From: Acidobacteriota bacterium | GTDB taxonomy: Bacteria > Acidobacteriota > Thermoanaerobaculia > Gp7-AA8 | Direction of reading: 5' to 3' | NCBI GenBank assembly: GCA_019244185.1 | Contig: JAFATB010000014.1 | Span: forward strand, 160,001 to 224,000 | Length of the DNA stretch: 64,000 bases | Shown here: positions 1 through 64,000 of the stretch, piece by piece | Layout: each line of letters opens with the position of its first letter | Position numbering within the stretch: the first letter of the stretch is position 1 | Translations under genes and position numbers: made by a program | The notes under the pieces: model-generated | Databases searched by the model: none | What the model saw: only the letters and a program-made list of their open reading frames with translations | Told to the model about the DNA's origin: nothing

Positions 1-481
1 CGACGTGGATCTGCCGGAGGAACGCGAGCACGACCAGACGCGGATCGCGCGTCGACGGCATGGCGCGGTCTTCGGGGATGCGATGCGCGAACGCGATGAT
101 CTCGCCCGTCGGAGCGACGTCGACGCTCAGCTCTTCCTCGACCAGCGGCCGGAACCATCGGTGATGCCAGGACCAGATGTGCACGGCGCCGCGCGTCAGC
201 GCGTTCGCGCGCGCGAGTCCGAGAGAACGTTCGAGGAAGATGCGCGCGGCGTCGTCGGAGTCGAAGCGCACCGCGTGCTTCATGTCCTTCGTCGCGAGCG
301 CCTGCGTGGCGAGGAAGCGTTCGGCCACGGCGCGCGAGGCATTGCGGTCGAACTTGAAGTCGATCGATGCCTGCGGGAACGCGGAGTCGAAGTAGCGGAC
401 GATGAGCGCGACGGAGAGCGCCGCGAGGGCGAGGCAGATGCCGAGGAAGGTGAAGTCGCGCCGAGTGAGACGTTCGCGCAT
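1..481 (-). CDS. Membrane protein, 5' part only (runs off window start); probably the N-terminal region of a CPBP/Abi-type intramembrane protease
   Basis: My translation from ATG 481: MRERLTRRDFTFLGICLALAALSVALIVRYFDSAFPQASIDFKFDR..., open to window edge, N-terminal TM helix; 12 nt downstream of the tetR stop. The family call is recollection of similar N-termini; the catalytic part is not in the window. Confidence 0.6.
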   Translation of the reverse strand, partial: MRERLTRRDFTFLGICLALAALSVALIVRYFDSAFPQASIDFKFDRNASRAVAERFLATQALATKDMKHAVRFDSDDAARIFLERSLGLARANALTRGAVHIWSWHHRWFRPLVEEELSVDVAPTGEIIAFAHRIPEDRAMPSTRDPRLVVLAFLRQIHV

Positions 482-493
482 CTGCGCGAGCCG

Positions 494-1126
494 TTATAGC
501 AGACCGGTGAGGATCAGATCGGCCACGGCCTCCGCCTGCGCGCCGAGGTCGTATTCTTTTTCCGAAAGCATCCAGGATGTAACCATTTCGTCGAGGATGC
601 CGAAGATCGCTTTGGCGACGAGGCGCGAGTGCACATTGCGTCGGAACGCGGCTTCGGCCTGCCCCTGCTCGACGATCTTGCGGATGATGTTGAGGTAGTC
701 CGCCACTTCCTCCTGCGACAGGAGGCTCATGAACTTGAGGCTGTGCCGCAGTTCGACTTGAGAAACGATCGCCAGCGCGCGGTCGCGCCCGAGCGTTTCG
801 AGATGGTGGCGCACGGCGATGCGCAGCCGCTCCTCGGCGCGGTTGATGTTCGCCAGCTGCTGTTCGAGAGCGCGGAGGTAATTGCGCGTGTGCTCCCGAA
901 AGATGGTGATCAGCAGATCTTCTTTGCCGTCGAAATAGAGGTAAATCGTGCCGTCCGCGACGCCCGCGGCTTTCGCGATCTGCGCCACTTTCGCGTTGAA
1001 GTAGCCATGCGCCGCGAAGACGTCGATCGCCGCGCGCAGGATGCGCTCGCGCTTCGAGGTCCCGCGAAACGGCTCCGTCGCGGCGGCCGGAAGGGCGGTG
1101 GTGGAGGTGGATGCGTGGCGGACCAT
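494..1126 (-). CDS. TetR/AcrR family regulator (Bacillus FadR/YsiA-like)
   Basis: KRERILRAAIDVFAAHGYFNAKVAQIAKAAGVADGTIYLYFDGKEDLL TetR HTH; C-terminal domain resembles FadR/YsiA. Confidence 0.93.
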   Translation of the reverse strand: MVRHASTSTTALPAAATEPFRGTSKRERILRAAIDVFAAHGYFNAKVAQIAKAAGVADGTIYLYFDGKEDLLITIFREHTRNYLRALEQQLANINRAEERLRIAVRHHLETLGRDRALAIVSQVELRHSLKFMSLLSQEEVADYLNIIRKIVEQGQAEAAFRRNVHSRLVAKAIFGILDEMVTSWMLSEKEYDLGAQAEAVADLILTGLL

Positions 1127-1134
1127 CGGACGAA

Positions 1135-1148
1135 TGAATGCTCATTCA
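1135..1148. promoter_or_regulatory. Palindromic operator, probably TetR autoregulatory site
   Basis: TGAATG-CT-CATTCA 8 nt upstream of the tetR ATG; TTGACA on minus strand at 1161-1166; half-sites resemble the B. subtilis FadR box (TGAATG...CATTCA). Confidence 0.65.
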
Positions 1149-1167
1149 GCGCGAGGCGCGTGTCAAG

Positions 1168-1578
1168 TCAAGTGTGAAGCGACGCGCGGCCGAGCGCCTC
1201 GCGCAACGCATCCACCAGCCCGTCGTCGTCCTGCGCGGACTTGCCGTCGAACGCGGCGAAGACGTCCGCGCGCGTCCAGGATGCGGGGGCCGGATAGAGA
1301 TGGACGTGCAGGTGCGGCGTGGCGATGCCGAGCTTGAGGGCGATGGCGCGATCGGCGCGGGTGAGCGCGAGCAGCTCGCCTTCGACGCGATGCCAGAGGC
1401 GCGCGAGGTGCAGCCACGCGTCTTCGTCGAGCTGCGACGGGTTCTCGACGTGCGCTTTTGCCACGAGCATGAGATGCCCGCGCGGGGAACGGTCTTCGTG
1501 GAGGATGACCCACGCGTGCGCGTCTTCGTAGACGACGACTCCGGTGCGCGACGGGTCGGTGCAGAAGGCGCACGTCAT
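1168..1578 (-). CDS. HIT family protein
   Basis: MTCAFC zinc motif and PHLHVHLYP histidine triad; ATG at 1578 overlaps the stop of the upstream ABC gene (ATGA). Confidence 0.9.
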   Translation of the reverse strand: MTCAFCTDPSRTGVVVYEDAHAWVILHEDRSPRGHLMLVAKAHVENPSQLDEDAWLHLARLWHRVEGELLALTRADRAIALKLGIATPHLHVHLYPAPASWTRADVFAAFDGKSAQDDDGLVDALREALGRASLHT

Positions 1579-3317
1579 GCGAACGCCTTCACGCCGCTCT
1601 GTTCCCGCCACAACGACGCGTACAGTCCGTCGCGCGCGAGGAGCTCGGCGTGCGTGCCGGTCTCGACGATCGCGCCGGCGCGCAGCACGTGAATGCGGTC
1701 GGCGTGCGCAATCGTCGAGAGGCGATGCGCGACGAGCACGGTGAGGCGCGCGTCCGCGGAGACGACGCGGATGGTCTCGGTGATCGCGCGTTCGGTGATC
1801 GAGTCGAGGTTGCTCGTGGCCTCGTCGAACACGAGAAGATCGGGATCGCGCAGCAGCGCGCGTGCGATCGCGACGCGCTGGCGCTCGCCGCCGGAGAGTT
1901 TGATGCCGCCTTCGCCGATGCGTGTGTCGAGTCCCTGTCCGCCGCGCGTCAGGATCGGACTCGCGGCCGCACGTTCGAGGACCGCGAGGCACTGCTCATC
2001 CGTCGCGTTCGGCCGCGCGATTTGCAGATTGTCGCGCAGCGTGCCGGCGAAGAGCTGCGTCTCCTGCGTCACGAGGCCGATGCGCGCGCGGAACGCGTCG
2101 AGGTCGGCGCCGGCGAGATCGTGGCCGTTGACGCGAAGCACGCCGGACGTCGGCGTGTAGAGCCCGACCAGCAGCTTGACGAGGGACGACTTGCCGGAAC
2201 CCGACGGCCCCGCGAAGGCGACCGTCTCGCCGGCGCGCAGCGTGAGCGTGACGTCGTGCAGCGCCGGCAGGTGCGACGGATCGTAGACGAGGGTGACGCG
2301 ATCGAACGCGACCTCCGCGATCGGGCCGATCGCCGCCGCTTCCGCCGGGCGCTCTTCCTTCGGCTGATCGAGCACCGTGTCGAGCGTGTCGAACGTCGCC
2401 CGCGCTTCCTGGTAACGCGCCACCGCCGTCCCGAGCTCGGCCAGCGGCATGAAGATCGTGTTCGAGTAGAGAAACAGCGACAGGAACTCGCCGGTCGTAA
2501 TCGAATGGTCGTAGACGAGCCAGAGCATCACGATGAGCAGCACCGCGCGCGTCACGTGAATGAGGCTGCCGACGATGAACATGAAGAGGCGGATGAGCTG
2601 CAGCTTGCGCTGTTCGAGCGCGAGGATGCGGTCGTTGACGTCGGTCATCCGCCCGATTTCCTGCGTCTCGATGCCGAGGCTCTTCACGAGCTCGATGTTG
2701 CGAATCGCTTCGGTGGCCGTGCCCGCGAGCGCGGCACTCTCGCGCGTGATGCGGAACTGATGGCGGCGGATCGGACGGCCGATGGTGATGGTGACGATGG
2801 CGACGACCGGCGCCGCAACCACATGGAGGACGCCGAGCAGCGGATGCACGGTGAACGCGTAGATGGTCACCGCCACGATCGCGAGCCCGCCGAGGTAGAG
2901 GCGGACCGCGCCGCTAATGCCGCTTTCGGCATCGGTGCGCGCGCGCTGGATGGTGTGCAGCAGCTCGCCGCTGCGCTGATTCTCGAAGACGCTGTACGGC
3001 ATGAGCAGCGAATGCGCGACGCTCTTCGCGTAGAGGCTCGCGCCGACGCGCCGCGCGATCGTGTTGATCGTGTACTCCTGCAGCGAACGGAAGAGGCGCG
3101 CGAGGAGCGAGACGACGATCGAGGCGCCGATGAGCAGCAGCACGCCGCGGAAGAAGACGTCGCGCGGCATCGCGCCGACGTGCTGCACGTACTTGTCGAC
3201 GATCACGCGGAGGATCTGCGGGTCGGCGAGCTGCAGCAACTGCGCGACCGTCGCCGCCGCGAACGTCGCGATCAGCGCGCGCCACTGCTGCTTGAGATAC
3301 GGAAGAAGGATGCGCAT
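1575..3317 (-). CDS. ABC exporter, fused permease/ATPase (MsbA/MdlB-like)
   Basis: N-terminal TM domain; Walker A GPSGSGKS, LSGGERQR signature, LVFDEATS Walker B, AHRLST; true start MRILLPYLK at 3317. Confidence 0.95.
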   Translation of the reverse strand: MRILLPYLKQQWRALIATFAAATVAQLLQLADPQILRVIVDKYVQHVGAMPRDVFFRGVLLLIGASIVVSLLARLFRSLQEYTINTIARRVGASLYAKSVAHSLLMPYSVFENQRSGELLHTIQRARTDAESGISGAVRLYLGGLAIVAVTIYAFTVHPLLGVLHVVAAPVVAIVTITIGRPIRRHQFRITRESAALAGTATEAIRNIELVKSLGIETQEIGRMTDVNDRILALEQRKLQLIRLFMFIVGSLIHVTRAVLLIVMLWLVYDHSITTGEFLSLFLYSNTIFMPLAELGTAVARYQEARATFDTLDTVLDQPKEERPAEAAAIGPIAEVAFDRVTLVYDPSHLPALHDVTLTLRAGETVAFAGPSGSGKSSLVKLLVGLYTPTSGVLRVNGHDLAGADLDAFRARIGLVTQETQLFAGTLRDNLQIARPNATDEQCLAVLERAAASPILTRGGQGLDTRIGEGGIKLSGGERQRVAIARALLRDPDLLVFDEATSNLDSITERAITETIRVVSADARLTVLVAHRLSTIAHADRIHVLRAGAIVETGTHAELLARDGLYASLWREQSGVKAFA

Positions 3318-4441
3318 CAGCCCCGCAGCCGCCTTCGCACGCGCAGGAGCAGTTGCACCGGCATGCGCAGCGCGCGCGCGTTCAACAGACGCACGCGCCA
3401 CGGACTCGCCGCGCGCGGCGCCTGCGCATACAGATGCGGCGTGACGTGCGCGAGCGACGCGCCGATCGCCGCGAGGTCGTCGCGCGGATCGACGTCGATC
3501 GGCGACGCGAGCAGCTCTTCGTAGAGCTCGATGTACTGCTGCGCGAGCAGGTCGACGCCCGCGCTCGCGCGGATGCGATCGGTGACCGGCGCGGCGTCCG
3601 CGGGATCGTACCGATCGAGCTCGGCGAGAACGCTCTCCACGGTCGTCGGCGTGTCGAGCAAACGATGTCCGAAGTTCAGCACGCGCATCGCGTCGAGCCG
3701 CTCCGTCGTGACCATGCCTCCGATGCCGCGCAGATCGGCGGCGACGACGGCGCAACCGCTGGCCATCGCCTCCAGCGCCGAGCGTCCTTTCGCGAAGACG
3801 ACGTCGTAGTCGCGCAGCACGTTCTCGGGAACGATGACGTTGCCGCTGGCGACGCCCGCGAGATCGACGGCGATGCCGCGGCGCGCACACGCATCGCGGA
3901 TCGGCGCGGCGAAGGTGTTCTCCGCGGCGCTGTTGCTGAAGACGAGCGCGCGGCGCGGCTTCTCGGGGAGCGGCCCGCGCCGCGGGAAGCGTTCGAGATC
4001 GACGGCGTTCGCGAAAATGCGGATGTCGCGCTCGGGAATGCCGTGCTCGAACATCATCCGATCGCGGCAGTTGCGGTCGACGGCGACGTATGCGCGCAGG
4101 CGCGGCCCGCGCGGCGGGATCGAGTGCCACGAGATCGCGTCGTGGCAGACGAACAGTGCGGGCACGCCCGGAAAACGCGCCATCGCGGCGATCGTCTCGA
4201 GGTGATGGTGGCCGTGGATGACGTCGGGTGCCGCGGCGAGATCGGCGACGTCGCTGACGACCGGCACGCTGGCGTTGCGCACGGAGCGGCGCAGCGCGCC
4301 GACGCGCGTCGCGTAGACGACCGGCTGCACGCCGCGGCGTTGCAGCGTGACGGCGAGATCGCGCGTGTAGAGGTCGGTGCCGCTTGGTGCGTCGAGCGCG
4401 GCCGTCGCGATGAGGATGCGACGCGGCTCAGGAGTGCTCAT
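3317..4441 (-). CDS. Glycosyltransferase (GT-B, family 4-like)
   Basis: RRILIAT...SGTDLY N-terminus, PDVIHGHH, NAVDLERF, GRSALEAMASGCAVV. Confidence 0.85.
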   Translation of the reverse strand: MSTPEPRRILIATAALDAPSGTDLYTRDLAVTLQRRGVQPVVYATRVGALRRSVRNASVPVVSDVADLAAAPDVIHGHHHLETIAAMARFPGVPALFVCHDAISWHSIPPRGPRLRAYVAVDRNCRDRMMFEHGIPERDIRIFANAVDLERFPRRGPLPEKPRRALVFSNSAAENTFAAPIRDACARRGIAVDLAGVASGNVIVPENVLRDYDVVFAKGRSALEAMASGCAVVAADLRGIGGMVTTERLDAMRVLNFGHRLLDTPTTVESVLAELDRYDPADAAPVTDRIRASAGVDLLAQQYIELYEELLASPIDVDPRDDLAAIGASLAHVTPHLYAQAPRAASPWRVRLLNARALRMPVQLLLRVRRRLRG

Positions 4442-4480
4442 GCCGCATGGCGCGATTCTAACAAACGTATGATTCCGCCC

Positions 4481-5455
4481 ATGCGCACCATCCGCCTCGG
4501 CCGCACGAACGCTCACGTCCCCGCCATCAGCCTCGGCACCTGGGGTCACGGCGGTCCGCGCGTCACCGACAGCGGCGCCTCCGTCGGCTGGAGCGGCCAC
4601 GACGACGCGCAGGCGCGCGAGGCGCTACTCGCCGCGCACCGCGCCGGCATCACGCACTGGGATACCGCGGATGCGTACGGCGACGGTCACGCCGAGGAGC
4701 TCATCGGCACGATGTGGAACGACGTGCCGCGCGACGAGATCTTCATCGCCACGAAGGTCGGCTACATCTTCGGTCCCGCGAACCGCGCCTACGAGCCGCG
4801 CTTCATGCGCGAACAAGCCGAACGCTCGCTGCAGAACATGCGCACCGACGTGCTTGATCTCTACTACTTCCATCATTCGGACTTCGGACCGAATGACGAA
4901 TGGCTCGATCCCGCGTTGGAGGTGATGCACCGCCTGCGCGACGAGGGGAAAGTGCGCTTCATCGGCCTCTCGGCCTGGAACGCGTCGCGCCTCATGCGCG
5001 TCATCGAGCGCATCGATCCCGACGTCGTGCAGCCGTACCGCAATCTCGTCGACGACGACTACGAGTCGAGCGGACTCAAAGCGTGGGTCGACGCGCACGA
5101 TCTCGGTGTCGCGTTTTTCTCGCCGCTGAAGCACGGCCTGCTCCTCGGCAAGTACGAGCATCCCGTGACGTTCGAGGAAGGCGACTTCCGCAGCACGGTC
5201 GGCGACTTCCGCGACGCGGATGCGATCGGGCGCTACCGCGCCGCCGCGGCCGCGATGCGCGAGCGTTTTGCCTCGCATCCCGAGCCCGTGCTGCACGCGG
5301 TCACCGGCGCGCTGCTGACCGGCAACCCGACCGCGTGCGTGCTCCTCGGCCAGCGCAATCCGCGACAGGTTGCCGCCGCCGCGTCGGTGGGCGAAGCGCT
5401 CAGCGCGGAGGACGCCGCGTGGGTGCGCGCGCAGTACAATTCGGGGCGTGGCTGA
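4481..5455 (+). CDS. Aldo/keto reductase
   Basis: ISLGTWG, GITHWDTADAYGDGHAEE, IFIATKVG, DLYYFH, GKVRFIGLS, FSPLKHGLL. Confidence 0.93.
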   Translation: MRTIRLGRTNAHVPAISLGTWGHGGPRVTDSGASVGWSGHDDAQAREALLAAHRAGITHWDTADAYGDGHAEELIGTMWNDVPRDEIFIATKVGYIFGPANRAYEPRFMREQAERSLQNMRTDVLDLYYFHHSDFGPNDEWLDPALEVMHRLRDEGKVRFIGLSAWNASRLMRVIERIDPDVVQPYRNLVDDDYESSGLKAWVDAHDLGVAFFSPLKHGLLLGKYEHPVTFEEGDFRSTVGDFRDADAIGRYRAAAAAMRERFASHPEPVLHAVTGALLTGNPTACVLLGQRNPRQVAAAASVGEALSAEDAAWVRAQYNSGRG

Positions 5456-5654
5456 GCGGCGGAACGTGACGGTGAAAAAGTACCGGCTGGGGGAAGAGCC
5501 GGAGTACGACGAGTTCATCATCTCGATGACGCACGGCGCGCGCATGGAGCTCGTTTGGGAGCTGACGAAGAACGCGTGGTCGTTCAAGGAGCCCGGCTGG
5601 AGTGAATCGAGACTTCGCCGAGATGTTGCGCGCGTTGTCCGAAGCGCGCGCTGA
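5448..5654 (+). CDS. Small hypothetical protein (68 aa) paired with nucleotidyltransferase
   Basis: GTG start: MAERRNVTVKKYRLGEEPEYDEFIISMTHGARMELVWELTKNAWSFKEPGWSESRLRRDVARVVRSAR; protein-like composition; overlaps the next gene. Confidence 0.65.
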   Translation: MAERRNVTVKKYRLGEEPEYDEFIISMTHGARMELVWELTKNAWSFKEPGWSESRLRRDVARVVRSAR

Positions 5655-6051
5655 CTTTCTCATCGTGGGTTCCTACGCGCGTGCCGCCTATGGCGAGCCG
5701 CGCGCGACGAAAGATCTCGACCTCTGCGTGCGAGCGACGCCGGACAATGCGCGACGCGTGTGGACAGCGCTGCTCGCATTCGGCGCGTCGCTCGCGGATT
5801 TGACGCTCGGCGATCTCGCAACGCCCGGCACGACCTTTCAACTCGGCGTCGCGCCGTACCGCATCGATCTCGTCACGAAGATCAGCGGCCTCACCTTCGA
5901 CGAAGCGTGGGCGAATCGCATCGAGGCGGATTTCTGGGGCATCCGCTGCGCGGTCATCGGCAAAGCGGACTACGTGAAGAACAAGCGTGCCGCAGGACGG
6001 CCACAGGATCTTGTCGACGCCGATCACGTCGAACGCAGCCCGATCGTCTAA
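5602..6051 (+). CDS. Pol-beta-superfamily nucleotidyltransferase (DUF6036-like)
   Basis: FLIVGSYA...PRATKDLDL (GS...DxD), RIDLVT, C-terminal KRAAGRPQDLVD. Confidence 0.85.
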   Translation: MNRDFAEMLRALSEARADFLIVGSYARAAYGEPRATKDLDLCVRATPDNARRVWTALLAFGASLADLTLGDLATPGTTFQLGVAPYRIDLVTKISGLTFDEAWANRIEADFWGIRCAVIGKADYVKNKRAAGRPQDLVDADHVERSPIV

Positions 6052-8456
6052 TACGCCGCCAGCCTCCGCGCCGCCCGCTCCACCTCTTCCTCGCTCGGCA
6101 GAAACACCTCTTCGAGCGGCGGCGAATACGGCACGGGCGTGTCGAGCGCGCCGATCACGACGACGGGCGCATCGAGGAACTCGAACGCTTCCTCCTGGAT
6201 GATCGCGGCGAGCGATTCGCCGATCGAGCCGGTGCGGGTGTCTTCGTGAATGATCAGGACGCGGCTGCAGTGGCGGGCGACGGCGAGCACGGACTCGCGA
6301 TCGAGCGGTGCGAGGCTGCGCAGGTCGAGCACCGCGCACTCGATGCCGTCCTTCGCGAGCGTCTCCGCCACGCGCATGGCGACGTGCACGTATGCGCCGT
6401 ACGAGATGATCGCGAGATCGTCGCCGGCGCGGCGCAGCGCGGCCTTGCCGATCGGCAGCGGCGCGGGCGGCTCGTCGGCGAGCGACTGCTTGACCTTCGG
6501 ATCGCGGTACAGCGCGATGTGCTCGTAGTAGAGCACCGGATCGGGATCGTTGACGGCGGCGAGCATGAGCGCGCGCGCGTCGTACGGCGTCGACGGCGTG
6601 ACGATCTTCAGTCCCGGCGTGCGGTAGAACCACGCCTCGGTATTCTGCGAATGGTACGGACCGGCGTGGCGCAGTCCGCCCCACGGCATCCGCAAGGTGA
6701 AGGGAATCTCTGCGCCCCAGCGGTAGCGCAGCTTCGCCGCGTTGTTGACGAGCTGATTGAATCCCGTCGCGACGAAGTCGTTGAACTGGATCTCGCCGAT
6801 CGGCCGCAGGCCGGCGAGCGCGGCACCGACGCAGACGCCGATCGTCGAGCCTTCCGACAACACGGAATTGAAGATGCGGTCGCCGAACTCTTTCAGCAGC
6901 GGACGCAGCAGGAGAAACGCGTTGCCGTACTTGCCGCCGACGTCTTCGCCGTAGACGAACACGCGCTCGTCCGCGCGCAACGCGTCGCCGACGCCGAGCA
7001 TCACCGCCTCGAGGAACGTCTTCCCTTTCGCGTCGAACGCCGGACCTTCATCGAGCGGCGGCAGCGCGAGGTTGCGCGACGTCTCCTGCCGCCACGTTTC
7101 GTCGAGCACGTCGATGCGCGCGCGGCGCGGCTCGTTCGCGAGCACGCCCGCACCCGCGTCCGCGGCCTCCGGCCACGGCGCGTCGATCACAGCGCGCGCC
7201 TCGGTCTCGACGAGCTCTTCGATCTCGCGCTTCCACTGTTCGACTTCGCCCGCGTCGACGAGACCGTCCGCCTCGAGCTTCGCCGCGTACGTGACGATCG
7301 GATCGCGGCCGCACCAGTACTCGTACGCCTCGCGGTCCGCGTAGCCCGCTTCGGTGAGCGGCGGATACGACCACGACGGCTGCGCGTCCTTGCCGAGGTA
7401 GAGCATGTCGTCGTGATGGGCATGGCCGCACATGCGCATCGCGATCAGCTCGATGAGCGTCACGCCGCGGCCGTCGCGCGCGCGTTCGGCGGCCCACGCA
7501 AACGCGGCCGCGATCGCGTCGGGATCGGTGCCGTCGATCGTGATCGCGGGCACGCCGTAGCCGATGCCTTTGTCGGCGAACGTGCGCACCGCGGAGTTCT
7601 CGCGCACGGGCGTCGACAGCGCGGTCTGATTGTTCTGGATGCAGAAGATCGCCGCGAGTTTGCGCGCGGCGGCGGCGTTGATGGCCTCGTGCCATTCGCC
7701 GAGGGACGTCGAGCCTTCGCCGATGAACGACACGGCGACGCGCGGCTCGTTGCGGAGGCGAAACGCCATGGCGACGCCGGCGATGGTCAGCGCGGGGCTG
7801 CCGAGCGGCGCCATCGCGGGGAGAATGCCGTGCGCCCAGTCGCCGACGTGAAGGTCCTTGCCGTTCATCGGCGGACCCGCTTTGGCCATCTGCGCGCTGA
7901 GCACCATGCGCACGGTCTCGGGCGCGTTGTGCATCGCGAGCACGGCGCCGAGGTCGCGGATCATCGGCGAGATGACATCGCCGGACGGCTCGCGGCGCAG
8001 GCGGATCGCGGCGGCGTAGATCGCTTCCTGTCCCAATGAGCGGAAACCTTTGCCCTGGAACGACGCGCTGCCCCAGCGCACATCGCCGCCGGTGAAGAAC
8101 TGCTTGAGGCGGTTGTCGGTGGCGCGGGTGAGGAGCATGCCGCGGAGGATCTCGCGCTTCTCGTCGCGCGTCAGCGACGCGGCGATCGCCTCGCGGCGGA
8201 GGAAGCCCTCGCAAGCGTCGATGAACGACTCGCGCGCGTGGCGCAGGCGTTCATCGGCGGTGACGCGCGGCGTCGGTTCGGGAAGCTCGCCGAGGGTGGC
8301 GGGAAGCGTGGCTTCGAGTGCATCGCGCAGCGCGGCGGCGTCGGGCGTGCCGCGTTCGGCGACGACGCGTTCGAGCGCCTGCATCGCCTGCGTCGCGGCG
8401 AACGGCTCGCGCTCGGCGACGAACGCTCCGAAGCGCGCGAGAAGGGTCGTGGTCAT
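6048..8456 (-). CDS. 2-oxoacid dehydrogenase E1, fused alpha+beta subunits (TPP-dependent)
   Basis: GEGSTSLGEWHEAIN...QNN TPP motif, RMCGHAHHD, beta part GEDVG...EIQFNDF, GPYHSQ, DLRSLAPLD; start MTTTLLAR at 8456. Confidence 0.92.
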   Translation of the reverse strand: MTTTLLARFGAFVAEREPFAATQAMQALERVVAERGTPDAAALRDALEATLPATLGELPEPTPRVTADERLRHARESFIDACEGFLRREAIAASLTRDEKREILRGMLLTRATDNRLKQFFTGGDVRWGSASFQGKGFRSLGQEAIYAAAIRLRREPSGDVISPMIRDLGAVLAMHNAPETVRMVLSAQMAKAGPPMNGKDLHVGDWAHGILPAMAPLGSPALTIAGVAMAFRLRNEPRVAVSFIGEGSTSLGEWHEAINAAAARKLAAIFCIQNNQTALSTPVRENSAVRTFADKGIGYGVPAITIDGTDPDAIAAAFAWAAERARDGRGVTLIELIAMRMCGHAHHDDMLYLGKDAQPSWSYPPLTEAGYADREAYEYWCGRDPIVTYAAKLEADGLVDAGEVEQWKREIEELVETEARAVIDAPWPEAADAGAGVLANEPRRARIDVLDETWRQETSRNLALPPLDEGPAFDAKGKTFLEAVMLGVGDALRADERVFVYGEDVGGKYGNAFLLLRPLLKEFGDRIFNSVLSEGSTIGVCVGAALAGLRPIGEIQFNDFVATGFNQLVNNAAKLRYRWGAEIPFTLRMPWGGLRHAGPYHSQNTEAWFYRTPGLKIVTPSTPYDARALMLAAVNDPDPVLYYEHIALYRDPKVKQSLADEPPAPLPIGKAALRRAGDDLAIISYGAYVHVAMRVAETLAKDGIECAVLDLRSLAPLDRESVLAVARHCSRVLIIHEDTRTGSIGESLAAIIQEEAFEFLDAPVVVIGALDTPVPYSPPLEEVFLPSEEEVERAARRLAAY

Positions 8457-8485
8457 CGCGCGGGATCGTAGCAGAGCGCCGCGGC

Positions 8486-10699
8486 CTAGTTGCGTCTCCA
8501 GAACACCACGTCTCCCTCCTCGAAGTCGGGATGGAAATGCGACTGGATGTACTGCCAGACGAGCGGCGCGCGTTCGGCGCTGGTGAGTCCGTCGACGGTG
8601 TGGCGTCCGACGACGTGTCCGGGCAGCAGCACGGCGCGCACACGCGGGTTCGTCTCGATGCAGCGGATGACTTCGCGTTGCCCGGCCTCGGTCTCGTAGA
8701 ACGCGACCTCGTATTCGCGGACCGGGCAGTCGCGGCGGAAGAGGTGATAGAGGAAGCCGCGGTTCGTGAAGTCGAAGAACGTCTCGTCCGGCGCGAGCGA
8801 GAGGCGGATGTACTTCGCCGTCGCTTCGACGACCTGCGCGTCGGAGAGATGCCACCACGCGCCGCGCGCTCGCGGCGGCTCGCGCAGCTCGATGAAGTTC
8901 GGCTCGACGGGACCGCGCGCGTGGCGCATCCAGCCGAGGACGCCGAGGTGCGTCGTGGGGCCGGCGAGCACGATCAGCGCCGCGATGGCGGGGAACGCGA
9001 GCGGATTGCGGCGCCGCAGGAGCCGCATCACGACGAAGACCGCGAAGAGCGACGCGATGAGGCTGAAGTAGAGATGATGCCGCTCGGCGTACGAGATCGC
9101 GACGAGCACGGTCCAGATCGAAATCACCAGCAGCGGCTCGTAGCGGCGCGACGGACGTCGCGCGAGCGCGACACCGACGAAGACGACGATGGCGCACCAG
9201 AAGAAGTAGTGAAACGACTCGCGGTCGAGCACGGCCGCGAGGACGTCGGGGAACGCGCGGTTCGCGGCCATGGCGGTTGGCGGAGTGAACAGCGTCAACG
9301 TGTAGGCGGAGCTGACGGCCGGGACTTCGACGAACGTCGCGCGGATGAAATCGCCGAGGATGCCGTACATCGCCAGACCGACGACGAGCGGCACGACGCC
9401 GATGGCGACGCCGATCGCGGCGTCACGCCACGCGCGGCGGTCGCGGAAGCGCAGCAGCGCGAACGCGAGCGTCACGAACGTGTAGAAGCCGAAGTCGATG
9501 CTCATCACGCCGCAGACGACCGTGCCGAGTCCCGCGGCGCGGAAGAGTCGCGGGCGACGGCGGCGCACGGCGGAGGCGAGCAGCACGAGCGTGATCAGCG
9601 GCGGCAGCAGCCGCACGTTCATCGTGTACGCGCCGGTCATGAAGCAGAGCATCACGCTGAGCAGCGCGCCTTCGGCGGAGCCGGTGATCGCGAGCGCGAG
9701 GAAGTAGAGCGCGACGCAGTTCAGATTGCCGAGGAAGAGGCGGATGCGGAGGCGCGTGCCGACGGTGGGATCGGCGGCCTTCATGATGAGGTAGTCGAGA
9801 CCGCCGTCCTGCAGCAGGCCGTGCGCGGGCAGGATGTCGCGGTACGGGCGCTCGCCGCGCGCGTACTCGGACGCGGGGAGCATCTCGTGCGAGTCCTCGA
9901 AGGAGTTGACACGCGACTTCCCTTCGGCGGTCGGCTGGCTCATCGCGTTCGCGTAGCAGTAGAGCGCGAGCGGATAGACGACGAGCACGATGGCGCGGCG
10001 CCACCAGCGCTTGTCTTTTTGGAGGACGCGCAGCACGAACGGCGTGACCGCGGCCAGCGCCAGCGCGTGCCAGCCGAAGTAGCGCTGGTCGCGCGCGAAG
10101 AAGCTCGTCTGCAGCAGAAGGCCGAGCGGCGCGAGCGCGAACGCGCAGGCGACCGGCAGCGGCGACGGCACGAGCGCGACGCCGACGCGCAGCGCGAAGA
10201 CGAGCAGCGCGGCGACGAGCACGGCGCGGTCGACGGAGAGATTCGGCGCGACGTCGATGATGCCGAGGAGCACGGGGAGGAAGACCGGCAGGAGGATGAA
10301 GTCCGTGCGCGTGAAGGCGAGCTCGCGGCGGCCGAGCGCGGCGCAAAGAGCGATCGCAATCGCGCAGGGGATCAGCGTCCACCAAATGCCCTGGCTGATC
10401 GTGGCGATCCAGAGCGTCACGAGCACCGACGCGGCGACGGCGTTCGTCGCCCATGCATGCGCGCGTACTAGCACGCGCGTCAGCGGACGCAGGAGCAGCG
10501 GCAAGAGCGCGGGCAGGAGCATGAGGCCGGCGACGAAGCGGAACGGTGCGTGCGCGTCGAAGCCGAGCTTCGTGGCCAGACCGGGGAGTTGTCCCGGCGG
10601 CGCGGGGCGCAGCCACACCGGCGCGAGCGCGATGGCGATGGCGAGGCCCCACAGCGCGAACGACGCGGAGACGATCCGCTCGCGCCGCGCCGCGCTCAC
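8486..10699 (-). CDS. Large polytopic membrane protein (possible GT-C glycosyltransferase)
   Basis: Many TM segments, GERPYRDILPAHGLL loop like GT-C enzymes, soluble C-terminal domain; GTG at 10699 overlaps the upstream TGA. Confidence 0.7.
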   Translation of the reverse strand: MSAARRERIVSASFALWGLAIAIALAPVWLRPAPPGQLPGLATKLGFDAHAPFRFVAGLMLLPALLPLLLRPLTRVLVRAHAWATNAVAASVLVTLWIATISQGIWWTLIPCAIAIALCAALGRRELAFTRTDFILLPVFLPVLLGIIDVAPNLSVDRAVLVAALLVFALRVGVALVPSPLPVACAFALAPLGLLLQTSFFARDQRYFGWHALALAAVTPFVLRVLQKDKRWWRRAIVLVVYPLALYCYANAMSQPTAEGKSRVNSFEDSHEMLPASEYARGERPYRDILPAHGLLQDGGLDYLIMKAADPTVGTRLRIRLFLGNLNCVALYFLALAITGSAEGALLSVMLCFMTGAYTMNVRLLPPLITLVLLASAVRRRRPRLFRAAGLGTVVCGVMSIDFGFYTFVTLAFALLRFRDRRAWRDAAIGVAIGVVPLVVGLAMYGILGDFIRATFVEVPAVSSAYTLTLFTPPTAMAANRAFPDVLAAVLDRESFHYFFWCAIVVFVGVALARRPSRRYEPLLVISIWTVLVAISYAERHHLYFSLIASLFAVFVVMRLLRRRNPLAFPAIAALIVLAGPTTHLGVLGWMRHARGPVEPNFIELREPPRARGAWWHLSDAQVVEATAKYIRLSLAPDETFFDFTNRGFLYHLFRRDCPVREYEVAFYETEAGQREVIRCIETNPRVRAVLLPGHVVGRHTVDGLTSAERAPLVWQYIQSHFHPDFEEGDVVFWRRN

Positions 10700-11685
10700 G
10701 CTGTCCGTTCGGTGATCCATCGCACGACCAACTCCTCCGCCCAATACTCGCACTTCCACGGCGCGCGTCCGCCGACGAATCCGACGTGGCCGCCGCACGG
10801 CGTGGTGCGGAAGTCGACGGCGGCCGACGCCGCGTGCCGCGCGCGCGGCAGGATCTCACGCGGCAGGAACGGATCGTCCTCCGCGTTCAGCGCGAGCACC
10901 GGCGTATCGATGCGATCGAGAAAATGAATCGAGCTCGAACGCGCGTAGTAGTCGTTCGCGTCGGCGAAGCCGTGCAGCGGCGCGGTGGCGATGTCGTCGA
11001 ATTCGACGAACGTCCGCGCGCGGCGCACCGCGTCGAGGTCGAGGAGCGGCATGATGTCGGCGCGCATCGCTTTCTTCCGCAGCGTCACGAGGAACTGCGC
11101 GAGATAGAGCCGGCCCGCGCGCGTTTTCTCCATGTGGCGCGCGCCCGCGCCGAGGTCGTAGGGCACGGAGAGCGTGGACGCGGCGGCGACGAGCAATTGG
11201 CCGGGATGTTCGCCGAGCCACTTGAGCACGACGTTGCCGCCGAGGGACGCGCCAAAGGCGGCGAAGCGCTGCGAGGGGTTGCGCGCGGCGAGCGTGCGCA
11301 GGACGAAATCGAAGTCGGCGGTGTCGCCGGAGTGGTAGTAGCGCGGGCGGCGATTGGGGATCGAGCGCGAGAGCTGCCGCGGATCGCGCGCGCACGAGCG
11401 GAAATTGATCGCGGTAGCGCGATGCCCGTGCCGCGCGATGACGGCGAGGATGCCCTGCATGTAGACGGAGTACGAGCTGCCCTCGAGACCGTGCATGAGG
11501 ATGAAGTGCAACGGATCCGGTGCAGTGACCGGCGCGTCGAGATGATCGACCAGCAGCTCGTCGCCGTCGGGCAGCGTGAGCGACTCGCGGCGAAAGCTCA
11601 CCAGCTTCCGCGGACGCGCGAGCCGGCCCCACACCGTTTGCAGGTGAGGGTGGGGGAGGAACCAGGCGGGAGAGAAATCGAACAT
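10696..11685 (-). CDS. YheT-family alpha/beta hydrolase
   Basis: HLQTVW, HGLEGSS, NFRSC, GASLGGN nucleophile elbow, AEDDPF, GGHVGF. Confidence 0.92.
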   Translation of the reverse strand: MFDFSPAWFLPHPHLQTVWGRLARPRKLVSFRRESLTLPDGDELLVDHLDAPVTAPDPLHFILMHGLEGSSYSVYMQGILAVIARHGHRATAINFRSCARDPRQLSRSIPNRRPRYYHSGDTADFDFVLRTLAARNPSQRFAAFGASLGGNVVLKWLGEHPGQLLVAAASTLSVPYDLGAGARHMEKTRAGRLYLAQFLVTLRKKAMRADIMPLLDLDAVRRARTFVEFDDIATAPLHGFADANDYYARSSSIHFLDRIDTPVLALNAEDDPFLPREILPRARHAASAAVDFRTTPCGGHVGFVGGRAPWKCEYWAEELVVRWITERTA

Positions 11686-11775
11686 GAATGAAGAATGCAG
11701 AACGCAGAATGAAGAACGTAGAAAGGAAGACTCCCTTTCTCAATTCTAAATTCTGCGTTCTGCGTTCTGCGTTCA
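11685..11775. repeat. Inverted array of degenerate heptamer repeats (6+6 units)
   Basis: Left TGAATGA AGAATGC AGAACGC AGAATGA AGAACGT AGAAAGG; loop AAGACTC; right CCTTTCT CAATTCT AAATTCT GCGTTCT GCGTTCT GCGTTCA. Confidence 0.85.
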
Positions 11776-11798
11776 GCTTTTGCAAGCAAAGATCGGCG

Positions 11799-13688
11799 AT
11801 GTCGCTTCTCGCCGCAGCGTTCGTTCTCGCGCAAGCGTCCGCTTCCGCTTCCGCCTCCATCACCGTCACCGCCACCCGCACGGAGACGCGAGTCGCGGAT
11901 ACGCCGGCGAGCGTGGTGGTGGTGTCGAAGGAGAATCTGGACGCGACGGCGGCGCCGACGCTCGACGACGCGCTGCGGCAGGTGGCGGGGTTCACGTTGT
12001 TTCGCCGAACGGGGAGTCGCGTTGCGAATCCGACGTCGCAGGGAGTGTCGCTGCGCGGGGTCGGCGCGAGCGGGGCGTCGCGGGCGCTCGTGCTCGATGA
12101 CGGCGTGCCGCTCAACGATCCGTTCGGTGGGTGGGTGTATTGGGGACGCGTGCCGCGCGCGGCGGTCGAGCGCGCGGAAGTGCTGCGCGGCGGCGCGTCG
12201 GACCTGTACGGCAGCAGCGCGATGGGGGGCGTCGTGCAGTTCATCCGCCGCGCGTCGCCGGCGCTCGCGATCGACGCATCCGCGGGCTCCGAGCGCACCG
12301 CGACGACCTCGCTCTTCGCGGCGCGGCAGGCCGGGGCGTGGCTCGCCAGTCTCGATGCGGACCTGCTCACGACCGCGGGCTACGTGCTCGTGCCGGCGGA
12401 GCAGCGCGGCGCGGTCGACGTCGACGCCGGCGCGCGGCATACGAGTCTCGACGGCGCGCTGCGGCGCGACGGCCTTTTCGCGCGCGCGTCGTACTACCGC
12501 GAGTCGCGCAACAACGGGACGCCGCGGCAGACGAACGACACGACCATTCGCCAGCTCGCGGGCGGCGACGATTTCGCGGCATTCGGCGGCACCCTCGCGC
12601 TGCGCGCGTACGGCTCGGACCAGGATTACTTTCAGACCTTCTCGGCGATCGCGAACGACCGCAACTCCGAGCGGCTGACGATCGACCAGAGCGTTCCCTC
12701 GCGTGGCGCGGGCGCGACCGCGCAGTGGACGCGCGGCTTCGCGAACCGCCACGTCGTGGTCGCCGGCACGGAAGTTCGGTATGCCGAGGGGACGAGCGAC
12801 GAGCTGCGCTTCGCCGCGAACGGCACGACCACGCGCGTGGCCGCGGGCGGCACGCAGCGCATCGCCGCCGCGTACCTCGAGGACGTCTTCGCGCTCTCGC
12901 CGGCGCTCACGCTGACGGCCGGCGCGCGCACCGACTGGTGGCGCAACGAAGGCACGGGCGGGCGTCTCACGGAAGGGCAGTTCAATCCGCGCGCGACGTT
13001 GCTGTGGCGCGCGAACGACGCACTCGCGCTCTCCGCATCGGCATACACGGCGTTTCGCGCGCCGACGCTCAACGAGCTCTATCGCGGCTTCCGCGTCGGC
13101 AACGTCGTCACGCTGCCGAATGCGTCGCTGCAATCCGAAGACGTCACCGGCTTCGAGCTCGGCGCGCGCGCGCGCAACCTCCGCCTCACGATTTTCTCGA
13201 TGACGGTCAGCCACGCGATCGCAAACGTCACGCTCTCCGAGGCCGCCGGGACGATCACGCGGCAGCGCCAGAACCTCGGCACCACGCGCTCGAACGGCGC
13301 GGAGCTCGACGGCGACTGGCGCTTCGGCGACAACTGGCGCGCGTCGCTCGGCTATCTCTTCGTCGACGCGTCCGTGCGCGACGGCGCGCTGCGCGGCAAC
13401 CGCGTGCCGCAGGTCGCGCGCAATCAGGCCACCGCGCAGCTCGGATGGCGGCATCTCGCGCTGCAGGCGCGCTGGTCGGGCGCGCAGTTCGACGACGATT
13501 TCAACGTGCTGCCGCTCGATTCGTACCTCGTCGCCGATCTGCTCGCGTCGCATCCGCTCGCGCGCGGCGTGGAGCTCGCGTTCGCGATCGAGAACGTGAC
13601 GAACGCGCGCGTCGAGGCGAGCGCCACGCCGGTCGTCACCCTCGGGCAGCCGCGCGCGTGGCGAATCGGCATACGCTACGGCTCGTAA
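11799..13688 (+). CDS. TonB-dependent receptor
   Basis: ITVTATR TonB-box-like, plug domain (LVLDDGVPLND, ERAEVLRGGASDLYGSSAMGGVV), FRAPTLNELY, C-terminal GQPRAWRIGIRY. Confidence 0.92.
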   Translation: MSLLAAAFVLAQASASASASITVTATRTETRVADTPASVVVVSKENLDATAAPTLDDALRQVAGFTLFRRTGSRVANPTSQGVSLRGVGASGASRALVLDDGVPLNDPFGGWVYWGRVPRAAVERAEVLRGGASDLYGSSAMGGVVQFIRRASPALAIDASAGSERTATTSLFAARQAGAWLASLDADLLTTAGYVLVPAEQRGAVDVDAGARHTSLDGALRRDGLFARASYYRESRNNGTPRQTNDTTIRQLAGGDDFAAFGGTLALRAYGSDQDYFQTFSAIANDRNSERLTIDQSVPSRGAGATAQWTRGFANRHVVVAGTEVRYAEGTSDELRFAANGTTTRVAAGGTQRIAAAYLEDVFALSPALTLTAGARTDWWRNEGTGGRLTEGQFNPRATLLWRANDALALSASAYTAFRAPTLNELYRGFRVGNVVTLPNASLQSEDVTGFELGARARNLRLTIFSMTVSHAIANVTLSEAAGTITRQRQNLGTTRSNGAELDGDWRFGDNWRASLGYLFVDASVRDGALRGNRVPQVARNQATAQLGWRHLALQARWSGAQFDDDFNVLPLDSYLVADLLASHPLARGVELAFAIENVTNARVEASATPVVTLGQPRAWRIGIRYGS

Positions 13689-13705
13689 AGCAATTCGTAA
13701 CCGCA

Positions 13706-13984
13706 ATGGCGTGGCGCATCGAACAGCAGGCCGACGGGCACTTCGCGATCTACTCGACGCGGCTGCAGGACTACATCGTCATCGACGCCGACGCGGCGGA
13801 GATCGAGCGGGTCTACGCGGAGAAGGGCGTGACGGTGTATCTCGCCAGCGCGAGGGCGCAGATGGCGAAGCAGATCGCCGTGCCGGCGGAGAACGAGGCG
13901 CTGATCGACGCCAGCCGGCGGCGCGGCGCGACGCCGAAAGAACCAGCGGAAGCGATCGGCGCGACGGGGTTCGTTCGTGAATGA
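13706..13984 (+). CDS. Hypothetical protein (92 aa)
   Basis: MAWRIEQQADGHFAIYSTRLQDYIVIDAD...; fills the gap between receptor and NAT, overlaps NAT start. Confidence 0.7.
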   Translation: MAWRIEQQADGHFAIYSTRLQDYIVIDADAAEIERVYAEKGVTVYLASARAQMAKQIAVPAENEALIDASRRRGATPKEPAEAIGATGFVRE

Positions 13985-14768
13985 GGAGATGATCGAGGAG
14001 TACCTGCGGCGCATCGGGTACGACGGCGCGCGGAAGCCCACGGTCGACGTGCTGCGCGCGCTGCACGAGCGGCATCTGTGCAGCGTGCCGTTCGAGAACC
14101 TCGACATTCACTGGAAACGCACGATCGTGCCCGACCTCGAGCGCATCCTCGCGAAGATCGTTCACGAACGGCGCGGCGGTTTCTGCTACGAGCTCAATGG
14201 CGCGTTCGGCGCGCTGCTGCGCGCGCTCGGCTTCGACGTGGCGATGCTGTCGGGGCGCGTGGTGACGCCGGAAGGCGGCTTCGGTCCGCCGTTCGATCAC
14301 ATGGCGCTGATGGTGCGCGCGGGCGACGGCACGCGCTGGCTCGCGGACGTCGGCTTCGGCGACTCGTTTCTGCTGCCGCTCGCGCTCGACGAACGCGGGC
14401 CGCAGCGCGATCCGGCGGGTGTGTTCCGGATCGAAGGCGGCGGCGAAAGCCGCATCGAGAACGACGCTGAGTGGCAGATGCTCGTGCAGCGCGGGGACGC
14501 GTGGTTCCCCGAGTACCGCTTCACGCTCGAGCCGCAGCCGCTCGAGGCCTTCGCCGAGATGTGCGCGTGGCAGCAGACGTCGCCGCAGTCGTCGTTCACG
14601 AAGCGGCGCATCTGCACGCTGCCGACCGAATGGGGACGCCTCACGATCACCGACGGCCGCGTGATTACGACGCGCGGCGGCGTGCGCGAAGAGCGCGCGG
14701 TCGCGGACGACGAATGGGAGCGCGAACTGGCCGCGCTCTTCGGCATCCGGCGCGAATCCGCGGTTTAG
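13977..14768 (+). CDS. Arylamine N-acetyltransferase
   Basis: YLRRIG, VPFENLD, RRGGFCYELN (catalytic Cys), DHMAL, LADVGFG. Confidence 0.95.
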   Translation: MNEEMIEEYLRRIGYDGARKPTVDVLRALHERHLCSVPFENLDIHWKRTIVPDLERILAKIVHERRGGFCYELNGAFGALLRALGFDVAMLSGRVVTPEGGFGPPFDHMALMVRAGDGTRWLADVGFGDSFLLPLALDERGPQRDPAGVFRIEGGGESRIENDAEWQMLVQRGDAWFPEYRFTLEPQPLEAFAEMCAWQQTSPQSSFTKRRICTLPTEWGRLTITDGRVITTRGGVREERAVADDEWERELAALFGIRRESAV

Positions 14769-14877
14769 TCCAGAAATAACTGGACGACTCGCGGCGAGAC
14801 GACTACGCTGCCGTCTTCCAATCGTCCAGCTTCGTCCAGCACCACGTCCCGGTTCCCTGTTCGTCTAGGAGGTCTGC

Positions 14878-17800
14878 GTGAATCGCTTTACTCGCGCCAT
14901 GTGGCGCACCTTGCCCGTGCTGTTTTGTTTTTCGGCTTTGTCCGTCTTCGCGCAGGTCGCTCCCGAGCCACCGGTGAAGGGCACGAATCCCATCAAGACG
15001 CTGCGCATGCTCGACGCGCGCGTCAACTACCCGCAGGGCGCGGAGACGGCGCTCAACGCGCGGCTCGAAGCGGCGCGCACGGGTCTCACGCAGGCGCGTA
15101 CGTTCGCGGGGCAGATCAACACCGCGGCGCAGGCGTTGCGCACGACCGGCATCCCGGGCCTCGCGGTCCGCGTCTCGCCGTACACGGCGGGCATCGAGAT
15201 GATCCGCAACGAGCGCGGCTCGCTGACGCCGGCCTCCGGCGGCACCAGCACGGCCATCGTGCGGAACTTCCTCACGCAGCACGGCGACGTCTTCGGCCTC
15301 GCCAAGTCGGACGTCGATGACCTCGTCGTCCTCGGCGACAGCGCCGGCGGCTACAGCGGCCTGCGCATGCTGCGCATGGAACAGCAGATCAACGGGCGTC
15401 CGATCTTCCAGAGCGAGACGCGCTTCATCCTCACGTCGAACGGGCGCCTGATGCAGGGCGCGGGTCGCCTCGTGCCGCACGCGCGCAGCTTCGCGGGCGG
15501 AATCTCCGGCGCGAACTACATGCCTCCCGGCGACGCGTTCCGCGCGCTGATGAGCATCGAGGGGAAGACGATCGCCCCGGCGAAGATCACCCTCGGCGCC
15601 GTCGATGCGACGCACGCGGAGCTGACCGTCGACGACGACTACATCGCCGGCACGGTCGGCGCGCGTCAGGTGCTCTTCCCGCTCGCGCCGGGCCTCGTCG
15701 TGCCGGCGTGGTCGCTGTACGTCACGACCACCGGCGAGGCCGCGTGGTACGCGGTCGTCGACGCCGAAACGGGCGCGGTGCTGTGGCGCAAGAACGTGCG
15801 CGCGTACGCCTCGCTCCACGACGCGCGCTTCCGCGTGTACGTGCAGGCGGACGGCGTGACGCCGGCGGACAGCCCGGCACCCGCGTCGCCGAACGCGTTC
15901 GCCGTCGGCAGCGGCACGCAGGCCGCCGCGATCCCGCCGACGATCGTCAGCATGCACACCGCGATGGACGCGACCGCCAGCCCGAACGGCTGGATCGACG
16001 ACTGCCCGGGCGGCGTCTGCACGGCGAACGAATCGCAGACGCTCGGCAACAATACGCTCACCTGCCTCGACCGCGTCACGCCCGCCGATGTCTGCGACAC
16101 CGTCGCGAGCAGCGTGCTCGACGGCAACGGACGTCCCACCGGCAACCCCGATGCGAACGCGCGCAACCGTGACTTCCTCGGCACCGCGCCGCGTGACTTC
16201 CAGACGAACTTCCTGCCGCCGCCTCAGGGTGGAAATCCGGAAGCGGGCCAGACCGCGACCGGTAACGGCAGCAGCGGCACGGCCGCGGTCGACCAGTTCC
16301 GCCGCGGCGCCGTCACGCACCTCTTCTATCTGACGAACTGGTATCACGACAAACTCTATCGCCTCGGCTTCGACGAAGCGGCCGGCAATTTCCAGCAGAC
16401 CAACTTCAGCGGCCAGGGCGCCGGCGGCGACCGCGTGCTCGGCGACGCGCAGGACGCGAGCGGCACGAACAACGCGAACTTCTCCACCTTCCCCGACGGC
16501 ACCTCGGGCCGCATGCAGATGTACCGCTTCACCGGACCGACCATCGACCGCGACGGCGCCCTCGACGCCGACGTCGTGCTGCACGAGCTCACGCACGGCA
16601 CCAGCAACCGTCTCGTCGGCGACGCCGCGGGCCTCAACTGGGATCCGGCCGCGGGCATGGGCGAGGGCTGGAGCGACTTCTTCGCTCTCTCCCTGCTCAA
16701 CAACACCAACGCCGACGATCCGAACGGACGCTACGCCGCCGGTGCGTACGCGACCTACAAGTTCATCAGCACCGCGTATCTCGACAACTACGTCTACGGC
16801 ATCCGCCGCTTCGGCTACTCGACGGCCAACAACGTCGATCCGCTGACGTGGGCCGACGTCGACGACGTCACCAACGACATGAGCGGCGGCATCCCGGTGT
16901 CGCCCGTGAGCCCGAACTCGGCCGGCGGCATGGAAGTGCACAACATCGGCGAGGTCTGGGCGCTCACGCTGTGGGAGATGCGCAGCCGCATCATCGCCGA
17001 CCCCGCGGGCGCGAACGGCGACGTGCCGACCGGCAACCAGACGTCGCTGCAGCTCGTCACCGACGCGCTGAAGATGACGCCGGTCGATCCGAAGTTCACC
17101 GACGCGCGCGACGCGATCCTCGACGCCGACTGCGCGACCAACGCCTGCGCGAACGAAGACTCGATCTGGGGCGCGTTCGCGGACCGCGAGCTCGGCTACG
17201 GCGCGTACACGCCGTTCTTCCTCTCGTGGTCGTTCTTCTCCAGCCACATGGCCGTGCACACGTCGACGTCGCTGCCGTACCTCGACGTCGTCGACAAGTC
17301 CACCGACGTCACCATCGACGACAGCGCCGACAACAACAACGGCGCGATCGATCCGGGTGAAGCGATCAAGATGACGGTGAAGCTGACCAACCCGTGGCGC
17401 CGCGCCACGAAGGCGGTCACCAGCGCCACCGCGACGCTGACCTCGTCGACGCCCGGCGTCACGATCTACGACAACACCTCGACCTACGGCGCCATCGCGC
17501 CGCTCGGCTCGGCCACCGGCGACACGTTCACGTTCACCGTCGCGCCGTCCGTCACCGCGGGCTCGACGCTCGCCTTCGATCTCTCGGTCACGTCCAACCT
17601 CGGCACGACCGTCACGAGCTTCACGGTCCGCGTCGGTACGCGCAACGGCACGGATGCGCCGGTCACGTACAGCACCACGCCGAACGTGGCCATTCCGGAC
17701 GGCAACCAGCTCGGCGCGAAGAGCCCGATGACGATCACCGACGACTACGAGATCGCCGATGTCGACTTCCGCGTCGACAGCCTCACGCATACCTACGACG

Positions 17801-20382
17801 GCGACCTCAATCTCATGCTCCGCTCGCCGAACGCGGTGGGCGAAGACGTCATCGGCCTCATCGGCCTGCTCGTCGCGCCGGATCAATTCGGCAGCGCCGG
17901 CGCGAACCTCACCAACATGGTCATCGACGACGAGGGCACCGGCGACATGTTCGCGGCGCCGGATACCGAGGCGCCGTACACCGGCAGCTACGTTCCGATC
18001 TACAACTCTCCGTCGTGGATCACCGGCTTCGGCGTTCCGGGCGACCCGAAGGGCACGCTGTCGTATCAGGACGGCACGAGCACGAAAGGCACCTGGAACG
18101 TGCTCGCGGCCGATCACGCCACTCCCGACTCGGGCACGCTGAACACGTGGTCGTTGATCGTCACGCCCGTGCACTTCGACGTCGCCGCATTCGTGGCCGG
18201 CGCCAACGTCACCGCCACGAAGACGGTGAGCGGCACGTTCCGCGTCGGCGGCACGGTCACGTACACGGTCACGCTCACGAACAACGGCACCGCGAACCAG
18301 GGCGACAACCCCGGCAACGAGTTCGCCGACTCTCTCCCCTCCGGCGTCACGTTCGTCAGCGTGAACGCCACCAGCGGCACCGCGGCCAACGTCTCGAACA
18401 TCGTCACGTGGAACGGCACGCTCGCCCCGCTCGGCGGCACGGTCACGATCACGATCACCGCGACCGTGAATGCCGGCACGCAGGGCACTGTCATCAGCAA
18501 CCAGGGCGCGGCCTTCTACGACGCCGACAACAACGGCACGAACGAAGCGACGGTCTCCACGGATGATCCGAGCGTCGGCGGCGCGACCGATCCGACGAAC
18601 TTCACCGTCGGCAACGCCAACTTCACCGGCACCAAGACTGCCTCCGGCACGTTCAAGAGCGGCAGCACCGTCACCTACACCGTCACGCTGACCAACAGCG
18701 GCAACAGCGCCACGCTCGACAACAGCGGCAACGAGTTCTCCGACACGCTGCCGGCCAGCCTGACGCTCGTCAGCGCCAACGCCACGAGCGGGACCGCGGC
18801 CACCGCGGGCAACACCGTGACGTGGAACGGCAGCATCTCCTCCGGCGGCATCGTAACCATCACCATCACCGCCACCATCAACGCCGCGGCGCCGGGAACG
18901 GTCATCTCCAACCAGGGCACGATCAACTACGACGCCGATCTCGACGGCACGAACGAGTCGTCGACGACCACGGACGATCCGAGTGTCGGCGGCGCGAACG
19001 ACGCCACGAGCTTCACCGTTCAGGGCGCGACGCTCGCCGCGACGAAGACGGTCAGCGGCACGTTCAGCCCGGGCGGCGCGGTCACGTACACGATCACCAT
19101 CAACAACACCGGCACGGCCGCGACGACGGACAACCCCGGCAACGAGCTGACCGACATTCTCCCGGCGAGCCTCACGCTCGTCAGCGCCAGCGCGACGTCC
19201 GGCACCGCCACCCCCACCGTCATCTCGAACACGGTGACGTGGAACGGCGGCGTGCCCGCGAGCGGCAGCGTCACCATCACCATCAACGCCACCGTCAATC
19301 CGGGCACCGCATCGGGCACGGTGGTCAGCAATCAGGCGTCGCTCGCATACGACTCCGACGGCGACAACACCAACGAGACCACAGCCTCGAGCGACGATCC
19401 GGCCGTCGGCGGTACGAGCGACCCGACGAACTTCACCGTGAACGGCGCGACCGTCACCGCGACGAAGACGCGCAGCGGCTCGACCGCGGTCGGCGGCGCC
19501 GTCACCTACACCATCACCCTCACGAACTCGGGCAACGTTCCCGCCGGCGACAACCCCGGCAACGAGTTCACCGACGTGCTGCCGGCGAGCCTCACGCTCG
19601 TCAGCGCCAGCGCCTCGTCCGGCAACGCCGTCGCCACCGTCGGCACGAACACCGTGACGTGGAACGGCGCGGTCCCGGCCAGCGGCAGCGTCACGATCAC
19701 CATCAACGCCACCGTCGATCCGGGCACGCAAGGCCAGACGATCAGCAACCAGGGATCGTTCAGCTACGACTCGGACAACAACGGTACGAACGAGTCGAAC
19801 GGCGTCACCGACGATCCGAGCGTCGGCGGCACGTCCGATCCGACCTCGTTCGTCGCCACCGGCGCGTCCGAGACCGTGACCAAGACCGTGACCGGCAGCT
19901 TCGTCACCGGCACCGACGTCACATACACGCTCGTCATCCACAACGCCGGCAACATCGCCTCCGGCGACAACCCCGGCAACGAGCTGACGGACATCCTCCC
20001 CGCCGAGCTCACGCTCGTCAGCGCGAGCGCCACGTCCGGCACGGCCACGGCGACCGTCGCCACGAACACCGTGACGTGGAACGGCAGCGTGCCCGCGGGC
20101 GGCGACGTGACGATCACCATCGTCGCGACGATCGAGCCGGGTCACGAAAGCGCCACCATCAGCAACCAGGCCACGCTCAGCTACGACACGAACGGCGACG
20201 GAACGAACGATGCGACGACCACGAGCGACAGCCCGGCGGCCGGCGGCACGAACGATCCGACGACGTTCTCGGTCGCGGCTGCCGCGGTCGCAACGCCGAT
20301 CCCGACCGCGTCGGAGCTCGGCCTGCTCATGCTCGCGCTCGGCCTCGCCGCGCTCGCCGCATGGAAGCTCACGCTCCGCTGA
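14878..20382 (+). CDS. Secreted M36 (fungalysin) metallopeptidase with P-domain-like region, five DUF11-like repeats and IPTL-CTERM-type sorting tail
   Basis: Signal peptide; propeptide; HELTHG zinc motif, GMGEGWSD, EVHNIGEVW; LTHTYDGDL...GTWNV...DSGTLNTWSL; repeats; C-terminus IPTASELGLLMLALGLAALAAWKL; AGGAGG RBS. Confidence 0.92.
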   Translation: MNRFTRAMWRTLPVLFCFSALSVFAQVAPEPPVKGTNPIKTLRMLDARVNYPQGAETALNARLEAARTGLTQARTFAGQINTAAQALRTTGIPGLAVRVSPYTAGIEMIRNERGSLTPASGGTSTAIVRNFLTQHGDVFGLAKSDVDDLVVLGDSAGGYSGLRMLRMEQQINGRPIFQSETRFILTSNGRLMQGAGRLVPHARSFAGGISGANYMPPGDAFRALMSIEGKTIAPAKITLGAVDATHAELTVDDDYIAGTVGARQVLFPLAPGLVVPAWSLYVTTTGEAAWYAVVDAETGAVLWRKNVRAYASLHDARFRVYVQADGVTPADSPAPASPNAFAVGSGTQAAAIPPTIVSMHTAMDATASPNGWIDDCPGGVCTANESQTLGNNTLTCLDRVTPADVCDTVASSVLDGNGRPTGNPDANARNRDFLGTAPRDFQTNFLPPPQGGNPEAGQTATGNGSSGTAAVDQFRRGAVTHLFYLTNWYHDKLYRLGFDEAAGNFQQTNFSGQGAGGDRVLGDAQDASGTNNANFSTFPDGTSGRMQMYRFTGPTIDRDGALDADVVLHELTHGTSNRLVGDAAGLNWDPAAGMGEGWSDFFALSLLNNTNADDPNGRYAAGAYATYKFISTAYLDNYVYGIRRFGYSTANNVDPLTWADVDDVTNDMSGGIPVSPVSPNSAGGMEVHNIGEVWALTLWEMRSRIIADPAGANGDVPTGNQTSLQLVTDALKMTPVDPKFTDARDAILDADCATNACANEDSIWGAFADRELGYGAYTPFFLSWSFFSSHMAVHTSTSLPYLDVVDKSTDVTIDDSADNNNGAIDPGEAIKMTVKLTNPWRRATKAVTSATATLTSSTPGVTIYDNTSTYGAIAPLGSATGDTFTFTVAPSVTAGSTLAFDLSVTSNLGTTVTSFTVRVGTRNGTDAPVTYSTTPNVAIPDGNQLGAKSPMTITDDYEIADVDFRVDSLTHTYDGDLNLMLRSPNAVGEDVIGLIGLLVAPDQFGSAGANLTNMVIDDEGTGDMFAAPDTEAPYTGSYVPIYNSPSWITGFGVPGDPKGTLSYQDGTSTKGTWNVLAADHATPDSGTLNTWSLIVTPVHFDVAAFVAGANVTATKTVSGTFRVGGTVTYTVTLTNNGTANQGDNPGNEFADSLPSGVTFVSVNATSGTAANVSNIVTWNGTLAPLGGTVTITITATVNAGTQGTVISNQGAAFYDADNNGTNEATVSTDDPSVGGATDPTNFTVGNANFTGTKTASGTFKSGSTVTYTVTLTNSGNSATLDNSGNEFSDTLPASLTLVSANATSGTAATAGNTVTWNGSISSGGIVTITITATINAAAPGTVISNQGTINYDADLDGTNESSTTTDDPSVGGANDATSFTVQGATLAATKTVSGTFSPGGAVTYTITINNTGTAATTDNPGNELTDILPASLTLVSASATSGTATPTVISNTVTWNGGVPASGSVTITINATVNPGTASGTVVSNQASLAYDSDGDNTNETTASSDDPAVGGTSDPTNFTVNGATVTATKTRSGSTAVGGAVTYTITLTNSGNVPAGDNPGNEFTDVLPASLTLVSASASSGNAVATVGTNTVTWNGAVPASGSVTITINATVDPGTQGQTISNQGSFSYDSDNNGTNESNGVTDDPSVGGTSDPTSFVATGASETVTKTVTGSFVTGTDVTYTLVIHNAGNIASGDNPGNELTDILPAELTLVSASATSGTATATVATNTVTWNGSVPAGGDVTITIVATIEPGHESATISNQATLSYDTNGDGTNDATTTSDSPAAGGTNDPTTFSVAAAAVATPIPTASELGLLMLALGLAALAAWKLTLR
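18200..20275 (+). repeat. Five intragenic tandem repeats of about 140 aa (DUF11/Ig-like)
   Basis: Recurring TKTVSG..VTYTxTxxNxG..DNPGNExxDxLP..SATSG..VTWNG..ISNQ..YDxDxxGTNE..DDPSVGG; boundaries approximate. Confidence 0.85.
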
Positions 20383-20403
20383 TCCGCAACTTCACGCAGC
20401 AAC

Positions 20404-20433
20404 GAAAACGGCGGCCGCAAGGCCGCCGTTTTC
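20404..20433. terminator. Bidirectional intrinsic terminator
   Basis: GAAAACGGCGGCC-GCAA-GGCCGCCGTTTTC between convergent genes. Confidence 0.85.
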
Positions 20434-20455
20434 CTTTGCGCGCGACGCGAAAAAA

Positions 20456-21658
20456 TCAGACGCGATTGCGGCGCGCGGCCGGCTTCTTCTCGAGCTCTTC
20501 CCACGCCTCGACGCCGGCCACGGCGCAGCGCGGGACCTTCTCGCCGAGCGTCTCCTCGATCTTGCGCACCATCGGCAGGTCCTGCCACGTCGCGATCGTG
20601 GAGACGATGCCGAGGGCGCGGCCGCGCGCGGTGCGTCCGGCGCGGTGCACGTAGTCCTCGACGTTCTCCGGGATGTCGAAGTTGATGACTTGCTCGATGC
20701 CGGGGATGTCGATGCCACGGCCGGCGATGTCGGTGGCCACGAGGATGCGGTGCTGCCCTTCGCGGAACGTCTTGAGCGCGCTGACGCGCTTGCCCTGCGA
20801 CTGGTCGGCGTGAATGCGCGCGACCGGATGTCCCTGCCGCTCGAGGATGTGGAAGAGCCACTCCGCGTCGACCTTGCGCCGCGTGAAGACGAGCGTCGAG
20901 CCGAGCTCCTGCTGCAGCAGCGCGAGCAGCGCCGGGCGCTTGTCTTCCTGCTTCACGAGATAGAGCCGGTGCGTGATGCCTTCGGCCGCGGCGCCTTCGG
21001 GCATGATGTCGACGCGCACGGGATCGCGCATGAAGTCGCGCGCGATCATCTCGATCGAGTCGGGCATCGTGGCCGAGAACATCATCGTCTGGCGGTCGCG
21101 GGAGAGGCGGCGCAGCACGTCGCGGATCTGCGGGAGAAATCCGAGATCGAGCATGTGGTCGGCCTCGTCGAGGACGAGCATCTCGATCTTGTCGAGCGAG
21201 ACGCTGCGGCGCTGCACGTGATCGAGCAGGCGCCCCGGCGTGGCGACGACGATGTCCGGCTGCGCGCGCAGCTCGTCGAACTGCGGCTTCATCTTCACGC
21301 CGCCGATGAGACAGGCGGTGCGCAGCTCGTGTTCCTTGCCGAAGAGATCGAGGAACGCCTTCGTCTGCAGCGCGATCTCGCGCGTCGGCGCGAGGATGAG
21401 ACCGCGCACGCCCTGGCCGTGCGTGAGGCGCTCGGCGAGCGGCAGGACGAACGCCGCGGTCTTGCCGGAGCCGGTCTGCGCGAGACCGATCACGTCGCGG
21501 CCGGTGAGCGCGGTGGGGATGACCGCGGCCTGGATCGGCGTCGGATTGAGGAAGCCGAATCCCTCGATCGTACGGAGAATCGGCTCCGAGATGCCGAGGT
21601 CGGAAAAAGATTTGTCGGTCGTGGAGACCGGATGCTGTGGAATTGCGACAGTTGTCAT
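20456..21658 (-). CDS. DEAD-box RNA helicase
   Basis: AQTGSGKT, PTREIA, TPGRLLD, DEAD, SAT, YVHRAGRTAR; start MTTVAIPQ. Confidence 0.95.
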   Translation of the reverse strand: MTTVAIPQHPVSTTDKSFSDLGISEPILRTIEGFGFLNPTPIQAAVIPTALTGRDVIGLAQTGSGKTAAFVLPLAERLTHGQGVRGLILAPTREIALQTKAFLDLFGKEHELRTACLIGGVKMKPQFDELRAQPDIVVATPGRLLDHVQRRSVSLDKIEMLVLDEADHMLDLGFLPQIRDVLRRLSRDRQTMMFSATMPDSIEMIARDFMRDPVRVDIMPEGAAAEGITHRLYLVKQEDKRPALLALLQQELGSTLVFTRRKVDAEWLFHILERQGHPVARIHADQSQGKRVSALKTFREGQHRILVATDIAGRGIDIPGIEQVINFDIPENVEDYVHRAGRTARGRALGIVSTIATWQDLPMVRKIEETLGEKVPRCAVAGVEAWEELEKKPAARRNRV

Positions 21659-21660
21659 CG

Positions 21661-22020
21661 TTAACGAAATACCTTCGCGTAGACGCCGGCGTTGACCAGG
21701 AGCACGACCACCCCGATGGCGATCTCGAGCCCGCGCGTCAATCCGGACGGATAGATCAGCGGAAGAATGTAGTGCGCGATGAAACCGCCGTCGTAGCCGG
21801 CGCGTCCCGCCGCGCGGAGGAAGTGGTTTTCCCACTTCGTCAGCGGACAGTACCATCCTCCGAACTCGATCAGCATGCCCCACAGCGCCGCGGGGAGATG
21901 CAGCCACACCAGCTTCGGCCAGCGCAGCAGCAGGAAGCCGCCGAATAGCACGAAGAAAATGAAGGCGAGGTGGAAGAGCGCGATCGCGCTCGCGGCCACT
22001 TGATCCGCCATGCGTCGCAT
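21661..22020 (-). CDS. DUF2784 family membrane protein
   Basis: HLAFIFFV, WLHLPA, GWYCPLTKWEN, GFIAHYI. Confidence 0.88.
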   Translation of the reverse strand: MRRMADQVAASAIALFHLAFIFFVLFGGFLLLRWPKLVWLHLPAALWGMLIEFGGWYCPLTKWENHFLRAAGRAGYDGGFIAHYILPLIYPSGLTRGLEIAIGVVVLLVNAGVYAKVFR

Positions 22021-22055
22021 GAGTCCCGGAAGAGACTACCTATAATGCCCGCGCG

Positions 22056-23807
22056 ATGAAACGGTCTTTCCCCCTGGTTCTCTTCCTGCTCGTCCTCGGA
22101 TGCGCCTCCGCGCCTCCGCGCGCGGCGGAACCGGTGCACGTGGTCATCGTCTCCACGACGGACGTCCACGGATGGTTCAACGGCCACATCGAGTCGCCTC
22201 CGGGCGGCGGCGCGGGCGTGCTGTGGGGCGGCCTGCCGACGCTGGCGAGCTACATCGACGCGCTGCGCGACCGCGATCCCGGCCGCGTGCTCGTCGTCGA
22301 TTCCGGCGATCTCTTCCAGGGCACGCTCGAGTCGAACCTCTTCGAGGGCGAGCCGGTCGTCCGCGGCTACAACGCGATCGGCTACACCGCCGCCGCCGTC
22401 GGCAATCACGAGTTCGATTTCGGCCCCGTCGGCCCCGACTCCGTCGCGCGCACGCCCGGCCAGGATCCCCTCGGCACGATCAAGCGCAACGCCGAGCTGG
22501 CCATGTTCCCGTTCCTCTCCGCGAACATGCTCGACCGCGCGACGCACAAGACGCCGTCATGGGCGCGACCGTACACGCTCGTGCGCGCCGGCGCCGCGCG
22601 CATCGGCATCATCGGTCTCTCGACGCCCGACACGCCGAACACCACCACCGCCGCGAACGTGGCGTCGCTCGAGTTCACGGATCCCGTTCCGGCCGCCGTC
22701 GCCGCGGCGAAGGAACTGCGCGCGCAGGGCGCCGATGCCGTCATCGTGATCGCGCACATGGGCGGCCGCTGCAACGACGTCAGCGATCCGCACGTGCTCG
22801 CCGGCTGCGAGACGCAGCAGGAGGCGATGGAGTTTCTGCAGCGCATCCCGCCCGGCACCATCGACGCGTACTTTGCCGGCCACACGCACGCGCAGATGCG
22901 GCATTACGTGAACGGCGTGCCCGCCGTGCAGGGGCTCGCGTTCAGCCGCGAGTTCGGCACGGTCGATCTCTGGATCGACGCGCAGCACGACCGCGTGACG
23001 AAGTCGGAACTGCGTCCGCTGACGATGATCTGTTCGTTCGTCTACAGCGGTACCGAAACGTGCGATCCGAAGAAAGCTCCCGCGGGCGCGACGCTCGTGC
23101 CGCGCGTCTTCGCCGGCGAGACGATCGCACCCGTGTCGCGCGTCGCCTCCGTGATCGATCCGTATCTGCGCCGCACCGCCGCGAAGCGCGAGGAGAAGCT
23201 CGGCATCCGCACGTCGGCGGCGATTTCGCGCGCCTACATGGAAGAAGCGCCCCTCGGCGACGTGCTCGCCGATGCGCTGCGCGCGGCGACCGGCGCGGAC
23301 CTGGCGATGATGAACTCCGGCGGCATCCGCTCCGATCTCCCCGCGGGCGAGCTCACGTACGCGGACGTCTTCGCCGTGAGCCCCTTCGACAACTATCCAG
23401 CCGTCGTCGCGCTCACCGGCGCGGAGGTCACCGGCATCCTGCAGGCGATGTCCGGCGGCGCGCGCGGGATCATGCAGGTCAGCGGCCTCCGCTACACGAT
23501 CGACGAGGCGAAGGACGCCGACAAGCCCGCCGCCGAGCGCAATCGCGTCACGAGCATCACCCTCGAAGACAGCTCGCCGCTCGATCCCGCGAAGCTCTAC
23601 CGCGTGGCGATGCCCGACTTCATCGCCGCCGGCGGCGACGGCACGCAGGACGTGATGAAGAACGTCCCGAAAGACCGCATCCAGATCTTCTACTCGACCG
23701 CGCTCCGCGACGCCATCATCGACCCGATGCGCAAGATGCCGCAGCCGCTCACGCCCGACAAACGCGGACGCGTGACGATCCTCAACCACGACAAAGCGCC
23801 GAAGTAG
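22056..23807 (+). CDS. 5'-nucleotidase / metallophosphoesterase (UshA-like), probable lipoprotein
   Basis: LGC lipobox-like; TTDVHG, DSGDLFQG, GNHEFDFG, AGHTH, NSGGIR, PFDN. Confidence 0.93.
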   Translation: MKRSFPLVLFLLVLGCASAPPRAAEPVHVVIVSTTDVHGWFNGHIESPPGGGAGVLWGGLPTLASYIDALRDRDPGRVLVVDSGDLFQGTLESNLFEGEPVVRGYNAIGYTAAAVGNHEFDFGPVGPDSVARTPGQDPLGTIKRNAELAMFPFLSANMLDRATHKTPSWARPYTLVRAGAARIGIIGLSTPDTPNTTTAANVASLEFTDPVPAAVAAAKELRAQGADAVIVIAHMGGRCNDVSDPHVLAGCETQQEAMEFLQRIPPGTIDAYFAGHTHAQMRHYVNGVPAVQGLAFSREFGTVDLWIDAQHDRVTKSELRPLTMICSFVYSGTETCDPKKAPAGATLVPRVFAGETIAPVSRVASVIDPYLRRTAAKREEKLGIRTSAAISRAYMEEAPLGDVLADALRAATGADLAMMNSGGIRSDLPAGELTYADVFAVSPFDNYPAVVALTGAEVTGILQAMSGGARGIMQVSGLRYTIDEAKDADKPAAERNRVTSITLEDSSPLDPAKLYRVAMPDFIAAGGDGTQDVMKNVPKDRIQIFYSTALRDAIIDPMRKMPQPLTPDKRGRVTILNHDKAPK

Positions 23808-23816
23808 CGGCGGCGC

Positions 23817-24764
23817 TCACGTCAGGCGGCGCAGGTAGTACGCCCAGAACGCGGCGTCCTCGCGCACGAGGTTGAACGGCATCGACCACGGCACGGAGTC
23901 GTGCGAGGGGACGGTGAAGACTTCGACGCCGTAGCGCTGGTACGTCATCTTGATGCGCGGCAGGTGGTAGAAGTGACTGACGACGAGCACGCGCGCCGGT
24001 CTCTCGCCGAGCATCGCGCGCGTGTTGCGCACCGACGCCTCCGTGTTCACGCCGGCCGCGTCTTCGACGATCGCCTCGCGCGGCACGCCGAGCGACTCCG
24101 CGTAACGGCGCATCACCCGCGGCTCGCTGAACGCGCCTTCGCCGGGCCCGCCGGAGAAGACGAGTTGCCGCACGAGTCCCGCGCGCTGCAGCTCGCACGC
24201 GGTCCGCACGCGATCGGCGAGCGCGTGCGACGGCGTGCCGTTCGCGAACGCGCGCGCGCCGAAGACGACCGCGACGTCGGCGCGCCGGCGGTAGTCGGTC
24301 GTGCCGAAAAACGCGATCTGCGCGAGCGGAAAGACGACGACCGCGACGACGACCGCGATTCCGGCGACGAGCGGCCGCGCCGGCTCCTCGTCGTCGCGCA
24401 CGAAGATGAAGAAGCCGAGCAGCAGCGCGACGGCGAGGGAGAGCGGCAGCGGCACGAGCGGCTCGATCGCGCCGTTCGCGACGGCGACGTAGAAGCGGAT
24501 GCTGTCGACCATCGCCGCGACCGCCAGCGCGCCAAGCAGCACGCTCGCGGCGCGGCGTACGTGTCCCGCGCGCCGGCACGCGTACACGAGCAGCGCGGCG
24601 GCCGCGCAGAGCAGCACGACGCGCTGTGCGCCGATCGGCAACGGGCGGAGGTCGATCCACCAGAGGTTGCCGTTCGCGCCCGCGAACCGCAGATCGCCGG
24701 CGACGTTCGCAATGGCGAAGAGGCCGAGGAACAGCGCGAGACCGCGAACAATCGAAGCGCGCAT
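23817..24764 (-). CDS. YdcF/DUF218 (ElyC/SanA-like) protein with N-terminal TM domain
   Basis: AVVFGA, LADRV, FSGG, GVNTEAS, VSHFYHLPR, RE motif. Confidence 0.88.
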   Translation of the reverse strand: MRASIVRGLALFLGLFAIANVAGDLRFAGANGNLWWIDLRPLPIGAQRVVLLCAAAALLVYACRRAGHVRRAASVLLGALAVAAMVDSIRFYVAVANGAIEPLVPLPLSLAVALLLGFFIFVRDDEEPARPLVAGIAVVVAVVVFPLAQIAFFGTTDYRRRADVAVVFGARAFANGTPSHALADRVRTACELQRAGLVRQLVFSGGPGEGAFSEPRVMRRYAESLGVPREAIVEDAAGVNTEASVRNTRAMLGERPARVLVVSHFYHLPRIKMTYQRYGVEVFTVPSHDSVPWSMPFNLVREDAAFWAYYLRRLT

Positions 24765-24777
24765 GCGATGTTCGTCC

Positions 24778-25380
24778 TCAGCCTGGAACGGCCGGCTGCA
24801 CGGCAGGCGTGCGGCGGCGGACGCGCTTCACGATCCGCCACAGCACCCACACGAGCGCGAGGAGCACGATCGGCACGACGAGTGGCGCGAAGATGGCGAT
24901 CATGGAGAGCCCGAACGAGAAGATATCTTCGAGCACCGAGAGGAACGGGTTCGCGCAGCCGAGGGTCGCGGTCGACGACGCAACGCGCGTCCCTGCCTTC
25001 AGCGTGTGCAGGCCGAGCGATGCGGGTGCGCCGACGATGAGCCCGACCACCGCGGCGACGGTCGGATCGACGACGCTGGCGAGCACGGACGCGGTCGCGG
25101 TCGCGCCGGCGAGCGGGCGGATGAACGTGCCAGCGGCGTGCAGGAAGTGATCGACGGCGGGGATCTTGTCGGCGATGAGCTCGACGATGGTCGCGAGGAC
25201 GAGCACGGCCAGCGCGGTGTCCGTCTCGAGCCACGCGAACTTCGCGCCGAGCGTCACTCCGGCGATGTGGAAGTGCGCGGCGGCGGAAAGCAGCAGCAGC
25301 GGAAGAAAGGTATTCAGTCCGGTCGAGGCCGAAAGGCCGAGGCCCAGCAGAAGGGCGAGGACGAGCTGCGTGGCGCTCAC
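24778..25380 (-). CDS. DUF4126 family membrane protein
   Basis: GLSASTGLNTFLPLL, ELIADKIPAVDH, NPFLSVLED; GTG overlaps ddl stop. Confidence 0.88.
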   Translation of the reverse strand: MSATQLVLALLLGLGLSASTGLNTFLPLLLLSAAAHFHIAGVTLGAKFAWLETDTALAVLVLATIVELIADKIPAVDHFLHAAGTFIRPLAGATATASVLASVVDPTVAAVVGLIVGAPASLGLHTLKAGTRVASSTATLGCANPFLSVLEDIFSFGLSMIAIFAPLVVPIVLLALVWVLWRIVKRVRRRTPAVQPAVPG

Positions 25381-26423
25381 GCCATGATGGTAGCGCGCTT
25401 GCCGTCGTGCCGGCTCGCGCGCGCGGCGGCGAGCTCCATCTGTTTCTCCAGAAACTCGCGGAAGCCGATGCCCGCCTCGCGCAACTCCTGCGGCACGAGC
25501 GAGCTGGTCGTCAGTCCCGGCAGCGTGTTCGTCTCGAGGAAGTAGACGCCGTCTTCCGCCGCAATGAGATCGCTGCGCGAGTAGCCTTCGCACCCGAGCG
25601 CTTCATGCGCCGCGAGCGCGGTCTGTTGCGCATCTGCCGTGACCGCATCCGGAATCTGCGCCGGACAGATCTCCCGCGTGCCCGCGCCGAGGTACTTGCC
25701 CGCGTAGTCGAACGCGCGATTCGTGTCGACTTCGATCTCGATCACCGGCAGCGCGAACGGGCCGTCTCCGTGATCGATCACGCCCACCGTGAGCTCGCGC
25801 CCCGCGATGAACTGTTCGAGGATATACGGCATCTTCCGTTCGATGACCTGCCGCGCGACCGCCTCGCGATCGTCCTCACGTCCGAGAAAAAACAATCCGC
25901 GACTCGAGCCCGCCGCGAGCGGCTTCAACACGATCCGCTCGTAACGCGACAACAGGTCGTCGATCGCCGCGCGAATCTCGTCCGCGTTCCTCGCAACCCG
26001 CGACTCCGCCATCCGCACGCGCCCCCGCACGAGTTCTTTCGCGCGATCCTTATCGAACGCCGCCGCGCTCGCTGCCGATCCGGATCCCGTGAACGGGATC
26101 CCGCGCTTCTCCAGCATCGCCTGCACGGTGCCGTCTTCCCCCTCGCCCCCATGCAACGCGAGCAAAAACAACGGCTCTTCGACGGGCAACGTATCGAGAG
26201 CCTGTTCGAGATCGGGAAAGATCGCAGGCCGCACCGGCACGAAGTCGAGCTCGAACGGACGCTGCTGCTCGATCACATCACTCGCCCGCACGTCGTGCAC
26301 GCTCCCCTCCGGCGCCCAGTACCACGCGAGCACACGATCGAGCGTCCGCAGGACGTTCTGCGCCGAAGCCACCGAGACATGGCGCTCATCCGAACGCCCC
26401 CCAAACAAAACAATCGGAGTCAC
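25377..26423 (-). CDS. ddl: D-alanine--D-alanine ligase family protein
   Basis: LFGGRSDERHVSVASA, ALHGGEGEDG, GSSRG, FDYAGKY, LETNTLPGLT; start uncertain (GTG 26423 or TTG 26441). Confidence 0.88.
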   Translation of the reverse strand: MTPIVLFGGRSDERHVSVASAQNVLRTLDRVLAWYWAPEGSVHDVRASDVIEQQRPFELDFVPVRPAIFPDLEQALDTLPVEEPLFLLALHGGEGEDGTVQAMLEKRGIPFTGSGSAASAAAFDKDRAKELVRGRVRMAESRVARNADEIRAAIDDLLSRYERIVLKPLAAGSSRGLFFLGREDDREAVARQVIERKMPYILEQFIAGRELTVGVIDHGDGPFALPVIEIEVDTNRAFDYAGKYLGAGTREICPAQIPDAVTADAQQTALAAHEALGCEGYSRSDLIAAEDGVYFLETNTLPGLTTSSLVPQELREAGIGFREFLEKQMELAAARASRHDGKRATIMA

Positions 26424-26450
26424 GGCTGCTGCTCTCTGCAACGGTTCTGC

Positions 26451-26640
26451 CCGAGGAGAGACCGACGAGGAGCGCCTCCGGCGGGCCGGCGCGGCCGGCG
26501 GCGCTGAGGGCTTAGCCTATCCGCACGTGCGGCTGCTCTGCGCGTGTTGATGGCAGCCGCACGTGCGTACTGGCTAAGCCCTCAGCGCTGCCGGCCGCGC
26601 CGGCCCGCCGGAGGCGCTCCCGGTCAACGGTCGCTCTCGG
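26451..26640. repeat. Long inverted repeat (REPIN/MITE-like hairpin)
   Basis: 49-nt arms 26469-26517 / 26572-26620 (one mismatch), inner perfect 15-nt arms 26522-26536 / 26553-26567, imperfect outer arms. Confidence 0.88.
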
Positions 26641-27936
26641 TCAGACCGTTGCGAATGCCGCGTCCAAGGCCGCGATCAGTTCGTCGATGTCGCTCTTCGT
26701 GGCGATGAGCGGCGGGCCGAGGCGGATCACGTTGCCGAAGAGGCCACCTTTGCCGATGAGGACGCCGCGGCGGCGCGTTTCCTCGAAGACCTTCAGGACG
26801 GCTTTCGGTGCGGGCGTTTTCGTCTGGCGGTCTTCGACGCATTCGATCGCCTGCATGAGACCCATGCCGCGCACGTCGCCGATGATCGGGTACTTGTCCT
26901 TGAGGGCCTCGAGCTTCTCGCGGAGGTAGGCGCCGACGACGGCGGCGTTGTGGGGGAGATCGTGCTCGTCCATGTAGCGGATCGTCGCGAGAGCGGCGGC
27001 GGACGTCACGGGATTCCCGCCGAACGTGGCGAACGTCAGCGAGGGGAACGCCGCGGCGATCTCGTCCGTCGTGGTCGTGCAGCCGATCGGCGAGCCGTTG
27101 GCCATTCCCTTCGCGAACGTCATCACGTCGGGCTCCACGTCCCAGTGCTCGATGCCGCACCACTTGTCGCCGGTGCGGCCCCAGCCGGTTTGTACTTCAT
27201 CGCAGACGAAGATGCCGCCGTAGCGATGGATGATGTCGGTGACGACCTTGAAGTACTCCTTCGGCGGCACGATGAACCCGCCGACGCCGAGGATCGGCTC
27301 GGCGATCATGCCGGCGATGCGGCCGTCCGTCGTCGTGAGGATGAGGTCCTCGATGTCGGTCGCGCAGCGCATCCCGCAATTGTCGGGAGTCGCGCCGAAC
27401 GGGCAGCGGTAGCAGTAGGGAGCGTACGCGTGCTTGATCCCCGCGACCGCGGTGCCGCCGTGGCGCCACGTCGAATGGCCGGCTGCGCTCATCGAGAGCA
27501 TCGTGCGGCCGTGGTACGCGTGGCGCAGGGCGATGATCTCCTGGCGGCCGGTGTAGAGGCGCGTGAGCAGCATCGCCGTCTCGTCGGCTTCGGTGCCGCT
27601 GTTCGTGAAGAAGCTGCGGGTGAGCTTTCCGGGCGTCACGCGCGCGACTTCCTTGCCGAGGTCCGCGGCCGGCTTGTTGATGTAGAGCGTCGACGTGTGC
27701 GAGACCTTGTCGATCTGCTCGTGGATGGCGCGGTTCACATCGGGATTCGCGTGACCGACGGAGACCGTCAGCACGCCGCCAAAGCAGTCGAGGTAGCGGT
27801 TGCCGCCTTCGTCCCAGACGTGCATGCCTTCGCCGCGGTCGATCACGAGCGGCTCTTCGTAGTACGTCGCCGCGGCGGGCCACGCGTGCTGTTTGTATTC
27901 GGCGACGGTGTCGGTGTTCTCGAGAAGATCGGTCAT
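26641..27936 (-). CDS. Class III PLP aminotransferase (beta-alanine:pyruvate / AGXT2-like)
   Basis: FTNSGTEA, AYHG, AEPILGVGG, DEVQTGWGRTG, TFAKGMANG, TFGGNP; located in a pyrimidine catabolic cluster. Confidence 0.92.
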   Translation of the reverse strand: MTDLLENTDTVAEYKQHAWPAAATYYEEPLVIDRGEGMHVWDEGGNRYLDCFGGVLTVSVGHANPDVNRAIHEQIDKVSHTSTLYINKPAADLGKEVARVTPGKLTRSFFTNSGTEADETAMLLTRLYTGRQEIIALRHAYHGRTMLSMSAAGHSTWRHGGTAVAGIKHAYAPYCYRCPFGATPDNCGMRCATDIEDLILTTTDGRIAGMIAEPILGVGGFIVPPKEYFKVVTDIIHRYGGIFVCDEVQTGWGRTGDKWCGIEHWDVEPDVMTFAKGMANGSPIGCTTTTDEIAAAFPSLTFATFGGNPVTSAAALATIRYMDEHDLPHNAAVVGAYLREKLEALKDKYPIIGDVRGMGLMQAIECVEDRQTKTPAPKAVLKVFEETRRRGVLIGKGGLFGNVIRLGPPLIATKSDIDELIAALDAAFATV

Positions 27937-27956
27937 CGTGGTTCCTTCCGAATGGG

Positions 27957-29075
27957 CTAGGCGGTGACGAGCGGGCGGGCGTAGCCCTCGTGCTCCTCGT
28001 CGTAGCCGCCGTGGTACTCGCGGGTCTCGGGGCGTTTGATCTGCGAGTGCGCGACGACGCGGTCGCGGCGGAGGCCGCGGAAGTCTTCGAGCGAATTGAA
28101 GCCGCGGCGTTCCATGAACTCGCTCATGCCGTTGGTCAACATCTTGATCACATTGGGGCCGACGGCGTGGTCGAGCATCGCCGCGGTGCAGACCTGCACG
28201 GTGCCGCAGCCGAGGAGGAAGTAGCTGAGCGCGTGCTCGAAGGTGGAGACGCCGCCGATGCCGGAGAACGCCTTGTCGGGGAAGCGGCGGGTCATCTCGG
28301 ACATCTTCGCGAGCGACAGCGGGAGGATGGCCGGGCCGCCGAGGCCGCCGGAGGAGACGTAGCCCTCGACGTTCATCTCGAACTCCAGCGATTCGGGATC
28401 GATGGGGGGGAGCGAGGGGAACGTGTTCGACGACGAGATCGCGTCGGCGCCGCCGCGGAACGTCGCTTCCGCTTCCTCGCCGATGTTCGCGGTGGCGGGC
28501 GTGAGCTTCACCCACACCGGCACGCGCGCCACTTCCTTCACGGCCATCGTCACGACCGAGCAGAGCACCTTGTCCTTGCCGACGTTCGAGCCCATGTCGA
28601 TGCGGTCCATGTGCGGGCAGGAGAAGTTCAGCTCGACGCCGTCGGCGCCGGCGTCCTGCACGCCCTTGGTCAGCTCCTGCCAGTGATGCAGCTCCTTGTC
28701 GTTGCCGGAGCCGGCCATGATCGACGCGATGAGGATGCGCGTCGGGTGCGCCTTCTTGATCGACTCGATGCGTGGCAGCCACCAGTCGATGGTCTTGTCG
28801 GAGATCAGCTCCCAGTTCCACGACGCGACGAGCGTCGTCGACGGCCGCTTGTTCATCGAGAGGCGCGTGGCCTCGTTGTCGGCGCGCAGGAACTTCGTCT
28901 TCGGACCTTTCACATTGACGACCGGATGCAGGCCGATGGTCTTCGTCACCACGCCGCCCCAGCCGGCGTCGAACGCGCGGAGGATGTTCGCGTCGGATTC
29001 GGTCGGCGGTGCGGAGGCGAGCAAGAACGGATTTTCGAAACGAAGTCGGGTAAACGTCGTCGACAGATCGCGCAT
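27957..29075 (-). CDS. preA: Dihydropyrimidine dehydrogenase FMN subunit (PreA/PYD1-like), no C-terminal Fe-S domain
   Basis: NPFLLASAPP, GWGGVVTKT, NWELISD, ELNFSCPH, WVKLTP, SGIGG, VQVCTA; start MRDLSTTF at 29075. Confidence 0.88.
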   Translation of the reverse strand: MRDLSTTFTRLRFENPFLLASAPPTESDANILRAFDAGWGGVVTKTIGLHPVVNVKGPKTKFLRADNEATRLSMNKRPSTTLVASWNWELISDKTIDWWLPRIESIKKAHPTRILIASIMAGSGNDKELHHWQELTKGVQDAGADGVELNFSCPHMDRIDMGSNVGKDKVLCSVVTMAVKEVARVPVWVKLTPATANIGEEAEATFRGGADAISSSNTFPSLPPIDPESLEFEMNVEGYVSSGGLGGPAILPLSLAKMSEMTRRFPDKAFSGIGGVSTFEHALSYFLLGCGTVQVCTAAMLDHAVGPNVIKMLTNGMSEFMERRGFNSLEDFRGLRRDRVVAHSQIKRPETREYHGGYDEEHEGYARPLVTA

Positions 29076-29147
29076 GGGTTTGGGTCCTCTCGGCGGAAAG
29101 AGCGACGAGTGTACGTCCATTCGGCGCGGCCTTACAATTCCGGGCTC

Positions 29148-30653
29148 ATGACGAACAGCTCGGAAGTGATCCGCCACGCCGATGGCCGCGTGGAGCTGCG
29201 GGACTACGCCTCCATCGAGTCGAGCCGGCTGTACAGCGAAGACCTCGCTCCGGTGCCGGTCGCGAAGCGCAACTGGTCGACGTACAACTACGCGGCGCTG
29301 TGGATCTCGATGGCGCACTGCATCCCGACGTACATGCTCTCGTCGGGTCTCATCGCCGCCGGCATGAACTGGTGGCAGGCGCTGATCACGATTCTCCTCG
29401 GCAACACGATCGTCCTCGTGCCGATCCTCCTCAACTCGCATCCCGGCACGAAGTACGGCATCCCGTTCCCGGTCTTCGCGCGCGCGAGCTACGGCACGGT
29501 CGGCTCGAACCTCCCCGCGATCATGCGCGCGCTCGTGGCGTGCGGCTGGTTCGGCATTCAGGCGTGGATCGGCGGCCAGGCGCTGCACACCTTTCTGCAC
29601 TCGATCCTCCCGTCGTGGCCGACGCTCCTCGGCGGCCCGATCGGCGGGCACACGCCGACCGAATGGCTCTCGTTCCTCGTCTTCTGGGGGATGAACATCT
29701 TCATCATCTACCGCGGCATGGACCTGCTGCGCATGGTCGAGAACTGGGCCGCGCCGTTCGTGCTCGTGATGACCGCGCTGCTCCTCGCGTGGGCGCTCAA
29801 TCGCGCGGGGGGACTCGGACATCTCGTCGCGCATCCCGGCAAGCTCAACTCGTGGGCGGCGTTCAAGCCGGTGTTCATCCCGTCGCTCACGGCGATGATC
29901 GGCTTCTGGGCGACGCTCTCGCTGAACATGCCCGACTTCACGCGTTTCGGCCGCAGCCAGCGCGAGCAGGCGCTGGGACAAAGCGTCGCGCTGCCGACGA
30001 CGATGACCATCTTCGCCGCGATGGGCGTGATGATCACCTCCGCGGCGATGATCATTTACCCCGGCGAAGACATCAACAAGCTGTGGGATCCGGTGCAGCT
30101 CGTCGGACACTTCACCCACGCGTGGATCGTGGCGATCTCGATGTTCACCGTCGTCGTGGCGACGCTCTCCGTCAACATCGCCGCGAACGTCGTCTCGCCC
30201 GCGAACGACTTCGCGAACGCGTTCCCGAAACACATCTCGTTCCGCACCGGCGGTCTCATCACCGGCATCGTCGGCATTCTGATGATGCCGTGGCGCCTGC
30301 TCGCCGATCCGAGCGGCTACATCTTCGCCTGGCTCCTCGGATACAGCGGCGGGCTCGGCTCGATCGCCGGCGTGCTCATCGCCGACTACTGGCTCGTGCG
30401 CGACAAGGAGCTGCGCCTCGCCGATCTCTATCGCGAGAACGGCGCGTACACGTACGAAGGCGGGTGGAACTGGCGCGCGGTCGTGGCCACGCTCGCGGGC
30501 TGCTTCTTCGCGTGGATCGGCCTCGCGGTGCCGGCGCTCAAGCCGCTCTACGACTACGCGTGGTTCGTCGGCTTCGGCGTCGCGTTCGCCGTGCACTATC
30601 TGCTGATGAAGGTCTCGAAGCCGAAGATCGTGCCCGCGGCGGAAGTCGCGTAG
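29148..30653 (+). CDS. NCS1 nucleobase:cation symporter (PydP/PucI-like)
   Basis: LYSEDLAP, KYGIPFPVFARASYG, WATLSLNMPDFTRF, NIAANVVSP. Confidence 0.94.
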   Translation: MTNSSEVIRHADGRVELRDYASIESSRLYSEDLAPVPVAKRNWSTYNYAALWISMAHCIPTYMLSSGLIAAGMNWWQALITILLGNTIVLVPILLNSHPGTKYGIPFPVFARASYGTVGSNLPAIMRALVACGWFGIQAWIGGQALHTFLHSILPSWPTLLGGPIGGHTPTEWLSFLVFWGMNIFIIYRGMDLLRMVENWAAPFVLVMTALLLAWALNRAGGLGHLVAHPGKLNSWAAFKPVFIPSLTAMIGFWATLSLNMPDFTRFGRSQREQALGQSVALPTTMTIFAAMGVMITSAAMIIYPGEDINKLWDPVQLVGHFTHAWIVAISMFTVVVATLSVNIAANVVSPANDFANAFPKHISFRTGGLITGIVGILMMPWRLLADPSGYIFAWLLGYSGGLGSIAGVLIADYWLVRDKELRLADLYRENGAYTYEGGWNWRAVVATLAGCFFAWIGLAVPALKPLYDYAWFVGFGVAFAVHYLLMKVSKPKIVPAAEVA

Positions 30654-30712
30654 CGCCGCGGCAATCCATCGCTCGTTCCGCGCCGTAGTGACGGCGTAAG
30701 GAGACGAGCACC

Positions 30713-31147
30713 ATGGAATCGATCGTCAGCAATGCAAACGACGGCGTGCGCCTGCGCGTCGTCGGCGACACGATGCGCGTCCTCGCCACGAGCAAGCAGA
30801 CCGGCGGCGCGTACGAGGTCTTCGAGATGGAAGGGCCGGAAGGCAGCGGTCCGCCGCCGCACGCGCATCCGTGGGCGGAGGCGTACGTCGTGCTGGAAGG
30901 GGAGGCGGACGTCTTCCTCGACGGCGCGCATCTCGAGGCCAGGCCCGGCTGCTTCTTCCAGATCCCCGCGGGTATCACGCACGCGTACCGCATCAAGTCA
31001 CCGCGCGCGAAGTTCGTCGTGATCACGAGCCCCGGCGGCGCGCACGACTTCTTCCGGGAGATGGACGCGGAGACCGCCGGCGGCTGCGACGACATGCAGA
31101 AGGTCATCGCCGTCGCGTTGCGTCACGGCTTCAGCGTTCCGCAGTAA
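30713..31147 (+). CDS. Cupin domain protein
   Basis: GPPPHAHPWAEAYVVLEG...IPAGITHAY; AAGGAG RBS. Confidence 0.88.
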   Translation: MESIVSNANDGVRLRVVGDTMRVLATSKQTGGAYEVFEMEGPEGSGPPPHAHPWAEAYVVLEGEADVFLDGAHLEARPGCFFQIPAGITHAYRIKSPRAKFVVITSPGGAHDFFREMDAETAGGCDDMQKVIAVALRHGFSVPQ

Positions 31148-31160
31148 CGCGCGCCTGTCT

Positions 31161-31185
31161 CGCGGCGGCGGATCCCGCCGCCGCG
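31161..31185 (+). terminator. GC-rich hairpin after cupin gene (possible terminator)
   Basis: CGCGGCGGCGG-ATC-CCGCCGCCGCG; only a weak U tract follows. Confidence 0.4.
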
Positions 31186-31208
31186 GCGCGTCCTTTATCA
31201 TCACGCGC

Positions 31209-31586
31209 ATGGATGATTTCGACGCGCTGTGGCGCTCGTCGGTGCGCTTCCGCCGCGCATCGCGCGAGCTGCAGACGCTGCTGCGCGGCGTGCACGATGC
31301 GTTCGGCAGCGACGACGACGCGCAGCTGCGCGCCGCGCTGGAACGGCTGCTCGTGTTCCTCGCCAGCTCCGAAGGACGCACGGACGCGAACTGCGCGACG
31401 ACGTACTACTTCATGACCGCGGCCGAGCCGCGCTGGCGTGCCGCGCGCGCGGAGCTGCGCGCGATCTTCGACGACATGAGCGGCACGCTGCAGGACTCGG
31501 TCTACGCGCCCGACATCGCCAGGACGTTCGAGGCCACGCCGGAGCAGCTGCTCGCGCGACTGCGCGCGGTCACGACATCCAGTTGA
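31209..31586 (+). CDS. Hypothetical protein (125 aa)
   Basis: Coding-like codon pattern; GRTDANC, DMSGTLQDSV, FEATPEQLL segments look protein-like; no family recognised. Confidence 0.7.
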   Translation: MDDFDALWRSSVRFRRASRELQTLLRGVHDAFGSDDDAQLRAALERLLVFLASSEGRTDANCATTYYFMTAAEPRWRAARAELRAIFDDMSGTLQDSVYAPDIARTFEATPEQLLARLRAVTTSS

Positions 31587-33054
31587 CGCCGGCTTCCTTG
31601 TTCCACTTCGTGGTCATCTTCTTCGCGCGCGTCCACAGCTCGATCGAGCCGCGGCCGGTGATGTCGCCGGTGCCGAACTTCGACTCGTTCCAGCCGCCGA
31701 AGCCGAACGGCTCGCGCGGCACGGGCACGCCGACGTTGACGCCGACCATGCCGGCGCTCGCCTTCTCCATCACGTAACGCGCGACGCCGCCGCTCTCCGT
31801 GAACACCGACGCCGCGTTGCCGTAGCGCGAGCGCTGCTGCACCGCCAGCGCCTCATCGACGTCGTTCGCGCGGATGATGACCATCACCGGTCCGAAGATC
31901 TCTTCCTGCGCGATGCGCATGTCGGGCGTGACGTGATCGATGAGCGTCGGTCCGACGTAGAAGCCGTTTTCTTTCCCCGGCACCACGCACCCGCGTCCAT
32001 CCACGAGCACTTTCGCGCCCGCCTCTTCCGCCTCGGTGATGTAGCGCTCGATGCGCTCCTTCGCCGCCTTCGAGATCACCGGGCCGATGTTGACGCCCGG
32101 CACCATCGCCCGGACGACGCGCACCATGCGCTCGATGATCGGATCGGTCTTGCCGACGGCCATCATCACCGACGCGGCCATGCAGCGCTGACCCGCGCAA
32201 CCGGACATCGACGCCACGACGTTCGTCGACGTCATCTCCGGCTCGGCGTCCGGCATCACGATCAGATGATTCTTCGCGCCGCCGAGGGCGAGGACGCGTT
32301 TGAGGCTCGCGGAGCCGCGGCGGTAGACGATCTTCGCGACGTGCGTCGAGCCGACGAAGCTGATCGCGTCGATGAAGGGATGGTCGCAGATCGCCTCGAC
32401 GGTTTGCTGGCCGCCGTGCACGATGTTCAGCACGCCGTCGGGCAGGCCCGCCTCGCGCAGCAGCTCCGCGATGCGGCCCGCGCTGAGCGGCACCTGCTCG
32501 GATGGTTTGAGCACCATGCAATTGCCGAGGGCCAGTGCGTTCGGGATGGTCCAGTTGGGGACCATGTTGGGGAAGTTGAACGGCGTGATCGACGCGACGA
32601 CGCCCACCGGGTAATGCTCGACGCGGCATTCGACGCCGCGCGAGACCTCGAGCACTTCGCCCGCGACGATTTGCGGCAGCGAGCACGCGAACTCGCACAA
32701 CTCCGCCGACTTCAGCACTTCCGCTTCCGCTTCGCCGCGCACTTTTCCGTTCTCTTCCGACACGAGCGCGGCGAGGCTGTCGATGTTTTTCTCGAGCAGC
32801 GCCTTGTAACGGTAGAAGACCTGCGCGCGCTCCTTGATCGGCGTGGCCGCCCACGCCGGCTGCGCCGCTCGTGCCGCATCGACCGCGCGGTCCACCTCCG
32901 ATGCGCCGGACAGCGGCACACGCGAGATCACCTCGCCGGTCGACGGATCGGTGACGTCGAGAAACTCGCGCTCGGGGGCGTCGACGAACGAGCCGCCGAT
33001 GTAGTTGCGAACATCAGGATGACGGGTGGGCGCTTCGCGCTCGATGGCGGACAT
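31570..33054 (-). CDS. mmsA: CoA-acylating (methyl)malonate-semialdehyde dehydrogenase
   Basis: ITPFNFP, LKPSE, FVGST, GGAKNH, AGQRCMA, EEIFGP, GVNVGVPVP; GGAGG RBS before MSAIERE. Confidence 0.93.
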   Translation of the reverse strand: MSAIEREAPTRHPDVRNYIGGSFVDAPEREFLDVTDPSTGEVISRVPLSGASEVDRAVDAARAAQPAWAATPIKERAQVFYRYKALLEKNIDSLAALVSEENGKVRGEAEAEVLKSAELCEFACSLPQIVAGEVLEVSRGVECRVEHYPVGVVASITPFNFPNMVPNWTIPNALALGNCMVLKPSEQVPLSAGRIAELLREAGLPDGVLNIVHGGQQTVEAICDHPFIDAISFVGSTHVAKIVYRRGSASLKRVLALGGAKNHLIVMPDAEPEMTSTNVVASMSGCAGQRCMAASVMMAVGKTDPIIERMVRVVRAMVPGVNIGPVISKAAKERIERYITEAEEAGAKVLVDGRGCVVPGKENGFYVGPTLIDHVTPDMRIAQEEIFGPVMVIIRANDVDEALAVQQRSRYGNAASVFTESGGVARYVMEKASAGMVGVNVGVPVPREPFGFGGWNESKFGTGDITGRGSIELWTRAKKMTTKWNKEAGVNWMS

Positions 33055-33103
33055 TGGATTCCTCCGGTTGATCGGCGCCAATGTACGCGAAGCCGCGCGA
33101 GAG

Positions 33104-33817
33104 TCAATGCGCCGGCGACGGCGCGAGCGACCCGCCCGCGTCGCGCCACTTGCCCGCATCGACGCCTTTCGCGAGGAACCACACCGTCATCACCACCAGC
33201 GCGAGGAACATCGGCAGCAGCATCACCTCGGACGTATACGCCGGCGTGAGGACATACGTGAGGCTGCGCACGATGAACGAGAAGCCGGCCAGCGCCAGCA
33301 CGAGGCCGACGAGCTTCGGCACGTAGCCGGAGCGGAACATGAGATAGCCGCGGAGGAGGCTGGCGAGGCCATAGAACACCATGAAGATCGCGCCGCAGCA
33401 GCCGTACGCCTTCAGCGAGAGCAGCGCCAGCGTGTGCAGCTGCTGGGGCGTGAAGGTCTTCAGATACGCGGCGTCGCGCAGGAGCAGCGTCGGCGCGAAG
33501 TAGAAGAACTCGGCCACGCCGAACAGCGCCGTCGAGATCAGGCCGAGGAAGGCGGTGAAGAGCGCGAGATACTTCTGCACCGGCGCGAGCAGGACGTAGA
33601 ACAGCAGTGCCAGCGCGACGTCGCAGACGGCTTCGACGAGATAGCTCGCGAAGCCGGCGCGAAAGAGCGCGTTGGAGGTGATGATGGTGCGCGCCGTCAC
33701 CTCCGCGTCGTTCGACGCCAGCATCTTCGACGGCACGTAACCCTCGCCGATGCCGCCGGCGATCATGGAGAGCAACAGCAGTACGCCGATGATCCGCGCG
33801 TAGGTCTGAATCGTCAT
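33104..33817 (-). CDS. DUF4386 family membrane protein
   Basis: YARIIGVLLL, LFRAG, GYLMFRSGYVPKLVG, WFLAKGV; AAGGAG RBS. Confidence 0.82.
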   Translation of the reverse strand: MTIQTYARIIGVLLLLSMIAGGIGEGYVPSKMLASNDAEVTARTIITSNALFRAGFASYLVEAVCDVALALLFYVLLAPVQKYLALFTAFLGLISTALFGVAEFFYFAPTLLLRDAAYLKTFTPQQLHTLALLSLKAYGCCGAIFMVFYGLASLLRGYLMFRSGYVPKLVGLVLALAGFSFIVRSLTYVLTPAYTSEVMLLPMFLALVVMTVWFLAKGVDAGKWRDAGGSLAPSPAH

Positions 33818-33936
33818 CGCAGACTCCTTGTGTATGTTGAGCATACGCAGGTCGCCGCCGATGGTTGCCGTCACGCTCCGCCGCCCGCGCAATCCGCTTG
33901 ACCCGTTTGCGGTCGCGCCCGCATGATTCGCCGCAC

Positions 33937-35517
33937 ATGTCGATGATCGGGCAGTTGCTCCGCACGAAGTCGCTCGACGAGCTGGTCGCCGAGACCGAAG
34001 AAGAGGGGCACCAGCTCAAGAAAGCCCTCGGGCCGTTGAACCTCGTCGCGCTCGGGATCGGCGCGATCATCGGCGCGGGCATCTTCGCCACGATCGGCAC
34101 GGCCGCGGCGGGCGATCCGTCGCGTCCCGGAGCCGGTCCCGCGTTGATGCTCTCGTTCGTGCTCACCGCGATCGTCTGCGGCTTCACGGCGCTCTGCTAC
34201 GCGGAGTTCGCGTCGATGGTCCCCGTGGCCGGCTCCGCGTACACGTATTCGTACGCGACGCTCGGTGAAATGGTGGCGTGGATCATCGGCTGGGATCTGC
34301 TCATCGAATACGCGATCGGCAACGTCGCCGTCGCCATCTCGTGGGCGAACTACTTCAACACGCTCATCGAAGGCACGCCGTTCCGCTTACCGGCGTGGCT
34401 CACCGTCGACTACCACACCGCGCTCACGCGCATGCCGCAGGTCGTCGCCGCGGCGCCGCACATCTTCGGCATTCCGATCATCTTCAATGTCCTCGCGGTG
34501 GCCATCGTCACGCTGATCACGATCGTGCTCGTGTGGGGCGTGCGCGAGTCCGCCGGCTTCAACTTCTGGATGGTGGCCATCAAGCTGGTGGTCCTCGGCT
34601 TCTTCGCGTTCGTCAGCTTCAAATACGTCGACACGAAGAACTGGCACCCGTTCGCGCCGAACGGCTTCCACGGCATCCTCACCGGCGCGTCGATCGTCTT
34701 CTTCGCGTACATCGGCTTCGACGCCGTGTCGACGACGGCGGAGGAAGCGCGCAATCCGAAGCGCGACATGCCCATCGGCATCATCGGCTCGCTGATCATC
34801 TGCACGATCATCTACGCCGTCATCGCGGCCATCTTCACCGGACTCATTCCGTATCAGGCGCTGGTGCACACGCTCTCGAGCGAACAGGCCGAGCCGCTCA
34901 CGCTGGCGATGAAGTACGTGTCGATGCCGGGGTGGATGGTGAAGGTCGTCGCCTTCGGCTCGGTCATCGCGCACACGGCCGTGCTGCTCGTGTTCCAGAT
35001 GGGACAGCCGCGCATCTTCTTCGCCATGTCGCGCGACGGCCTCCTGCCGCCGGCGCTGGCGAAGGTGCATCCGAAGTACAGGACGCCGCACGTCGGCACG
35101 ATCATCACCGGCGTCTTCGTCGGCGTGGCGGCGCTGTTCTCGTCGCTCGACGAGATGGTCGACCTCACGAACATCGGAACGCTGTTCGCGTTCTTCCTGG
35201 TCTGCATCGGCATCATGATCCTGCGCGTGCGCGACCCGCACCGGGAGCGCGGCTTCCGCGTGCCGGGGCCGTACTGGTTCCTCCCGGTGCTCGGCGCGAT
35301 CTCGTGCGTCGTGCTCGCGGTCGCGCTGCCGTGGAAGTCGTGGTGGCGCTTCGGCATCTGGCTGGTTGTCGGCCTGGTCTTCTACTTCCTCTACGGTTAC
35401 CGCCACAGCCGTCTGCGCACGGGGCGCGGACCGAACCTGCCGCCTCCGGCGCACAAGCTCGCGCACGGATTCAATCCGGAGCAGCAGTTCCCGGATCGCG
35501 ACGTGAACGAGCGCTAG
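33937..35517 (+). CDS. APC-family amino acid permease
   Basis: LGIGAIIGAGIF, CYAEFASMVPVAGSAYTY, FFAYIGFD, MSRDGLLP. Confidence 0.95.
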   Translation: MSMIGQLLRTKSLDELVAETEEEGHQLKKALGPLNLVALGIGAIIGAGIFATIGTAAAGDPSRPGAGPALMLSFVLTAIVCGFTALCYAEFASMVPVAGSAYTYSYATLGEMVAWIIGWDLLIEYAIGNVAVAISWANYFNTLIEGTPFRLPAWLTVDYHTALTRMPQVVAAAPHIFGIPIIFNVLAVAIVTLITIVLVWGVRESAGFNFWMVAIKLVVLGFFAFVSFKYVDTKNWHPFAPNGFHGILTGASIVFFAYIGFDAVSTTAEEARNPKRDMPIGIIGSLIICTIIYAVIAAIFTGLIPYQALVHTLSSEQAEPLTLAMKYVSMPGWMVKVVAFGSVIAHTAVLLVFQMGQPRIFFAMSRDGLLPPALAKVHPKYRTPHVGTIITGVFVGVAALFSSLDEMVDLTNIGTLFAFFLVCIGIMILRVRDPHRERGFRVPGPYWFLPVLGAISCVVLAVALPWKSWWRFGIWLVVGLVFYFLYGYRHSRLRTGRGPNLPPPAHKLAHGFNPEQQFPDRDVNER

Positions 35518-35519
35518 AC

Positions 35520-35930
35520 GTGCATCCGCGCGCGCGGCAGCTCATCGACGCGCGCGGACTCGCGCCGCATCCCGAGGGCGGGTGGTACCGGCAGGTGTTC
35601 AAGTCGGAGGAGCGGGTGGTGCGGCTGCACGACGGCGCGAACCGCAGCGCGCTGACGACGATCGAGTTCCTGCTCGTCGAAGGGACGCACAGCGCGTGGC
35701 ATCGCGTGCAGTCGGACGAGGTGTGGCATTTCTACGAAGGCGATCCGCTCGAGCTCATCGTGCGTGACGACAAGCGCGAAACCGCGGTCGTGCTGGACGA
35801 AGATTATCGCGTGCACGTCGTGCCCGCGCGCGCGTGGCAGTCGGCGCGTCCGCTCGGCGCGTACGCGTTCGTCGGCTGCACGGTCGGACCGGGCTTCGAG
35901 TTCGACGACTTCACGATGACCGGCGACTGA
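35520..35930 (+). CDS. Cupin_5 / DUF985 protein
   Basis: HPEGGWYRQ, SAWHRVQSDEVWHFYEG, GCTVGPGFEFDDF. Confidence 0.9.
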   Translation: MHPRARQLIDARGLAPHPEGGWYRQVFKSEERVVRLHDGANRSALTTIEFLLVEGTHSAWHRVQSDEVWHFYEGDPLELIVRDDKRETAVVLDEDYRVHVVPARAWQSARPLGAYAFVGCTVGPGFEFDDFTMTGD

Positions 35931-35936
35931 CGCGCG

Positions 35937-36313
35937 TCATGCGCGCGGATTCGGCGTCGCGGAGAGCGTCCGGATGCGCCACTCGGCGCCGTCGGCGAGC
36001 AGCATCACCGACAGGCGATGCGGGAGATCGTACGGGCGGCCGTTCGGCGCTTTCACGTCGCGCAGAATGCCGTCGATGTCGGCGACCGTGACGTCGTGCT
36101 CGCGGCGCCGTGCACGACCTGCAACTCGCTCGCGGACATGCTGCCGGCGTGTTCCTCGCGCAGCACGCCGAGGATCGCGTCGCGGCCGACCGCGCGCCTG
36201 CCCCACGGATGATTCAGCTCGCCGTCGTCGGTCCAGAGACGCGCCAGCGCGTCCGCATCGTGACGATTCCACGCGGCACAGAAGCGCGCGACCAGATCCT
36301 GCAGCTCGTCCAT
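35937..36313 (-). pseudogene. SgcJ/EcaC-like NTF2-fold protein split by a frameshift near 36100-36115
   Basis: Frame A: MDELQDLVARFCAAWNRHDADALARLWTDDGELNHPWG...GRDAI; frame B continues EHDVTVADIDG...WRIRTLSATPNPRA; span 377 nt, one short of a multiple of 3. Confidence 0.75.
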
Positions 36314-36355
36314 CGCCACGCGATCGAGCAAGCTGCACGCCTGCCTCGGCCGCGA

Positions 36356-36373
36356 CTGTCCGAAATCGGACAG
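36356..36373. promoter_or_regulatory. Palindromic upstream activator site for an NtrC-type regulator
   Basis: CTGTCCGA-AA-TCGGACAG about 60 nt upstream of a -24/-12 promoter, with an AT-rich spacer in between. Confidence 0.65.
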
Positions 36374-36432
36374 CTCGTCACGCAACTGAACAGCATGCTG
36401 TTTGTAAATCGATGAAAACAAACGATTCCGAG

Positions 36433-36449
36433 TTGGCGTGCCGCTCGCG
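36433..36449 (+). promoter_or_regulatory. Sigma54 -24/-12 promoter of efflux operon
   Basis: TTGGCGTGCCGCTCGCG: GG(36435-6)-N10-GC(36447-8); the operon encodes a sigma54 activator. Confidence 0.6.
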
Positions 36450-36463
36450 ATAGAGCGGCGTCG

Positions 36464-37708
36464 ATGGATCGGGAAATCGCACAGGACGTTCGCACGCGGC
36501 GCACGATGCGGCGCGTCATCACCGTCGTCATCGCGCTGGCGGCGGTCGCGTTCTTCTTCGCCGCGACGGTGGCGTGGCTGCGGCCTTCCTTGCGGCGGAA
36601 CGATCTCGTCTTCGCGCGCGTCGAGCGCGGCTCGATCGAGGCGACGGTGCAGGCGAACGGTACGGTCGTCCCGCTCGTCGAGCAGGTCGTCTCCAGCCCC
36701 GTCGAGGCGCGCGTGCTGCGCATCGTGCACCGCGCCGGCGATCGCGTGCATGCGGGCGACGAGCTGCTGCAGCTCGACACCGCGGCCGCGAGCCTCGACG
36801 CCGCGCGGCTCACCGAGCGCGTCGCGCAGAAGGAAAGCGAAGACACGCAACTGCGTCTGCGGCTCGAGGACTCCGTCGCGAACACCGCCGCGCAGCTCGA
36901 ACAGAAGCGGCTCGACGCGCAGATCCTCCAGTACACCGCGCAGCAGAAGGGCAAGCTCGGCGCGGAAGGCCTCGCGACGCAGCAGGAAGTGCTCGCCGCG
37001 CAGGCGGCGGCGAAGAAGAGCGACATCGAGATCCGCCAGCTCGAGGAAGCGCTCGTGCGCGCGCGCCGTTCCGCCGCCGCGCAACTCTCCGCCTCCTCGA
37101 CCGACCTCGGCATCGCCCGCCGTGAGCGCGACGAGTCGCGCCGGCAGCTGGACCTCGCGATGCTGCGCGCCGACCGCGACGGCGTCGTCACGTGGGTCGT
37201 GCCCGACGAAGGCGCGACCGTGCGCCGCGGCGATCTCGTCGCGCGTATCGCCGACCTCTCCGCGTTCAAGGTCGTGGCCACGATCTCCGACATCCACGCC
37301 TCCGAACTCGCGCCGGGCATGCGCGCGCGCGTGAAGCTCGACGAGGCGAACGTCATCGGCGGCGCGGTCTCGAGCGTCGATCCGCGCATCGAGAACGGCG
37401 CGATGACGTTCACCGTCGCGCTCGACCGCGCGTCGCATCCGATGCTGCGCAACAACCTGCGCGTCGACGTCTTCACCGTCACCGGCCATCGCGCCGGCGT
37501 CCTCTCCGCGCAACGCGGCGTGCTCGGGCGGCGCGGCGAGGACTACGCGTTCGTCGTGCGCGGCGACGAGCTCGTACGCGTGCCCGCGCAGTTCGGCCTC
37601 GCCGGCGACGACCGCATCCAGATCGTCTCCGGCCTCCGCGAAGGAGACCTCGTCGTGGTCTCCGACATGAGCGACTACAAAGACGTGGCGCGCGTGCGCC
37701 TCAAGTAA
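36464..37708 (+). CDS. Efflux periplasmic adaptor (MFP, MacA/HlyD-like)
   Basis: N-terminal TM, VERGSI..ANGTV, coiled coil, lipoyl-like halves, QIVSGLREGD. Confidence 0.92.
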   Translation: MDREIAQDVRTRRTMRRVITVVIALAAVAFFFAATVAWLRPSLRRNDLVFARVERGSIEATVQANGTVVPLVEQVVSSPVEARVLRIVHRAGDRVHAGDELLQLDTAAASLDAARLTERVAQKESEDTQLRLRLEDSVANTAAQLEQKRLDAQILQYTAQQKGKLGAEGLATQQEVLAAQAAAKKSDIEIRQLEEALVRARRSAAAQLSASSTDLGIARRERDESRRQLDLAMLRADRDGVVTWVVPDEGATVRRGDLVARIADLSAFKVVATISDIHASELAPGMRARVKLDEANVIGGAVSSVDPRIENGAMTFTVALDRASHPMLRNNLRVDVFTVTGHRAGVLSAQRGVLGRRGEDYAFVVRGDELVRVPAQFGLAGDDRIQIVSGLREGDLVVVSDMSDYKDVARVRLK

Positions 37709-37725
37709 TCGAAGGAGAAACCGTC

Positions 37726-38391
37726 ATGATCAAGTTGAACAACGTCGAGAAGGTCTATCGCACCGACCGCGTCGAGACGCTCGCGCTGCAGAACATCAAC
37801 CTCGACATCGCGCCCGGCGAGTTCGTGTCGATGATGGGACCGTCCGGCTGCGGCAAGAGCACGCTGCTGAACCTCATCGGCCTGCTCGACGCGCCGACGG
37901 CGGGCGAGCTGGAGCTCGACCGCCAGAAAGTCCGCGGCTGGCGCGACGGCGACCTCGCGCGCTTCCGCAACGAGAAGCTCGGCTTCGTCTTCCAGAGCTT
38001 CCATCTCGTCCCCGATTTGAAAGTGGTCGACAATGTCGAGATCCCGCTGCTCTATCGCAAGGGCAGCACGGCCGCCCGACGCAAGGCCGCGCGCGAGGCG
38101 CTCGACCGCGTCGGCCTCAGCTCGCGCGTCACGCACTTTCCGACGCAGCTCTCCGGCGGCCAGCAGCAGCGTGTGGCCATCGCGCGCGCCATCGTCGGCA
38201 AGCCGCGCATCCTCCTCGCCGACGAGCCGACCGGCAACCTCGACTCGGCCATGGGCGAGGAGATCATGGACATCCTCCACGACCTGAACAAGAAGGACGG
38301 CACGACCATCGTCATGGTCACGCACGACGAGCGCTTCGCGCGCCGCACCGACCGCATCGTGCGCCTCTTCGACGGACGGCAGGTGGCGTGA
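37726..38391 (+). CDS. ABC transporter ATP-binding subunit (MacB/LolD-like)
   Basis: GPSGCGKST, GFVFQSFHL, LSGGQQQR, LADEPTGNLD, VTHD; GAAGGAG RBS. Confidence 0.96.
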   Translation: MIKLNNVEKVYRTDRVETLALQNINLDIAPGEFVSMMGPSGCGKSTLLNLIGLLDAPTAGELELDRQKVRGWRDGDLARFRNEKLGFVFQSFHLVPDLKVVDNVEIPLLYRKGSTAARRKAAREALDRVGLSSRVTHFPTQLSGGQQQRVAIARAIVGKPRILLADEPTGNLDSAMGEEIMDILHDLNKKDGTTIVMVTHDERFARRTDRIVRLFDGRQVA

Positions 38392-39629
38392 TGATCGGCA
38401 ACTACATCAAGCTCGCGCTGAAGGTGCTGCAGCGGCGGAAGTTCTTCACCTTCATCTCGCTGTTCGGCATCTGCCTCACGCTCGTCGTGCTGATGGTGGC
38501 CACGGCGATCCTCGACAACCTCTTCTCGCCGCGCGCGCCGGAGTCGCGCTTCGGACGCACGCTCTGCGTCTACACGATCGCGATCTTCGGCGACTCGTAC
38601 TCCACGACCGGCACGCCGGGCTACGGCTTCGTCAACGAGTACGTGCGCAATCTGCCCGGTGCCGAGGCGACGTCGGCGTTCTCGAACTTCTCGGGGACGG
38701 CGTTCTTTCATCAGGGGCGCAAGATCGAGAGCAACATCAAGCGCACCGACGGCGCGTACTGGAAAATCCTCGACTTCCACTTCCTCGAAGGCGCGCCGTT
38801 CACGCAGGAAGACGACGACCGCGGCAACTTCGTCGCGGTGATCACCTCGGATCTGCGCCGGAAGTTGTTCGGTGGCGCGTCCGCGATCGGCAAGACGTTC
38901 ACGGTCGAAGGGCAGACCTTCCGCGTCGTCGGCGTCGTGCCGCCGGTGCCGATCACGCGCATCGCGGCGTTCTCGGAGATCTGGGTTCCCATCCACACGC
39001 AGAAGCGCGCGGGGTGGGCGACGCAGATGACCGGCGAGTACAACGGTCTCGTGCTCGCGCGCAGCACCGCAGACTTCCCGCGGCTGCGGCGCGAGTTCGC
39101 GCAGCGGCTGACGCATTTCCGGTTCGAGAAGAACTACGACCACGTGAACGTCGGTCTCGACACGCCGTTCGAGGCGTTCGCGCGCTCGCTCAGCGATCAG
39201 CGCAAATACAACACGCAGACGCCGCTGCGGGTGAAGCTGATCCTGCTCGCGATCGCGCTGCTCTTCATCACGCTGCCGACCATGAACCTCGTCAGCATCA
39301 ACCTCTCGCGCATTCTCGAGCGCTCGTCGGAGATCGGCGTGCGGAAGGCGTTCGGCGCGTCGTCGCGCGCTCTGGTCGGGCAGTTCCTCGTCGAGAACGT
39401 CGTGCTGACGATCATCGGCGGCGCGTTCGGCTTCGCGCTTGCGGTGGCCATCCTCTCCGCGCTCACGAACGCGGATCTCATTCCGTACGCGGTGTTCGAC
39501 GTGAACCTGCGCATCTTTTTGTACGGCGTCGCCATCGCCGCCGTCTTCGGCGCGATCTCCGGCGTCTATCCGGCCTGGAGGATGTCGCGCATGCATCCGG
39601 TGAACGCGCTGCGTGGAGGTGTTCAGTGA
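38391..39629 (+). CDS. MacB/FtsX-type ABC permease
   Basis: RKFFTFISLFGI, periplasmic domain, EIGVRKAFGAS, GVYPAWRMS..PVNALR. Confidence 0.93.
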   Translation: MIGNYIKLALKVLQRRKFFTFISLFGICLTLVVLMVATAILDNLFSPRAPESRFGRTLCVYTIAIFGDSYSTTGTPGYGFVNEYVRNLPGAEATSAFSNFSGTAFFHQGRKIESNIKRTDGAYWKILDFHFLEGAPFTQEDDDRGNFVAVITSDLRRKLFGGASAIGKTFTVEGQTFRVVGVVPPVPITRIAAFSEIWVPIHTQKRAGWATQMTGEYNGLVLARSTADFPRLRREFAQRLTHFRFEKNYDHVNVGLDTPFEAFARSLSDQRKYNTQTPLRVKLILLAIALLFITLPTMNLVSINLSRILERSSEIGVRKAFGASSRALVGQFLVENVVLTIIGGAFGFALAVAILSALTNADLIPYAVFDVNLRIFLYGVAIAAVFGAISGVYPAWRMSRMHPVNALRGGVQ

Positions 39630-40822
39630 CTCGTCATCTGCTGAAGCTCGTTTGGAATCGCAAGCGCACGAACGCGCTGATCGTCGCGGAGATCTTCATC
39701 TCGCTGCTGGTGATCTTCGCCGTGCTCGCCGGCGCGGTGAACTTCGCCACGAACTGGCGGCGCCCGCTCGGCTACGACTATCACGACGTCTGGAACATCC
39801 GCGCCGATCTCGAGCACGAGGAGAACCCGGAGAAGAACCCGCACATGCACGAGTCGATGATGCACGTGCTGCACGAGGCTCAGTCGTTCCCCGAGGTCGT
39901 CGCCGCGGCGGGATCGAACACGCCGGCGTACGGCTTCTCGACCGACTCGAACGGCACGGACATGAACGGACACTACGTCGACCTGATCGTCGACGACGTG
40001 ACGGACGACTTCACGCGCACGATGCAGTTGCACGTCCTGCGCGGACGCTTCTTCACCCGCGAGGACGACGCCGCGCAGTACCGCCCCGCGGTTGTCGACG
40101 AGAACACCGCGCGGTCGCTCTTCGGCACACTCGACGTCGTCGGGCGCAAGATCACGTGGAAAGACACGCCCGAGGACACGCTGCGGATCGTCGGCGTGGT
40201 CAGTGGCTACCGCAAGGCGGGCGAGACGAGCGATCCGGTCAACATGGTCTTCCGCCGCGTGGCGCCCGATCACAAGTTCGGCGGGCTCATTCGCAACATC
40301 ATCGTGCGCGTGCGTCCCGGCACGAGCGCGGCGTTCGAGGAGACGCTGCTCAATCGCCTGCAGGCCGCCGCGCCCGACATGTCGTTCCGCCTGCAGCACA
40401 TGGACCGCATGCGCCGCGACGCGCTGCGTTTGTATCTCGCGCCGGTGGTGTTGCTGAGCGTCATCGCGCTGTTCCTCATCTCGATGGTGACTCTGGGACT
40501 GACGGGCGTGCTCTGGCAGAACGTCACGCGCCGCACGCGCGAGATCGGCCTGCGCCGCGCCACCGGCGCGACCGGCAGCCGCGTGCATCGCCAGATCCTC
40601 GGCGAGGTGCTGCTGCTGGCCAGCATCGCCTGCGCGATCGGCGTCGTCGTGATCCTGCAGCTGCCGATCCTCGGCGCGTTCCGCGTCGTCACGCCGGCGT
40701 CGTTCACAACGGGACTCATCGGCGCACTTGCGGCGATTTACGCGCTGACGCTACTTTGCGGGCTCTATCCCAGCTGGCTCGCCTCGCGGCTGCAACCCGC
40801 GGACGCGCTGCGTTACGAGTGA
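39626..40822 (+). CDS. MacB/FtsX-type ABC permease
   Basis: HLLKLVWNRKR, REIGLRRATGA, YPSWLASRLQPADALRYE; GTGA overlap. Confidence 0.93.
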   Translation: MTRHLLKLVWNRKRTNALIVAEIFISLLVIFAVLAGAVNFATNWRRPLGYDYHDVWNIRADLEHEENPEKNPHMHESMMHVLHEAQSFPEVVAAAGSNTPAYGFSTDSNGTDMNGHYVDLIVDDVTDDFTRTMQLHVLRGRFFTREDDAAQYRPAVVDENTARSLFGTLDVVGRKITWKDTPEDTLRIVGVVSGYRKAGETSDPVNMVFRRVAPDHKFGGLIRNIIVRVRPGTSAAFEETLLNRLQAAAPDMSFRLQHMDRMRRDALRLYLAPVVLLSVIALFLISMVTLGLTGVLWQNVTRRTREIGLRRATGATGSRVHRQILGEVLLLASIACAIGVVVILQLPILGAFRVVTPASFTTGLIGALAAIYALTLLCGLYPSWLASRLQPADALRYE

Positions 40823-40826
40823 TGGT

Positions 40827-42200
40827 TTGAACGAAGCGATTCTCATCGTCGACGACGACGCGTCGATCACCGCGTCGCTGGCCCTGCTGCTCAAGCAGCA
40901 CGGCTACCGTTCGGTGTCGGCGCATTCGCCGGTCGAGGCGCTCGCGGCATTGAGCCGCGAGCGCCCCTTGCTCGTGCTGCAGGACATGAACTTCAGCCGG
41001 CAGACGAGCGGCGACGAGGGGCTCGAACTCCTCGCGCGCATCCGCGCCGCCGATCCGCTGCTGCCCGTGATTCTCATCACCGCGTGGGGCTCGATCGCTT
41101 TGGCCGTGGAAGGGATGAAGCGCGGCGCGTCCGACTTCATCACCAAGCCGTGGGAGAACGCGACGGTGCTGCGGTCGGTCGAGACCGCGCTGAAGCTCGC
41201 CGGCACGGCGGAAGAACAGCACCTCACGCGCGCGGAACTCGACGAGCGTTACGACTTCTCGAATCTCATCGGCAACGATCCGAAGATCGTGCGGCTGCTG
41301 GAGATGATCGGCCGCGTCGCCGCCACCGACGCGTCCGTGCTCGTCACCGGCGAGAGCGGCACGGGCAAGGAGCTGGTCGCGGAGGCGCTGCACCGCAACG
41401 GCCGGCGCCGCGGCGGGCCGTTCGTCAAAGTCAACCTCGGCGGCATCTCCGCGACGCTCTTTGAAAGTGAGATGTTCGGCCACGTGCGCGGCGCGTTCAC
41501 GGACGCGCGCGAGTCGCGACGCGGTCGCTTCGAGCTCGCGGACGGCGGCACGATCTTCCTCGACGAGATCGGCGAGCTCGAAGCGGCGTCGCAGGTGAAG
41601 CTGCTGCGCGTGCTGCAGGACCGGACGTTCGAGGTGTTGGGATCGAGCCGCCCGCGCGCGGTCGACGTGCGCGTCGTCGCGGCGACGAACCGGCAGCTGC
41701 ACGATCTCGTCGAGCGCGGCGAGTTCCGCGAAGACCTGCTTTATCGGCTCAATCTCATCAACATCCATCTGCCGCCGCTGCGCGACCGGCGGGGCGATGT
41801 GCCGCGGCTCGCGAATCATTTCCTGCGGCTGGCGAACGAGGCCTATCGCGCGAACGTCGAGACGATCACGCCGCGCGCGATGGAGTGGCTGCGCGCGCAG
41901 CCGTGGCCGGGCAACATCCGCCAGCTGCGGCAGACCATCGACCGCGCGGTGCTGATCCGCGGCGGCCCGTCGCTCGACGTCGACGACTTCTTCGCCGTGC
42001 GCGACGCGGCGTCGAGCGACCGGCGCGAGGTGGCGCTGCCGGAAGCGGGCACGATCACGCTTGACGAGCTCGAAAAGAAGATGATCGTGAAGTGCATGGC
42101 GCACTACGACGGCAACGTCTCGCGGGCCGCGGAGGCGCTCGGCCTCTCGCGCGCGGCGCTGTACCGCCGGCTCGAGAAGTACGGGATCAGCGCGGAATGA
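40827..42200 (+). CDS. Sigma54-dependent response regulator (NtrC family)
   Basis: REC domain, GESGTGKE, GAFTDA, FLDEIG, WPGNIRQL, Fis-type HTH. Confidence 0.96.
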   Translation: MNEAILIVDDDASITASLALLLKQHGYRSVSAHSPVEALAALSRERPLLVLQDMNFSRQTSGDEGLELLARIRAADPLLPVILITAWGSIALAVEGMKRGASDFITKPWENATVLRSVETALKLAGTAEEQHLTRAELDERYDFSNLIGNDPKIVRLLEMIGRVAATDASVLVTGESGTGKELVAEALHRNGRRRGGPFVKVNLGGISATLFESEMFGHVRGAFTDARESRRGRFELADGGTIFLDEIGELEAASQVKLLRVLQDRTFEVLGSSRPRAVDVRVVAATNRQLHDLVERGEFREDLLYRLNLINIHLPPLRDRRGDVPRLANHFLRLANEAYRANVETITPRAMEWLRAQPWPGNIRQLRQTIDRAVLIRGGPSLDVDDFFAVRDAASSDRREVALPEAGTITLDELEKKMIVKCMAHYDGNVSRAAEALGLSRAALYRRLEKYGISAE

Positions 42201-43459
42201 CGCTGCGCGCGAAGATCCTCGCGTACATCATCGCCGTGCACGTCGCGCTCGGCGCGGCGGCGTGGTTCGTCATCGACGCGTGGTTCAACGTCTCGGAGCT
42301 GCGCTTCCTGCTCTTCGCGGTCGAGGCGTTGTTCGTGCTGTCCATCGCCATCAGCGCGCGCCTCATGCGCGCGCTCTTCGTGCCGATCGACGTGCTGCGC
42401 ACCGGCGCGGAACTGCTCGCCGAGCGCGACTTCACGTCGCACTTCGCGCCGGTGGGGCAGCCGGAGTTCGACGCGCTCGTCGACGTCTACAACCGCATGG
42501 CCGAACGGCTGCGCGAGGAACGGCTCGGCGCGGAAGAACAGCATCAGCTGCTCGAGAAGATCGTCGAGGCGTCGCCGGCCGGCATCGTGATCTGCGACTT
42601 CGACGGCAACATCGCGCGCGCGAATCCCGCGGCGGAACGGCTGCTGACGCCGGAGCTGCGCAGCGAGCTCGCGACCGTCGCGACGGGCGAGTCGCGCCTG
42701 GTCACGAACCGCGGCGCGCGGCGCGTGCGCGTGCGGCGCGCGGAATTCCGCGACCGCGGTTTCGCCAAGAGCTTCTTCGTCATCGAAGAGCTGACCGAGG
42801 AGCTGCGGCTGTCGGAGAAAGCGGCGTATGAAAAGCTCATTCGGATGATGTCGCACGAGGTGAACAACTCTGTCGGCGCGGTGCGGTCGCTGCTCGAGTC
42901 GTCGCTGCGCTACGCGCCGCAGGTCGGCGAGGCGGACCGCGACGACTTCGCGAACGCCCTGCAGGTCGCCTCCGCGCGCATGGACGCGCTGAACCGCTTC
43001 ATGGCCGCGTTTGCGGAAGTGGTGCGCATCCCGCCGCCGGCGAAGACGCGTACGAACGTCGCCGAGCTGGTCGAGCGCGTCGCCGCGCTGCTGCGTCCCG
43101 AGCTCGCGCGGCGCGCGATCGCGCTCGACCTGAAGCTCGACGACCGCCGCGCGTTCGACGTCGATCCCAACCAGCTCGAGCAGGTCGTGCTCAACATCTT
43201 CCGCAACGCGATCGACGCCGTCGCACGCGACGGCGCCGTGTTCGTGACGTTACGCGACGGCGTGCTGGCCATCGGCGACACCGGCCCCGGCATCGCCGGC
43301 TCCGTCCGCTCCGAGCTCTTCACGCCGTTCTTCACCACCAAGCGCGACGGCCGCGGCCTCGGCCTCACGATCGTCCAGGAAATTCTCGCCAACCACGGCC
43401 TCGCCTTTTCGCTGGAGAACCGTCCCGGCGGAGGAGCGGAGTTCCGGATCGCGTTCTAG
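42197..43459 (+). CDS. Sensor histidine kinase (HAMP/PAS)
   Basis: Two TMs, HEVNNS H-box, NIFRNA, DTGPG, PFFTTK..GRGLGL. Confidence 0.94.
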   Translation: MTLRAKILAYIIAVHVALGAAAWFVIDAWFNVSELRFLLFAVEALFVLSIAISARLMRALFVPIDVLRTGAELLAERDFTSHFAPVGQPEFDALVDVYNRMAERLREERLGAEEQHQLLEKIVEASPAGIVICDFDGNIARANPAAERLLTPELRSELATVATGESRLVTNRGARRVRVRRAEFRDRGFAKSFFVIEELTEELRLSEKAAYEKLIRMMSHEVNNSVGAVRSLLESSLRYAPQVGEADRDDFANALQVASARMDALNRFMAAFAEVVRIPPPAKTRTNVAELVERVAALLRPELARRAIALDLKLDDRRAFDVDPNQLEQVVLNIFRNAIDAVARDGAVFVTLRDGVLAIGDTGPGIAGSVRSELFTPFFTTKRDGRGLGLTIVQEILANHGLAFSLENRPGGGAEFRIAF

Positions 43460-43461
43460 CC

Positions 43462-44415
43462 TTACTTCGCGACGAGGATCTGCTCGATCAGCGACAGCGC
43501 GCGCGGGTCGTTCGTCTGCGCGAGCCAGAACATGGCGCGCTCGCGAACCTTGCGGCTCTTGTTCTTCTTCACGAGATCGATGAGCAGCGGCACGGAGCGG
43601 TCGGCGGGCAGCTGCGAGATGGCGAAGACGGCCTGTTCTCTCACCGAGTCGTCGGGGTCTTCGTCGACGGCGCGGCGCAGCTCCGCCGCGGCTTTCGCGC
43701 CTGCTTTCTGGCCGAGCCAGAAGAGCGACTCGCGGCGGACGTCGGAGCGCGGATGATGCCGCGCGAAGTCGATGAGCGCTTCGGTCGCGCCGACGCCTTT
43801 CGATTCGGAGAGCGAGAACACCGCGCGCTTCTGTAGCGACCCGTTGTCGCCGTCGCGGATGAAGTCCGTGAGAAAGCGCGCGCCGCGATCGCCGCCCTGC
43901 TGGCCGATCCAGAAGAGGGCGTCCTCGCGGATGCGGTTCGTGTACTTTGCGCCGCTCAGCGCCTCGAGGCGCGGCTCGGCCGCGGGGCTGTCGTGCATGG
44001 CGATCGCGGCGAGCATCGACGAACGGTCGCTGCCGTCGCGCTCGACCTGTTCCGCGAGGAAGTCGATGCTCTCCTCGGGTGTCGGCGAGAGCCACTGTAG
44101 TCCCGCGCGCTGCACCGGGCAGTCGCCGTCGACGAGACGCAGCCGTTCGACGGTGGCGCCGTTCATCTTCGCGACGACCGTCATCGTGCCGCTGGAGGCG
44201 ACGTCGTCGCGCGTGGAGAAGCCGTGCGACTCGAGATCGCAGTCGCAGCACCCGCGGCCGCCGCGGTCGTAGTTGCAGCAGATCGAAGCGTGGCCGGACA
44301 TCGGCACCTTCCACGCGACCCACGCCGCACCGGCGGGGATCGTGAGTCGCGCGGAAGCGGAGAGCGCGAGGGCGAACGTGGCGGCGAGGAGCAACGTCAG
44401 GCGCGTGGTCTTCAT
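43462..44415 (-). CDS. Secreted HEAT-repeat protein
   Basis: Signal peptide; repeats IREDALFWIGQ / VRRESLFWLGQ / VREQAVFAISQ / VRERAMFWLAQ; Cys-rich N-terminal segment. Confidence 0.85.
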   Translation of the reverse strand: MKTTRLTLLLAATFALALSASARLTIPAGAAWVAWKVPMSGHASICCNYDRGGRGCCDCDLESHGFSTRDDVASSGTMTVVAKMNGATVERLRLVDGDCPVQRAGLQWLSPTPEESIDFLAEQVERDGSDRSSMLAAIAMHDSPAAEPRLEALSGAKYTNRIREDALFWIGQQGGDRGARFLTDFIRDGDNGSLQKRAVFSLSESKGVGATEALIDFARHHPRSDVRRESLFWLGQKAGAKAAAELRRAVDEDPDDSVREQAVFAISQLPADRSVPLLIDLVKKNKSRKVRERAMFWLAQTNDPRALSLIEQILVAK

Positions 44416-44424
44416 CGTCTACTC

Positions 44425-45693
44425 CTATTCCTGATCGAGGATCTGCAGCATGTAGTCGACGGCGTCCTTGTCGTTCATCACGGAAAGCTTCTCGAGCGCG
44501 TCGTGCTTGAGCTCGCGGTTCGTCTCTTTCTTCACGATGTCGATGAGCGCCTTCGCGTTGTCTTGCACGAAGAGGCCTTCGATGACGGCGCGCTTCACGC
44601 TCATGCTCGGGTCGCTGCTGTAGAGCTGGAGAAGGAGCGGCGCGGTGTGCTTGCCCATGAGGCCGAGCTTGCGGATCGCGTCGGCGCGAAGCTCCACGTC
44701 TTTCTCGCCGCGCGCGAGCTCGCTCATGCGCTGCGAGTCGCCGGCGACGAAGAGCGCCTCGATGATGGCCTCGCGCACGTTGCGCGCGGTTTCGTTCGCG
44801 TAGAGCGAGGCCAGCTCGCCGCGCGCGTTCATGACGCCGAGGGTGCGGATCGCTTCCTCGCGGAGATCGGCGTCCTTCTCGGAACGCGCGGCGTTGACGA
44901 CGCGCGCCTCGTCGCCGGCGATCATGAAGGCCTGCAGCACTTCCTTCTTCACCTCGCGCGATGCGGAGGAGGAGTAGAGCTCGGCGAGGAGCTGGCGGTT
45001 GTGCTCCGTGCCCTGGATGCCGAGGTACTTCACGACGGACTTCTGGAGCTCGGGATTGGTCGTGCCGCGGGCGATCGACGAGATGAGCTGCTGCGCGCGC
45101 GGAGAGTCGGACTGGCTGAGGATGAACAGCGCCTGATCCTTGACCTTGTGCGAGGCATTGCTGCGCAGGATCTTGTCGAGCAGCGGATACGCGCGCTCGG
45201 GATCGGTGTTCATCAGCGAGTTGATGGCCATGATCTTCAGCTCGTCGTCCTCGACATGCTCGGGCGCGACGCGCTCGCCGCCGGCCTGGCGCACTTCGAG
45301 ATCGAGCGCGCGCGCGTCGTCGAGCCACTTGCTCTGCGGATACGCTTTCTTCAGCGTGGCCACGGTCTGCAGCGCCTCGCCGCGGCGCCCGAGCTTCGCC
45401 AGCGCGTACGCGGTCCAGTAAAGGGCGCCGTCGGCGCGCTTGCCTTTCATCTCCGCGACCTGCGAGAAGTACTTGATCGCGTCTTCCCACTCGCCGTCGT
45501 CGATGGCGTCGGTGCCGTCGCCGTAGAGATCGCTCTCGCGTTCGGCGCGCTCGCCTTTTTCACCTTGTTCGGCGGAGGCGTCGACGTACGCGTACGCTTC
45601 GGCATCGGCATTCCAGTTGGCGAGCAGCTTGGTTGCGTTGCCGCTCAGGAGGAGGACGGCGAAGATTGCCGCGAGAATCGTTTTCGTGTTCAT
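44425..45693 (-). CDS. Secreted TPR + HEAT-repeat protein
   Basis: Signal-like N-terminus, ADGALYWTAYAL..YPQSKW TPR, then HEAT repeats (LREEAIRTLG, LRADAIRKLG). Confidence 0.85.
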   Translation of the reverse strand: MNTKTILAAIFAVLLLSGNATKLLANWNADAEAYAYVDASAEQGEKGERAERESDLYGDGTDAIDDGEWEDAIKYFSQVAEMKGKRADGALYWTAYALAKLGRRGEALQTVATLKKAYPQSKWLDDARALDLEVRQAGGERVAPEHVEDDELKIMAINSLMNTDPERAYPLLDKILRSNASHKVKDQALFILSQSDSPRAQQLISSIARGTTNPELQKSVVKYLGIQGTEHNRQLLAELYSSSASREVKKEVLQAFMIAGDEARVVNAARSEKDADLREEAIRTLGVMNARGELASLYANETARNVREAIIEALFVAGDSQRMSELARGEKDVELRADAIRKLGLMGKHTAPLLLQLYSSDPSMSVKRAVIEGLFVQDNAKALIDIVKKETNRELKHDALEKLSVMNDKDAVDYMLQILDQE

Positions 45694-45707
45694 GGTCGTG
45701 CTCCCGT

Positions 45708-46568
45708 TCATACGCTTGGTTGCTGAATCGGCATCCGCTCCTGCGTGCGCACGCCGGCGCGCACGACGCGGAGCTTGAAGACGAGTCCCTTCGCCGCGAC
45801 GCGCTTCTGGATCCGCCGAAGCTCGTTCGGCGAGAGGTCGTCGGGCGCATGGGCGATCTGCAGCAGCACCGGCTCGAGCTCGCCGAGGAGCGTGGCCACG
45901 TTCTCCTCGCCGCGATCGGTGGCGGTGCGTCTGTAAAGTCGATTGCTGGCGAGCAGCGCCTCGGCGTGCTCGCGTTCGTTGCTGATATCCACCGTGCCTT
46001 CGCCCGGCGTGAGGTTCGTCAACTCGACGAGCACGCGTTCGGACTGGTCGAAGTGATCGCCGACGACGACGAGGAGGATGCGCTCCTTGCCGCCGCCGGT
46101 CGCGTCATTGGCGCGGTTCGGGTTGTTGCTCGCCGTGGCGAACGGCGCGTTCTGCTGCGACGTCGCATGCGGCGCGGTGGTCGTCGGCGAAGTCGTGGTC
46201 GATGACGCCGGCGTGGCGACGCGCGCGACCTGCTGCTGCTCCTGCTGCGGCGTGCGCCGCCACACCATGCCGGTGCAGAAGCCCATGCCCGCGACGGCGG
46301 CAACAGCCGTCCACTTCACGATCGCAGGCGTGAGACGCGCGCGGCGCTTCTCGCCGCGAAGGCGCCAGCGGAGTCGATCCCAGACGCGCGCCTCATAGTC
46401 GGCGCCGGGGTCCGGCACCTCGTACGGCGTCACGGTGTCGAGCGTCGCCGCGAGGCGGCCGAGCTCGGACTGGCACTCCGCGCACTGCGCGAGATGCGCC
46501 TCGTGCACGGCCGCTTCCGGCTCGCCGTAGTAGATGAGGATGAGGTCTTCCTGAGTGAGGTGATTCAT
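45708..46568 (-). CDS. Zinc-finger anti-sigma factor
   Basis: HLAQCAEC (HxxxCxxC), TM segment, directly downstream of ECF sigma. Confidence 0.85.
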   Translation of the reverse strand: MNHLTQEDLILIYYGEPEAAVHEAHLAQCAECQSELGRLAATLDTVTPYEVPDPGADYEARVWDRLRWRLRGEKRRARLTPAIVKWTAVAAVAGMGFCTGMVWRRTPQQEQQQVARVATPASSTTTSPTTTAPHATSQQNAPFATASNNPNRANDATGGGKERILLVVVGDHFDQSERVLVELTNLTPGEGTVDISNEREHAEALLASNRLYRRTATDRGEENVATLLGELEPVLLQIAHAPDDLSPNELRRIQKRVAAKGLVFKLRVVRAGVRTQERMPIQQPSV

Positions 46569-47128
46569 ACCAGTGATCCCGTGAAAGGCTGCAACTGCTC
46601 GCGGAGCTTGCGCACCGCGCGAAAGATGGTGTTCTTCGTGGCGTTCATGCGGGTCCCCAGGACTTGTCCGATCTCTTCGAGCGGCATTCCTTCGAAGTGG
46701 CGGAGGACGAACGCCGTCCGCTCGTTGCCGGACAATCCGGTCAGCGCCGCGGCGACGGCGCGCTGCATCTCGAGTCCGTGCACGACGCGGTCGGGTTGCG
46801 CGTCGTGCGAGGCGATGGTGGAGAGGTCGTCAGAAGCGTCGATGCGTCCCTCGCGGCGCCGGCGCGCGTCGAGGAGATCGAGCGAGCAGTTCACGCCGAT
46901 GCGGTGCAGCCAGGTCGTGAAGGTCGCTCGCGCATCGAAGGTGTCGAGGCGGCGGTACGCGCGGAGAAACGTCTCCTGCACGACGTCGTCCGCATCGGCG
47001 GGGTTGCCGGTGATGCGGTAGGCCATGCGGTAGATCGCCCGCGTGTGGCGTTCGACGAGCAGCCGGAAGGCGTCTTCGTCGCCGCTCCGGACGCGCTCGA
47101 CCAAACCGCTGTCGTCGTGCGTTTCCAT
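46565..47128 (-). CDS. ECF RNA polymerase sigma factor
   Basis: GDEDAFRLLV, DADDVVQETFL, FTTWLHRI, EEIGQVLG region 4. Confidence 0.95.
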   Translation of the reverse strand: METHDDSGLVERVRSGDEDAFRLLVERHTRAIYRMAYRITGNPADADDVVQETFLRAYRRLDTFDARATFTTWLHRIGVNCSLDLLDARRRREGRIDASDDLSTIASHDAQPDRVVHGLEMQRAVAAALTGLSGNERTAFVLRHFEGMPLEEIGQVLGTRMNATKNTIFRAVRKLREQLQPFTGSLV

Positions 47129-47137
47129 TCGAGCCGG

Positions 47138-47165
47138 TTAGACCCGCGATTCCGGAAAGAGTTAG
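47138..47165 (-). promoter_or_regulatory. ECF-type autoregulatory promoter
   Basis: Minus strand CTAAC-N17-GTCTAA, 9 nt before the sigma ATG; matches the common AAC-N17-GT ECF spacing. Confidence 0.6.
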
Positions 47166-47199
47166 TTCCGGGCCGAGGTACAGGACATCGCAAACGCTA

Positions 47200-48021
47200 C
47201 TACGCGAAACCCGCTTCGCGCACGATCCGCGCGCGCAAAGCCTCGTCCGGCATCGGCCCCTCGCCCGCGCGCAGGTTCGCGCGCAGATGCTCGAGGTCCG
47301 ACGTCGCCGGAATCGCGCACGTGATGGCCGGATGGGCGACGACGAACTTGAGCAGCAGCTCGCTCCACGTCGCGCACTGCAGTTCTTTCGCGAAGTCGGG
47401 CAGCGGCTTGCCGCGCAGCGAGCGGAAGACGGAGCCCGAGCCGAACGGACGGTTCGCGAGCACGGCGATGCCGCGATTCGCCGCGAGCGGCAGGAGTCGC
47501 CGCTCGGCCTCGCGCTCGGCGACGGAGTAGTTGAGCTGCACGAAGTCGATGCCGCCGCGCTCGACGAACGGCTCGAGCGCCGCGTACGCGCTGGCGGTGT
47601 AGTGCGTCACGCCGAGGTAGCGGATGCGGCCTTCGCGCTTCCAGGCGGCAAGGGTGGAGAGGTGTGTTTCCGCATCGACGAGATTGTGGATCTGCAGGAG
47701 ATCCACCCTGCCGCCCATTTTCTCGATGGATGCTTGCATCTCCGCGATGCCCGCCGCGCGTCCGCGCGTCCACACCTTCGTGGCCAGGAAGAGCCGGTCC
47801 GCGATGCCGAGCGACGTCGCGAGCTCGCCCACGACCGCTTCGGCACGGCCATACATCGGCGAGGAGTCGACGACGCGTCCGCCGCCGTCGACGAAGGCCG
47901 AGAGCACGTTCGCCAGCGGCTCGCGCGCGGAACGCGAGCCGCCGACGTCGAACGTCTGCCACGTGCCGAGTCCGATGACGGGAATCGCTTCGCCGGTCGA
48001 CGGAATCGGACGCGTGAGCAT
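47200..48021 (-). CDS. Aldo/keto reductase
   Basis: IGLGTW, DSSPMYG, FLATKVW, DLLQIHN, VQLNYS, NRPF. Confidence 0.93.
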   Translation of the reverse strand: MLTRPIPSTGEAIPVIGLGTWQTFDVGGSRSAREPLANVLSAFVDGGGRVVDSSPMYGRAEAVVGELATSLGIADRLFLATKVWTRGRAAGIAEMQASIEKMGGRVDLLQIHNLVDAETHLSTLAAWKREGRIRYLGVTHYTASAYAALEPFVERGGIDFVQLNYSVAEREAERRLLPLAANRGIAVLANRPFGSGSVFRSLRGKPLPDFAKELQCATWSELLLKFVVAHPAITCAIPATSDLEHLRANLRAGEGPMPDEALRARIVREAGFA

Positions 48022-48024
48022 GGC

Positions 48025-49338
48025 TTACGGTCGCGTGCGGCCGCGCTGCGCGCGCGGCGCGGGAGCCGGCGGCGCCTGCGCGGAACGCGCGTGCGGCGCG
48101 GGATGGTTGCGATGCTGCGGCGGGCGCTGCTGCGTGCGCGCCTGCGGATGTGACTGCGAACGCGACTGCGTGCGCGGCATCATCGGCTGCGGCGCCGGCG
48201 CGCGGTCGGTGTAGTCGAAGCCTTCGAGCTGCTTGCGCGGAATCGGGCGGCGCGTGAGCTTCTCGACGTCGCGCACGTACGGCGCGTCGTCGTTCGTCAC
48301 GAAGCTGATCGCGTCTCCGATCGCCTGCGCGCGTCCCGTGCGCCCGATGCGATGCACGTAATCCTCGGCATGCATCGGGAAGTCGAAGTTGATCACGTGC
48401 GAGATCCCTTCGACGTCGATGCCGCGCGCGGCGATGTCGGTGGCGACGAGCACGCGGACGTTGCCCGACTTGAACGCTTTGAGCGCGGCGACGCGCTGTC
48501 CCTGTGAGCGGTTCGAGTGCAGCGCGGCGGTCTCGATACCGGCCTGCTTGAGCTTGCGCGCGATCTTGTCGGCGCCGTGCTTCGTGCGCGAGAAGACGAG
48601 CACGGAGTCGAGCGCGTCGTGCTGCAGCAATGCGAGCAGCAACTCGACCTTGCGCGACTTCGGCACCGGATACAGCGCCTGCGCGACGGTGTCCGCGGGA
48701 TTCGAGCGGCGGCCGATCTCGACCGTCTCCGGATTCTGCAGGAACGCCGAGGTGACCTGTTCGATCTCGTTCGAGAGCGTGGCCGAGAAGAGCAGCGTCT
48801 GCCGGTCTTTCGGCAGCGCGCCGACGACGCGGCGGATCTGCGGAAGGAAGCCCATGTCGAGCATGCGGTCCGCTTCGTCGAGGACGGCATAGCGGATGTC
48901 GCGCAGGTCGACGTGACGCGACTGCATCAGATCGAGAAGACGCCCCGGGGTGGCGACGATGATGTCGACGCCGCGGCGCAGCGCGTCGATCTGCGGCTGT
49001 TCGCCGACGCCGCCGAAGATCGCGACGCGGCGGAAGGGGAGGTGGCGCGAGAGCGTGGCGATCGACTCGTCGATCTGCGCGGCGAGCTCGCGCGTCGGGG
49101 CGAGGACGAGCGCGCGCGGCGTGCGGCGCACGTGCGGCGGCTGCGATGCGAGCATTTCGAGCAGCGGAAGGACGAACGCGGCGGTCTTGCCGGTGCCGGT
49201 CTGGGCGATGCCGATCAGATCGCGGCCGGCGAGAGCGTGCGGAATCGCGGCCTGCTGAATCGGCGTCGGCTCGGTGTAGCCGGCGTCGGTGACCGCGCGA
49301 AGAAGAGTCGGACGAAGTCCGAGTGTAGAAAATGACAT
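48025..49338 (-). CDS. rhlE: DEAD-box RNA helicase (RhlE-like)
   Basis: PTPIQ, AQTGTGKT, PTRELA, DEADRMLDMGF, SAT, YVHRIGRTGR, basic low-complexity tail. Confidence 0.9.
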   Translation of the reverse strand: MSFSTLGLRPTLLRAVTDAGYTEPTPIQQAAIPHALAGRDLIGIAQTGTGKTAAFVLPLLEMLASQPPHVRRTPRALVLAPTRELAAQIDESIATLSRHLPFRRVAIFGGVGEQPQIDALRRGVDIIVATPGRLLDLMQSRHVDLRDIRYAVLDEADRMLDMGFLPQIRRVVGALPKDRQTLLFSATLSNEIEQVTSAFLQNPETVEIGRRSNPADTVAQALYPVPKSRKVELLLALLQHDALDSVLVFSRTKHGADKIARKLKQAGIETAALHSNRSQGQRVAALKAFKSGNVRVLVATDIAARGIDVEGISHVINFDFPMHAEDYVHRIGRTGRAQAIGDAISFVTNDDAPYVRDVEKLTRRPIPRKQLEGFDYTDRAPAPQPMMPRTQSRSQSHPQARTQQRPPQHRNHPAPHARSAQAPPAPAPRAQRGRTRP

Positions 49339-49441
49339 GCGGCGCCGAGAACCGGAGGGGGAGGGCGTAAATTGCCTGGCTCGAGGGTAGGGAAGAGAAT
49401 CGTATTGGCTCTCCTTAAAAACACTCGTTCAAGGATCGACT

Positions 49442-50875
49442 ATGACTCTCTTCCTCGTGATCTTCGGTGCTCTCGCGTTCGCGGCCGTCGTGGTTCTGGC
49501 CGTTCTTCTTCGCAGTCAAACCCTTCAGCGAAATCAACTGGTCGAGCGATTCCGCGGTGTCGTCGATGCGGATGCGGAACGCAAGCGCGTCCTCGCTGAG
49601 CTCGAACGCGAGCAAAACGCGGCGCGCTCTGAGACCGAGCGGCAGCGCGCCGAGGCCGCGGCGCAGCTCGCGTCGATCCGCAACCAGACCGCCTCGGATG
49701 CGCAACAACTGGCTGAGCTCCAGCGGAACATTCAGGGCCTGCGTGCGGAATTCGCGGCCCTCGATGAGGAGGCGAATCTCCAGTCGTTCGGCTTCTACAA
49801 ACCGCATTACGCGTTTGCGGACTCAGCGCACTACGCGGCAGAGCTGGAGCGCATTTGCGACGCGCAGAAAGAAATGCTGAAACAGAAGCGCGCCGCCGTC
49901 TGCCAAAGCGAGTGGACCGTGAACGGCAGCAAGGCCGAAGGTCGCAAGCAGGTGAATCAAACCCTCAAGTTGATGCTGCGCGCGTTCAATGGCGAATGCG
50001 ACGCGGCCATCGCCAAGGTCCGCTACAACAACGTCCACGTCATGGAAACGCGGATCAACAAAGCGTACGACGTCATCAACAGCCTCGCCGAGGTGCAGCG
50101 TTGCGACATCACGCGCGAGTACCGCGAGCTGAAGTTGCAGGAACTCCGGCTGGTGCACGAGTACGAGGAGAAGCTGCAGGAAGAAAAAGAAGAGCAGCGC
50201 CGGATCCGCGAGCAGATGCGCGACGACGAGATCGCGCAACGGGAGCTGGAGAAGGCGCGCCTCGACGCGGAGCGGGAAGAACAGCGTTACGAGAAGGCGC
50301 TCGCGAAGGCGCGGGAAGAAGCCGAGCGTGCGGTGGGCGCGAAACAGGAGAAGCTGCTGAGCGAGATCGACGCACTGCGGCAGCGGCTCGCGGAAGCACA
50401 GGCGAACAAGGAGCGTGCGATTGCGCGCGCGCAGATGACGCGTTCAGGGCACGTCTACGTGATCTCGAACGTCGGCTCTTTCGGTGAGCACGTCTACAAG
50501 ATCGGTATGACGCGGCGGCTCGATCCGATGGACCGCATCCGCGAGCTCGGCGACGCGTCCGTGCCTTTTCAGTTCGACGTGCACGCCGTCCTGTTCAGCG
50601 AAGATGCTCCGGCTCTCGAGAATCGGCTGCATCGCGCATTTCACCAGCGCCGCGTGAATCGCATCAATGAACGGAAAGAGTTTTTCCGCGCGACCATCGA
50701 CGAGATCATCACCACGGTCCAGCAGCATCACGGCGACGAGATCACGGTGACGCGTGCGGCGGAGGCGACCGAGTATCGCAAGACGCTCGCGCTGCTCGAA
50801 GCGGAACGTCAGCAGACTGCGACGCTGCCGATTCGCGAGGCCCCGGCGCCGGTGCGTTCCGTCGCCGCGGTCTGA
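49442..50875 (+). CDS. DUF4041 + T5orf172/GIY-YIG-like domain protein with N-terminal TM anchor
   Basis: TM, coiled coil, LMLRAFNGECD, EEQRRIREQMR, GHVYVISNVGSFGEHVYKIGMTRR, LGDASVPFQFDVHA, RKEFF. Confidence 0.9.
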   Translation: MTLFLVIFGALAFAAVVVLAVLLRSQTLQRNQLVERFRGVVDADAERKRVLAELEREQNAARSETERQRAEAAAQLASIRNQTASDAQQLAELQRNIQGLRAEFAALDEEANLQSFGFYKPHYAFADSAHYAAELERICDAQKEMLKQKRAAVCQSEWTVNGSKAEGRKQVNQTLKLMLRAFNGECDAAIAKVRYNNVHVMETRINKAYDVINSLAEVQRCDITREYRELKLQELRLVHEYEEKLQEEKEEQRRIREQMRDDEIAQRELEKARLDAEREEQRYEKALAKAREEAERAVGAKQEKLLSEIDALRQRLAEAQANKERAIARAQMTRSGHVYVISNVGSFGEHVYKIGMTRRLDPMDRIRELGDASVPFQFDVHAVLFSEDAPALENRLHRAFHQRRVNRINERKEFFRATIDEIITTVQQHHGDEITVTRAAEATEYRKTLALLEAERQQTATLPIREAPAPVRSVAAV

Positions 50876-50878
50876 CGC

Positions 50879-51475
50879 CTACGACACGATTTCCAGCTCC
50901 GCGACCGTCGAACGCAGCTCGCGCGGGAGCCAGCAGTACGGGCCGATTTGCGTGAAGCCGGCTTTGCGGAACGTGTTGCGGTAGAACGCGGCGGGACGGC
51001 GCATGAGGCCGTCGAGGTCGCCCACGATGTCGTCTTCTTTCGTGAGGACTTCGAGGAAGGCGAGGCCGTCGCATGCTTTCGCGATCGCGGCGATGCCGGG
51101 GCGGATGTCGCGCTCGGCGACGTAGTGCAGGACGTCGGAGCAGATGACGAGATCGTGGACACCGAGGTCGAGGGAGGGGAGCTCGTGGAAGGCGGCCTTG
51201 TGGATGTTGCGCGTGCGGCCGAAGCGCTCGACGGCGTAGTCGGAAGGATCGAGTCCGGTGTACTCGATGCGGCTGCGCAGCGCGCGGAGATGCGGGAGCC
51301 ACGCGCCTTCGCCGCAGCCGACGTCGAGCACGCTGCGCAGCGGGCGGCGCATCACGTACTCGGCCATGGCCACGGCGAGCGCCACCTTGCGGCGCACCTC
51401 GAGGTGCGAGTTCACGCGCGTGTCGGGGCGGTGGTACCAGCGTTCGAAATACGCGCGGTCGTACTCTTTGGGCAT
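50879..51475 (-). CDS. Class I SAM-dependent methyltransferase
   Basis: VLDVGCGEG motif I, GLDPS, DLVICSDVLHYV; start MPKEYDRAY. Confidence 0.9.
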   Translation of the reverse strand: MPKEYDRAYFERWYHRPDTRVNSHLEVRRKVALAVAMAEYVMRRPLRSVLDVGCGEGAWLPHLRALRSRIEYTGLDPSDYAVERFGRTRNIHKAAFHELPSLDLGVHDLVICSDVLHYVAERDIRPGIAAIAKACDGLAFLEVLTKEDDIVGDLDGLMRRPAAFYRNTFRKAGFTQIGPYCWLPRELRSTVAELEIVS

Positions 51476-51489
51476 CGGCGCGAATCGTA

Positions 51490-52377
51490 TTACGGCTGCC
51501 TGGTCGCGTAGGCGACGAGGCGGAACTGGCGGATCGGCGCGGCGCTCGGCGTGAGGCACGTGGCGTACGCCGACTCGACCGCGGTGTAGTGCTCGAGCGT
51601 GACCTCGTGGATCGTGCCGCTGTTGTCGCGCAGCTCGATGCGCGTGTGGCCGTCGACGAGCGACTCGCGGCTGACGAAGTGCAGGGCGTCGCGCGCGTGC
51701 AGGCTCGTGGCGCGGCGGACGAACGTCTCCGCCGCCTGTACCGGACGCGAGACGGAGCTGCGCCCGCGATACGACGGCAGGAGGATCTCGTCGCGCGCGA
51801 TCGAGGCTACGAGCTCGTTCGCCTGCGACGGCTCGACCGGGCCGTAGTAGAGACCCCACGGCAGCACGAGCGCGTTCGCGGCGAAGCGATCGCCGCCGAT
51901 GTGCGAGCACTGCCAGACGTCGATGCCGTCGTAGTGGCGCAGCGCGTCGTAGAGCGGATAGCCGCGGCGGCCGCAACAGGAGTCGTGCTGGCCGTGCGTG
52001 CAGACGAGGACGAGCGGCTTCGCGACCGGCGCGATCTCATCGCGCAGCGCCTCGAACGAGAAGGTCGCCAGCTCGTCGATCGAGTCGAGGTCGCGCATCG
52101 CGACGCCGGGATGGGGCGTGCTGCGCGCGACGTAGACGCGGATCGGGCCGAGGCATTCGTTGCGGCGGCGGATGAAGACGACGCGGCTGCGCTGGATCGC
52201 GCGCGTGGCGCGGAGCAGCGCGGTGCGGGCCGCGGGCGGCATCGCCGCGTCGGACATCGGCTCGCGTCCCCAGGTGATCGGCAGTTCGACGAGGATCCAG
52301 AGATCGACGCGCGCGGCGCTGGCGATGTTGTCGTCGCCGCGCAACCGCGCGGCGTCGGAGCAGAACGGGCGCCTCAC
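51490..52377 (-). CDS. Sucrase-ferredoxin family (Apd1/Aim32-like thioredoxin-fold [2Fe-2S]) protein
   Basis: FCS N-terminus, WILVELPITWG, LVCTHGQHDSCCGRRG, WQCSHIGGDRFAAN, YYG, YRGRS; GTG overlaps the upstream TGA. Confidence 0.9.
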   Translation of the reverse strand: MRRPFCSDAARLRGDDNIASAARVDLWILVELPITWGREPMSDAAMPPAARTALLRATRAIQRSRVVFIRRRNECLGPIRVYVARSTPHPGVAMRDLDSIDELATFSFEALRDEIAPVAKPLVLVCTHGQHDSCCGRRGYPLYDALRHYDGIDVWQCSHIGGDRFAANALVLPWGLYYGPVEPSQANELVASIARDEILLPSYRGRSSVSRPVQAAETFVRRATSLHARDALHFVSRESLVDGHTRIELRDNSGTIHEVTLEHYTAVESAYATCLTPSAAPIRQFRLVAYATRQP

Positions 52378-53603
52378 GCGTCCGGCTCGCCCGTCACGTT
52401 GACGAGCCCCTGCCGCGCGAGGTCCGCGACGAACTGCTGCACGGCGTCGGGCGCGAGCGCATCGCCGGCCGCGGTGCAAAGCTCGGCGACCGTCGCGGGA
52501 CCGCGCGCGAGCGTGTGCAGCAGCGGCTCGGTCGCGGCCGCGAACTGCCACGCGCGGCCGTTCGCGTCGAAGCGGATCGCGTCGGCGTCGCGGACGATGT
52601 GCAGTTCGCGCGGTGCGGCGAGCATCACGCGCGCATCGAGCGGCAGCGCCGTCGCATCGGCAACGCTCCACGGCAGATTCGCCCAGCCGCGCGAACGCGC
52701 GCGTACGTCGTGATGCGCGAAGTAGCGTGCGAGCAGCTCGTCGTCGAGCTGGTCGACGAGTTGGCGGCGCAGTTTCGCGAACTGCTCCCTGCGTTCGTCA
52801 TCGGATGCGAAGCGTCGCAGCGGCGCGCGAAAGTCGGTCGACGCGCGCAGCTGATCGCCGAGCCAGTGCACGAGATTGACGCCCGTGCGCTGGTGGATGC
52901 CGAACGTGAGATGCAGCGTGACCTCGCCGACGCCCGACGCCTCGTGCCACCAGCCGCGCGGGATGTAGAGCGCGTCGCCGTCTTCGAGCAATCCTTCCCA
53001 TACGACCTTGTCGGGCGCGGTCTTGTTCGGCGCGATGTCGTCTTTCAGCGGATGCGGACGTCCGCCCTCGTACACGCGCCAGTACTTTTTCCCGTAGACC
53101 TGCAGCACCACGACGTCGTGCGTGTCGCAGTGGCGGTTGAAGCCCTGCTGCTCGCGCCATCCCGCGTACAGATTCACCTGCACGGCTTCATGCAGCACCC
53201 GCTCGAAATCCTCGGCCAGCCGCATCACGCCATCGGCCATGTCGTCGACCGCGTCGATGATCAGCGTGTAGCCGTCGCGCAGCCGTTCGGCGAGCTTCTC
53301 CGGCACGACGAACGGCACGCGTCCGCCGTCGTAGCGGAGATACGCGTTCTTCGGCGCGAACTCTCCCTTGCGCACGAGGCGCAGGCGCGGCGGCTCGAGG
53401 CGGTGCTTCTGCAGCATCGCATTCACTTCATCCCACGAGAGCAGCGACTGGAAGCGCCCGCGCTCGCCGGGGAGATGCGCGAACGTGCGGCCCCAGACGC
53501 GCGTGAGGAAGTCATCGGCGCCGTTCGCGCCGATGACTTCCGTGAAACTCGTGCCGCGTGACGCGACGTCAGGCGTTGTCGGTGCCGTCGGAGTCACCGC
53601 CAT
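52374..53603 (-). CDS. JmjC/Cupin_4 2OG-Fe(II) oxygenase (YcfD/NO66-like) with C-terminal winged helix
   Basis: QVNLY, FNRHCDTHDVVVLQVYGKKYW (HxD), LYIPRGWWHEA (distal His), HLTFG; the nearest in-frame starts (ATG 53603 / GTG 53597) overlap the upstream peptide gene, so the start is uncertain. Confidence 0.9.
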   Translation of the reverse strand: MAVTPTAPTTPDVASRGTSFTEVIGANGADDFLTRVWGRTFAHLPGERGRFQSLLSWDEVNAMLQKHRLEPPRLRLVRKGEFAPKNAYLRYDGGRVPFVVPEKLAERLRDGYTLIIDAVDDMADGVMRLAEDFERVLHEAVQVNLYAGWREQQGFNRHCDTHDVVVLQVYGKKYWRVYEGGRPHPLKDDIAPNKTAPDKVVWEGLLEDGDALYIPRGWWHEASGVGEVTLHLTFGIHQRTGVNLVHWLGDQLRASTDFRAPLRRFASDDERREQFAKLRRQLVDQLDDELLARYFAHHDVRARSRGWANLPWSVADATALPLDARVMLAAPRELHIVRDADAIRFDANGRAWQFAAATEPLLHTLARGPATVAELCTAAGDALAPDAVQQFVADLARQGLVNVTGEPDA

Positions 53604-53871
53604 CGGTGCCGTCGTCGTCTCCTTCTTCGTCATCGTCGGCCGCGTCGCCGTCTTCGCCGTCGGTGCCGTCACCGTCGGTGCCGTCGCCTTCGCCGGCGTC
53701 GCCGTCTTCACCGTCGGTGCCGTCGCCGTCCGTGCCGTCGGCGTCGCCGCCGTCGGTGCCATCCGAATCGCCGCCCGGCTTCTTGCCGGGCGCGTCGGAA
53801 CCAGCGGTGGCGGCGAGCATCACGGCATCCAAATCGCGAATCTCATCGATCAACTGCATCTCTTCGCTCAT
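53569..53871 (-). CDS. 100-aa Asp/Gly-rich repeat peptide (putative RiPP-like precursor)
   Basis: GGAGG RBS 5 nt before ATG; N-terminal leader-like MSEEMQLIDEIRDLDAVMLAATAG..., then core with seven DGTD repeats. Confidence 0.85.
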   Translation of the reverse strand: MSEEMQLIDEIRDLDAVMLAATAGSDAPGKKPGGDSDGTDGGDADGTDGDGTDGEDGDAGEGDGTDGDGTDGEDGDAADDDEEGDDDGTDGGDSDGTDNA

Positions 53872-53902
53872 GCAAACCTCCAAATCAGATGAACCCGACG
53901 CG

Positions 53903-53936
53903 TGCAGTGCTCGGGCCAAATGCAAAGGACGGCCCG
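53903..53936 (-). promoter_or_regulatory. Tandem sigma54-like -24/-12 elements upstream of the peptide gene
   Basis: TTGGCCCGAGCACTGCA (53919-53903) and CGGGCCGTCCTTTGCA (53936-53921), both GG-N10-GC. Confidence 0.6.
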
Positions 53937-53973
53937 GGGGCCGCCCTTTTCCGACTGCACCGCGCGCGACATT

Positions 53974-54342
53974 CTAGAGGGTTGCCCGCGCCACCGCGTG
54001 TGAATTCGGCGTGCGGCCGTAGCGCTGCGTGGCCCAGCCGACGATCGCGCCGACGGCGCTGCCGGGAAGCATGACTTCCCAGAAATACTTGCCGCCCTGC
54101 ATGGCCACGATGCCGTACGCGAGCAGCGCGCCGACGGCGAGTCCGAACGCGATTCCGGCGGCGACGTTCTGCACCTTGCGCGCGAACCATCCCGCGGCGA
54201 TGCCGGCGATGATGCCTTTGAAGGTGGAGCCGATGACGATGCCGATGATGGCCGCGCGCACCTCCGGCGTGAACCACGCCGTCATTCCGTCGAGCGCGCC
54301 GAGGATGGCGCCGAGCACGATTCCGAGCAGTACTTTGTTCAT
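53974..54342 (-). CDS. Small 4-TM membrane protein
   Basis: Gly-rich hydrophobic helices, AGGAGG RBS. Confidence 0.8.
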   Translation of the reverse strand: MNKVLLGIVLGAILGALDGMTAWFTPEVRAAIIGIVIGSTFKGIIAGIAAGWFARKVQNVAAGIAFGLAVGALLAYGIVAMQGGKYFWEVMLPGSAVGAIVGWATQRYGRTPNSHAVARATL

Positions 54343-54399
54343 GGTGATTTCCTCCTGGCTACCTGTTCAACGCCGCCGCGAAATCCTTTAACGAGCGCG

Positions 54400-55296
54400 C
54401 TAACGATGCACCGCGATGAGGACGATGACGCGCATGATGAGGTACGCGACGACGACGGCGACGAGCGCGCGGTTGCGCGCGAGCCAGCGTCCCGCGCGTT
54501 CGAAAGCGTTCTCGCGATACGCGGCGAGCGGCGCGCCGTCGAGGTAGCGGACGAGGTCTGCCGCGAGCTCGCCGGCATTCGCGTAACGCGCATCGCGATC
54601 GGCGGCGGTGGCCTTGTCGATGATTGCGCGCAGGAGTTTCGGCGGCGCGACGAGGAGCGCGCGCAGCATCGCGCCGAGGGCGTAGACGTCGGCGCGCGCG
54701 TCGACCGGCTCGCCGCGTTCCTGTTCCGGCGCCATGAAGCCGCGCGTGCCGGCGAGGACGCGCGTGTTTGCGTCGACGCGTGATTCGTCGACGGTGCGAG
54801 CGACGCCCCAGTCCATCACCAGCACTTCGCCGAATGTACCGGTCATGACGTTCTGCGGTTTGAGATCGCAGTGCACGACGCCGCGCGCGTGCGCCAGCGC
54901 GACCGCCTCGCAGACGCGAAGCAGGATGCGCAGGAGCTCGGTCGTGCCGCACGCGAGCTCGTCGAGGCGCTGCCCGCGCACGAGCTTCATCGCGTAATAG
55001 ATGCGGCCGTCCGCGAGCGTGCCCGCGTCATGGAGCGGCACGATTCCCGGGTGTTCGAGCCGCGCCACGACGCGCGCCTCCGCGCGCATGCGCTCCGCCG
55101 CCGCGGGACTCGCGGTTTCCGTCGCGAGGACTTTGATGGCGACGCGCCGATCGAGCTCGCGATCGTGCGCCTCGTAGACGACGCCCATGCCGCCGCGCCC
55201 GAGCTCGCGCACGAGGTCGTAGCGCGTGCCGGAAAAGTCGGGGAGCTCGGCCGCGTCGCGAAGGCGCCCGACGGCGGCGTCGGAGAGCCAGGTCAT
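54400..55296 (-). CDS. Hanks-type Ser/Thr protein kinase with single C-terminal TM
   Basis: LGRGGMGVVY, VAIK, HCDLKPQN, DWG, GTRGFMAPEQ, DVYALG; start MTWLSD at 55296. Confidence 0.93.
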   Translation of the reverse strand: MTWLSDAAVGRLRDAAELPDFSGTRYDLVRELGRGGMGVVYEAHDRELDRRVAIKVLATETASPAAAERMRAEARVVARLEHPGIVPLHDAGTLADGRIYYAMKLVRGQRLDELACGTTELLRILLRVCEAVALAHARGVVHCDLKPQNVMTGTFGEVLVMDWGVARTVDESRVDANTRVLAGTRGFMAPEQERGEPVDARADVYALGAMLRALLVAPPKLLRAIIDKATAADRDARYANAGELAADLVRYLDGAPLAAYRENAFERAGRWLARNRALVAVVVAYLIMRVIVLIAVHR

Positions 55297-55424
55297 GGGG
55301 CGGCTCCGGGTGGGGAGGGGGAGGGGGAGGGGGCGTGCGTGGCGGCGCGCCGCGTGCCGGAAAAGTCGGGGAGCTCCGCCGCATCGCGAAGGCGCGCGAC
55401 GGCGGCGTCGGAGAGCCAGGTCAT
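55223..55424. repeat. Direct duplication (about 74 nt) of the kinase 5' end, separated by a (GGGGGA)n tract
   Basis: 55223-55296 vs 55351-55424 differ at 3 positions. Confidence 0.88.
55293..55424 (-). CDS. 43-aa mini-ORF made from the duplicated kinase N-terminus
   Basis: MTWLSDAAVARLRDAAELPDFSGTRRAATHAPSPSPSPPGAAP*; ATGA overlap with sigma stop and ATGA overlap with kinase start. Confidence 0.45.
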   Translation of the reverse strand: MTWLSDAAVARLRDAAELPDFSGTRRAATHAPSPSPSPPGAAP

Positions 55425-56104
55425 GCATCCACTCCGAGAAGCGCGCGCACTTCCGCGCGGAACTCGCGCTCGGAGGCGGTGGCGTCGCGCAAGACGTCGA
55501 GCACGTGCTCACGAAAGTGGCGGCGCATCGCGGCGAGGCGGTTCGTCACCGTGGTCTCGCTCATGCCGAAGCGGGCGCCGAGCTCGCGGTACGACAGGCG
55601 CGCGTCGTCGAGGTCGTACGCCTGGAAGAGCGCGAAGTCGTCGTCGCGCGCGCCGGCGCGCAGTCGCTCGACGGCCACGCTGAACACGCTTCGCGCCCAT
55701 TCGCGCTGAAAGTACTCCTCGGGCGATCCGCCGCGGTCGTGCTCGCGCGCGAGCTCGGCTTCCGCCTCATCGAACGGCAGGTCCGCCGCGCCGCCGCCGC
55801 GTTTGAGGCGGCGCTCCGCCTTCATCTCATTGGCGAGATGGCGATCGAAGAGCAGGCGCAGGAACGTGCGGAAGCTCGCCTTCGCGGTGTCGTACGACGC
55901 GAGCGCGTTCTTCTCGAGCACGTATGCGAGAAAGCTCTGCGTGCGGTCTTCGGCATCGTCGCGGCGGTGGGCGATGCGCGCGTACTTGTAGAGCGGACGC
56001 CAGTAGATCGAGACCACCGCATCGAGGGCGCGCGCCCGTTCGAAAGCGTCAGTGCTGCCGAGGGCTTCGACCACGCTCCGGCGCGTCGTGGGGAAGAGGG
56101 ACAT
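55421..56104 (-). CDS. ECF sigma factor of the kinase-associated type
   Basis: FPTTRRS N-terminus, YWRPLY, DAEDRTQSF, KASFRTFL, LKRGGG, SYRELGARFG; directly upstream of the kinase. Confidence 0.9.
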   Translation of the reverse strand: MSLFPTTRRSVVEALGSTDAFERARALDAVVSIYWRPLYKYARIAHRRDDAEDRTQSFLAYVLEKNALASYDTAKASFRTFLRLLFDRHLANEMKAERRLKRGGGAADLPFDEAEAELAREHDRGGSPEEYFQREWARSVFSVAVERLRAGARDDDFALFQAYDLDDARLSYRELGARFGMSETTVTNRLAAMRRHFREHVLDVLRDATASEREFRAEVRALLGVDA

Positions 56105-56122
56105 GGACGCCGGAAGGATACG

Positions 56123-56656
56123 TCAGAGAGCGCGGCCTTTGCGGCGCTGCTCGGGATAGTAGGTGAGGAACGCGCGCAGGCCGTCCATCACGTCGCGCAC
56201 GCCCGCGGGGAGGTCCTTGAGGCGCAGCCAGTAGCAGCCGGGATCGAGAAGGCTGCGCAGCAGCTCCATGAAGTGATTGAGCGAGAGGTACGTCGACTCG
56301 TAGACCTTCCCTTTGATGCTGCCCTCTTCGCGGTCGCGCATCACCTTCGTCACGACGCGCGCGGCGAGGTAGTACGGCGTCTGCAGCGCGTCAAACTCCT
56401 CCTGCGGCATGCGCGGGCCTTTGGTGATGTGCTGGCGGTTGACGGTGGCCTGCAGGAAGTCGAGCACGACCACGACGGCGGTTTTCGGCACGGGGCCGGA
56501 GCGGCCGGATTCGATGGCGGCGGTGAGAAACGTGACCAGCGCCTTGATCTGTTCGGAGTCGGGATAGGAGAGCTCGCGGAGGCCGTACTTTTTGGCGATG
56601 GCGCGCTCGTCGAGCTTGGGGAGCGGCGTCTCGATAGTCTTCTTGTCGTCGCTCAA
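56123..56656 (-). CDS. Hypothetical protein (177 aa)
   Basis: Protein-like C-terminal half of the 56123-57172 ORF (SDDKKTIETPLPKLDERAIAKKYGL...); TTG start inferred. Confidence 0.65.
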   Translation of the reverse strand: MSDDKKTIETPLPKLDERAIAKKYGLRELSYPDSEQIKALVTFLTAAIESGRSGPVPKTAVVVVLDFLQATVNRQHITKGPRMPQEEFDALQTPYYLAARVVTKVMRDREEGSIKGKVYESTYLSLNHFMELLRSLLDPGCYWLRLKDLPAGVRDVMDGLRAFLTYYPEQRRKGRAL

Positions 56657-56689
56657 GCGGCGGCAGAATAGCACGCTAGAATCAGCGCG

Positions 56690-57523
56690 ATGCAGACGTC
56701 CGAAGTTCTCGCGAATGCACCATTGTTCAAGCTGCTCGACCCGGCTGAGCGCGCCGATCTCGAAGGCGTGCTGACGCGCCAGGAGCTCACGGCGGGCGAG
56801 AAGATTTTCACGCACGGCGAGCCCGGCGACTCGCTCTACATCGTCGGCAGCGGACGGGTCGAGCTGTCGGTGCGCGACGACGGCGGCAACACGATCGTGC
56901 TCACCTCGTGCGGTCCCGGCGAGGTCTTCGGCGAGCTCTCGCTCTTCGACGGCGGCGCGCGCACGGCGAACGCGATCGTGCACGACGACGCGACGCTGCT
57001 CGTGCTCGCTCGCGAGGACCTGCTCGCGTTCCTGCGCAAGCATCCCGACGCCGCGCTCGACCTGCTGACGACGATGGGGCAGCGCATCCGCAGCGCGGAC
57101 GAGATGCTGCGCCGCCGCGTTTCGCGCAACATCAACGAAGAGATGCAGGTCCGCTCGACGCGCCTCGAGCACATCGCGGACGTGATCGCGGAGTTCAGCG
57201 GAAGCATCACGTTTCTACTGTTGAACGCGGCGTGGTTCTTCGTCTGGATCGTCTGGAACACGTTCCCGCGCATCCCGCACTTCGATCCGTATCCGTTCGG
57301 CTTCCTGACGATGGTGGTCTCGCTCGAGGCGATCTTCCTCTCGATCTTCGTGCTCGTCAGCCAGAACCGCCAGGCGGCGAAAGACCGTTTGCGCGCGGAC
57401 GCGGAGTACGAGGTGAACCTGAAAGCCGAGCTCGAGATCGGCGGCCTGCACCAGAAGATCGACGTGCTGACCGAGGAACTGCTGGCGCGGCTGCCGAAAC
57501 GGGAGCGCGGAAACGGCCGTTAA
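56690..57523 (+). CDS. cNMP-binding + DUF1003 domain protein
   Basis: GEPGDSLYIVGSG, GEVFGELSLFDGGARTA, FDPYPFGFLTMVVSLEAIFLS..SQNR. Confidence 0.92.
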   Translation: MQTSEVLANAPLFKLLDPAERADLEGVLTRQELTAGEKIFTHGEPGDSLYIVGSGRVELSVRDDGGNTIVLTSCGPGEVFGELSLFDGGARTANAIVHDDATLLVLAREDLLAFLRKHPDAALDLLTTMGQRIRSADEMLRRRVSRNINEEMQVRSTRLEHIADVIAEFSGSITFLLLNAAWFFVWIVWNTFPRIPHFDPYPFGFLTMVVSLEAIFLSIFVLVSQNRQAAKDRLRADAEYEVNLKAELEIGGLHQKIDVLTEELLARLPKRERGNGR

Positions 57524-57554
57524 CGCGGTTAACGAACCGTACGCACGCGCCAGC

Positions 57555-58187
57555 CTACTTCCAGGTCATTTCGAAGGTGCAGCTCTTGTCGCCGTGGCAG
57601 TGGCACTTTGTCTCGACCACGTTCGGCTCGGTGCCGCCGTGGCGCAGGATCGACTCCTGAAAGTAGCCGATGGCGCTGCCGCAGAAGATCGGGCTGTACA
57701 CCGGATAGTTCGTGTAGATCATCCGGCCGCCGTTCGGCGTCCGCTCGAAACGCACGCTGCCGAACTTCTGATACTGATCGTGAAACAGCGCGTTGTTTTC
57801 CAGAAAATGCACGAGCTCCTCGGAATCGAGCGAGCGGTAGATGCGTCCGATGCCGAGCTCCGCGCTCGCGGCGCCGATGAGCGCGAGCACGTTCGGATAC
57901 TGCGCCTTCAGCGTCTCGTGAATCGTGCGATCGAGCTCGACGAGCGATTCGAACTCGCACCAGCTCGAGGCGAGCGGCGTCTTCACATAGCCGCGCGTGC
58001 GCGGCGTGAGCTTCTCGAGCAGCCGCGCGAAACCGTCTTCGCCGGCGGTGTCGAGGAGGAACTGCTTGCGGCCGCCGAACATCACGCCTTTCACTTTCGC
58101 GATCGACGGATCGGGGCCGACCAGTACTTCTTTACCTTCGAGTTTTGGGAGCGTAGCAGGAGCTTTGCGCTGCATCAGGAGGGACAT
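57555..58187 (-). CDS. Hypothetical protein with V4R-like C-terminus (myxobacterial TIGR02265-like)
   Basis: AKVKG, ASSW, FCGSAIGYF, ETKCHCHGDKSCTFEMTW (V4R-type Cys pattern). Confidence 0.7.
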   Translation of the reverse strand: MSLLMQRKAPATLPKLEGKEVLVGPDPSIAKVKGVMFGGRKQFLLDTAGEDGFARLLEKLTPRTRGYVKTPLASSWCEFESLVELDRTIHETLKAQYPNVLALIGAASAELGIGRIYRSLDSEELVHFLENNALFHDQYQKFGSVRFERTPNGGRMIYTNYPVYSPIFCGSAIGYFQESILRHGGTEPNVVETKCHCHGDKSCTFEMTWK

Positions 58188-58261
58188 GGCGCGCATTCTA
58201 GTCGCCGCCGCTGCCGGCGCGTGCGAAGTTGTCGCAAAGTCTTACGAACGATGCAGTCGCG

Positions 58262-59617
58262 TCAGGGAGTCTTGTCGAGCGACTGCGTGAGGTAGTTGTC
58301 GAGCAGCGACGCGAGCCCGACGTTGATCTGGAAACCTTTCTTCACGTTGGCCTCGTCGTGATTGGCCCAGCTGAGCGCGACCGGCAGCGAGACCGAGCTC
58401 GTGATGTAGAGGTTCGCGTTCACCTGCAGCACGCCGACGTTCTTGTTGTTGCTGTCCGCGTTGCGCCACCACTTCGCGGCGAGCGTGGCGTCGAAGCGGC
58501 CGTCGTTGAAGCGGCCGATCGTCGCGCCGCCTTCGACCGAGATCGCGCGCACCTGGTGCAGGTTCTTGTGCTGGTAGTGCTGGTTGAAGTCGCCTTCCGC
58601 GTTGAGGTTCACGGTGAGCTTCGGCGCGGAGTTGTACGCGTAGAGGATCTTCACCGACGTGTAGTCGTCGATGGTCGTGTCGCGATGCGCGCTGCCGGCG
58701 AGCGAGAGCTGCTGCTTGTTGTTGAGCGCGAGATACGCGTTCGTGAGAGTGCTCATCTGCAGCGTCGCCGCGTTGGCGGTGCTCTGCGCGAGCGCGACGG
58801 CCGCGGCGCAGACCTGCAGCTGCGTGTTCTGCTCGGCCGTGACGCTGAGCTGCGGACCGACGATCGTGTCGAGCTTCGCGCGCAGCGAGCCGGCGGTGAC
58901 GCTGCCGGCGCTCGTGACGAACTGCTGCAGCGCGACGAGTTGCTGCGTGTAATTCGGCATCGTCGTGACGGGCGCGCACGCGGTCGCCTTCGCCTGGTCG
59001 CGCTGCTGGATCGGCGCGATCAGCGGCTGGAACTGATCGATGAGCGCGATGTCGCGGGGGCTACGGTTGCCGAGGACCGTCCACTTCACCTCGCCCGAGT
59101 CGACGCTGCTGAAGTCTCCCTGGTCGACCGACGTGCCGCTCGTGAACGACGCGGAGAGCGCGATGTGGCGGAGCGCGGCGTAGTCGCGCCAGTTCTGCGG
59201 CGAGTCGCGCACGCCGACGAAGCCGCCGAGGAGGTAGGGCGTGGTGCTGAGCGTGAGCGCGGTGCCGTTCGACTGCGAGTTGACGGCGCCGCGCTCGACG
59301 GCGAGCGAGAGCAGATCGGCGAAGCCCGTTTTCTCGGACGCGCTCGTCGCGCCGGGCGTGTTCGGCGACGCGCCGACCTGCACGTCCGTGCGCGTGTTGT
59401 TCGCGGCCGTCACGTAGTCCGCTTTCGTCGACGCCACGGCCTGCGTGCCGCCGGCGCGCGAGGCGAGGTAGAGATCGAGCACGTCCGCTACGGGCGGCGC
59501 GGTTGGATTCTTCGCCACGAGATCGTTGAACGCGGCGTCGGTGGAGAGCGGCGCCGTCTGCGCGAACGCGCCGGCGCAGGCGAGGAGCAGCAGGAGCGCG
59601 ATCGTCGCGTGCTTCAC
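58262..59617 (-). CDS. Secreted hypothetical protein, possible C-terminal beta-barrel
   Basis: GTG start MKHATIALLLLLACAGAFAQ signal peptide; C-terminal alternating beta strands (VKILYAYN, VLQVNANLYI, LPVALSW, FQINVG). Confidence 0.7.
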   Translation of the reverse strand: MKHATIALLLLLACAGAFAQTAPLSTDAAFNDLVAKNPTAPPVADVLDLYLASRAGGTQAVASTKADYVTAANNTRTDVQVGASPNTPGATSASEKTGFADLLSLAVERGAVNSQSNGTALTLSTTPYLLGGFVGVRDSPQNWRDYAALRHIALSASFTSGTSVDQGDFSSVDSGEVKWTVLGNRSPRDIALIDQFQPLIAPIQQRDQAKATACAPVTTMPNYTQQLVALQQFVTSAGSVTAGSLRAKLDTIVGPQLSVTAEQNTQLQVCAAAVALAQSTANAATLQMSTLTNAYLALNNKQQLSLAGSAHRDTTIDDYTSVKILYAYNSAPKLTVNLNAEGDFNQHYQHKNLHQVRAISVEGGATIGRFNDGRFDATLAAKWWRNADSNNKNVGVLQVNANLYITSSVSLPVALSWANHDEANVKKGFQINVGLASLLDNYLTQSLDKTP

Positions 59618-59985
59618 TGCGCCGGCTCCTGGATGATGACCACGACTTGCGTGAGCGCCTGATATGGCAGCACGGGCGTGGTGAGGATCGGGATGAGCGT
59701 CGTGTCGAGCACCGCGCCCTGATCGTCGACGGTGATGATCTGGTACTGCGCCTGCGGCGTCGCGCCGATGGTGAAGAACGTGCGGATGTCGATGGTGTGC
59801 ATCGCGCCGGGGCCGTTCAGCATCTCCGGTGTCACGCGCACGTTGCTGCCCGATTCCGGGAACGACAGCGCGGTGGAGTTCACGCCGGCGACGACGAGAA
59901 AGCCGGTGCCGACGGCGGAGACGGTGATGCTCAAGCCCTCGCTGGGGGTCAGTTGATAGATGCGCTCTGCGAGCTTGGTGGCCAT
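59614..59985 (-). CDS. Hypothetical beta-rich protein (123 aa)
   Basis: GAGGAG RBS, coupled (GTGA) to the downstream secreted protein. Confidence 0.72.
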   Translation of the reverse strand: MATKLAERIYQLTPSEGLSITVSAVGTGFLVVAGVNSTALSFPESGSNVRVTPEMLNGPGAMHTIDIRTFFTIGATPQAQYQIITVDDQGAVLDTTLIPILTTPVLPYQALTQVVVIIQEPAQ

Positions 59986-60021
59986 GGACGACTCCTCTCT
60001 CTCTTTCTCGTTCGACGCGCG

Positions 60022-60720
60022 TCAGGAGTCCGCGACCGGTTCCATCGATTCGATGGATATCCCTTCGTTTGCCACGAACTCCGCCAGCGCCTGTTCGGCG
60101 ACCGCGCGTTCTTCTTCTTCCCTGACGCTCACCTCGGCGATCTGCAGCGGCGAGCGCGTGCGGCCGGCGGCGAGCTCGCGTTGTTCCGCGACCATGCGGT
60201 GCACGCGGTCGAGCGTGTCGCCCGCGCCGCCGATCGACGTGATCGTCCCCGAGGCCAGCGTCGCGAGCTCGGCGGTCGCGCGTTGGACGCGCGCGTCGTC
60301 GAGGCCGCTCTTCAACTGCTCCAGCTTCAGCTGCGCGGCGTGTACGGAAACGTCGCGCGCTTTGATCAATTCTTTGTACGTCGTCTCGGCGTGCGTCAGC
60401 TGCGTGCGGTTTTCGGCGAGCTCGCGCCGCGTCGTCTGCAGGCGCAGCGCGTAGCTCGCGGCGGCGTTGCGATTCGCGGCGCGGAGATTCGCGGCCGCTC
60501 GCGCGCGCAGCTCGCGTTCTTCCTGTTCGAGCCTGCGGATCTGCGTCATGAGCCGCTCGCAGAGACCGGCGTGCGCGGCGAGGCCCTCGTTGTAGTTCGC
60601 GATCTGCCGGCGGAGGTTGTCCTTCTCGACGTCGAGCAGCGCCTCCGGATTGCGGCGTTCGATCCCGGACGCGACGCGGCCGAGGAATCCGCGGAGGAGA
60701 TTCGCGAGCCGTCCGACCAT
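60022..60720 (-). CDS. PspA/IM30 family protein
   Basis: GRLANLLRGF..IERRNPEALL, long coiled coil, AEQALAEF C-terminus. Confidence 0.8.
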   Translation of the reverse strand: MVGRLANLLRGFLGRVASGIERRNPEALLDVEKDNLRRQIANYNEGLAAHAGLCERLMTQIRRLEQEERELRARAAANLRAANRNAAASYALRLQTTRRELAENRTQLTHAETTYKELIKARDVSVHAAQLKLEQLKSGLDDARVQRATAELATLASGTITSIGGAGDTLDRVHRMVAEQRELAAGRTRSPLQIAEVSVREEEERAVAEQALAEFVANEGISIESMEPVADS

Positions 60721-60785
60721 GCGGCGAAGTGTAGCCGAGGAGCGCGCGGCGCCGTGGCACTGTTCCTGCCTCACAGCCACGCGGA

Positions 60786-61151
60786 ATGGGCAGCTCGGTG
60801 CTGATCGTCGACGACGATCCGACGGTCGCGGAGTCGTTGCGCGAGGTGATGAATGGGTACGACATCTCGCTCGAGATCGCGACGAACGCGGAGTCGGCGG
60901 CGAGCCTGCTCGACACGCGGGGCTACTGCGGCGTGGTGCTCGATCTCGTGCTGAGCGGCGGCAACGGCTTCGACGTGCTGCGCCACATGCGCGCGCGCGG
61001 CGTGATCATCCCGACCATCGTCATCACGGAGAAGCTGCCGTCGTACGTGCGCGAGATGCTCGACGAGGATCAGGTGAAGCTCGTCTTCCCGAAGCCGGTC
61101 GAGCCGCGGCTCCTCGCCGCGGTAGTGCGCGGCCTGTGCGGGATCGCGTGA
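60786..61151 (+). CDS. Single-domain response regulator
   Basis: VLIVDDD, VVLDLVL, GFDVL, FPKP. Confidence 0.88.
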   Translation: MGSSVLIVDDDPTVAESLREVMNGYDISLEIATNAESAASLLDTRGYCGVVLDLVLSGGNGFDVLRHMRARGVIIPTIVITEKLPSYVREMLDEDQVKLVFPKPVEPRLLAAVVRGLCGIA

Positions 61152-61157
61152 CGCGCG

Positions 61158-61712
61158 TCAGCGCGTGAGCGCCGCGAGCGCGGGAAAGAGGATCTCCGCG
61201 TTCTCGATCGCGAACGACTTCTTGAGGATCGCGTGCACCGCGCGGTGGTTCGCGACCTCGCGCACGTCACCCGAGCCAGCCGCGGAGATGACGATCACTT
61301 GCGCGGGCGGACCCGGCTTGCGCGAGACGCGCGCGAGCACTTCGGCGCCGCTCAGCTTCGGCAGCCGCAGATCGAGCAGCAGCATGCGGTAGTCGCGCAT
61401 CGCCGCTGCGTCGAGCGCCGCGTAGCCGTCCGCTGCCTCGTCGACCGTGCAGCCCTGCTTCCGCAGTTCCGCGACGAAGAGCTTGCGGATCGGCGTGTCG
61501 TCTTCGACGACGAGGAAGTCGCGCGTGCGCGAGCCGCGGATGCGCACCTCGATGTCTTCGAGCGCTGCGGTGATGTCGCGATGCGGCGGCAGCGGCAGGC
61601 GGCCGTCTTCCATCTGTTCGAGCTCGCGCGTGGAGACGCCGAGCTCGCCGGCGAGTGCCGCGAGAGAAAGGCCGATCGCGAGACGTCGCGAGCGCAGTTC
61701 TTTCGGAGTCAT
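61158..61712 (-). CDS. XRE-type HTH fused N-terminally to a receiver domain
   Basis: LRSRRLAIGLSLAALAGELGVSTRELEQMEDG HTH; LVVEDD, LLDLRLPKLSG REC. Confidence 0.85.
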   Translation of the reverse strand: MTPKELRSRRLAIGLSLAALAGELGVSTRELEQMEDGRLPLPPHRDITAALEDIEVRIRGSRTRDFLVVEDDTPIRKLFVAELRKQGCTVDEAADGYAALDAAAMRDYRMLLLDLRLPKLSGAEVLARVSRKPGPPAQVIVISAAGSGDVREVANHRAVHAILKKSFAIENAEILFPALAALTR

Positions 61713-61771
61713 GGACGAGACCGTTGCCCCGTATCGTACACCTCCTGCGCGAGGACGCAGGTCGGATGTTC

Positions 61772-61800
61772 TTGACAGGAGCGGGGGAGGCTCCTAGACT
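61772..61800 (+). promoter_or_regulatory. Sigma70 promoter of TonB receptor
   Basis: TTGACA-N17-TAGACT. Confidence 0.8.
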
Positions 61801-61819
61801 GCGCGGCAATCGCAACAAA

Positions 61820-61831
61820 CCGACCGGTCGG
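61820..61831. promoter_or_regulatory. Palindromic operator (TetR-type)
   Basis: CCGACCGGTCGG perfect palindrome between promoter and RBS. Confidence 0.55.
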
Positions 61832-61854
61832 CCGGTAAAACCGGAGGGAGACAA

Positions 61855-64000
61855 ATGAACCCCACCATGCATCGTTGGATCGCGCTGTGCCTGCTGCTCC
61901 TCGCGGCCGCCGCGCCCGCCGCCTTCGCACAGATCGACAAAGGCTCGATCGAGGCGGTCGCGCTCGACCAGACCAAAGCTCCTCTCCCCGGCGTGACGGT
62001 CACGGTCACGCGGCCGGAGACCGGCTTCGAGACCGTTGCCGTCACCGACTCCTCGGGCACGGCGCGCTTTCCCTCCCTCACGCCCGGCACCTACCAGGTG
62101 AAGTTCAACCTGGAAGGCTTCGCGCCCGTGGCCGCGCAGACGATCACGCTGCGCGTCGGTCAGGAAGCGAAGATCGGCGCGGCGATGCAGGCGTCGGCGA
62201 GCGAGACGATCACCGTGAGCGCGGAGGCGCCGGTCGTCGACGTGCACAAGACCGACTCGTCGACGAACATCGTGCCGGAGCAGATCGAGTCGCTGCCGGT
62301 GCAGAACCGCGACTTCCAGAACCTCGCCTTCCTCGCGCCGGGCGTGCAGCGCGAGCGCGGCGGCTTCCGCTTCATCACCGGCGGTCCGGTGATCGGCGCG
62401 GGCGGCAACGCGTCGCAGTCGACGATCTTCGTCGACGGCGTCGATCTCACCGATCAGGTGAACGGCCTCGCCCGCGCGCGCTTCAGCCAGGACGCGGTGC
62501 GCGAGTTCCGCGTGATCACGAACCGCTTCGACAGCGAGATCGGCGGCTCGTCGGGCGGCGCGCTGTCGATCGTGACGAAGTCGGGCACGAACGACATGCA
62601 CGGCAGCGCGTTCGGCTTCTTCCGCGACGCGTCGCTGCGCGCGAAGGGCGCACGCGACCTCAAGAAGAACGACGATTACTCGCGCCATCAGTTCGGCGCG
62701 ACGCTCGGCGGACCGATCGTGCGCGACAAGGCGTTCTACTTCGCCTCGCTCGAGCAGATCAGCGAAGACAACGCGACGCTCTTCCGTCCGGGCGGTGCGT
62801 TCGCGTCGCAGGCGGCCGACATCGGGCTGCCGCTCGACCAGACGCTGCTCTTCGGCAGCGGCGACGTCAACATCAATTCGCAGATGGACGCCGGCGTGCG
62901 CCTCGTCTACGAGAAGTTCTCGCAGGACAACTTCCGCGTCGGCTCGACGTTCGGCGATCCGACCACCGACGAGTCGTACGGACAGACGCTCGACCGCAAG
63001 AACTGGAACGCGACGTTCGAGCACAACTGGTCGCTCTCGTCCGCGTCGTCGAATGAGGCGCGCCTGCAGTACGGCAAGCGCCGCTTCGCAGAGCCGACGA
63101 ATTCCGACGCGGTCGCGGAGTGGTATTCGAGCGGCAACACGCTCAAGACCGGCGGCAACATCCTCGGCGATCTCCTCGGCGACGGCTCGACGTGGGAGCT
63201 GCGCGACACCTTCCATCACCACTTCGCCGCCGGCCGCGGCTCGCACGACTTCAAGGCCGGCGCGTCGCTGCAGCACGTGAAGGAACGCTTCCGCCTCGAC
63301 ACCTACGAGCACGGCCTCTTCATCTATCTCACCGACAACCGCACGCTGCCGCTCGCGTACGCGTACGGCGTCGGCTCGTCCGACGTCACGACCGACACCG
63401 ACATCTACGGCGCATTCCTCGAAGACTCGTGGCGCCCGAACGAGAAGCTCGTCATCAACGGCGGCCTGCGCTACGACCTCGACACGAACGGCAACAACGA
63501 GGGCTTCACGCATCCGCTGATTACGACGCCGCGCAAGCGCGACACGAACAACTACCAGCCGCGTGCGTCGTTCAGCTACGACTTCTTCGGCAACGGCACG
63601 AACGTACTGCGCGGCGGCGCCGGCAAGTTCACCGGCCGCTATCTCCTCGTGCCGGCGCTCACGGAACGGCAGGCGAACGGCGTCACCGGCCGCGTGACGT
63701 TCACGCGCGTCAACGGCGCGCTCCTCGGCTTCCCCGCGCTCGCGCTCGATCCGAACAACCCGACCACGACCGGCATCGTCTCGAAGCCTGCCATCACGCT
63801 GCTCTCGCCCGACTATCACCAGCCGGAGTCGACGCAGGCCACGCTCGGCTACACGATGAAGCTCGGCGCCTCGCGCCTCTTCCTCGACGCCGAAGGTATC
63901 TACGTGAAGGGCGACGACGAGATCGTCATCCGCGACATCAACTGGAGCGGCAACGCCACGCGCCTCCGCCCGCTGACGCAGTACGACCAGGTCAACGAGT
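61855..64000 (+). CDS. TonB-dependent receptor with carboxypeptidase-regulatory-like N-domain (Oar-like), truncated by window end
   Basis: My translation MNPTMHRWIALCLLLLAAAAPAAFAQIDKGSI...LPGVTVTV...LTPGTYQV...IESLPVQNRDF...DAVREFRV...TKSGTN...QFGATLGGPI; GGAGGGAG RBS. Confidence 0.92.
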   Translation, partial: MNPTMHRWIALCLLLLAAAAPAAFAQIDKGSIEAVALDQTKAPLPGVTVTVTRPETGFETVAVTDSSGTARFPSLTPGTYQVKFNLEGFAPVAAQTITLRVGQEAKIGAAMQASASETITVSAEAPVVDVHKTDSSTNIVPEQIESLPVQNRDFQNLAFLAPGVQRERGGFRFITGGPVIGAGGNASQSTIFVDGVDLTDQVNGLARARFSQDAVREFRVITNRFDSEIGGSSGGALSIVTKSGTNDMHGSAFGFFRDASLRAKGARDLKKNDDYSRHQFGATLGGPIVRDKAFYFASLEQISEDNATLFRPGGAFASQAADIGLPLDQTLLFGSGDVNINSQMDAGVRLVYEKFSQDNFRVGSTFGDPTTDESYGQTLDRKNWNATFEHNWSLSSASSNEARLQYGKRRFAEPTNSDAVAEWYSSGNTLKTGGNILGDLLGDGSTWELRDTFHHHFAAGRGSHDFKAGASLQHVKERFRLDTYEHGLFIYLTDNRTLPLAYAYGVGSSDVTTDTDIYGAFLEDSWRPNEKLVINGGLRYDLDTNGNNEGFTHPLITTPRKRDTNNYQPRASFSYDFFGNGTNVLRGGAGKFTGRYLLVPALTERQANGVTGRVTFTRVNGALLGFPALALDPNNPTTTGIVSKPAITLLSPDYHQPESTQATLGYTMKLGASRLFLDAEGIYVKGDDEIVIRDINWSGNATRLRPLTQYDQVNE

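Follow-up and report, generated by a model that had tools for sequence, protein, structure and literature searches.

A conserved accessory cassette of an acidic repeat peptide, a JmjC oxygenase and a Suc_Fer-like protein in Acidobacteriota suggests modification of a ribosomal peptide

The window, the whole 64,000-nucleotide stretch of DNA analyzed, carries at this locus four co-oriented open reading frames on the minus strand (Table 1). A sequence-only reading had described them as a candidate RiPP-like system, and the described arrangement agrees with the DNA: a 100-aa peptide with a GGAGG ribosome-binding site, an N terminus of about 34 non-repetitive residues and a 66-aa Asp/Gly core, followed by genes for a JmjC oxygenase, a Suc_Fer-like protein and a methyltransferase. 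The only canonical in-frame starts upstream of the conserved N terminus of the JmjC protein are ATG 53603, which lies 35 nt within the 3′ end of the peptide gene, and GTG 53597; both fall inside the peptide gene, as had been claimed. The Suc_Fer-like gene is coupled to the JmjC gene by a GTGA, its GTG start at 52377 overlapping the JmjC TGA. The methyltransferase ATG at 51475 follows the Suc_Fer-like TAA by 14 nt, with a TACGAT at 51489-51484 ahead of it. The sequence-only reading had counted the methyltransferase as a possible member while doubting that it was related, and the doubt was well placed: this is a genus-core gene, found in 34 of the 35 genus genomes on other contigs, and it therefore lies outside the cassette.

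Table 1 Features of the locus, in positions of the window
Feature	Position	Strand	Basis
GGAGG Shine-Dalgarno sequence preceding the peptide gene, 5 nt 5′ of the ATG	53877..53881	-	sequence
Precursor-like peptide gene, 100 aa + TGA	53569..53871	-	ATG 53871, TGA 53571-53569
Peptide residues 1-34, non-repetitive N-terminal putative leader (MSEEMQLIDEIRDLD...)	53770..53871	-	alignment with 14 orthologues
Peptide residues 35-100, Asp/Gly/Thr repeat core, C-terminal DGTDNA	53572..53769	-	composition
JmjC_2 / ROX-type Fe(II)/2OG oxygenase, 409 aa	52374..53603	-	Pfam PF08007, E 1.3e-24
C-terminal RRE-like winged-helix domain of the JmjC protein	52377..52652	-	models; Foldseek and VIA matches
Suc_Fer-like protein (thioredoxin-like ferredoxin family), 295 aa	51490..52377	-	Pfam PF06999, E 1e-22
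Class I methyltransferase	50879..51475	-	Pfam Methyltransf_12/23/25/11
11-bp G+C-rich hairpin just 3′ of the stop of the upstream TM gene	53924..53949	-	fold

The peptide contains 30 Asp and 24 Gly residues and has a net charge of −35. Its core (26 D, 20 G, 7 T, 5 A, 5 E, 2 S and 1 N) holds seven DG[TS]D motifs. No family was found for it in either of the two profile sets searched, Pfam and NCBIfam, and its Atlas model is disordered (pLDDT 0.33). A TGGAGGT context precedes the ATG in most orthologous loci, and among species the number of core repeats differs while the motif and the C terminus (...DGTDNA in the orthologues) stay constant. The peptides have in common a motif in the N-terminal leader and repeats of the DxDG[TS]D type. 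Among the best 80 of 578 JmjC relatives, 47 of the 58 peptides from Acidobacteriota and 12 of the 20 others had the leader motif [SDE]GL[LFIV]x, across peptides with differing cores; in the alignment the leader in the window does not have the "SGL" form of this motif. A leader motif that is constant while the core varies is the pattern of an enzyme-recognized substrate, and together with the RRE topology described below it makes the previously suggested leader/core, RiPP-like logic for the peptide and the oxygenase plausible.

The association of the three genes is observed well beyond this contig, in line with the earlier expectation that acidic peptide, JmjC and Suc_Fer-like genes would co-occur. 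Of 35 genus genomes, 23 carry both the JmjC and the Suc_Fer-like gene, adjacent on the same contig, and the other 12 have neither. In other species of the genus a peptide ORF lies upstream of the orthologous JmjC gene at 19 of 20 loci (15/16 and 4/4); at locus L009 the upstream 720 nt contain no peptide ORF, and a TAA lies within the JmjC gene. The JmjC gene is found in none of five other genera of the family, and 300 other Acidobacteriota gave four distant matches. The triad occurs in several Acidobacteriota classes and in Actinomycetes; beyond the soil acidobacterium of the window, many bacteria from soil carry it. In genome contigs holding the best 80 of the 578 JmjC relatives, at least four acidic repeats were present 5′ of the JmjC gene at 53 of 58 Acidobacteriota loci versus 0 of 20 others, and a Suc_Fer-like gene was present 3′ of it at 54 of the 56 Acidobacteriota loci with downstream DNA versus 1 of 19 others, although most of the loci counted are kin and six pairs encode identical proteins, so that the counts overstate the independent support. 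Wherever a peptide was seen, the order of peptide then JmjC was invariant, and the conserved module contains no protease or exporter, consistent with the earlier remark that none adjoins these genes. These observations support the peptide, the JmjC oxygenase and the Suc_Fer-like protein as a real, conserved functional unit and an accessory cassette.

A JmjC relative was found in 93 of 301 Actinomycetes genomes. There the Suc_Fer-like gene accompanies 8 of 13 loci with (DGGA)n peptides, compared to 0 of 12 loci with short single-motif peptides. It was detected neither at the remaining 5 of the 13 (DGGA)n loci nor beside the W/D/G-rich core of locus L068, and it is therefore not universally required. 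The actinomycete (DGGA)n form shares the three-gene order and families with the window. However, the repeats in the window are of the DxDG[TS]D type, the leader is different, the host belongs to the Acidobacteriota (Thermoanaerobaculia), and the JmjC protein falls in a clade apart from the (DGGA)n-associated one.

The AF2 model of the oxygenase (pLDDT 93.6) has the three-domain build of the ROX enzymes, with a JmjC barrel, a helical domain and a C-terminal winged helix, and the protein shares the Pfam JmjC_2 family with them. NO66 was a structural match to the model (E 2.9e-24), and VIA aligned 375 residues of NO66 over residues 15-409 with Z 26.7; Z values for MINA53, E. coli YcfD/RoxA and a Rhodothermus YcfD-like protein were 22.5, 20.5 and 19.8, also near full length. 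YxbC ranked below the ROX enzymes among the structural matches. The predicted catalytic residues, H158 and D160 of an HCD motif, H220 and K173, are invariant across 70 JmjC relatives of 29-67% identity. K173 lies 15 residues past the first His of the HxD...H iron triad, as does the corresponding basic residue of ROX enzymes, a place which we take to be that of the 2OG-binding Lys/Arg in NO66, MINA53 and YcfD.

The C-terminal domain model has RRE topology, and solved RREs match it. VIA Z values were 8.3 for ThcOx, 8.2 for TigE, 8.0 for TbiB1 with its leader, 7.8 for PqqD, 7.4 for MibB, 7.2 for LynD and 7.1 for the PbtF RRE, whereas ordinary wHTH regulators gave Z 5.3-6.2 with fewer residues aligned. 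CteB, TbtB, McbB, MccB and NisB were further structural matches, and Foldseek returned the same mixture of RRE and ROX structures as VIA. Unlike bona fide RREs, the domain is equally similar to the ROX winged helix (Z 10.6 for MINA53 and 8.5 for NO66), and its profile matches fall below the Pfam cut-offs (ROXA-like_wH, 9/45; PqqD, 8/45; MarR_2, 8/45). Leader binding by this domain is thus putative, as YcfD, NO66 and MINA53 have the same C-terminal fold and an RRE-like fold is no proof of it. We know of no leader peptide for these three enzymes, which act on ribosomal proteins. Complex prediction weakly suggests a pairing of oxygenase and peptide: the pair scored 0.60 against 0.00 for the best of three controls, with at least 25% of contacts in agreement between runs and the partner modeled as disordered (pLDDT 36-38). 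Of 80 solved complexes 58 attained the mark used, as did 2 of 110 mismatched pairs; among those attaining it, scores of 0.60 or lower belonged to just 7 of the 80 solved complexes but to both of the mismatches that passed.

The sequence-only reading had assigned the third protein to the Apd1/Aim32 type, which holds for the family but only partly for the cluster ligands. Apd1/Aim32 proteins bind a [2Fe-2S] cluster via CX8C...HX3H in the published description (PMC8482512). The protein in the window scores above the PF06999 cut-off and has the CX8C motif (CTHGQHDSC). However, 54 of 55 Acidobacteriota members have HX3D in place of HX3H, the second His being replaced by Asp (SHIGGD). Positions conserved in 56 sequences are C6, C126-x-H128, D132, C134/C135, H159-x3-D163 and C274, so that C6, C134/C135 beside the CX8C motif and C274 are extra cysteines relative to Apd1/Aim32. 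Additionally, the protein here is dedicated to the JmjC/peptide pair, and its cluster binding is putative.

JmjC enzymes are described in RiPP biosynthesis. BipG gamma-hydroxylates Orn in the biphenomycin pathway (PMC12707348), and CzlI, whose top structural match is given as YxbC, converts Phe to Tyr in curacozole (PMC11575548). By these descriptions, rather than by sequence comparison, the window resembles both in placing the gene of a Fe(II)/2OG JmjC-type enzyme beside that of a precursor peptide. The BipG and CzlI clusters are described as multi-enzyme, with cyclases, proteases and transporters, and as modifying a single residue in a short core; the present cassette has only three genes, a 66-aa polyanionic repeat core and an Fe-S-type partner. 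A conserved leader protease or exporter is missing from the module, unlike in most RiPP clusters, which speaks against a RiPP reading. JmjC(PF08007)-RRE fusions and bacterial JmjC homologues in RiPP-like contexts are reported (Bregman et al. 2025, PMC12710340); the relevant passage of that paper names neither an acidic repeat peptide nor a Suc_Fer-like partner, and its supplements may list such clusters. We found no published description of the present cassette. Ribosomal peptides in which Asp is beta-hydroxylated by an Fe(II)/2OG enzyme have precedents in CinX and the alpha-KG HEXXH beta-hydroxylases, and in the SmaO/SmaX cascade Asp is converted to beta-hydroxy-Asp and then to aminomalonate, a second iron enzyme processing the hydroxy-Asp (PMC12186529, PMC12636437). 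As described there, these enzymes differ in having unrelated folds, other than JmjC/ROX, an HD-domain rather than Suc_Fer-like second enzyme, and single Asp residues rather than long repeats as targets.

On balance, we consider it reasonably probable that the three genes constitute a self-contained, horizontally patchy peptide-modification cassette for the leader-guided hydroxylation of a dedicated ribosomal peptide. The 100-aa product would be the substrate, with its N-terminal leader bound by the RRE-like winged-helix domain of the oxygenase and its DxDG[TS]D repeats fed into the Fe(II)/2-oxoglutarate JmjC site for repeated side-chain hydroxylation. The most likely target would be the Asp beta-carbon, since no residue other than Asp is found in every type of core. 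An obligatory partner, peculiar to the repeat-acidic form, may be the co-translated Suc_Fer-like Fe-S protein; it could keep the iron enzyme or the iron supply working beside a strongly chelating polyanion, or could act on the hydroxylated residues in a second redox step. Given that neither a protease nor an exporter is conserved, the modified peptide may itself be the product at full length, plausibly as a polyvalent metal binder that stays in the cell or is released. In the sequence-only reading, the ferredoxin would reduce or release the bound metal. The cassette probably makes an undescribed modified peptide, and this is perhaps a metal binder.

Alternatively, the JmjC protein may be a YcfD/NO66-like ribosomal oxygenase acting on a ribosomal or other cellular protein, with the acidic peptide not as its substrate but in a regulatory, decoy or chaperone role, for instance by mimicking a polyanion and so holding the enzyme or its basic substrate. 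The sequence-only reading had named grouping with YcfD as a result that would count against it. The structural grouping did emerge, the nearest solved structures in full-length comparison being NO66, MINA53 and YcfD, and the shared C-terminal fold, the lack of a conserved protease or exporter and the JGI name of homologues, "ribosomal protein L16 Arg81 hydroxylase", point the same way. A ribosomal substrate is disfavored, however, by an identity to ROX enzymes of just 16-22%, with 18-22% for the group of NO66, MINA53 and YcfD, and by the dedicated peptide partner. To our knowledge, neither a dedicated peptide gene nor a Suc_Fer-like neighbor accompanies ROX enzymes, whereas here a small peptide gene lies 5′ of the JmjC gene and, in the repeat-acidic form, a Suc_Fer-like gene lies 3′. 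The patchy, accessory distribution (23/35 genus genomes, 0/5 other genera of the family) is also odd for a ribosome modifier, the constant leader motif with changing cores fits an enzyme-recognized substrate, and characterized JmjC relatives in gene clusters modify the adjacent peptide. Taking the adjacent peptide rather than a ribosomal protein as the likely substrate, we regard this alternative as unlikely.

A very unlikely explanation is that the acidic repeats belong to a small Ca2+/metal-binding or stress protein with an independent role, co-regulated with the oxygenase and ferredoxin but untouched by them. DxDG-type acidic repeats resemble calcium-binding loops, and predictions show the peptide as disordered. 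Nevertheless, start/stop overlaps with the JmjC gene and gaps to it of −34 to +168 nt are found throughout the genus, the gene order is invariant, very different cores share one leader motif, and the enzyme bears an RRE-like domain. Finally, the chance that the peptide ORF is no gene, but a fortuitous open frame in G+C-rich repeats or a frameshifted JmjC N terminus, is negligible: long spurious ORFs are indeed frequent in DNA of 68% G+C and the frame of the JmjC gene has no stop across the repeat, where it reads TAPT..., but the comparative data contradict this, with a strong conserved ribosome-binding site, an own stop, a conserved leader and C terminus, up to 168 nt between the peptide ORF and the JmjC gene in relatives, protein-level conservation across classes despite different DNA, and homologous JmjC proteins that start past the repeat.

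Upstream of the peptide gene, the hairpin listed in Table 1 was not called in the terminator scan, and the fold of the whole 71-nt stretch containing it was not significant (z −1.18); it is weakly suggestive of a terminator, in which case transcription of the cassette would begin at a start of its own.

The layout proposed by the sequence-only reading, four co-oriented minus-strand genes, was confirmed by coordinates and by Pfam, which assigned JmjC_2 (1.3e-24) to the second gene, Suc_Fer-like (1e-22) to the third and class I methyltransferase models to the fourth. The cassette region has a G+C content of 62-75% and contains many spurious ORFs on either strand. In the peptide, residues 1-34 are non-repetitive. 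Seven DG[TS]D motifs lie in residues 35-100, which are made up of 26 Asp, 20 Gly, 7 Thr, 5 Ala, 5 Glu, 2 Ser and 1 Asn; over all 100 aa the peptide carries a net charge of -35. The JmjC frame is open from 53762, with the extra stretch being the repeat read out of frame (TAPT...). Because homologues start at about residue 17 of the model beginning at ATG 53603, canonical start codons place the JmjC start at 53603 or 53597, within the last 35 nt of the peptide gene. The peptide matched no family in Pfam, and NCBIfam held none for the peptide, the JmjC or the Suc_Fer-like gene; the peptide's Atlas neighbors are unnamed small proteins, which is a lead only.

Features of the cassette and of the genes flanking it in the window
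Feature	Position	Strand	Remarks
Peptide gene	ATG 53871 to TGA 53571-53569	minus	100 aa; GGAGG 5 nt ahead of start
JmjC C-terminal domain	52377-52652	minus	model, folded alone
Suc_Fer-like gene	start GTG 52377	minus	overlaps JmjC TGA
Methyltransferase gene	50879-51475	minus	start 14 nt past Suc_Fer-like stop
Upstream ORF, membrane protein	53974-54342	minus	
Upstream ORF, Ser/Thr protein kinase	54400-55512	minus	
Upstream ORF, ECF-type sigma factor	55421-56104	minus	
DUF4041 + T5orf172/MUG113 (GIY-YIG-like) gene	49442-50875	plus	477 aa; converges on methyltransferase

In order to establish which of these genes belong together, 35 genomes of the genus were examined for a JmjC orthologue (E <= 1e-100) and a Suc_Fer-like gene (E <= 1e-5). 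The two were shared by an identical set of 23 genomes, in each of which they are neighbors on a single contig, and both were missing from the same 12; no further Suc_Fer-like copy was found in the genus genomes. A peptide ORF lies upstream of JmjC in 15 of 16 and in 4 of 4 loci from other species of the genus, retaining the TGGAGGT ribosome-binding context and a conserved leader, with GDxDGTD repeats that differ in number and a ...DGTDNA end that hardly varies. The exception, locus L009, has a TAA within JmjC; the genus counts include this locus and the positive locus L017, both from genomes marked unpublished. The JmjC orthologue was not found in five other genera of the family, and 300 other sampled Acidobacteriota yielded only four distant JmjC matches (31-33%). 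Presence in 23 of 35 genomes together with this near-absence outside the genus indicates an accessory, patchily distributed unit.

The methyltransferase is ruled out as a fourth member. Its orthologue is present in 34 of the 35 genus genomes, among them all 12 that lack the cassette, lies on a different contig wherever both exist, and is downstream of the cassette in 0 of 16 orthologous loci; its flanks in other genomes have nothing in common with the window. It belongs to the core genes of the genus, and its position next to the cassette here is incidental. The sequence-only reading had included it while suspecting that it may be unrelated, and that suspicion was justified; the remainder of its interpretation was supported in part, in that the three-gene unit and its RiPP-like logic held. 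The sequence TACGAT lies 9 nt ahead of the methyltransferase ATG, so that the mRNA would be nearly leaderless if TACGAT is the -10 box.

The 122-aa upstream protein, a glycine-rich, four-helix membrane protein without a family, was rejected as a member of the system as it occurs only in the window's genome (0 of 16 loci). Since the listed kinase and sigma factor ORFs overlap, the true start of the kinase probably lies further downstream. Between 50700 and 54400, a promoter scan returned no promoter-like site and a terminator scan one terminator-like site, on the plus strand within the repeat; a hairpin after the upstream membrane protein gene was no better than shuffles (z -1.18). On the other side of the methyltransferase, the 477-aa DUF4041 protein is of a gene type often found in mobile or phage-related DNA; its presence, taken with the patchiness of the cassette, suggests that this region is variable.

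The JmjC enzyme was assigned on the basis of conserved residues and its predicted structure. The HxD/E...H triad (H158, D160, H220) and K173 are invariant in 70 relatives, and N144 and Y146 nearly so. K173 lies 15 residues past H158, a spacing that we take to be that of the residue binding the 2OG C5-carboxylate, Lys in NO66 and MINA53 and Arg in YcfD. The AlphaFold model (pLDDT 93.6, pTM 0.90) matched NO66 over nearly its full length in structure comparison (Foldseek E 2.9e-24; VIA Z 26.7, 375 residues aligned, model residues 15-409) and YcfD over residues 17-405 (VIA Z 19.8). MINA53, YcfD enzymes and B. subtilis YxbC were also matched over near full length, with FIH, JMJD5 and TYW5 far below. 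The model has the three-domain architecture of the ribosomal oxygenases (ROX), namely a JmjC domain, a helical dimerization domain and a C-terminal winged helix. The invariant triad and these matches identify a ROX-type JmjC, which is very probably 2OG dependent. A ribosomal protein would be the substrate expected of ROX enzymes; the accessory distribution and the dedicated peptide argue against it here.

The C-terminal domain resembles a RiPP recognition element (RRE). In the full model it comprises strands 325-328, 337-339, 342-347 and 350-355 followed by helices 356-367, 372-379 and 385-397, and when folded alone it kept this strands-then-three-helices order (pLDDT 85.5), which is that of RREs. 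Structure comparison by VIA matched it to the RREs of ThcOx (Z 8.3), TigE (8.2), TbiB1 with its leader (8.0), PqqD (7.8), MibB (7.4), LynD (7.2), PbtF (7.1), CteB (6.9), TbtB (6.7), McbB (6.5), MccB (6.3) and NisB (5.9), with lasso B1 proteins within 8.3 to 5.9; Foldseek gave E values of 3e-3 to 0.14 against RREs. The winged helices of MINA53 (Z 10.6) and NO66 (8.5) scored as high as or above the RREs, and DNA-binding winged helices gave lower scores with fewer aligned residues. Matches to sequence models stayed below threshold: ROXA-like_wH, PqqD and MarR models were met only at that level, the NCBIfam model PqqD_rel_X reached 16 bits against a cut-off of 35 (E 0.018), and Pfam PqqD was hit in 8 of the 45 members with E values no higher than 1, none of them reaching the cut-off. 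Such models cannot separate a ROX winged helix from an RRE for this domain. Fusions of PF08007 with RREs, and bacterial JmjC homologues in RiPP-like contexts, are described in passages of a 2025 paper (PMC12710340). The second-best structural match of the domain (model m83edb28d94c4) was the C-terminal part of a mycobacterial methyltransferase (PDB 8hkr, Z 8.9), which hints that an RRE-like module may be attached more widely to protein-modifying enzymes.

A HMMER search of 1.84 billion representatives identified 7955 JmjC relatives, 771 of them at E <= 1e-30 and many of full length and 31-44% identical. When one genome was scanned per species, 578 relatives were found, the best 80 of which were examined with 4-kb flanks. 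The co-occurrence anticipated by the sequence-only reading was found: among these best 80 of 578, an ORF with at least four acidic repeats precedes JmjC in 53 of 58 Acidobacteriota-labeled loci having at least 330 nt upstream, and a Suc_Fer-like gene follows in 54 of the 56 with downstream DNA. The loci so labeled come from Thermoanaerobaculia, Pyrinomonadaceae/Blastocatellia, Bryobacteraceae, Acidobacteriaceae and unclassified members, and relatives are near-universal within several Acidobacteriota clades carrying the JmjC. The other 20 of the best 80 (Kitasatospora, Streptomyces, Actinomadura, Actinosynnema, proteobacteria, Planctomycetota and Longimicrobiales) showed acidic repeats in 0 of 20, a Suc_Fer-like gene in 1 of 19 and a small upstream ORF with the leader motif in 12 of 20, and some have an aldo/keto reductase downstream in place of Suc_Fer-like. 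Clustering of all ORFs in the best 80 of 578 loci revealed nothing conserved beyond JmjC, Suc_Fer-like and peptide; no leader protease or exporter belongs to the conserved module, in agreement with their reported absence beside the cassette. An apparent upstream cluster of 32 loci proved to be the peptide ORF itself in a long stop-to-stop frame.

Among actinomycetes, a JmjC relative was present in 93 of 301 sampled genomes. Of 30 actinomycete loci, 13 encode acidic repeat peptides of the (DGGA)n type, and Suc_Fer-like is present at 8 of these 13; another 12 encode a short peptide with one DxDG[ST]D motif close to its C-terminus, and Suc_Fer-like is present at none of them. A quick tree was built from 94 JmjC proteins, leaving out every second Pyrinomonadaceae locus and truncated or context-less loci, with two rows dropped by the program. 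It placed the window in a 22-row clade (SH-aLRT 100) within a mostly Suc_Fer-positive Acidobacteriota group (support 83), with the (DGGA)n clade separate (support 100) and the Suc_Fer state requiring eight changes. Six locus pairs are identical between the two collections, so the locus counts are not independent, and the tree offers too few independent contrasts to test Suc_Fer-like against acidic repeats by independent pairs. What still holds is that, in two distant JmjC clades, Suc_Fer-like goes with long cores of acidic repeats, and that it is missing where the core is short or non-acidic.

Several features point to the peptide as the substrate of the oxygenase. An N-terminal motif, [SDE]GL[LFIV]x followed by acidic or hydrophobic alternation, is common to peptides with very different cores (for example SGLLLSVEPL in Pyrinomonadaceae, SGLIQDVRDLD in the genus and GDGLLVARAKV in Kitasatospora) and thus behaves as a recognition sequence. 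At the sequence level, this motif is consistent with leader binding by the RRE-like domain. The loci show the RiPP feature of a ribosomal precursor with conserved leader and variable core beside a modifying enzyme. Some RiPP systems use unlinked proteases, so the missing protease or exporter does not exclude this class. In complex prediction, peptide and oxygenase scored 0.60, a verdict of weak support (best of three controls 0.00; partner pLDDT 36-38; runs agreeing in at least 25% of contacts). The mark was attained by 58 of the 80 solved complexes and by 2 of the 110 mismatched pairs; at 0.60 or under, it was attained by only 7 of the 80 and by both passing mismatches. This predicted complex adds a little support and no more. 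Asp is the one residue found in every type of core, among them DxDG[TS]D repeats, (DGGA)n, DPIVED repeats, W/D/G-rich sequences and single DNDGTD motifs. Given this, and the side-chain carbons of Lys, His, Asn and Asp on which JmjC hydroxylases act according to passages in PMC11575548, we infer that the core would be beta-hydroxylated at Asp. Both this hydroxylation and metal chelation by the product, as first proposed, may reasonably be supposed.

The third protein falls clearly in PF06999 (81.6 bits against a cut-off of 34.9), the thioredoxin-like ferredoxin family that includes Apd1/Aim32, and its Atlas neighbors are all Suc_Fer-like; a search of PDB sequences returned nothing meaningful (best E 0.59, antibody chains). 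In 56 sequences, CX8C (C126...C135, with C134) and H159 are conserved, as are C6 and C274. The Apd1/Aim32 cluster ligands are CX8C...HX3H in passages of PMC8482512. Here CX8C is present in 54 of 55 members, but HX3H is replaced by SHxGGD (HX3D) in 54 of 55. The tie of Suc_Fer-like to repeat-acidic cores, and not to JmjC as such, argues for a substrate-linked role, which could be iron supply or re-reduction beside a chelating polyanion, or a second oxidative step. For the latter, the SmaO/SmaX cascade from Asp through hydroxy-Asp to aminomalonate, as outlined in parts of PMC12186529, is a precedent in logic only.

What is new here is the acidobacterial branch, the strict co-inheritance of JmjC and Suc_Fer-like, the evidence that the methyltransferase stands outside the cassette, an RRE-like fold together with a common leader motif, the HX3D variant and the link of Suc_Fer-like to long acidic cores. 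Xia et al. (2025, J Am Chem Soc) reportedly describe macrocyclization by an alpha-KG dioxygenase in RiPPs, which might concern a related enzyme. BipG and CzlI are JmjC enzymes of RiPP pathways in the available passages of PMC12707348 and PMC11575548, respectively, and Asp beta-hydroxylation by other iron enzymes is already known from parts of PMC11575548, PMC12636437 and PMC12186529. No published description was found of a ROX-type JmjC paired with both Suc_Fer-like and a polyanionic repeat peptide dedicated to it, and supplements such as that of PMC12710340 may list JmjC-RRE clusters.

A further-reaching reading, which we consider unlikely, treats the cassette as one branch of an extensive class of ribosomal peptides that crosses phyla and has no name as yet. 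Its ROX-type JmjC, equipped with an RRE-like domain, would iteratively beta-hydroxylate Asp in cores of the DxDG[TS]D or (DGGA)n type, and the HX3D Suc_Fer-like protein would then oxidize hydroxy-Asp further, with SmaO/SmaX-like logic, or redox-cycle product-bound iron. The product itself would be a genetically encoded, polyvalent metallophore or metal store of soil Acidobacteriota and Actinomycetota. As a corollary, the ROX winged helix and the RRE of RiPP enzymes would be the same peptide-binding module.

If the reading of the cassette as a peptide-modifying unit is right, its three genes would represent a compact and widespread way of making poly-hydroxylated, polyanionic peptides by the ribosomal route. 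They would add one more substrate class for JmjC/ROX enzymes, provide a concrete partner for the large, functionally obscure bacterial Suc_Fer-like family and link the ROX winged helix to the leader-binding RRE of natural-product enzymes. The uncultured groups that carry the cassette are abundant in soils, where the product could then have a part in the handling of iron, calcium or rare earths.

Several loci vary from this arrangement. Distant JmjC paralogues (loci L018-L025, about 30% identity, some tandem) were set aside, having neither acidic peptide nor Suc_Fer-like beside them; in some genus genomes, tandem pairs with about 28-32% identity to the window's enzyme occur, at G004:C219, G016:C53 and G012:C19 (genome and contig; L020 and its neighbors). 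A second, more divergent cassette (JmjC 51% and Suc_Fer-like 43% identical) is present in one genus genome (G337:C14:313055-315113) and at L036, from an unclassified Acidobacteriota MAG, where the peptide core is Ser/Asp/Asn-rich. A sister subfamily (L088, L090-L101 from Kitasatospora, L080 from Noviherbaspirillum, L096 from Actinomadura, and L114) has a short, non-repeat peptide ending in ...SDGG(S/G)TGR(T/S)D(T/S)ND, followed by JmjC, an aldo/keto reductase-like protein and a family-less protein, with no Suc_Fer-like. Two Pyrinomonadaceae MAG loci, L053 and L064, carry DPIVED-type repeats in place of DxDG[TS]D and keep the SGLLLSVEPL-type leader and downstream Suc_Fer-like. A TonB-dependent-receptor-like gene lies upstream at these two and at L041, and was dropped as a metallophore lead, being present in only these three of the best 80 of 578 loci. 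Finally, a Bryobacteraceae MAG encodes ahead of JmjC a peptide (L068:3722-3958) with an SGLLLG leader and a Trp/Asp/Gly-rich core of WGWWGW...DGWDG repeats, a different product of the same recognition system; this locus has no Suc_Fer-like, and an ABC transporter converges on JmjC from downstream.

Follow-up and report, generated by a model that had tools for sequence, protein, structure and literature searches.

The window, the 64,000-nucleotide stretch of an Acidobacteriota contig analysed here, carries a real and conserved small gene that encodes a leader followed by aspartate-rich DGTD repeats. With a probability of roughly 55%, we take this reading frame to be the precursor gene of a self-contained three-gene peptide-modification cassette, in which the repeats are oxidised iteratively under guidance of the leader, most likely by hydroxylation of aspartate. 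In order, the cassette consists of genes for the peptide, a ROX-type JmjC 2OG oxygenase and a Suc_Fer-like protein, i.e. an Apd1-like ferredoxin-like protein of thioredoxin fold (Table 1). Judged from sequence comparisons, it is conserved across two phyla, being found in Thermoanaerobaculia and in many Actinomycetota.

Table 1. Cassette genes, parts of the peptide gene and its start signals in the window
Feature	Position	Strand	Basis or remark
Sigma-54-type promoter element (-24 GG / -12 GC), TGGC-N8-TGCA	53903..53918	-	pattern match and orthologue alignment
GGAGG ribosome-binding site, 5 nt before ATG of the peptide	53877..53881	-	read from sequence
Leader region of the peptide gene, residues 1-34	53770..53871	-	leader motif kept across orthologues
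Repeat core, residues 35-100, with TGA stop	53569..53769	-	seven DGTD units; C-terminal DGTDNA
ROX-type JmjC 2OG oxygenase	52374..53603	-	PF08007, E 1.3e-24
Suc_Fer-like protein, Apd1/Aim32-type thioredoxin-fold ferredoxin-like, 295 aa	51490..52377	-	PF06999, E 2e-22

Translation of the reverse strand between positions 53569 and 53871 gives a peptide of 100 amino acids with 30 aspartates in all. Residues 35-100 consist entirely of D (26), G (20), T (7), A (5), E (5), S (2) and N (1), and DGTD units start at residues 37, 45, 50, 63, 68, 87 and 95. Length, restricted alphabet, 26 aspartates and seven units are thus exactly as counted in the initial annotation. When residues 35-100 were shuffled 100,000 times, DGTD occurred 0.33 times on average and four times at most, and no shuffle reached the observed seven. 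The 15-mer DGTDGDGTDGEDGDA is present twice (residues 45 and 63), and Tandem Repeats Finder likewise detects the repeat array in the DNA of the gene. The unit pattern proposed originally, (G/D)xDGTDG, is matched by five of the seven units, but the dominant spacing across the family is eight residues (xGDxDGTD) and not seven. The leader region includes a recognition-like motif, QLIDEIRDLD, and the basic linker PGKKPGG (residues 28-34). DGTDNA forms the C-terminus in 12 of 16 orthologous peptides. No family match was found for the peptide itself in Pfam or NCBIfam. The peptide-coding stretch is identical in contigs from three sequencing runs, which may be the source samples and hence do not count as independent; in a fourth run, from soil, the assembled contigs break within the repeat.

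Several observations argue that the aspartate/glycine (D/G) frame is the coding frame. GGAGG is found about 5-11 nt upstream of the peptide ATG in all 16 orthologous loci, and GGC-N8-TGCA occupies the same position in 16 of 16 aligned upstream regions. In the window, the sigma-54 pattern has a single match, which is not significant alone because 1.38 matches are expected by chance. RpoN is encoded in the genome (PF04552, E 1.8e-66), and a scan for sigma-70 promoters and terminators yielded nothing useful. Pairwise differences at first, second and third codon positions of the D/G frame amount to 102, 43 and 216 in the leader and to 61, 56 and 196 in the C-terminal part. This excess of substitutions at third positions, together with ribosome-binding site and promoter kept in 16 of 16 loci, marks the D/G frame as the real one.

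It may be objected that there is no separate peptide and that the repeat DNA encodes, in the +1 frame, a Thr/Ala/Pro-rich (T/A/P) N-terminal extension of the JmjC protein, the D/G frame being its shadow. In the window, the T/A/P frame is indeed open from position 53762 into the JmjC gene. Public gene calls place the JmjC start inside the repeat (versions of 409 and 419 aa are both present in database records; with either candidate start, ATG 53603 or ATG 53633, the JmjC gene overlaps the peptide gene at its 3' end), and the peptide of the window has no database record. Comparison of orthologues already contradicts this explanation, which we regard as hardly credible. The T/A/P frame is interrupted by stops in the leader region, JmjC has in most orthologues its own start after a stop-containing spacer, and all three frames of JmjC relative to the peptide are encountered among orthologues. 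Third-position variation tracks the D/G frame, the D/G ATG is the one preceded by the start signals, and the D/G peptide is also kept in actinobacterial loci. The initial annotation had named conservation of the T/A/P frame as a finding that would speak against the peptide; this frame is not conserved in orthologues.

Its warning that gene callers could miss the peptide was borne out for the genome of the window. With any of four candidate starts, the peptide is absent from a collection of 15 billion proteins in which both neighbours are present and in which the called JmjC start overlaps the peptide gene; elsewhere, orthologous peptides are called 'hypothetical protein'. For annotation, this is a case in which a real gene disappears because the gene downstream is called with a start inside a repeat that is open in two frames. 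An apparent peptide-JmjC fusion (L088, 466 aa) turned out to be due to a single-base indel in the repeat, the sequence coming from a MAG. Where the spacer between peptide stop and JmjC start is at least 50 nt long, strong hairpins are found in eight of eight cases (z -2.4 to -12.7), compatible with an excess of precursor transcript; in the window, spacer and hairpin are absent.

JmjC orthologues of 72-79% identity occur in 16 of 24 other genomes of the same genus, and the peptide is found just upstream of JmjC in 15 of these 16 loci. Seven long loci have only the peptide, JmjC and Suc_Fer-like genes in common, while their flanking genes (amidase, asparaginase, Exo_endo_phos, DyP peroxidase and others) differ and are mutually unrelated. 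Scanning of species genomes with a DNA pattern gave at least 120 loci, and a DGTD-repeat ORF lies directly in front of JmjC in 31 of them. These ORFs are mostly shorter than 160 aa, several having inflated upstream starts or being cut by contig ends. The 31 loci listed comprise 28 from Actinomycetota (JmjC identity 25-35%) and three from Thermoanaerobaculia (75-79%). The Suc_Fer-like gene is next, in the same order, in 28 of the 31, the other three being cut by contig or locus ends. Actinomycetota cassettes have a different, own conserved leader, and comparison of 25 actinobacterial loci revealed no conserved gene beyond the three cassette genes. Within Acidobacteriota the peptide is seen only in one genus, since its profile was found in one of 401 genomes drawn evenly across the phylum, namely the window's own. 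No description of the cassette was found in the literature; supplements of PMC12710340 and PMC2938197 may list such neighbourhoods.

With respect to RiPP loci, the cassette combines a conserved leader and a variable core in one small gene with a modifying-enzyme gene that is adjacent to and co-conserved with the precursor. The cluster carries no leader peptidase or exporter: neither is conserved in the seven long same-genus loci and 25 actinobacterial loci. A secreted RiPP without leader protease and exporter is unusual; housekeeping enzymes could replace them. The original reading of the repeats as a multi-site RiPP core fits well with the conserved peptide-JmjC-ferredoxin cassette and with the predicted binding of the leader described below. 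The methyltransferase suggested at that time as partner found no support. The protein matches generic class-I families only, not PIMT, its domain has a counterpart in none of the seven long orthologous loci, and no methyltransferase is among the conserved genes of the 25 actinobacterial loci. A PIMT-family O-methyltransferase co-conserved with the precursor, as expected of an aspartimide/isoAsp RiPP, is thus not seen in these loci.

The comparison of orthologues called for in the initial annotation reveals a conserved leader and a variable number of repeats, 3-7 units in 16 orthologues and 3-12 in actinobacterial versions. The DGTD tetrad is kept nearly letter for letter across the two phyla; the linker positions are variable and show no conserved cleavage signal. 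Since threonine of DGTD is conserved about as well as the aspartates (94-97%), aspartate is not singled out as the target. Often, units adjoin without a linker or are shortened, as seen in spacings of 3 and 5 residues. The leader is separated from the first full unit by a basic K/R-x-G-G stretch that is conserved in the genus. The idea that the units represent DxDxDG calcium loops did not hold. They read D-x-D-G-T-D with a period of eight, their successive aspartates follow D-x-x-D-x-D-G, and neither DxDxDG nor an EF-hand-like pattern is found. As far as sequence can tell, the peptide may bind cations in some other geometry.

The AF2 model of the JmjC protein (pLDDT 81.6) displays the three-domain build of ROX enzymes, i.e. 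JmjC, helical dimerisation domain and winged helix. Its best Foldseek matches, extending over the whole chain, are NO66, MINA53 and YcfD (E 4.6e-23 to about 1e-16; TM 0.5-0.6; sequence identity 17-20%). The HxD...H iron triad is intact, and all 30 sequences share H158, D160, H220 and K173, the last being the presumed 2OG-binding lysine. The winged helix, at about residues 320-409, has a weak Pfam match to ROXA-like_wH (E 0.035), and a PDB sequence search with the winged helix gave nothing informative. In the model, the C-terminal elements are strands 325-328, 342-347 and 350-355 followed by helices 356-367, 372-379 and 385-397. This is the strand-strand-strand-helix-helix-helix order by which the RiPP recognition element (RRE) is defined (PMC12710340). 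The same article reports fusions of PF08007 with an RRE and mentions bacterial JmjC homologues whose contexts are RiPP-like; the predicted element order likens the cassette enzyme to these fusions, for which the main text names neither a DGTD-repeat substrate nor a Suc_Fer-like partner (PMC12710340).

Structure modelling further predicts that the leader is bound by this winged helix. The peptide-JmjC complex scored 0.61 (0.60-0.61 in three runs) versus 0.00 for the best control. When the tool was calibrated, 58 of 80 solved complexes attained its mark, as did 2 of 110 mismatched pairs; these counts apply only roughly here because the alignments were self-supplied. At least 21% of contacts agreed between runs, and partner pLDDT was at least 36. 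In the confident part of the predicted interface, peptide residues 6-15 run antiparallel along strand 349-355 and contact helix 383-398 of JmjC. The leader is placed as an extended strand, at variance with the amphipathic helix assumed earlier; the peptide's own fold in the complex is of low confidence. Because no confident contact was obtained for the repeat core, the target residue is not pinpointed by the model. Net charges of the JmjC and Suc_Fer-like proteins show no obvious complementarity to the peptide.

The GTG start of the Suc_Fer-like gene overlaps the TGA of JmjC by 4 nt (GTGA), and the same overlap occurs in the listed orthologues of the same genus. Foldseek search with the AF2 model of the protein (pLDDT 92.2) returned no match at E <= 0.001. 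In a wider structural search only the central domain was matched, residues 118-215 superposing on thioredoxin-like [2Fe-2S] ferredoxins with Z of 10.3 (1f37) and 10.1 (5abr); a PDB sequence search with the ferredoxin-like profile gave nothing informative. Residues C126, C134, C135, H159, G161, G162, D163 and C274 are invariant and C6 nearly so. The cluster-ligand motif of yeast Apd1 consists of Cys-Cys and the bis-histidine HxGGH. All 31 Suc_Fer-like sequences contain H159-x-G-G-D163, in which Asp replaces the second His, and the iron-sulfur cluster is therefore only putative. With Apd1/Aim32 and with Aquifex Fd4 and Azotobacter FeSI the cassette protein shares PF06999, superposition of the central domain, the Cys pair and H-x-G-G. 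It differs in HxGGD, in further invariant cysteines (C134/C135, C274) and in extra N- and C-terminal domains lacking a clear fold match. To our knowledge, bacterial Suc_Fer-like (Apd1-like) proteins are uncharacterised in any organism, and we know of no established role of a ferredoxin-type partner alongside 2OG oxygenases.

These findings lead us to infer the following chemistry and functions of the ferredoxin-like protein and the product. The sigma-54-type promoter would drive a small gene whose product starts with a leader of about 25 residues, continues with a short linker of basic character and ends in xGDxDGTD octapeptides, the number of which varies. The JmjC 2OG/Fe(II) oxygenase would hold the leader as an added strand by its C-terminal winged helix of RRE order, docked against strand three and helix three. 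With the peptide tethered in this way, successive units of its disordered repeat core could enter the active site and be oxidised on their side chains. ROX enzymes hydroxylate a protein side chain at C-3, and the likeliest reaction would be C-3 (beta) hydroxylation of one or more aspartates per unit. The Suc_Fer-like protein, presumably coupled translationally to the oxygenase, may keep the JmjC iron reduced over many turnovers or, alternatively, carry out a second oxidative step. The product would probably be a polyanionic peptide that is hydroxylated at many sites and binds metal cations strongly. More tentatively, the cassette may define a new RiPP class present in at least two phyla, in which an RRE-bearing ROX-type JmjC enzyme and an Apd1-like partner iteratively oxidise aspartate to give a poly-(beta-hydroxy-Asp or further oxidised) metallophore or mineral-binding peptide.

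Two other explanations accept the peptide and question its fate. It might act unmodified as a disordered polyanion, either as buffer or store of Ca2+, Mg2+ or Fe, or as regulatory partner, pseudo-substrate or metallochaperone of the oxygenase-ferredoxin pair, with the leader serving for docking only. Net charge of the peptide (-35; orthologues -19 to -29), a core without cysteine and aromatic residues, the lack of protease and exporter in the cassette and a complex model that docks the leader only are all in line with such a function, and free variation from 3 to 12 units is expected if bulk charge outweighs defined sites. We nevertheless hold it to be rather unlikely. Constancy of DGTD across two phyla exceeds what a charge sponge needs, the units mismatch the DxDxDG calcium loop, and strict pairing with an oxygenase whose triad is intact suggests catalysis on the peptide.

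Still less probable, in our opinion, is a multi-core precursor, each octapeptide of which would be oxidised and excised by housekeeping peptidases, yielding many copies of a small DGTD-derived chelator or cofactor-like compound. Multi-core RiPP precursors exist in fungi and cyanobacteria. In favour of this scheme are the large number of near-identical units, in which the four core residues hardly vary and the linkers do, and the conserved K/R-x-G-G ahead of the first full unit; two redox proteins suffice for multi-step oxidation. However, no cassette-linked peptidase is present in either phylum, the linkers lack a conserved cleavage signal, and fusion and shortening of units argue against precise excision. 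Leader-guided oxidation of the repeats is the reading we prefer.

ROX-type JmjC oxygenases have so far been known for single-site hydroxylation of ribosomal proteins. The cassette enzyme resembles E. coli YcfD/RoxA, human NO66 and MINA53 in its PF08007 (JmjC_2) domain, HxD...H triad and barrel/helical/winged-helix build. Unlike them, it is locked to a private repeat-peptide gene and a ferredoxin-like gene, and its winged helix would, according to the model, bind a leader. This genomic context points to the adjacent peptide, not a ribosomal protein, as its substrate. Among other 2OG enzymes, a dioxygenase carrying out macrocyclisation in RiPPs was reportedly described by Xia et al. in 2025 (JACS).

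In biphenomycin biosynthesis, a JmjC enzyme, BipG, hydroxylates ornithine in a RiPP precursor (PMC12707348). Both enzymes are of the JmjC 2OG/Fe(II) type, BipG acting on a residue of a ribosomal precursor peptide. According to that account, though, BipG belongs as a tailoring enzyme to a large cluster that also encodes a radical SAM enzyme, MNIO, peptidase and transporter (PMC12707348), whereas the cassette JmjC would be the primary enzyme among three genes, with a poly-Asp repeat as proposed substrate. A two-enzyme logic is described for SmaO, a 2OG Asp beta-hydroxylase, and the second iron enzyme SmaX, which together convert Asp via beta-hydroxy-Asp to aminomalonate in a RiPP (PMC12186529). 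The likeness, a 2OG oxygenase on precursor aspartate followed by a second iron protein, is one of analogy, not homology: SmaX is given there as an HD-domain protein and not a thioredoxin-fold ferredoxin, and among the genes conserved in the seven long same-genus and 25 actinobacterial loci there is none for an HD-domain protein.

If our reading is true, ROX-type JmjC oxygenases would also serve as primary, leader-guided peptide-modifying enzymes, a first biochemical role would be assigned to a bacterial Suc_Fer-like protein, and a ribosomally encoded poly-hydroxy-aspartate peptide would represent a new kind of metal-binding natural product. With no more than three genes, and with cultured Nocardioides strains such as N. 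nematodiphilus R-N-C8 and N. panacisoli JCM 16953 carrying it, the cassette is directly testable.

A second, distant JmjC_2 copy is present elsewhere in the genome of the window. JmjC_2 paralogues found in the same genus adjoin a LanM lanthipeptide synthetase.

Translation of the minus strand between window positions 53569 and 53871 yields a peptide of 100 residues, and its composition is as the initial annotation had described it. Residues 35-100 include 26 Asp and comprise D, G, T, E, A, S and N solely, with DGTD starting at residues 37, 45, 50, 63, 68, 87 and 95. Both copies of the internal repeat, the 15-mer DGTDGDGTDGEDGDA, were located as well, as was the PGKKPGG linker (residues 28-34). 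Shuffling of residues 35-100 (100,000 times) gave on average 0.33 and at most 4 DGTD; seven were never reached.

G+C content of the window is 68%, and the repeat DNA is open in two frames: the D/G frame of the peptide and a Thr/Ala/Pro-rich (T/A/P) frame that continues into the downstream JmjC gene. The D/G frame is favoured by four lines of evidence. The T/A/P frame contains stop codons in the leader region. GGAGG lies 5 nt ahead of the peptide ATG in the window and approximately 5-11 nt upstream of it in 16/16 aligned loci. Differences between orthologues fall mostly on the third position of D/G codons, both in the leader (102/43/216 by codon position) and in the last nine codons (61/56/196). 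In most orthologues, JmjC has its own start beyond a stop-containing spacer, and its reading frame relative to that of the peptide can be any one of three. Conservation of the T/A/P frame or loss of the leader among orthologues had been proposed as grounds for dismissing the peptide; the comparison speaks in its favour. The window peptide is missing from a collection of 15 billion proteins (four candidate starts were tried); this collection does contain the ferredoxin-like protein of the window and JmjC, the latter as 409 and 419 aa.

Peptides of the same genus share the leader motif hydrophobic-x-[DE]-x-hydrophobic-[RQ]-[DE]-hydrophobic, for example LIQDVRDL, which reads LIDEIRDL in the window. 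The leader is followed by a short stretch to which the basic residues of the peptide are confined, often K/R-x-G-G, and then by 3-7 units; 12 of the 16 peptides end with DGTDNA. Throughout the family, units are usually spaced by 8 residues (xGDxDGTD), not 7. Among units matching D[GA][TS]D, Gly is conserved in 93-96% and Thr in 94-97%, Asp occupies the position two residues ahead in 79-88%, and linker positions between units are variable. Since one orthologue (L011) ends with three DGED units, Thr appears dispensable in some of them. The family units do not match the DxDxDG pattern, on which the suggestion of calcium-binding loops was based.

The peptide gene is followed on the minus strand by genes for a JmjC_2 protein (PF08007, E 1.3e-24) and a Suc_Fer-like protein (PF06999, E 2e-22). 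The GTG start of the latter overlaps the JmjC stop by 4 nt (GTGA), an arrangement shared by the same-genus orthologues listed. Of 24 further genomes of the genus, 16 encode a JmjC orthologue (72-79% identity), against none of 16 genomes from different genera of the class. The peptide lies upstream of JmjC in 15/16 of these loci, or in 14/14 when two unpublished genomes (loci L010 and L018) are left out. The exception is L010, where JmjC carries an internal TAA and the upstream sequence differs from the other loci. In the approximately 250 nt upstream of JmjC, this locus carries tandem units reading ATGNGQRVN / GNRQQ in two frames.

In seven orthologous loci with long flanks, the three cassette genes are the sole common genes and the neighbours differ. 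Neither the downstream methyltransferase of the window nor its DUF4041/T5orf172 gene has a counterpart in these loci; "methyltransferase" matches there proved to be shadow-frame matches over the ferredoxin-like gene. The proposals of a methyltransferase partner and of aspartimide chemistry in the peptide are not supported. Neither downstream gene (49442-51480) adjoins the cassette elsewhere, which suggests a window-specific insertion. Likewise, none of the upstream genes of the window (53974-56104) is conserved with the cassette.

Positions of features around the cassette in the window and of DyP-type peroxidase genes in same-genus loci
Feature	Position	Strand	Remark
DUF4041 + T5orf172/MUG113 protein	49442-50875	+	downstream of cassette
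Class-I methyltransferase, generic	50879-51976 (ORF)		directly downstream of cassette; domain aa 210-316; real start probably after 51490
Sigma-54-type promoter element	53903-53918	-	GGC-N8-TGCA
GC hairpin + T-run	~53926-53946		just upstream of promoter; read from sequence
122-aa protein without family	53974-54342	-	upstream of cassette
Ser/Thr protein kinase	54400-55512	-	upstream of cassette
ECF-type sigma factor	55421-56104	-	upstream of cassette
DyP peroxidase, L024	7004-8209	-	
DyP peroxidase, L025	6538-8016		
DyP peroxidase, L028	9963-10844		
DyP peroxidase, L027	3713-4579		
DyP peroxidase, L023	17318-17959		

Alignment of 220 nt upstream of the ATG from 16 loci reveals one conserved block, GGC-N8-TGCA, which is present in all 16 (with TGGC in 12/16) and located approximately 20-40 nt ahead of the ribosome-binding site. 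The block corresponds to the -24/-12 consensus of sigma-54 promoters. The single match in the window is not significant alone (1.38 expected by chance), so the promoter call rests on conservation across loci. RpoN is encoded in the genome. The GC hairpin and T-run just upstream probably terminate the preceding gene, so that the peptide gene would head its own transcription unit. Strong GC hairpins (z -2.4 to -12.7) also occur in 8/8 orthologous spacers of at least 50 nt between peptide stop and JmjC start, and would leave precursor transcript in excess over enzyme transcript. The spacer is missing from the window and from three or more orthologues, where JmjC must start within the final part of the peptide gene. 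In locus L017 (G019:C82) the spacer is 110 nt long and composed of GAGGAACTCC-like units; it folds back on itself as a single, very long and almost perfect hairpin (mfe -81 kcal/mol, z -12.7).

We wondered how far the cassette extends beyond the genus. Among 401 genomes drawn across the phylum, the peptide profile matched once, in the window's own genome. Protein search retrieved 205 small proteins (E <= 0.001), all named ones "hypothetical protein" and none with a Pfam domain; several are from Thermoanaerobaculia MAGs, and some leaders are quite different. Scanning species genomes with a DNA pattern for three DGTD units gave at least 120 loci. In at least 31 of those listed, a DGTD-repeat ORF directly precedes JmjC on the same strand; most of these ORFs are <160 aa, and in several the upstream start is inflated or a contig end cuts the ORF. 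At least 28 of these loci are from Actinomycetota, with JmjC identity of 25-35%, and at least 3 from Thermoanaerobaculia, with 75-79%. The Suc_Fer-like gene comes next after JmjC in at least 28 of the at least 31 loci (31-50% identity in actinobacterial ones), the other 3 ending at a contig or locus edge. Actinomycetota among the matches listed include Nocardioides, Intrasporangium, Propioniciclava, Ilumatobacter and many MAGs; their peptides carry 3-12 units behind leaders of which PLSDDDITT is an example. No further conserved gene was found beside the cassette in 25 actinobacterial loci. A further small-ORF locus, that of Nocardioides panacisoli (L137), stops shortly after the peptide. JmjC had no match in the other 88 pattern-scan loci among the at least 120 listed, where DGTD runs belong to large unrelated proteins or to small ORFs without the leader-plus-octad layout. 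An apparent peptide-JmjC fusion in a MAG (L088) is a false 466-aa ORF, created by a one-base indel in the DGTD repeat (3530-3600); repeats of this type are prone to assembly or consensus errors.

The AF2 model of JmjC (pLDDT 81.6) matches the ribosomal oxygenases NO66, MINA53 and YcfD over full length (E 4.6e-23 to about 1e-16), and H158, D160, H220 and K173 are kept in thirty family members. The protein is, as modelled, built like a ribosomal oxygenase. Complex prediction with the peptide scored 0.61 (runs 0.60, 0.61, 0.61) vs 0.00 in three controls, a mark reached by 58/80 solved complexes vs 2/110 mismatched pairs in the calibration of the tool; these counts apply only approximately, since the prediction used our own alignments. 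At least 21% of contacts are common to the runs, and partner pLDDT is at least 36. Confident contacts place peptide residues 6-15 antiparallel to the third strand (JmjC 349-355) and third helix (383-398), which in the model is the binding mode of RiPP recognition elements (RREs). The predicted interface falls on the conserved leader motif, and the repeat core makes no confident contact in the model. The modelled C-terminal domain consists of three strands followed by three helices, the order that defines the RRE in PMC12710340; the paper also notes PF08007 fused to RRE-like domains and bacterial homologues in RiPP-like contexts.

In the Suc_Fer-like protein (AF2 model, pLDDT 92.2), clear structural relatives are limited to residues 118-215, which resemble the thioredoxin-like [2Fe-2S] ferredoxins 1f37 (Z 10.3) and 5abr (Z 10.1); Foldseek gave probability 1.0 but E 0.035. 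C126, C134, C135, H159-x-G-G-D163 and C274 are invariant and C6 nearly so. The spacing resembles that of the Cys pair and HxGGH of yeast Apd1, with Asp (D163) replacing the second His. Cluster binding by the protein, like its function, is inferred.

In the best-supported model, the leader guides modification of the peptide: the winged helix of JmjC would grip the leader, and the disordered core would pass unit by unit through the JmjC centre. Ribosomal oxygenases hydroxylate side chains at C-3, and C-3 hydroxylation of Asp would be the likeliest reaction. BipG acts on a RiPP precursor (PMC12707348) and SmaO hydroxylates Asp in a RiPP (PMC12186529). A peptide-tailoring role for the family also fits with JmjC_2 paralogues of the genus that adjoin a LanM synthetase. 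The RiPP-like reading of the initial annotation is supported in its broad lines. No peptidase or exporter is linked to the cassette, so that an intracellular role, or action as an unmodified polyanion, is also conceivable. The papers searched contained no description of the cassette. The cassette of the window is an Acidobacteriota lineage variant of an undescribed three-gene system also present in Actinomycetota; the variant has a leader of its own and a sigma-54-type promoter.

Several other arrangements were observed in the genus. In 5/7 long loci, a DyP-type peroxidase gene is found a few kb or less away from the cassette, at varying positions and in varying orientations; in L024 and L025 it is an adjacent, divergent gene. 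It is not seen at window positions 44000-64000. Locus L030 (G004:C219, 34-6153) encodes a 988-aa class II lanthipeptide synthetase (DUF4135 + LANC_like) next to a PhyH dioxygenase and a tandem pair of JmjC_2 paralogues, and is a separate candidate RiPP cluster in which JmjC proteins would serve as tailoring enzymes. A (PN)n run, PPNPNPNPNPNPNPNPNPKPK, occurs in a small ORF of locus L029 (G015:C77, 2813-3067, plus strand); a distant JmjC_2 paralogue lies a few kb away.
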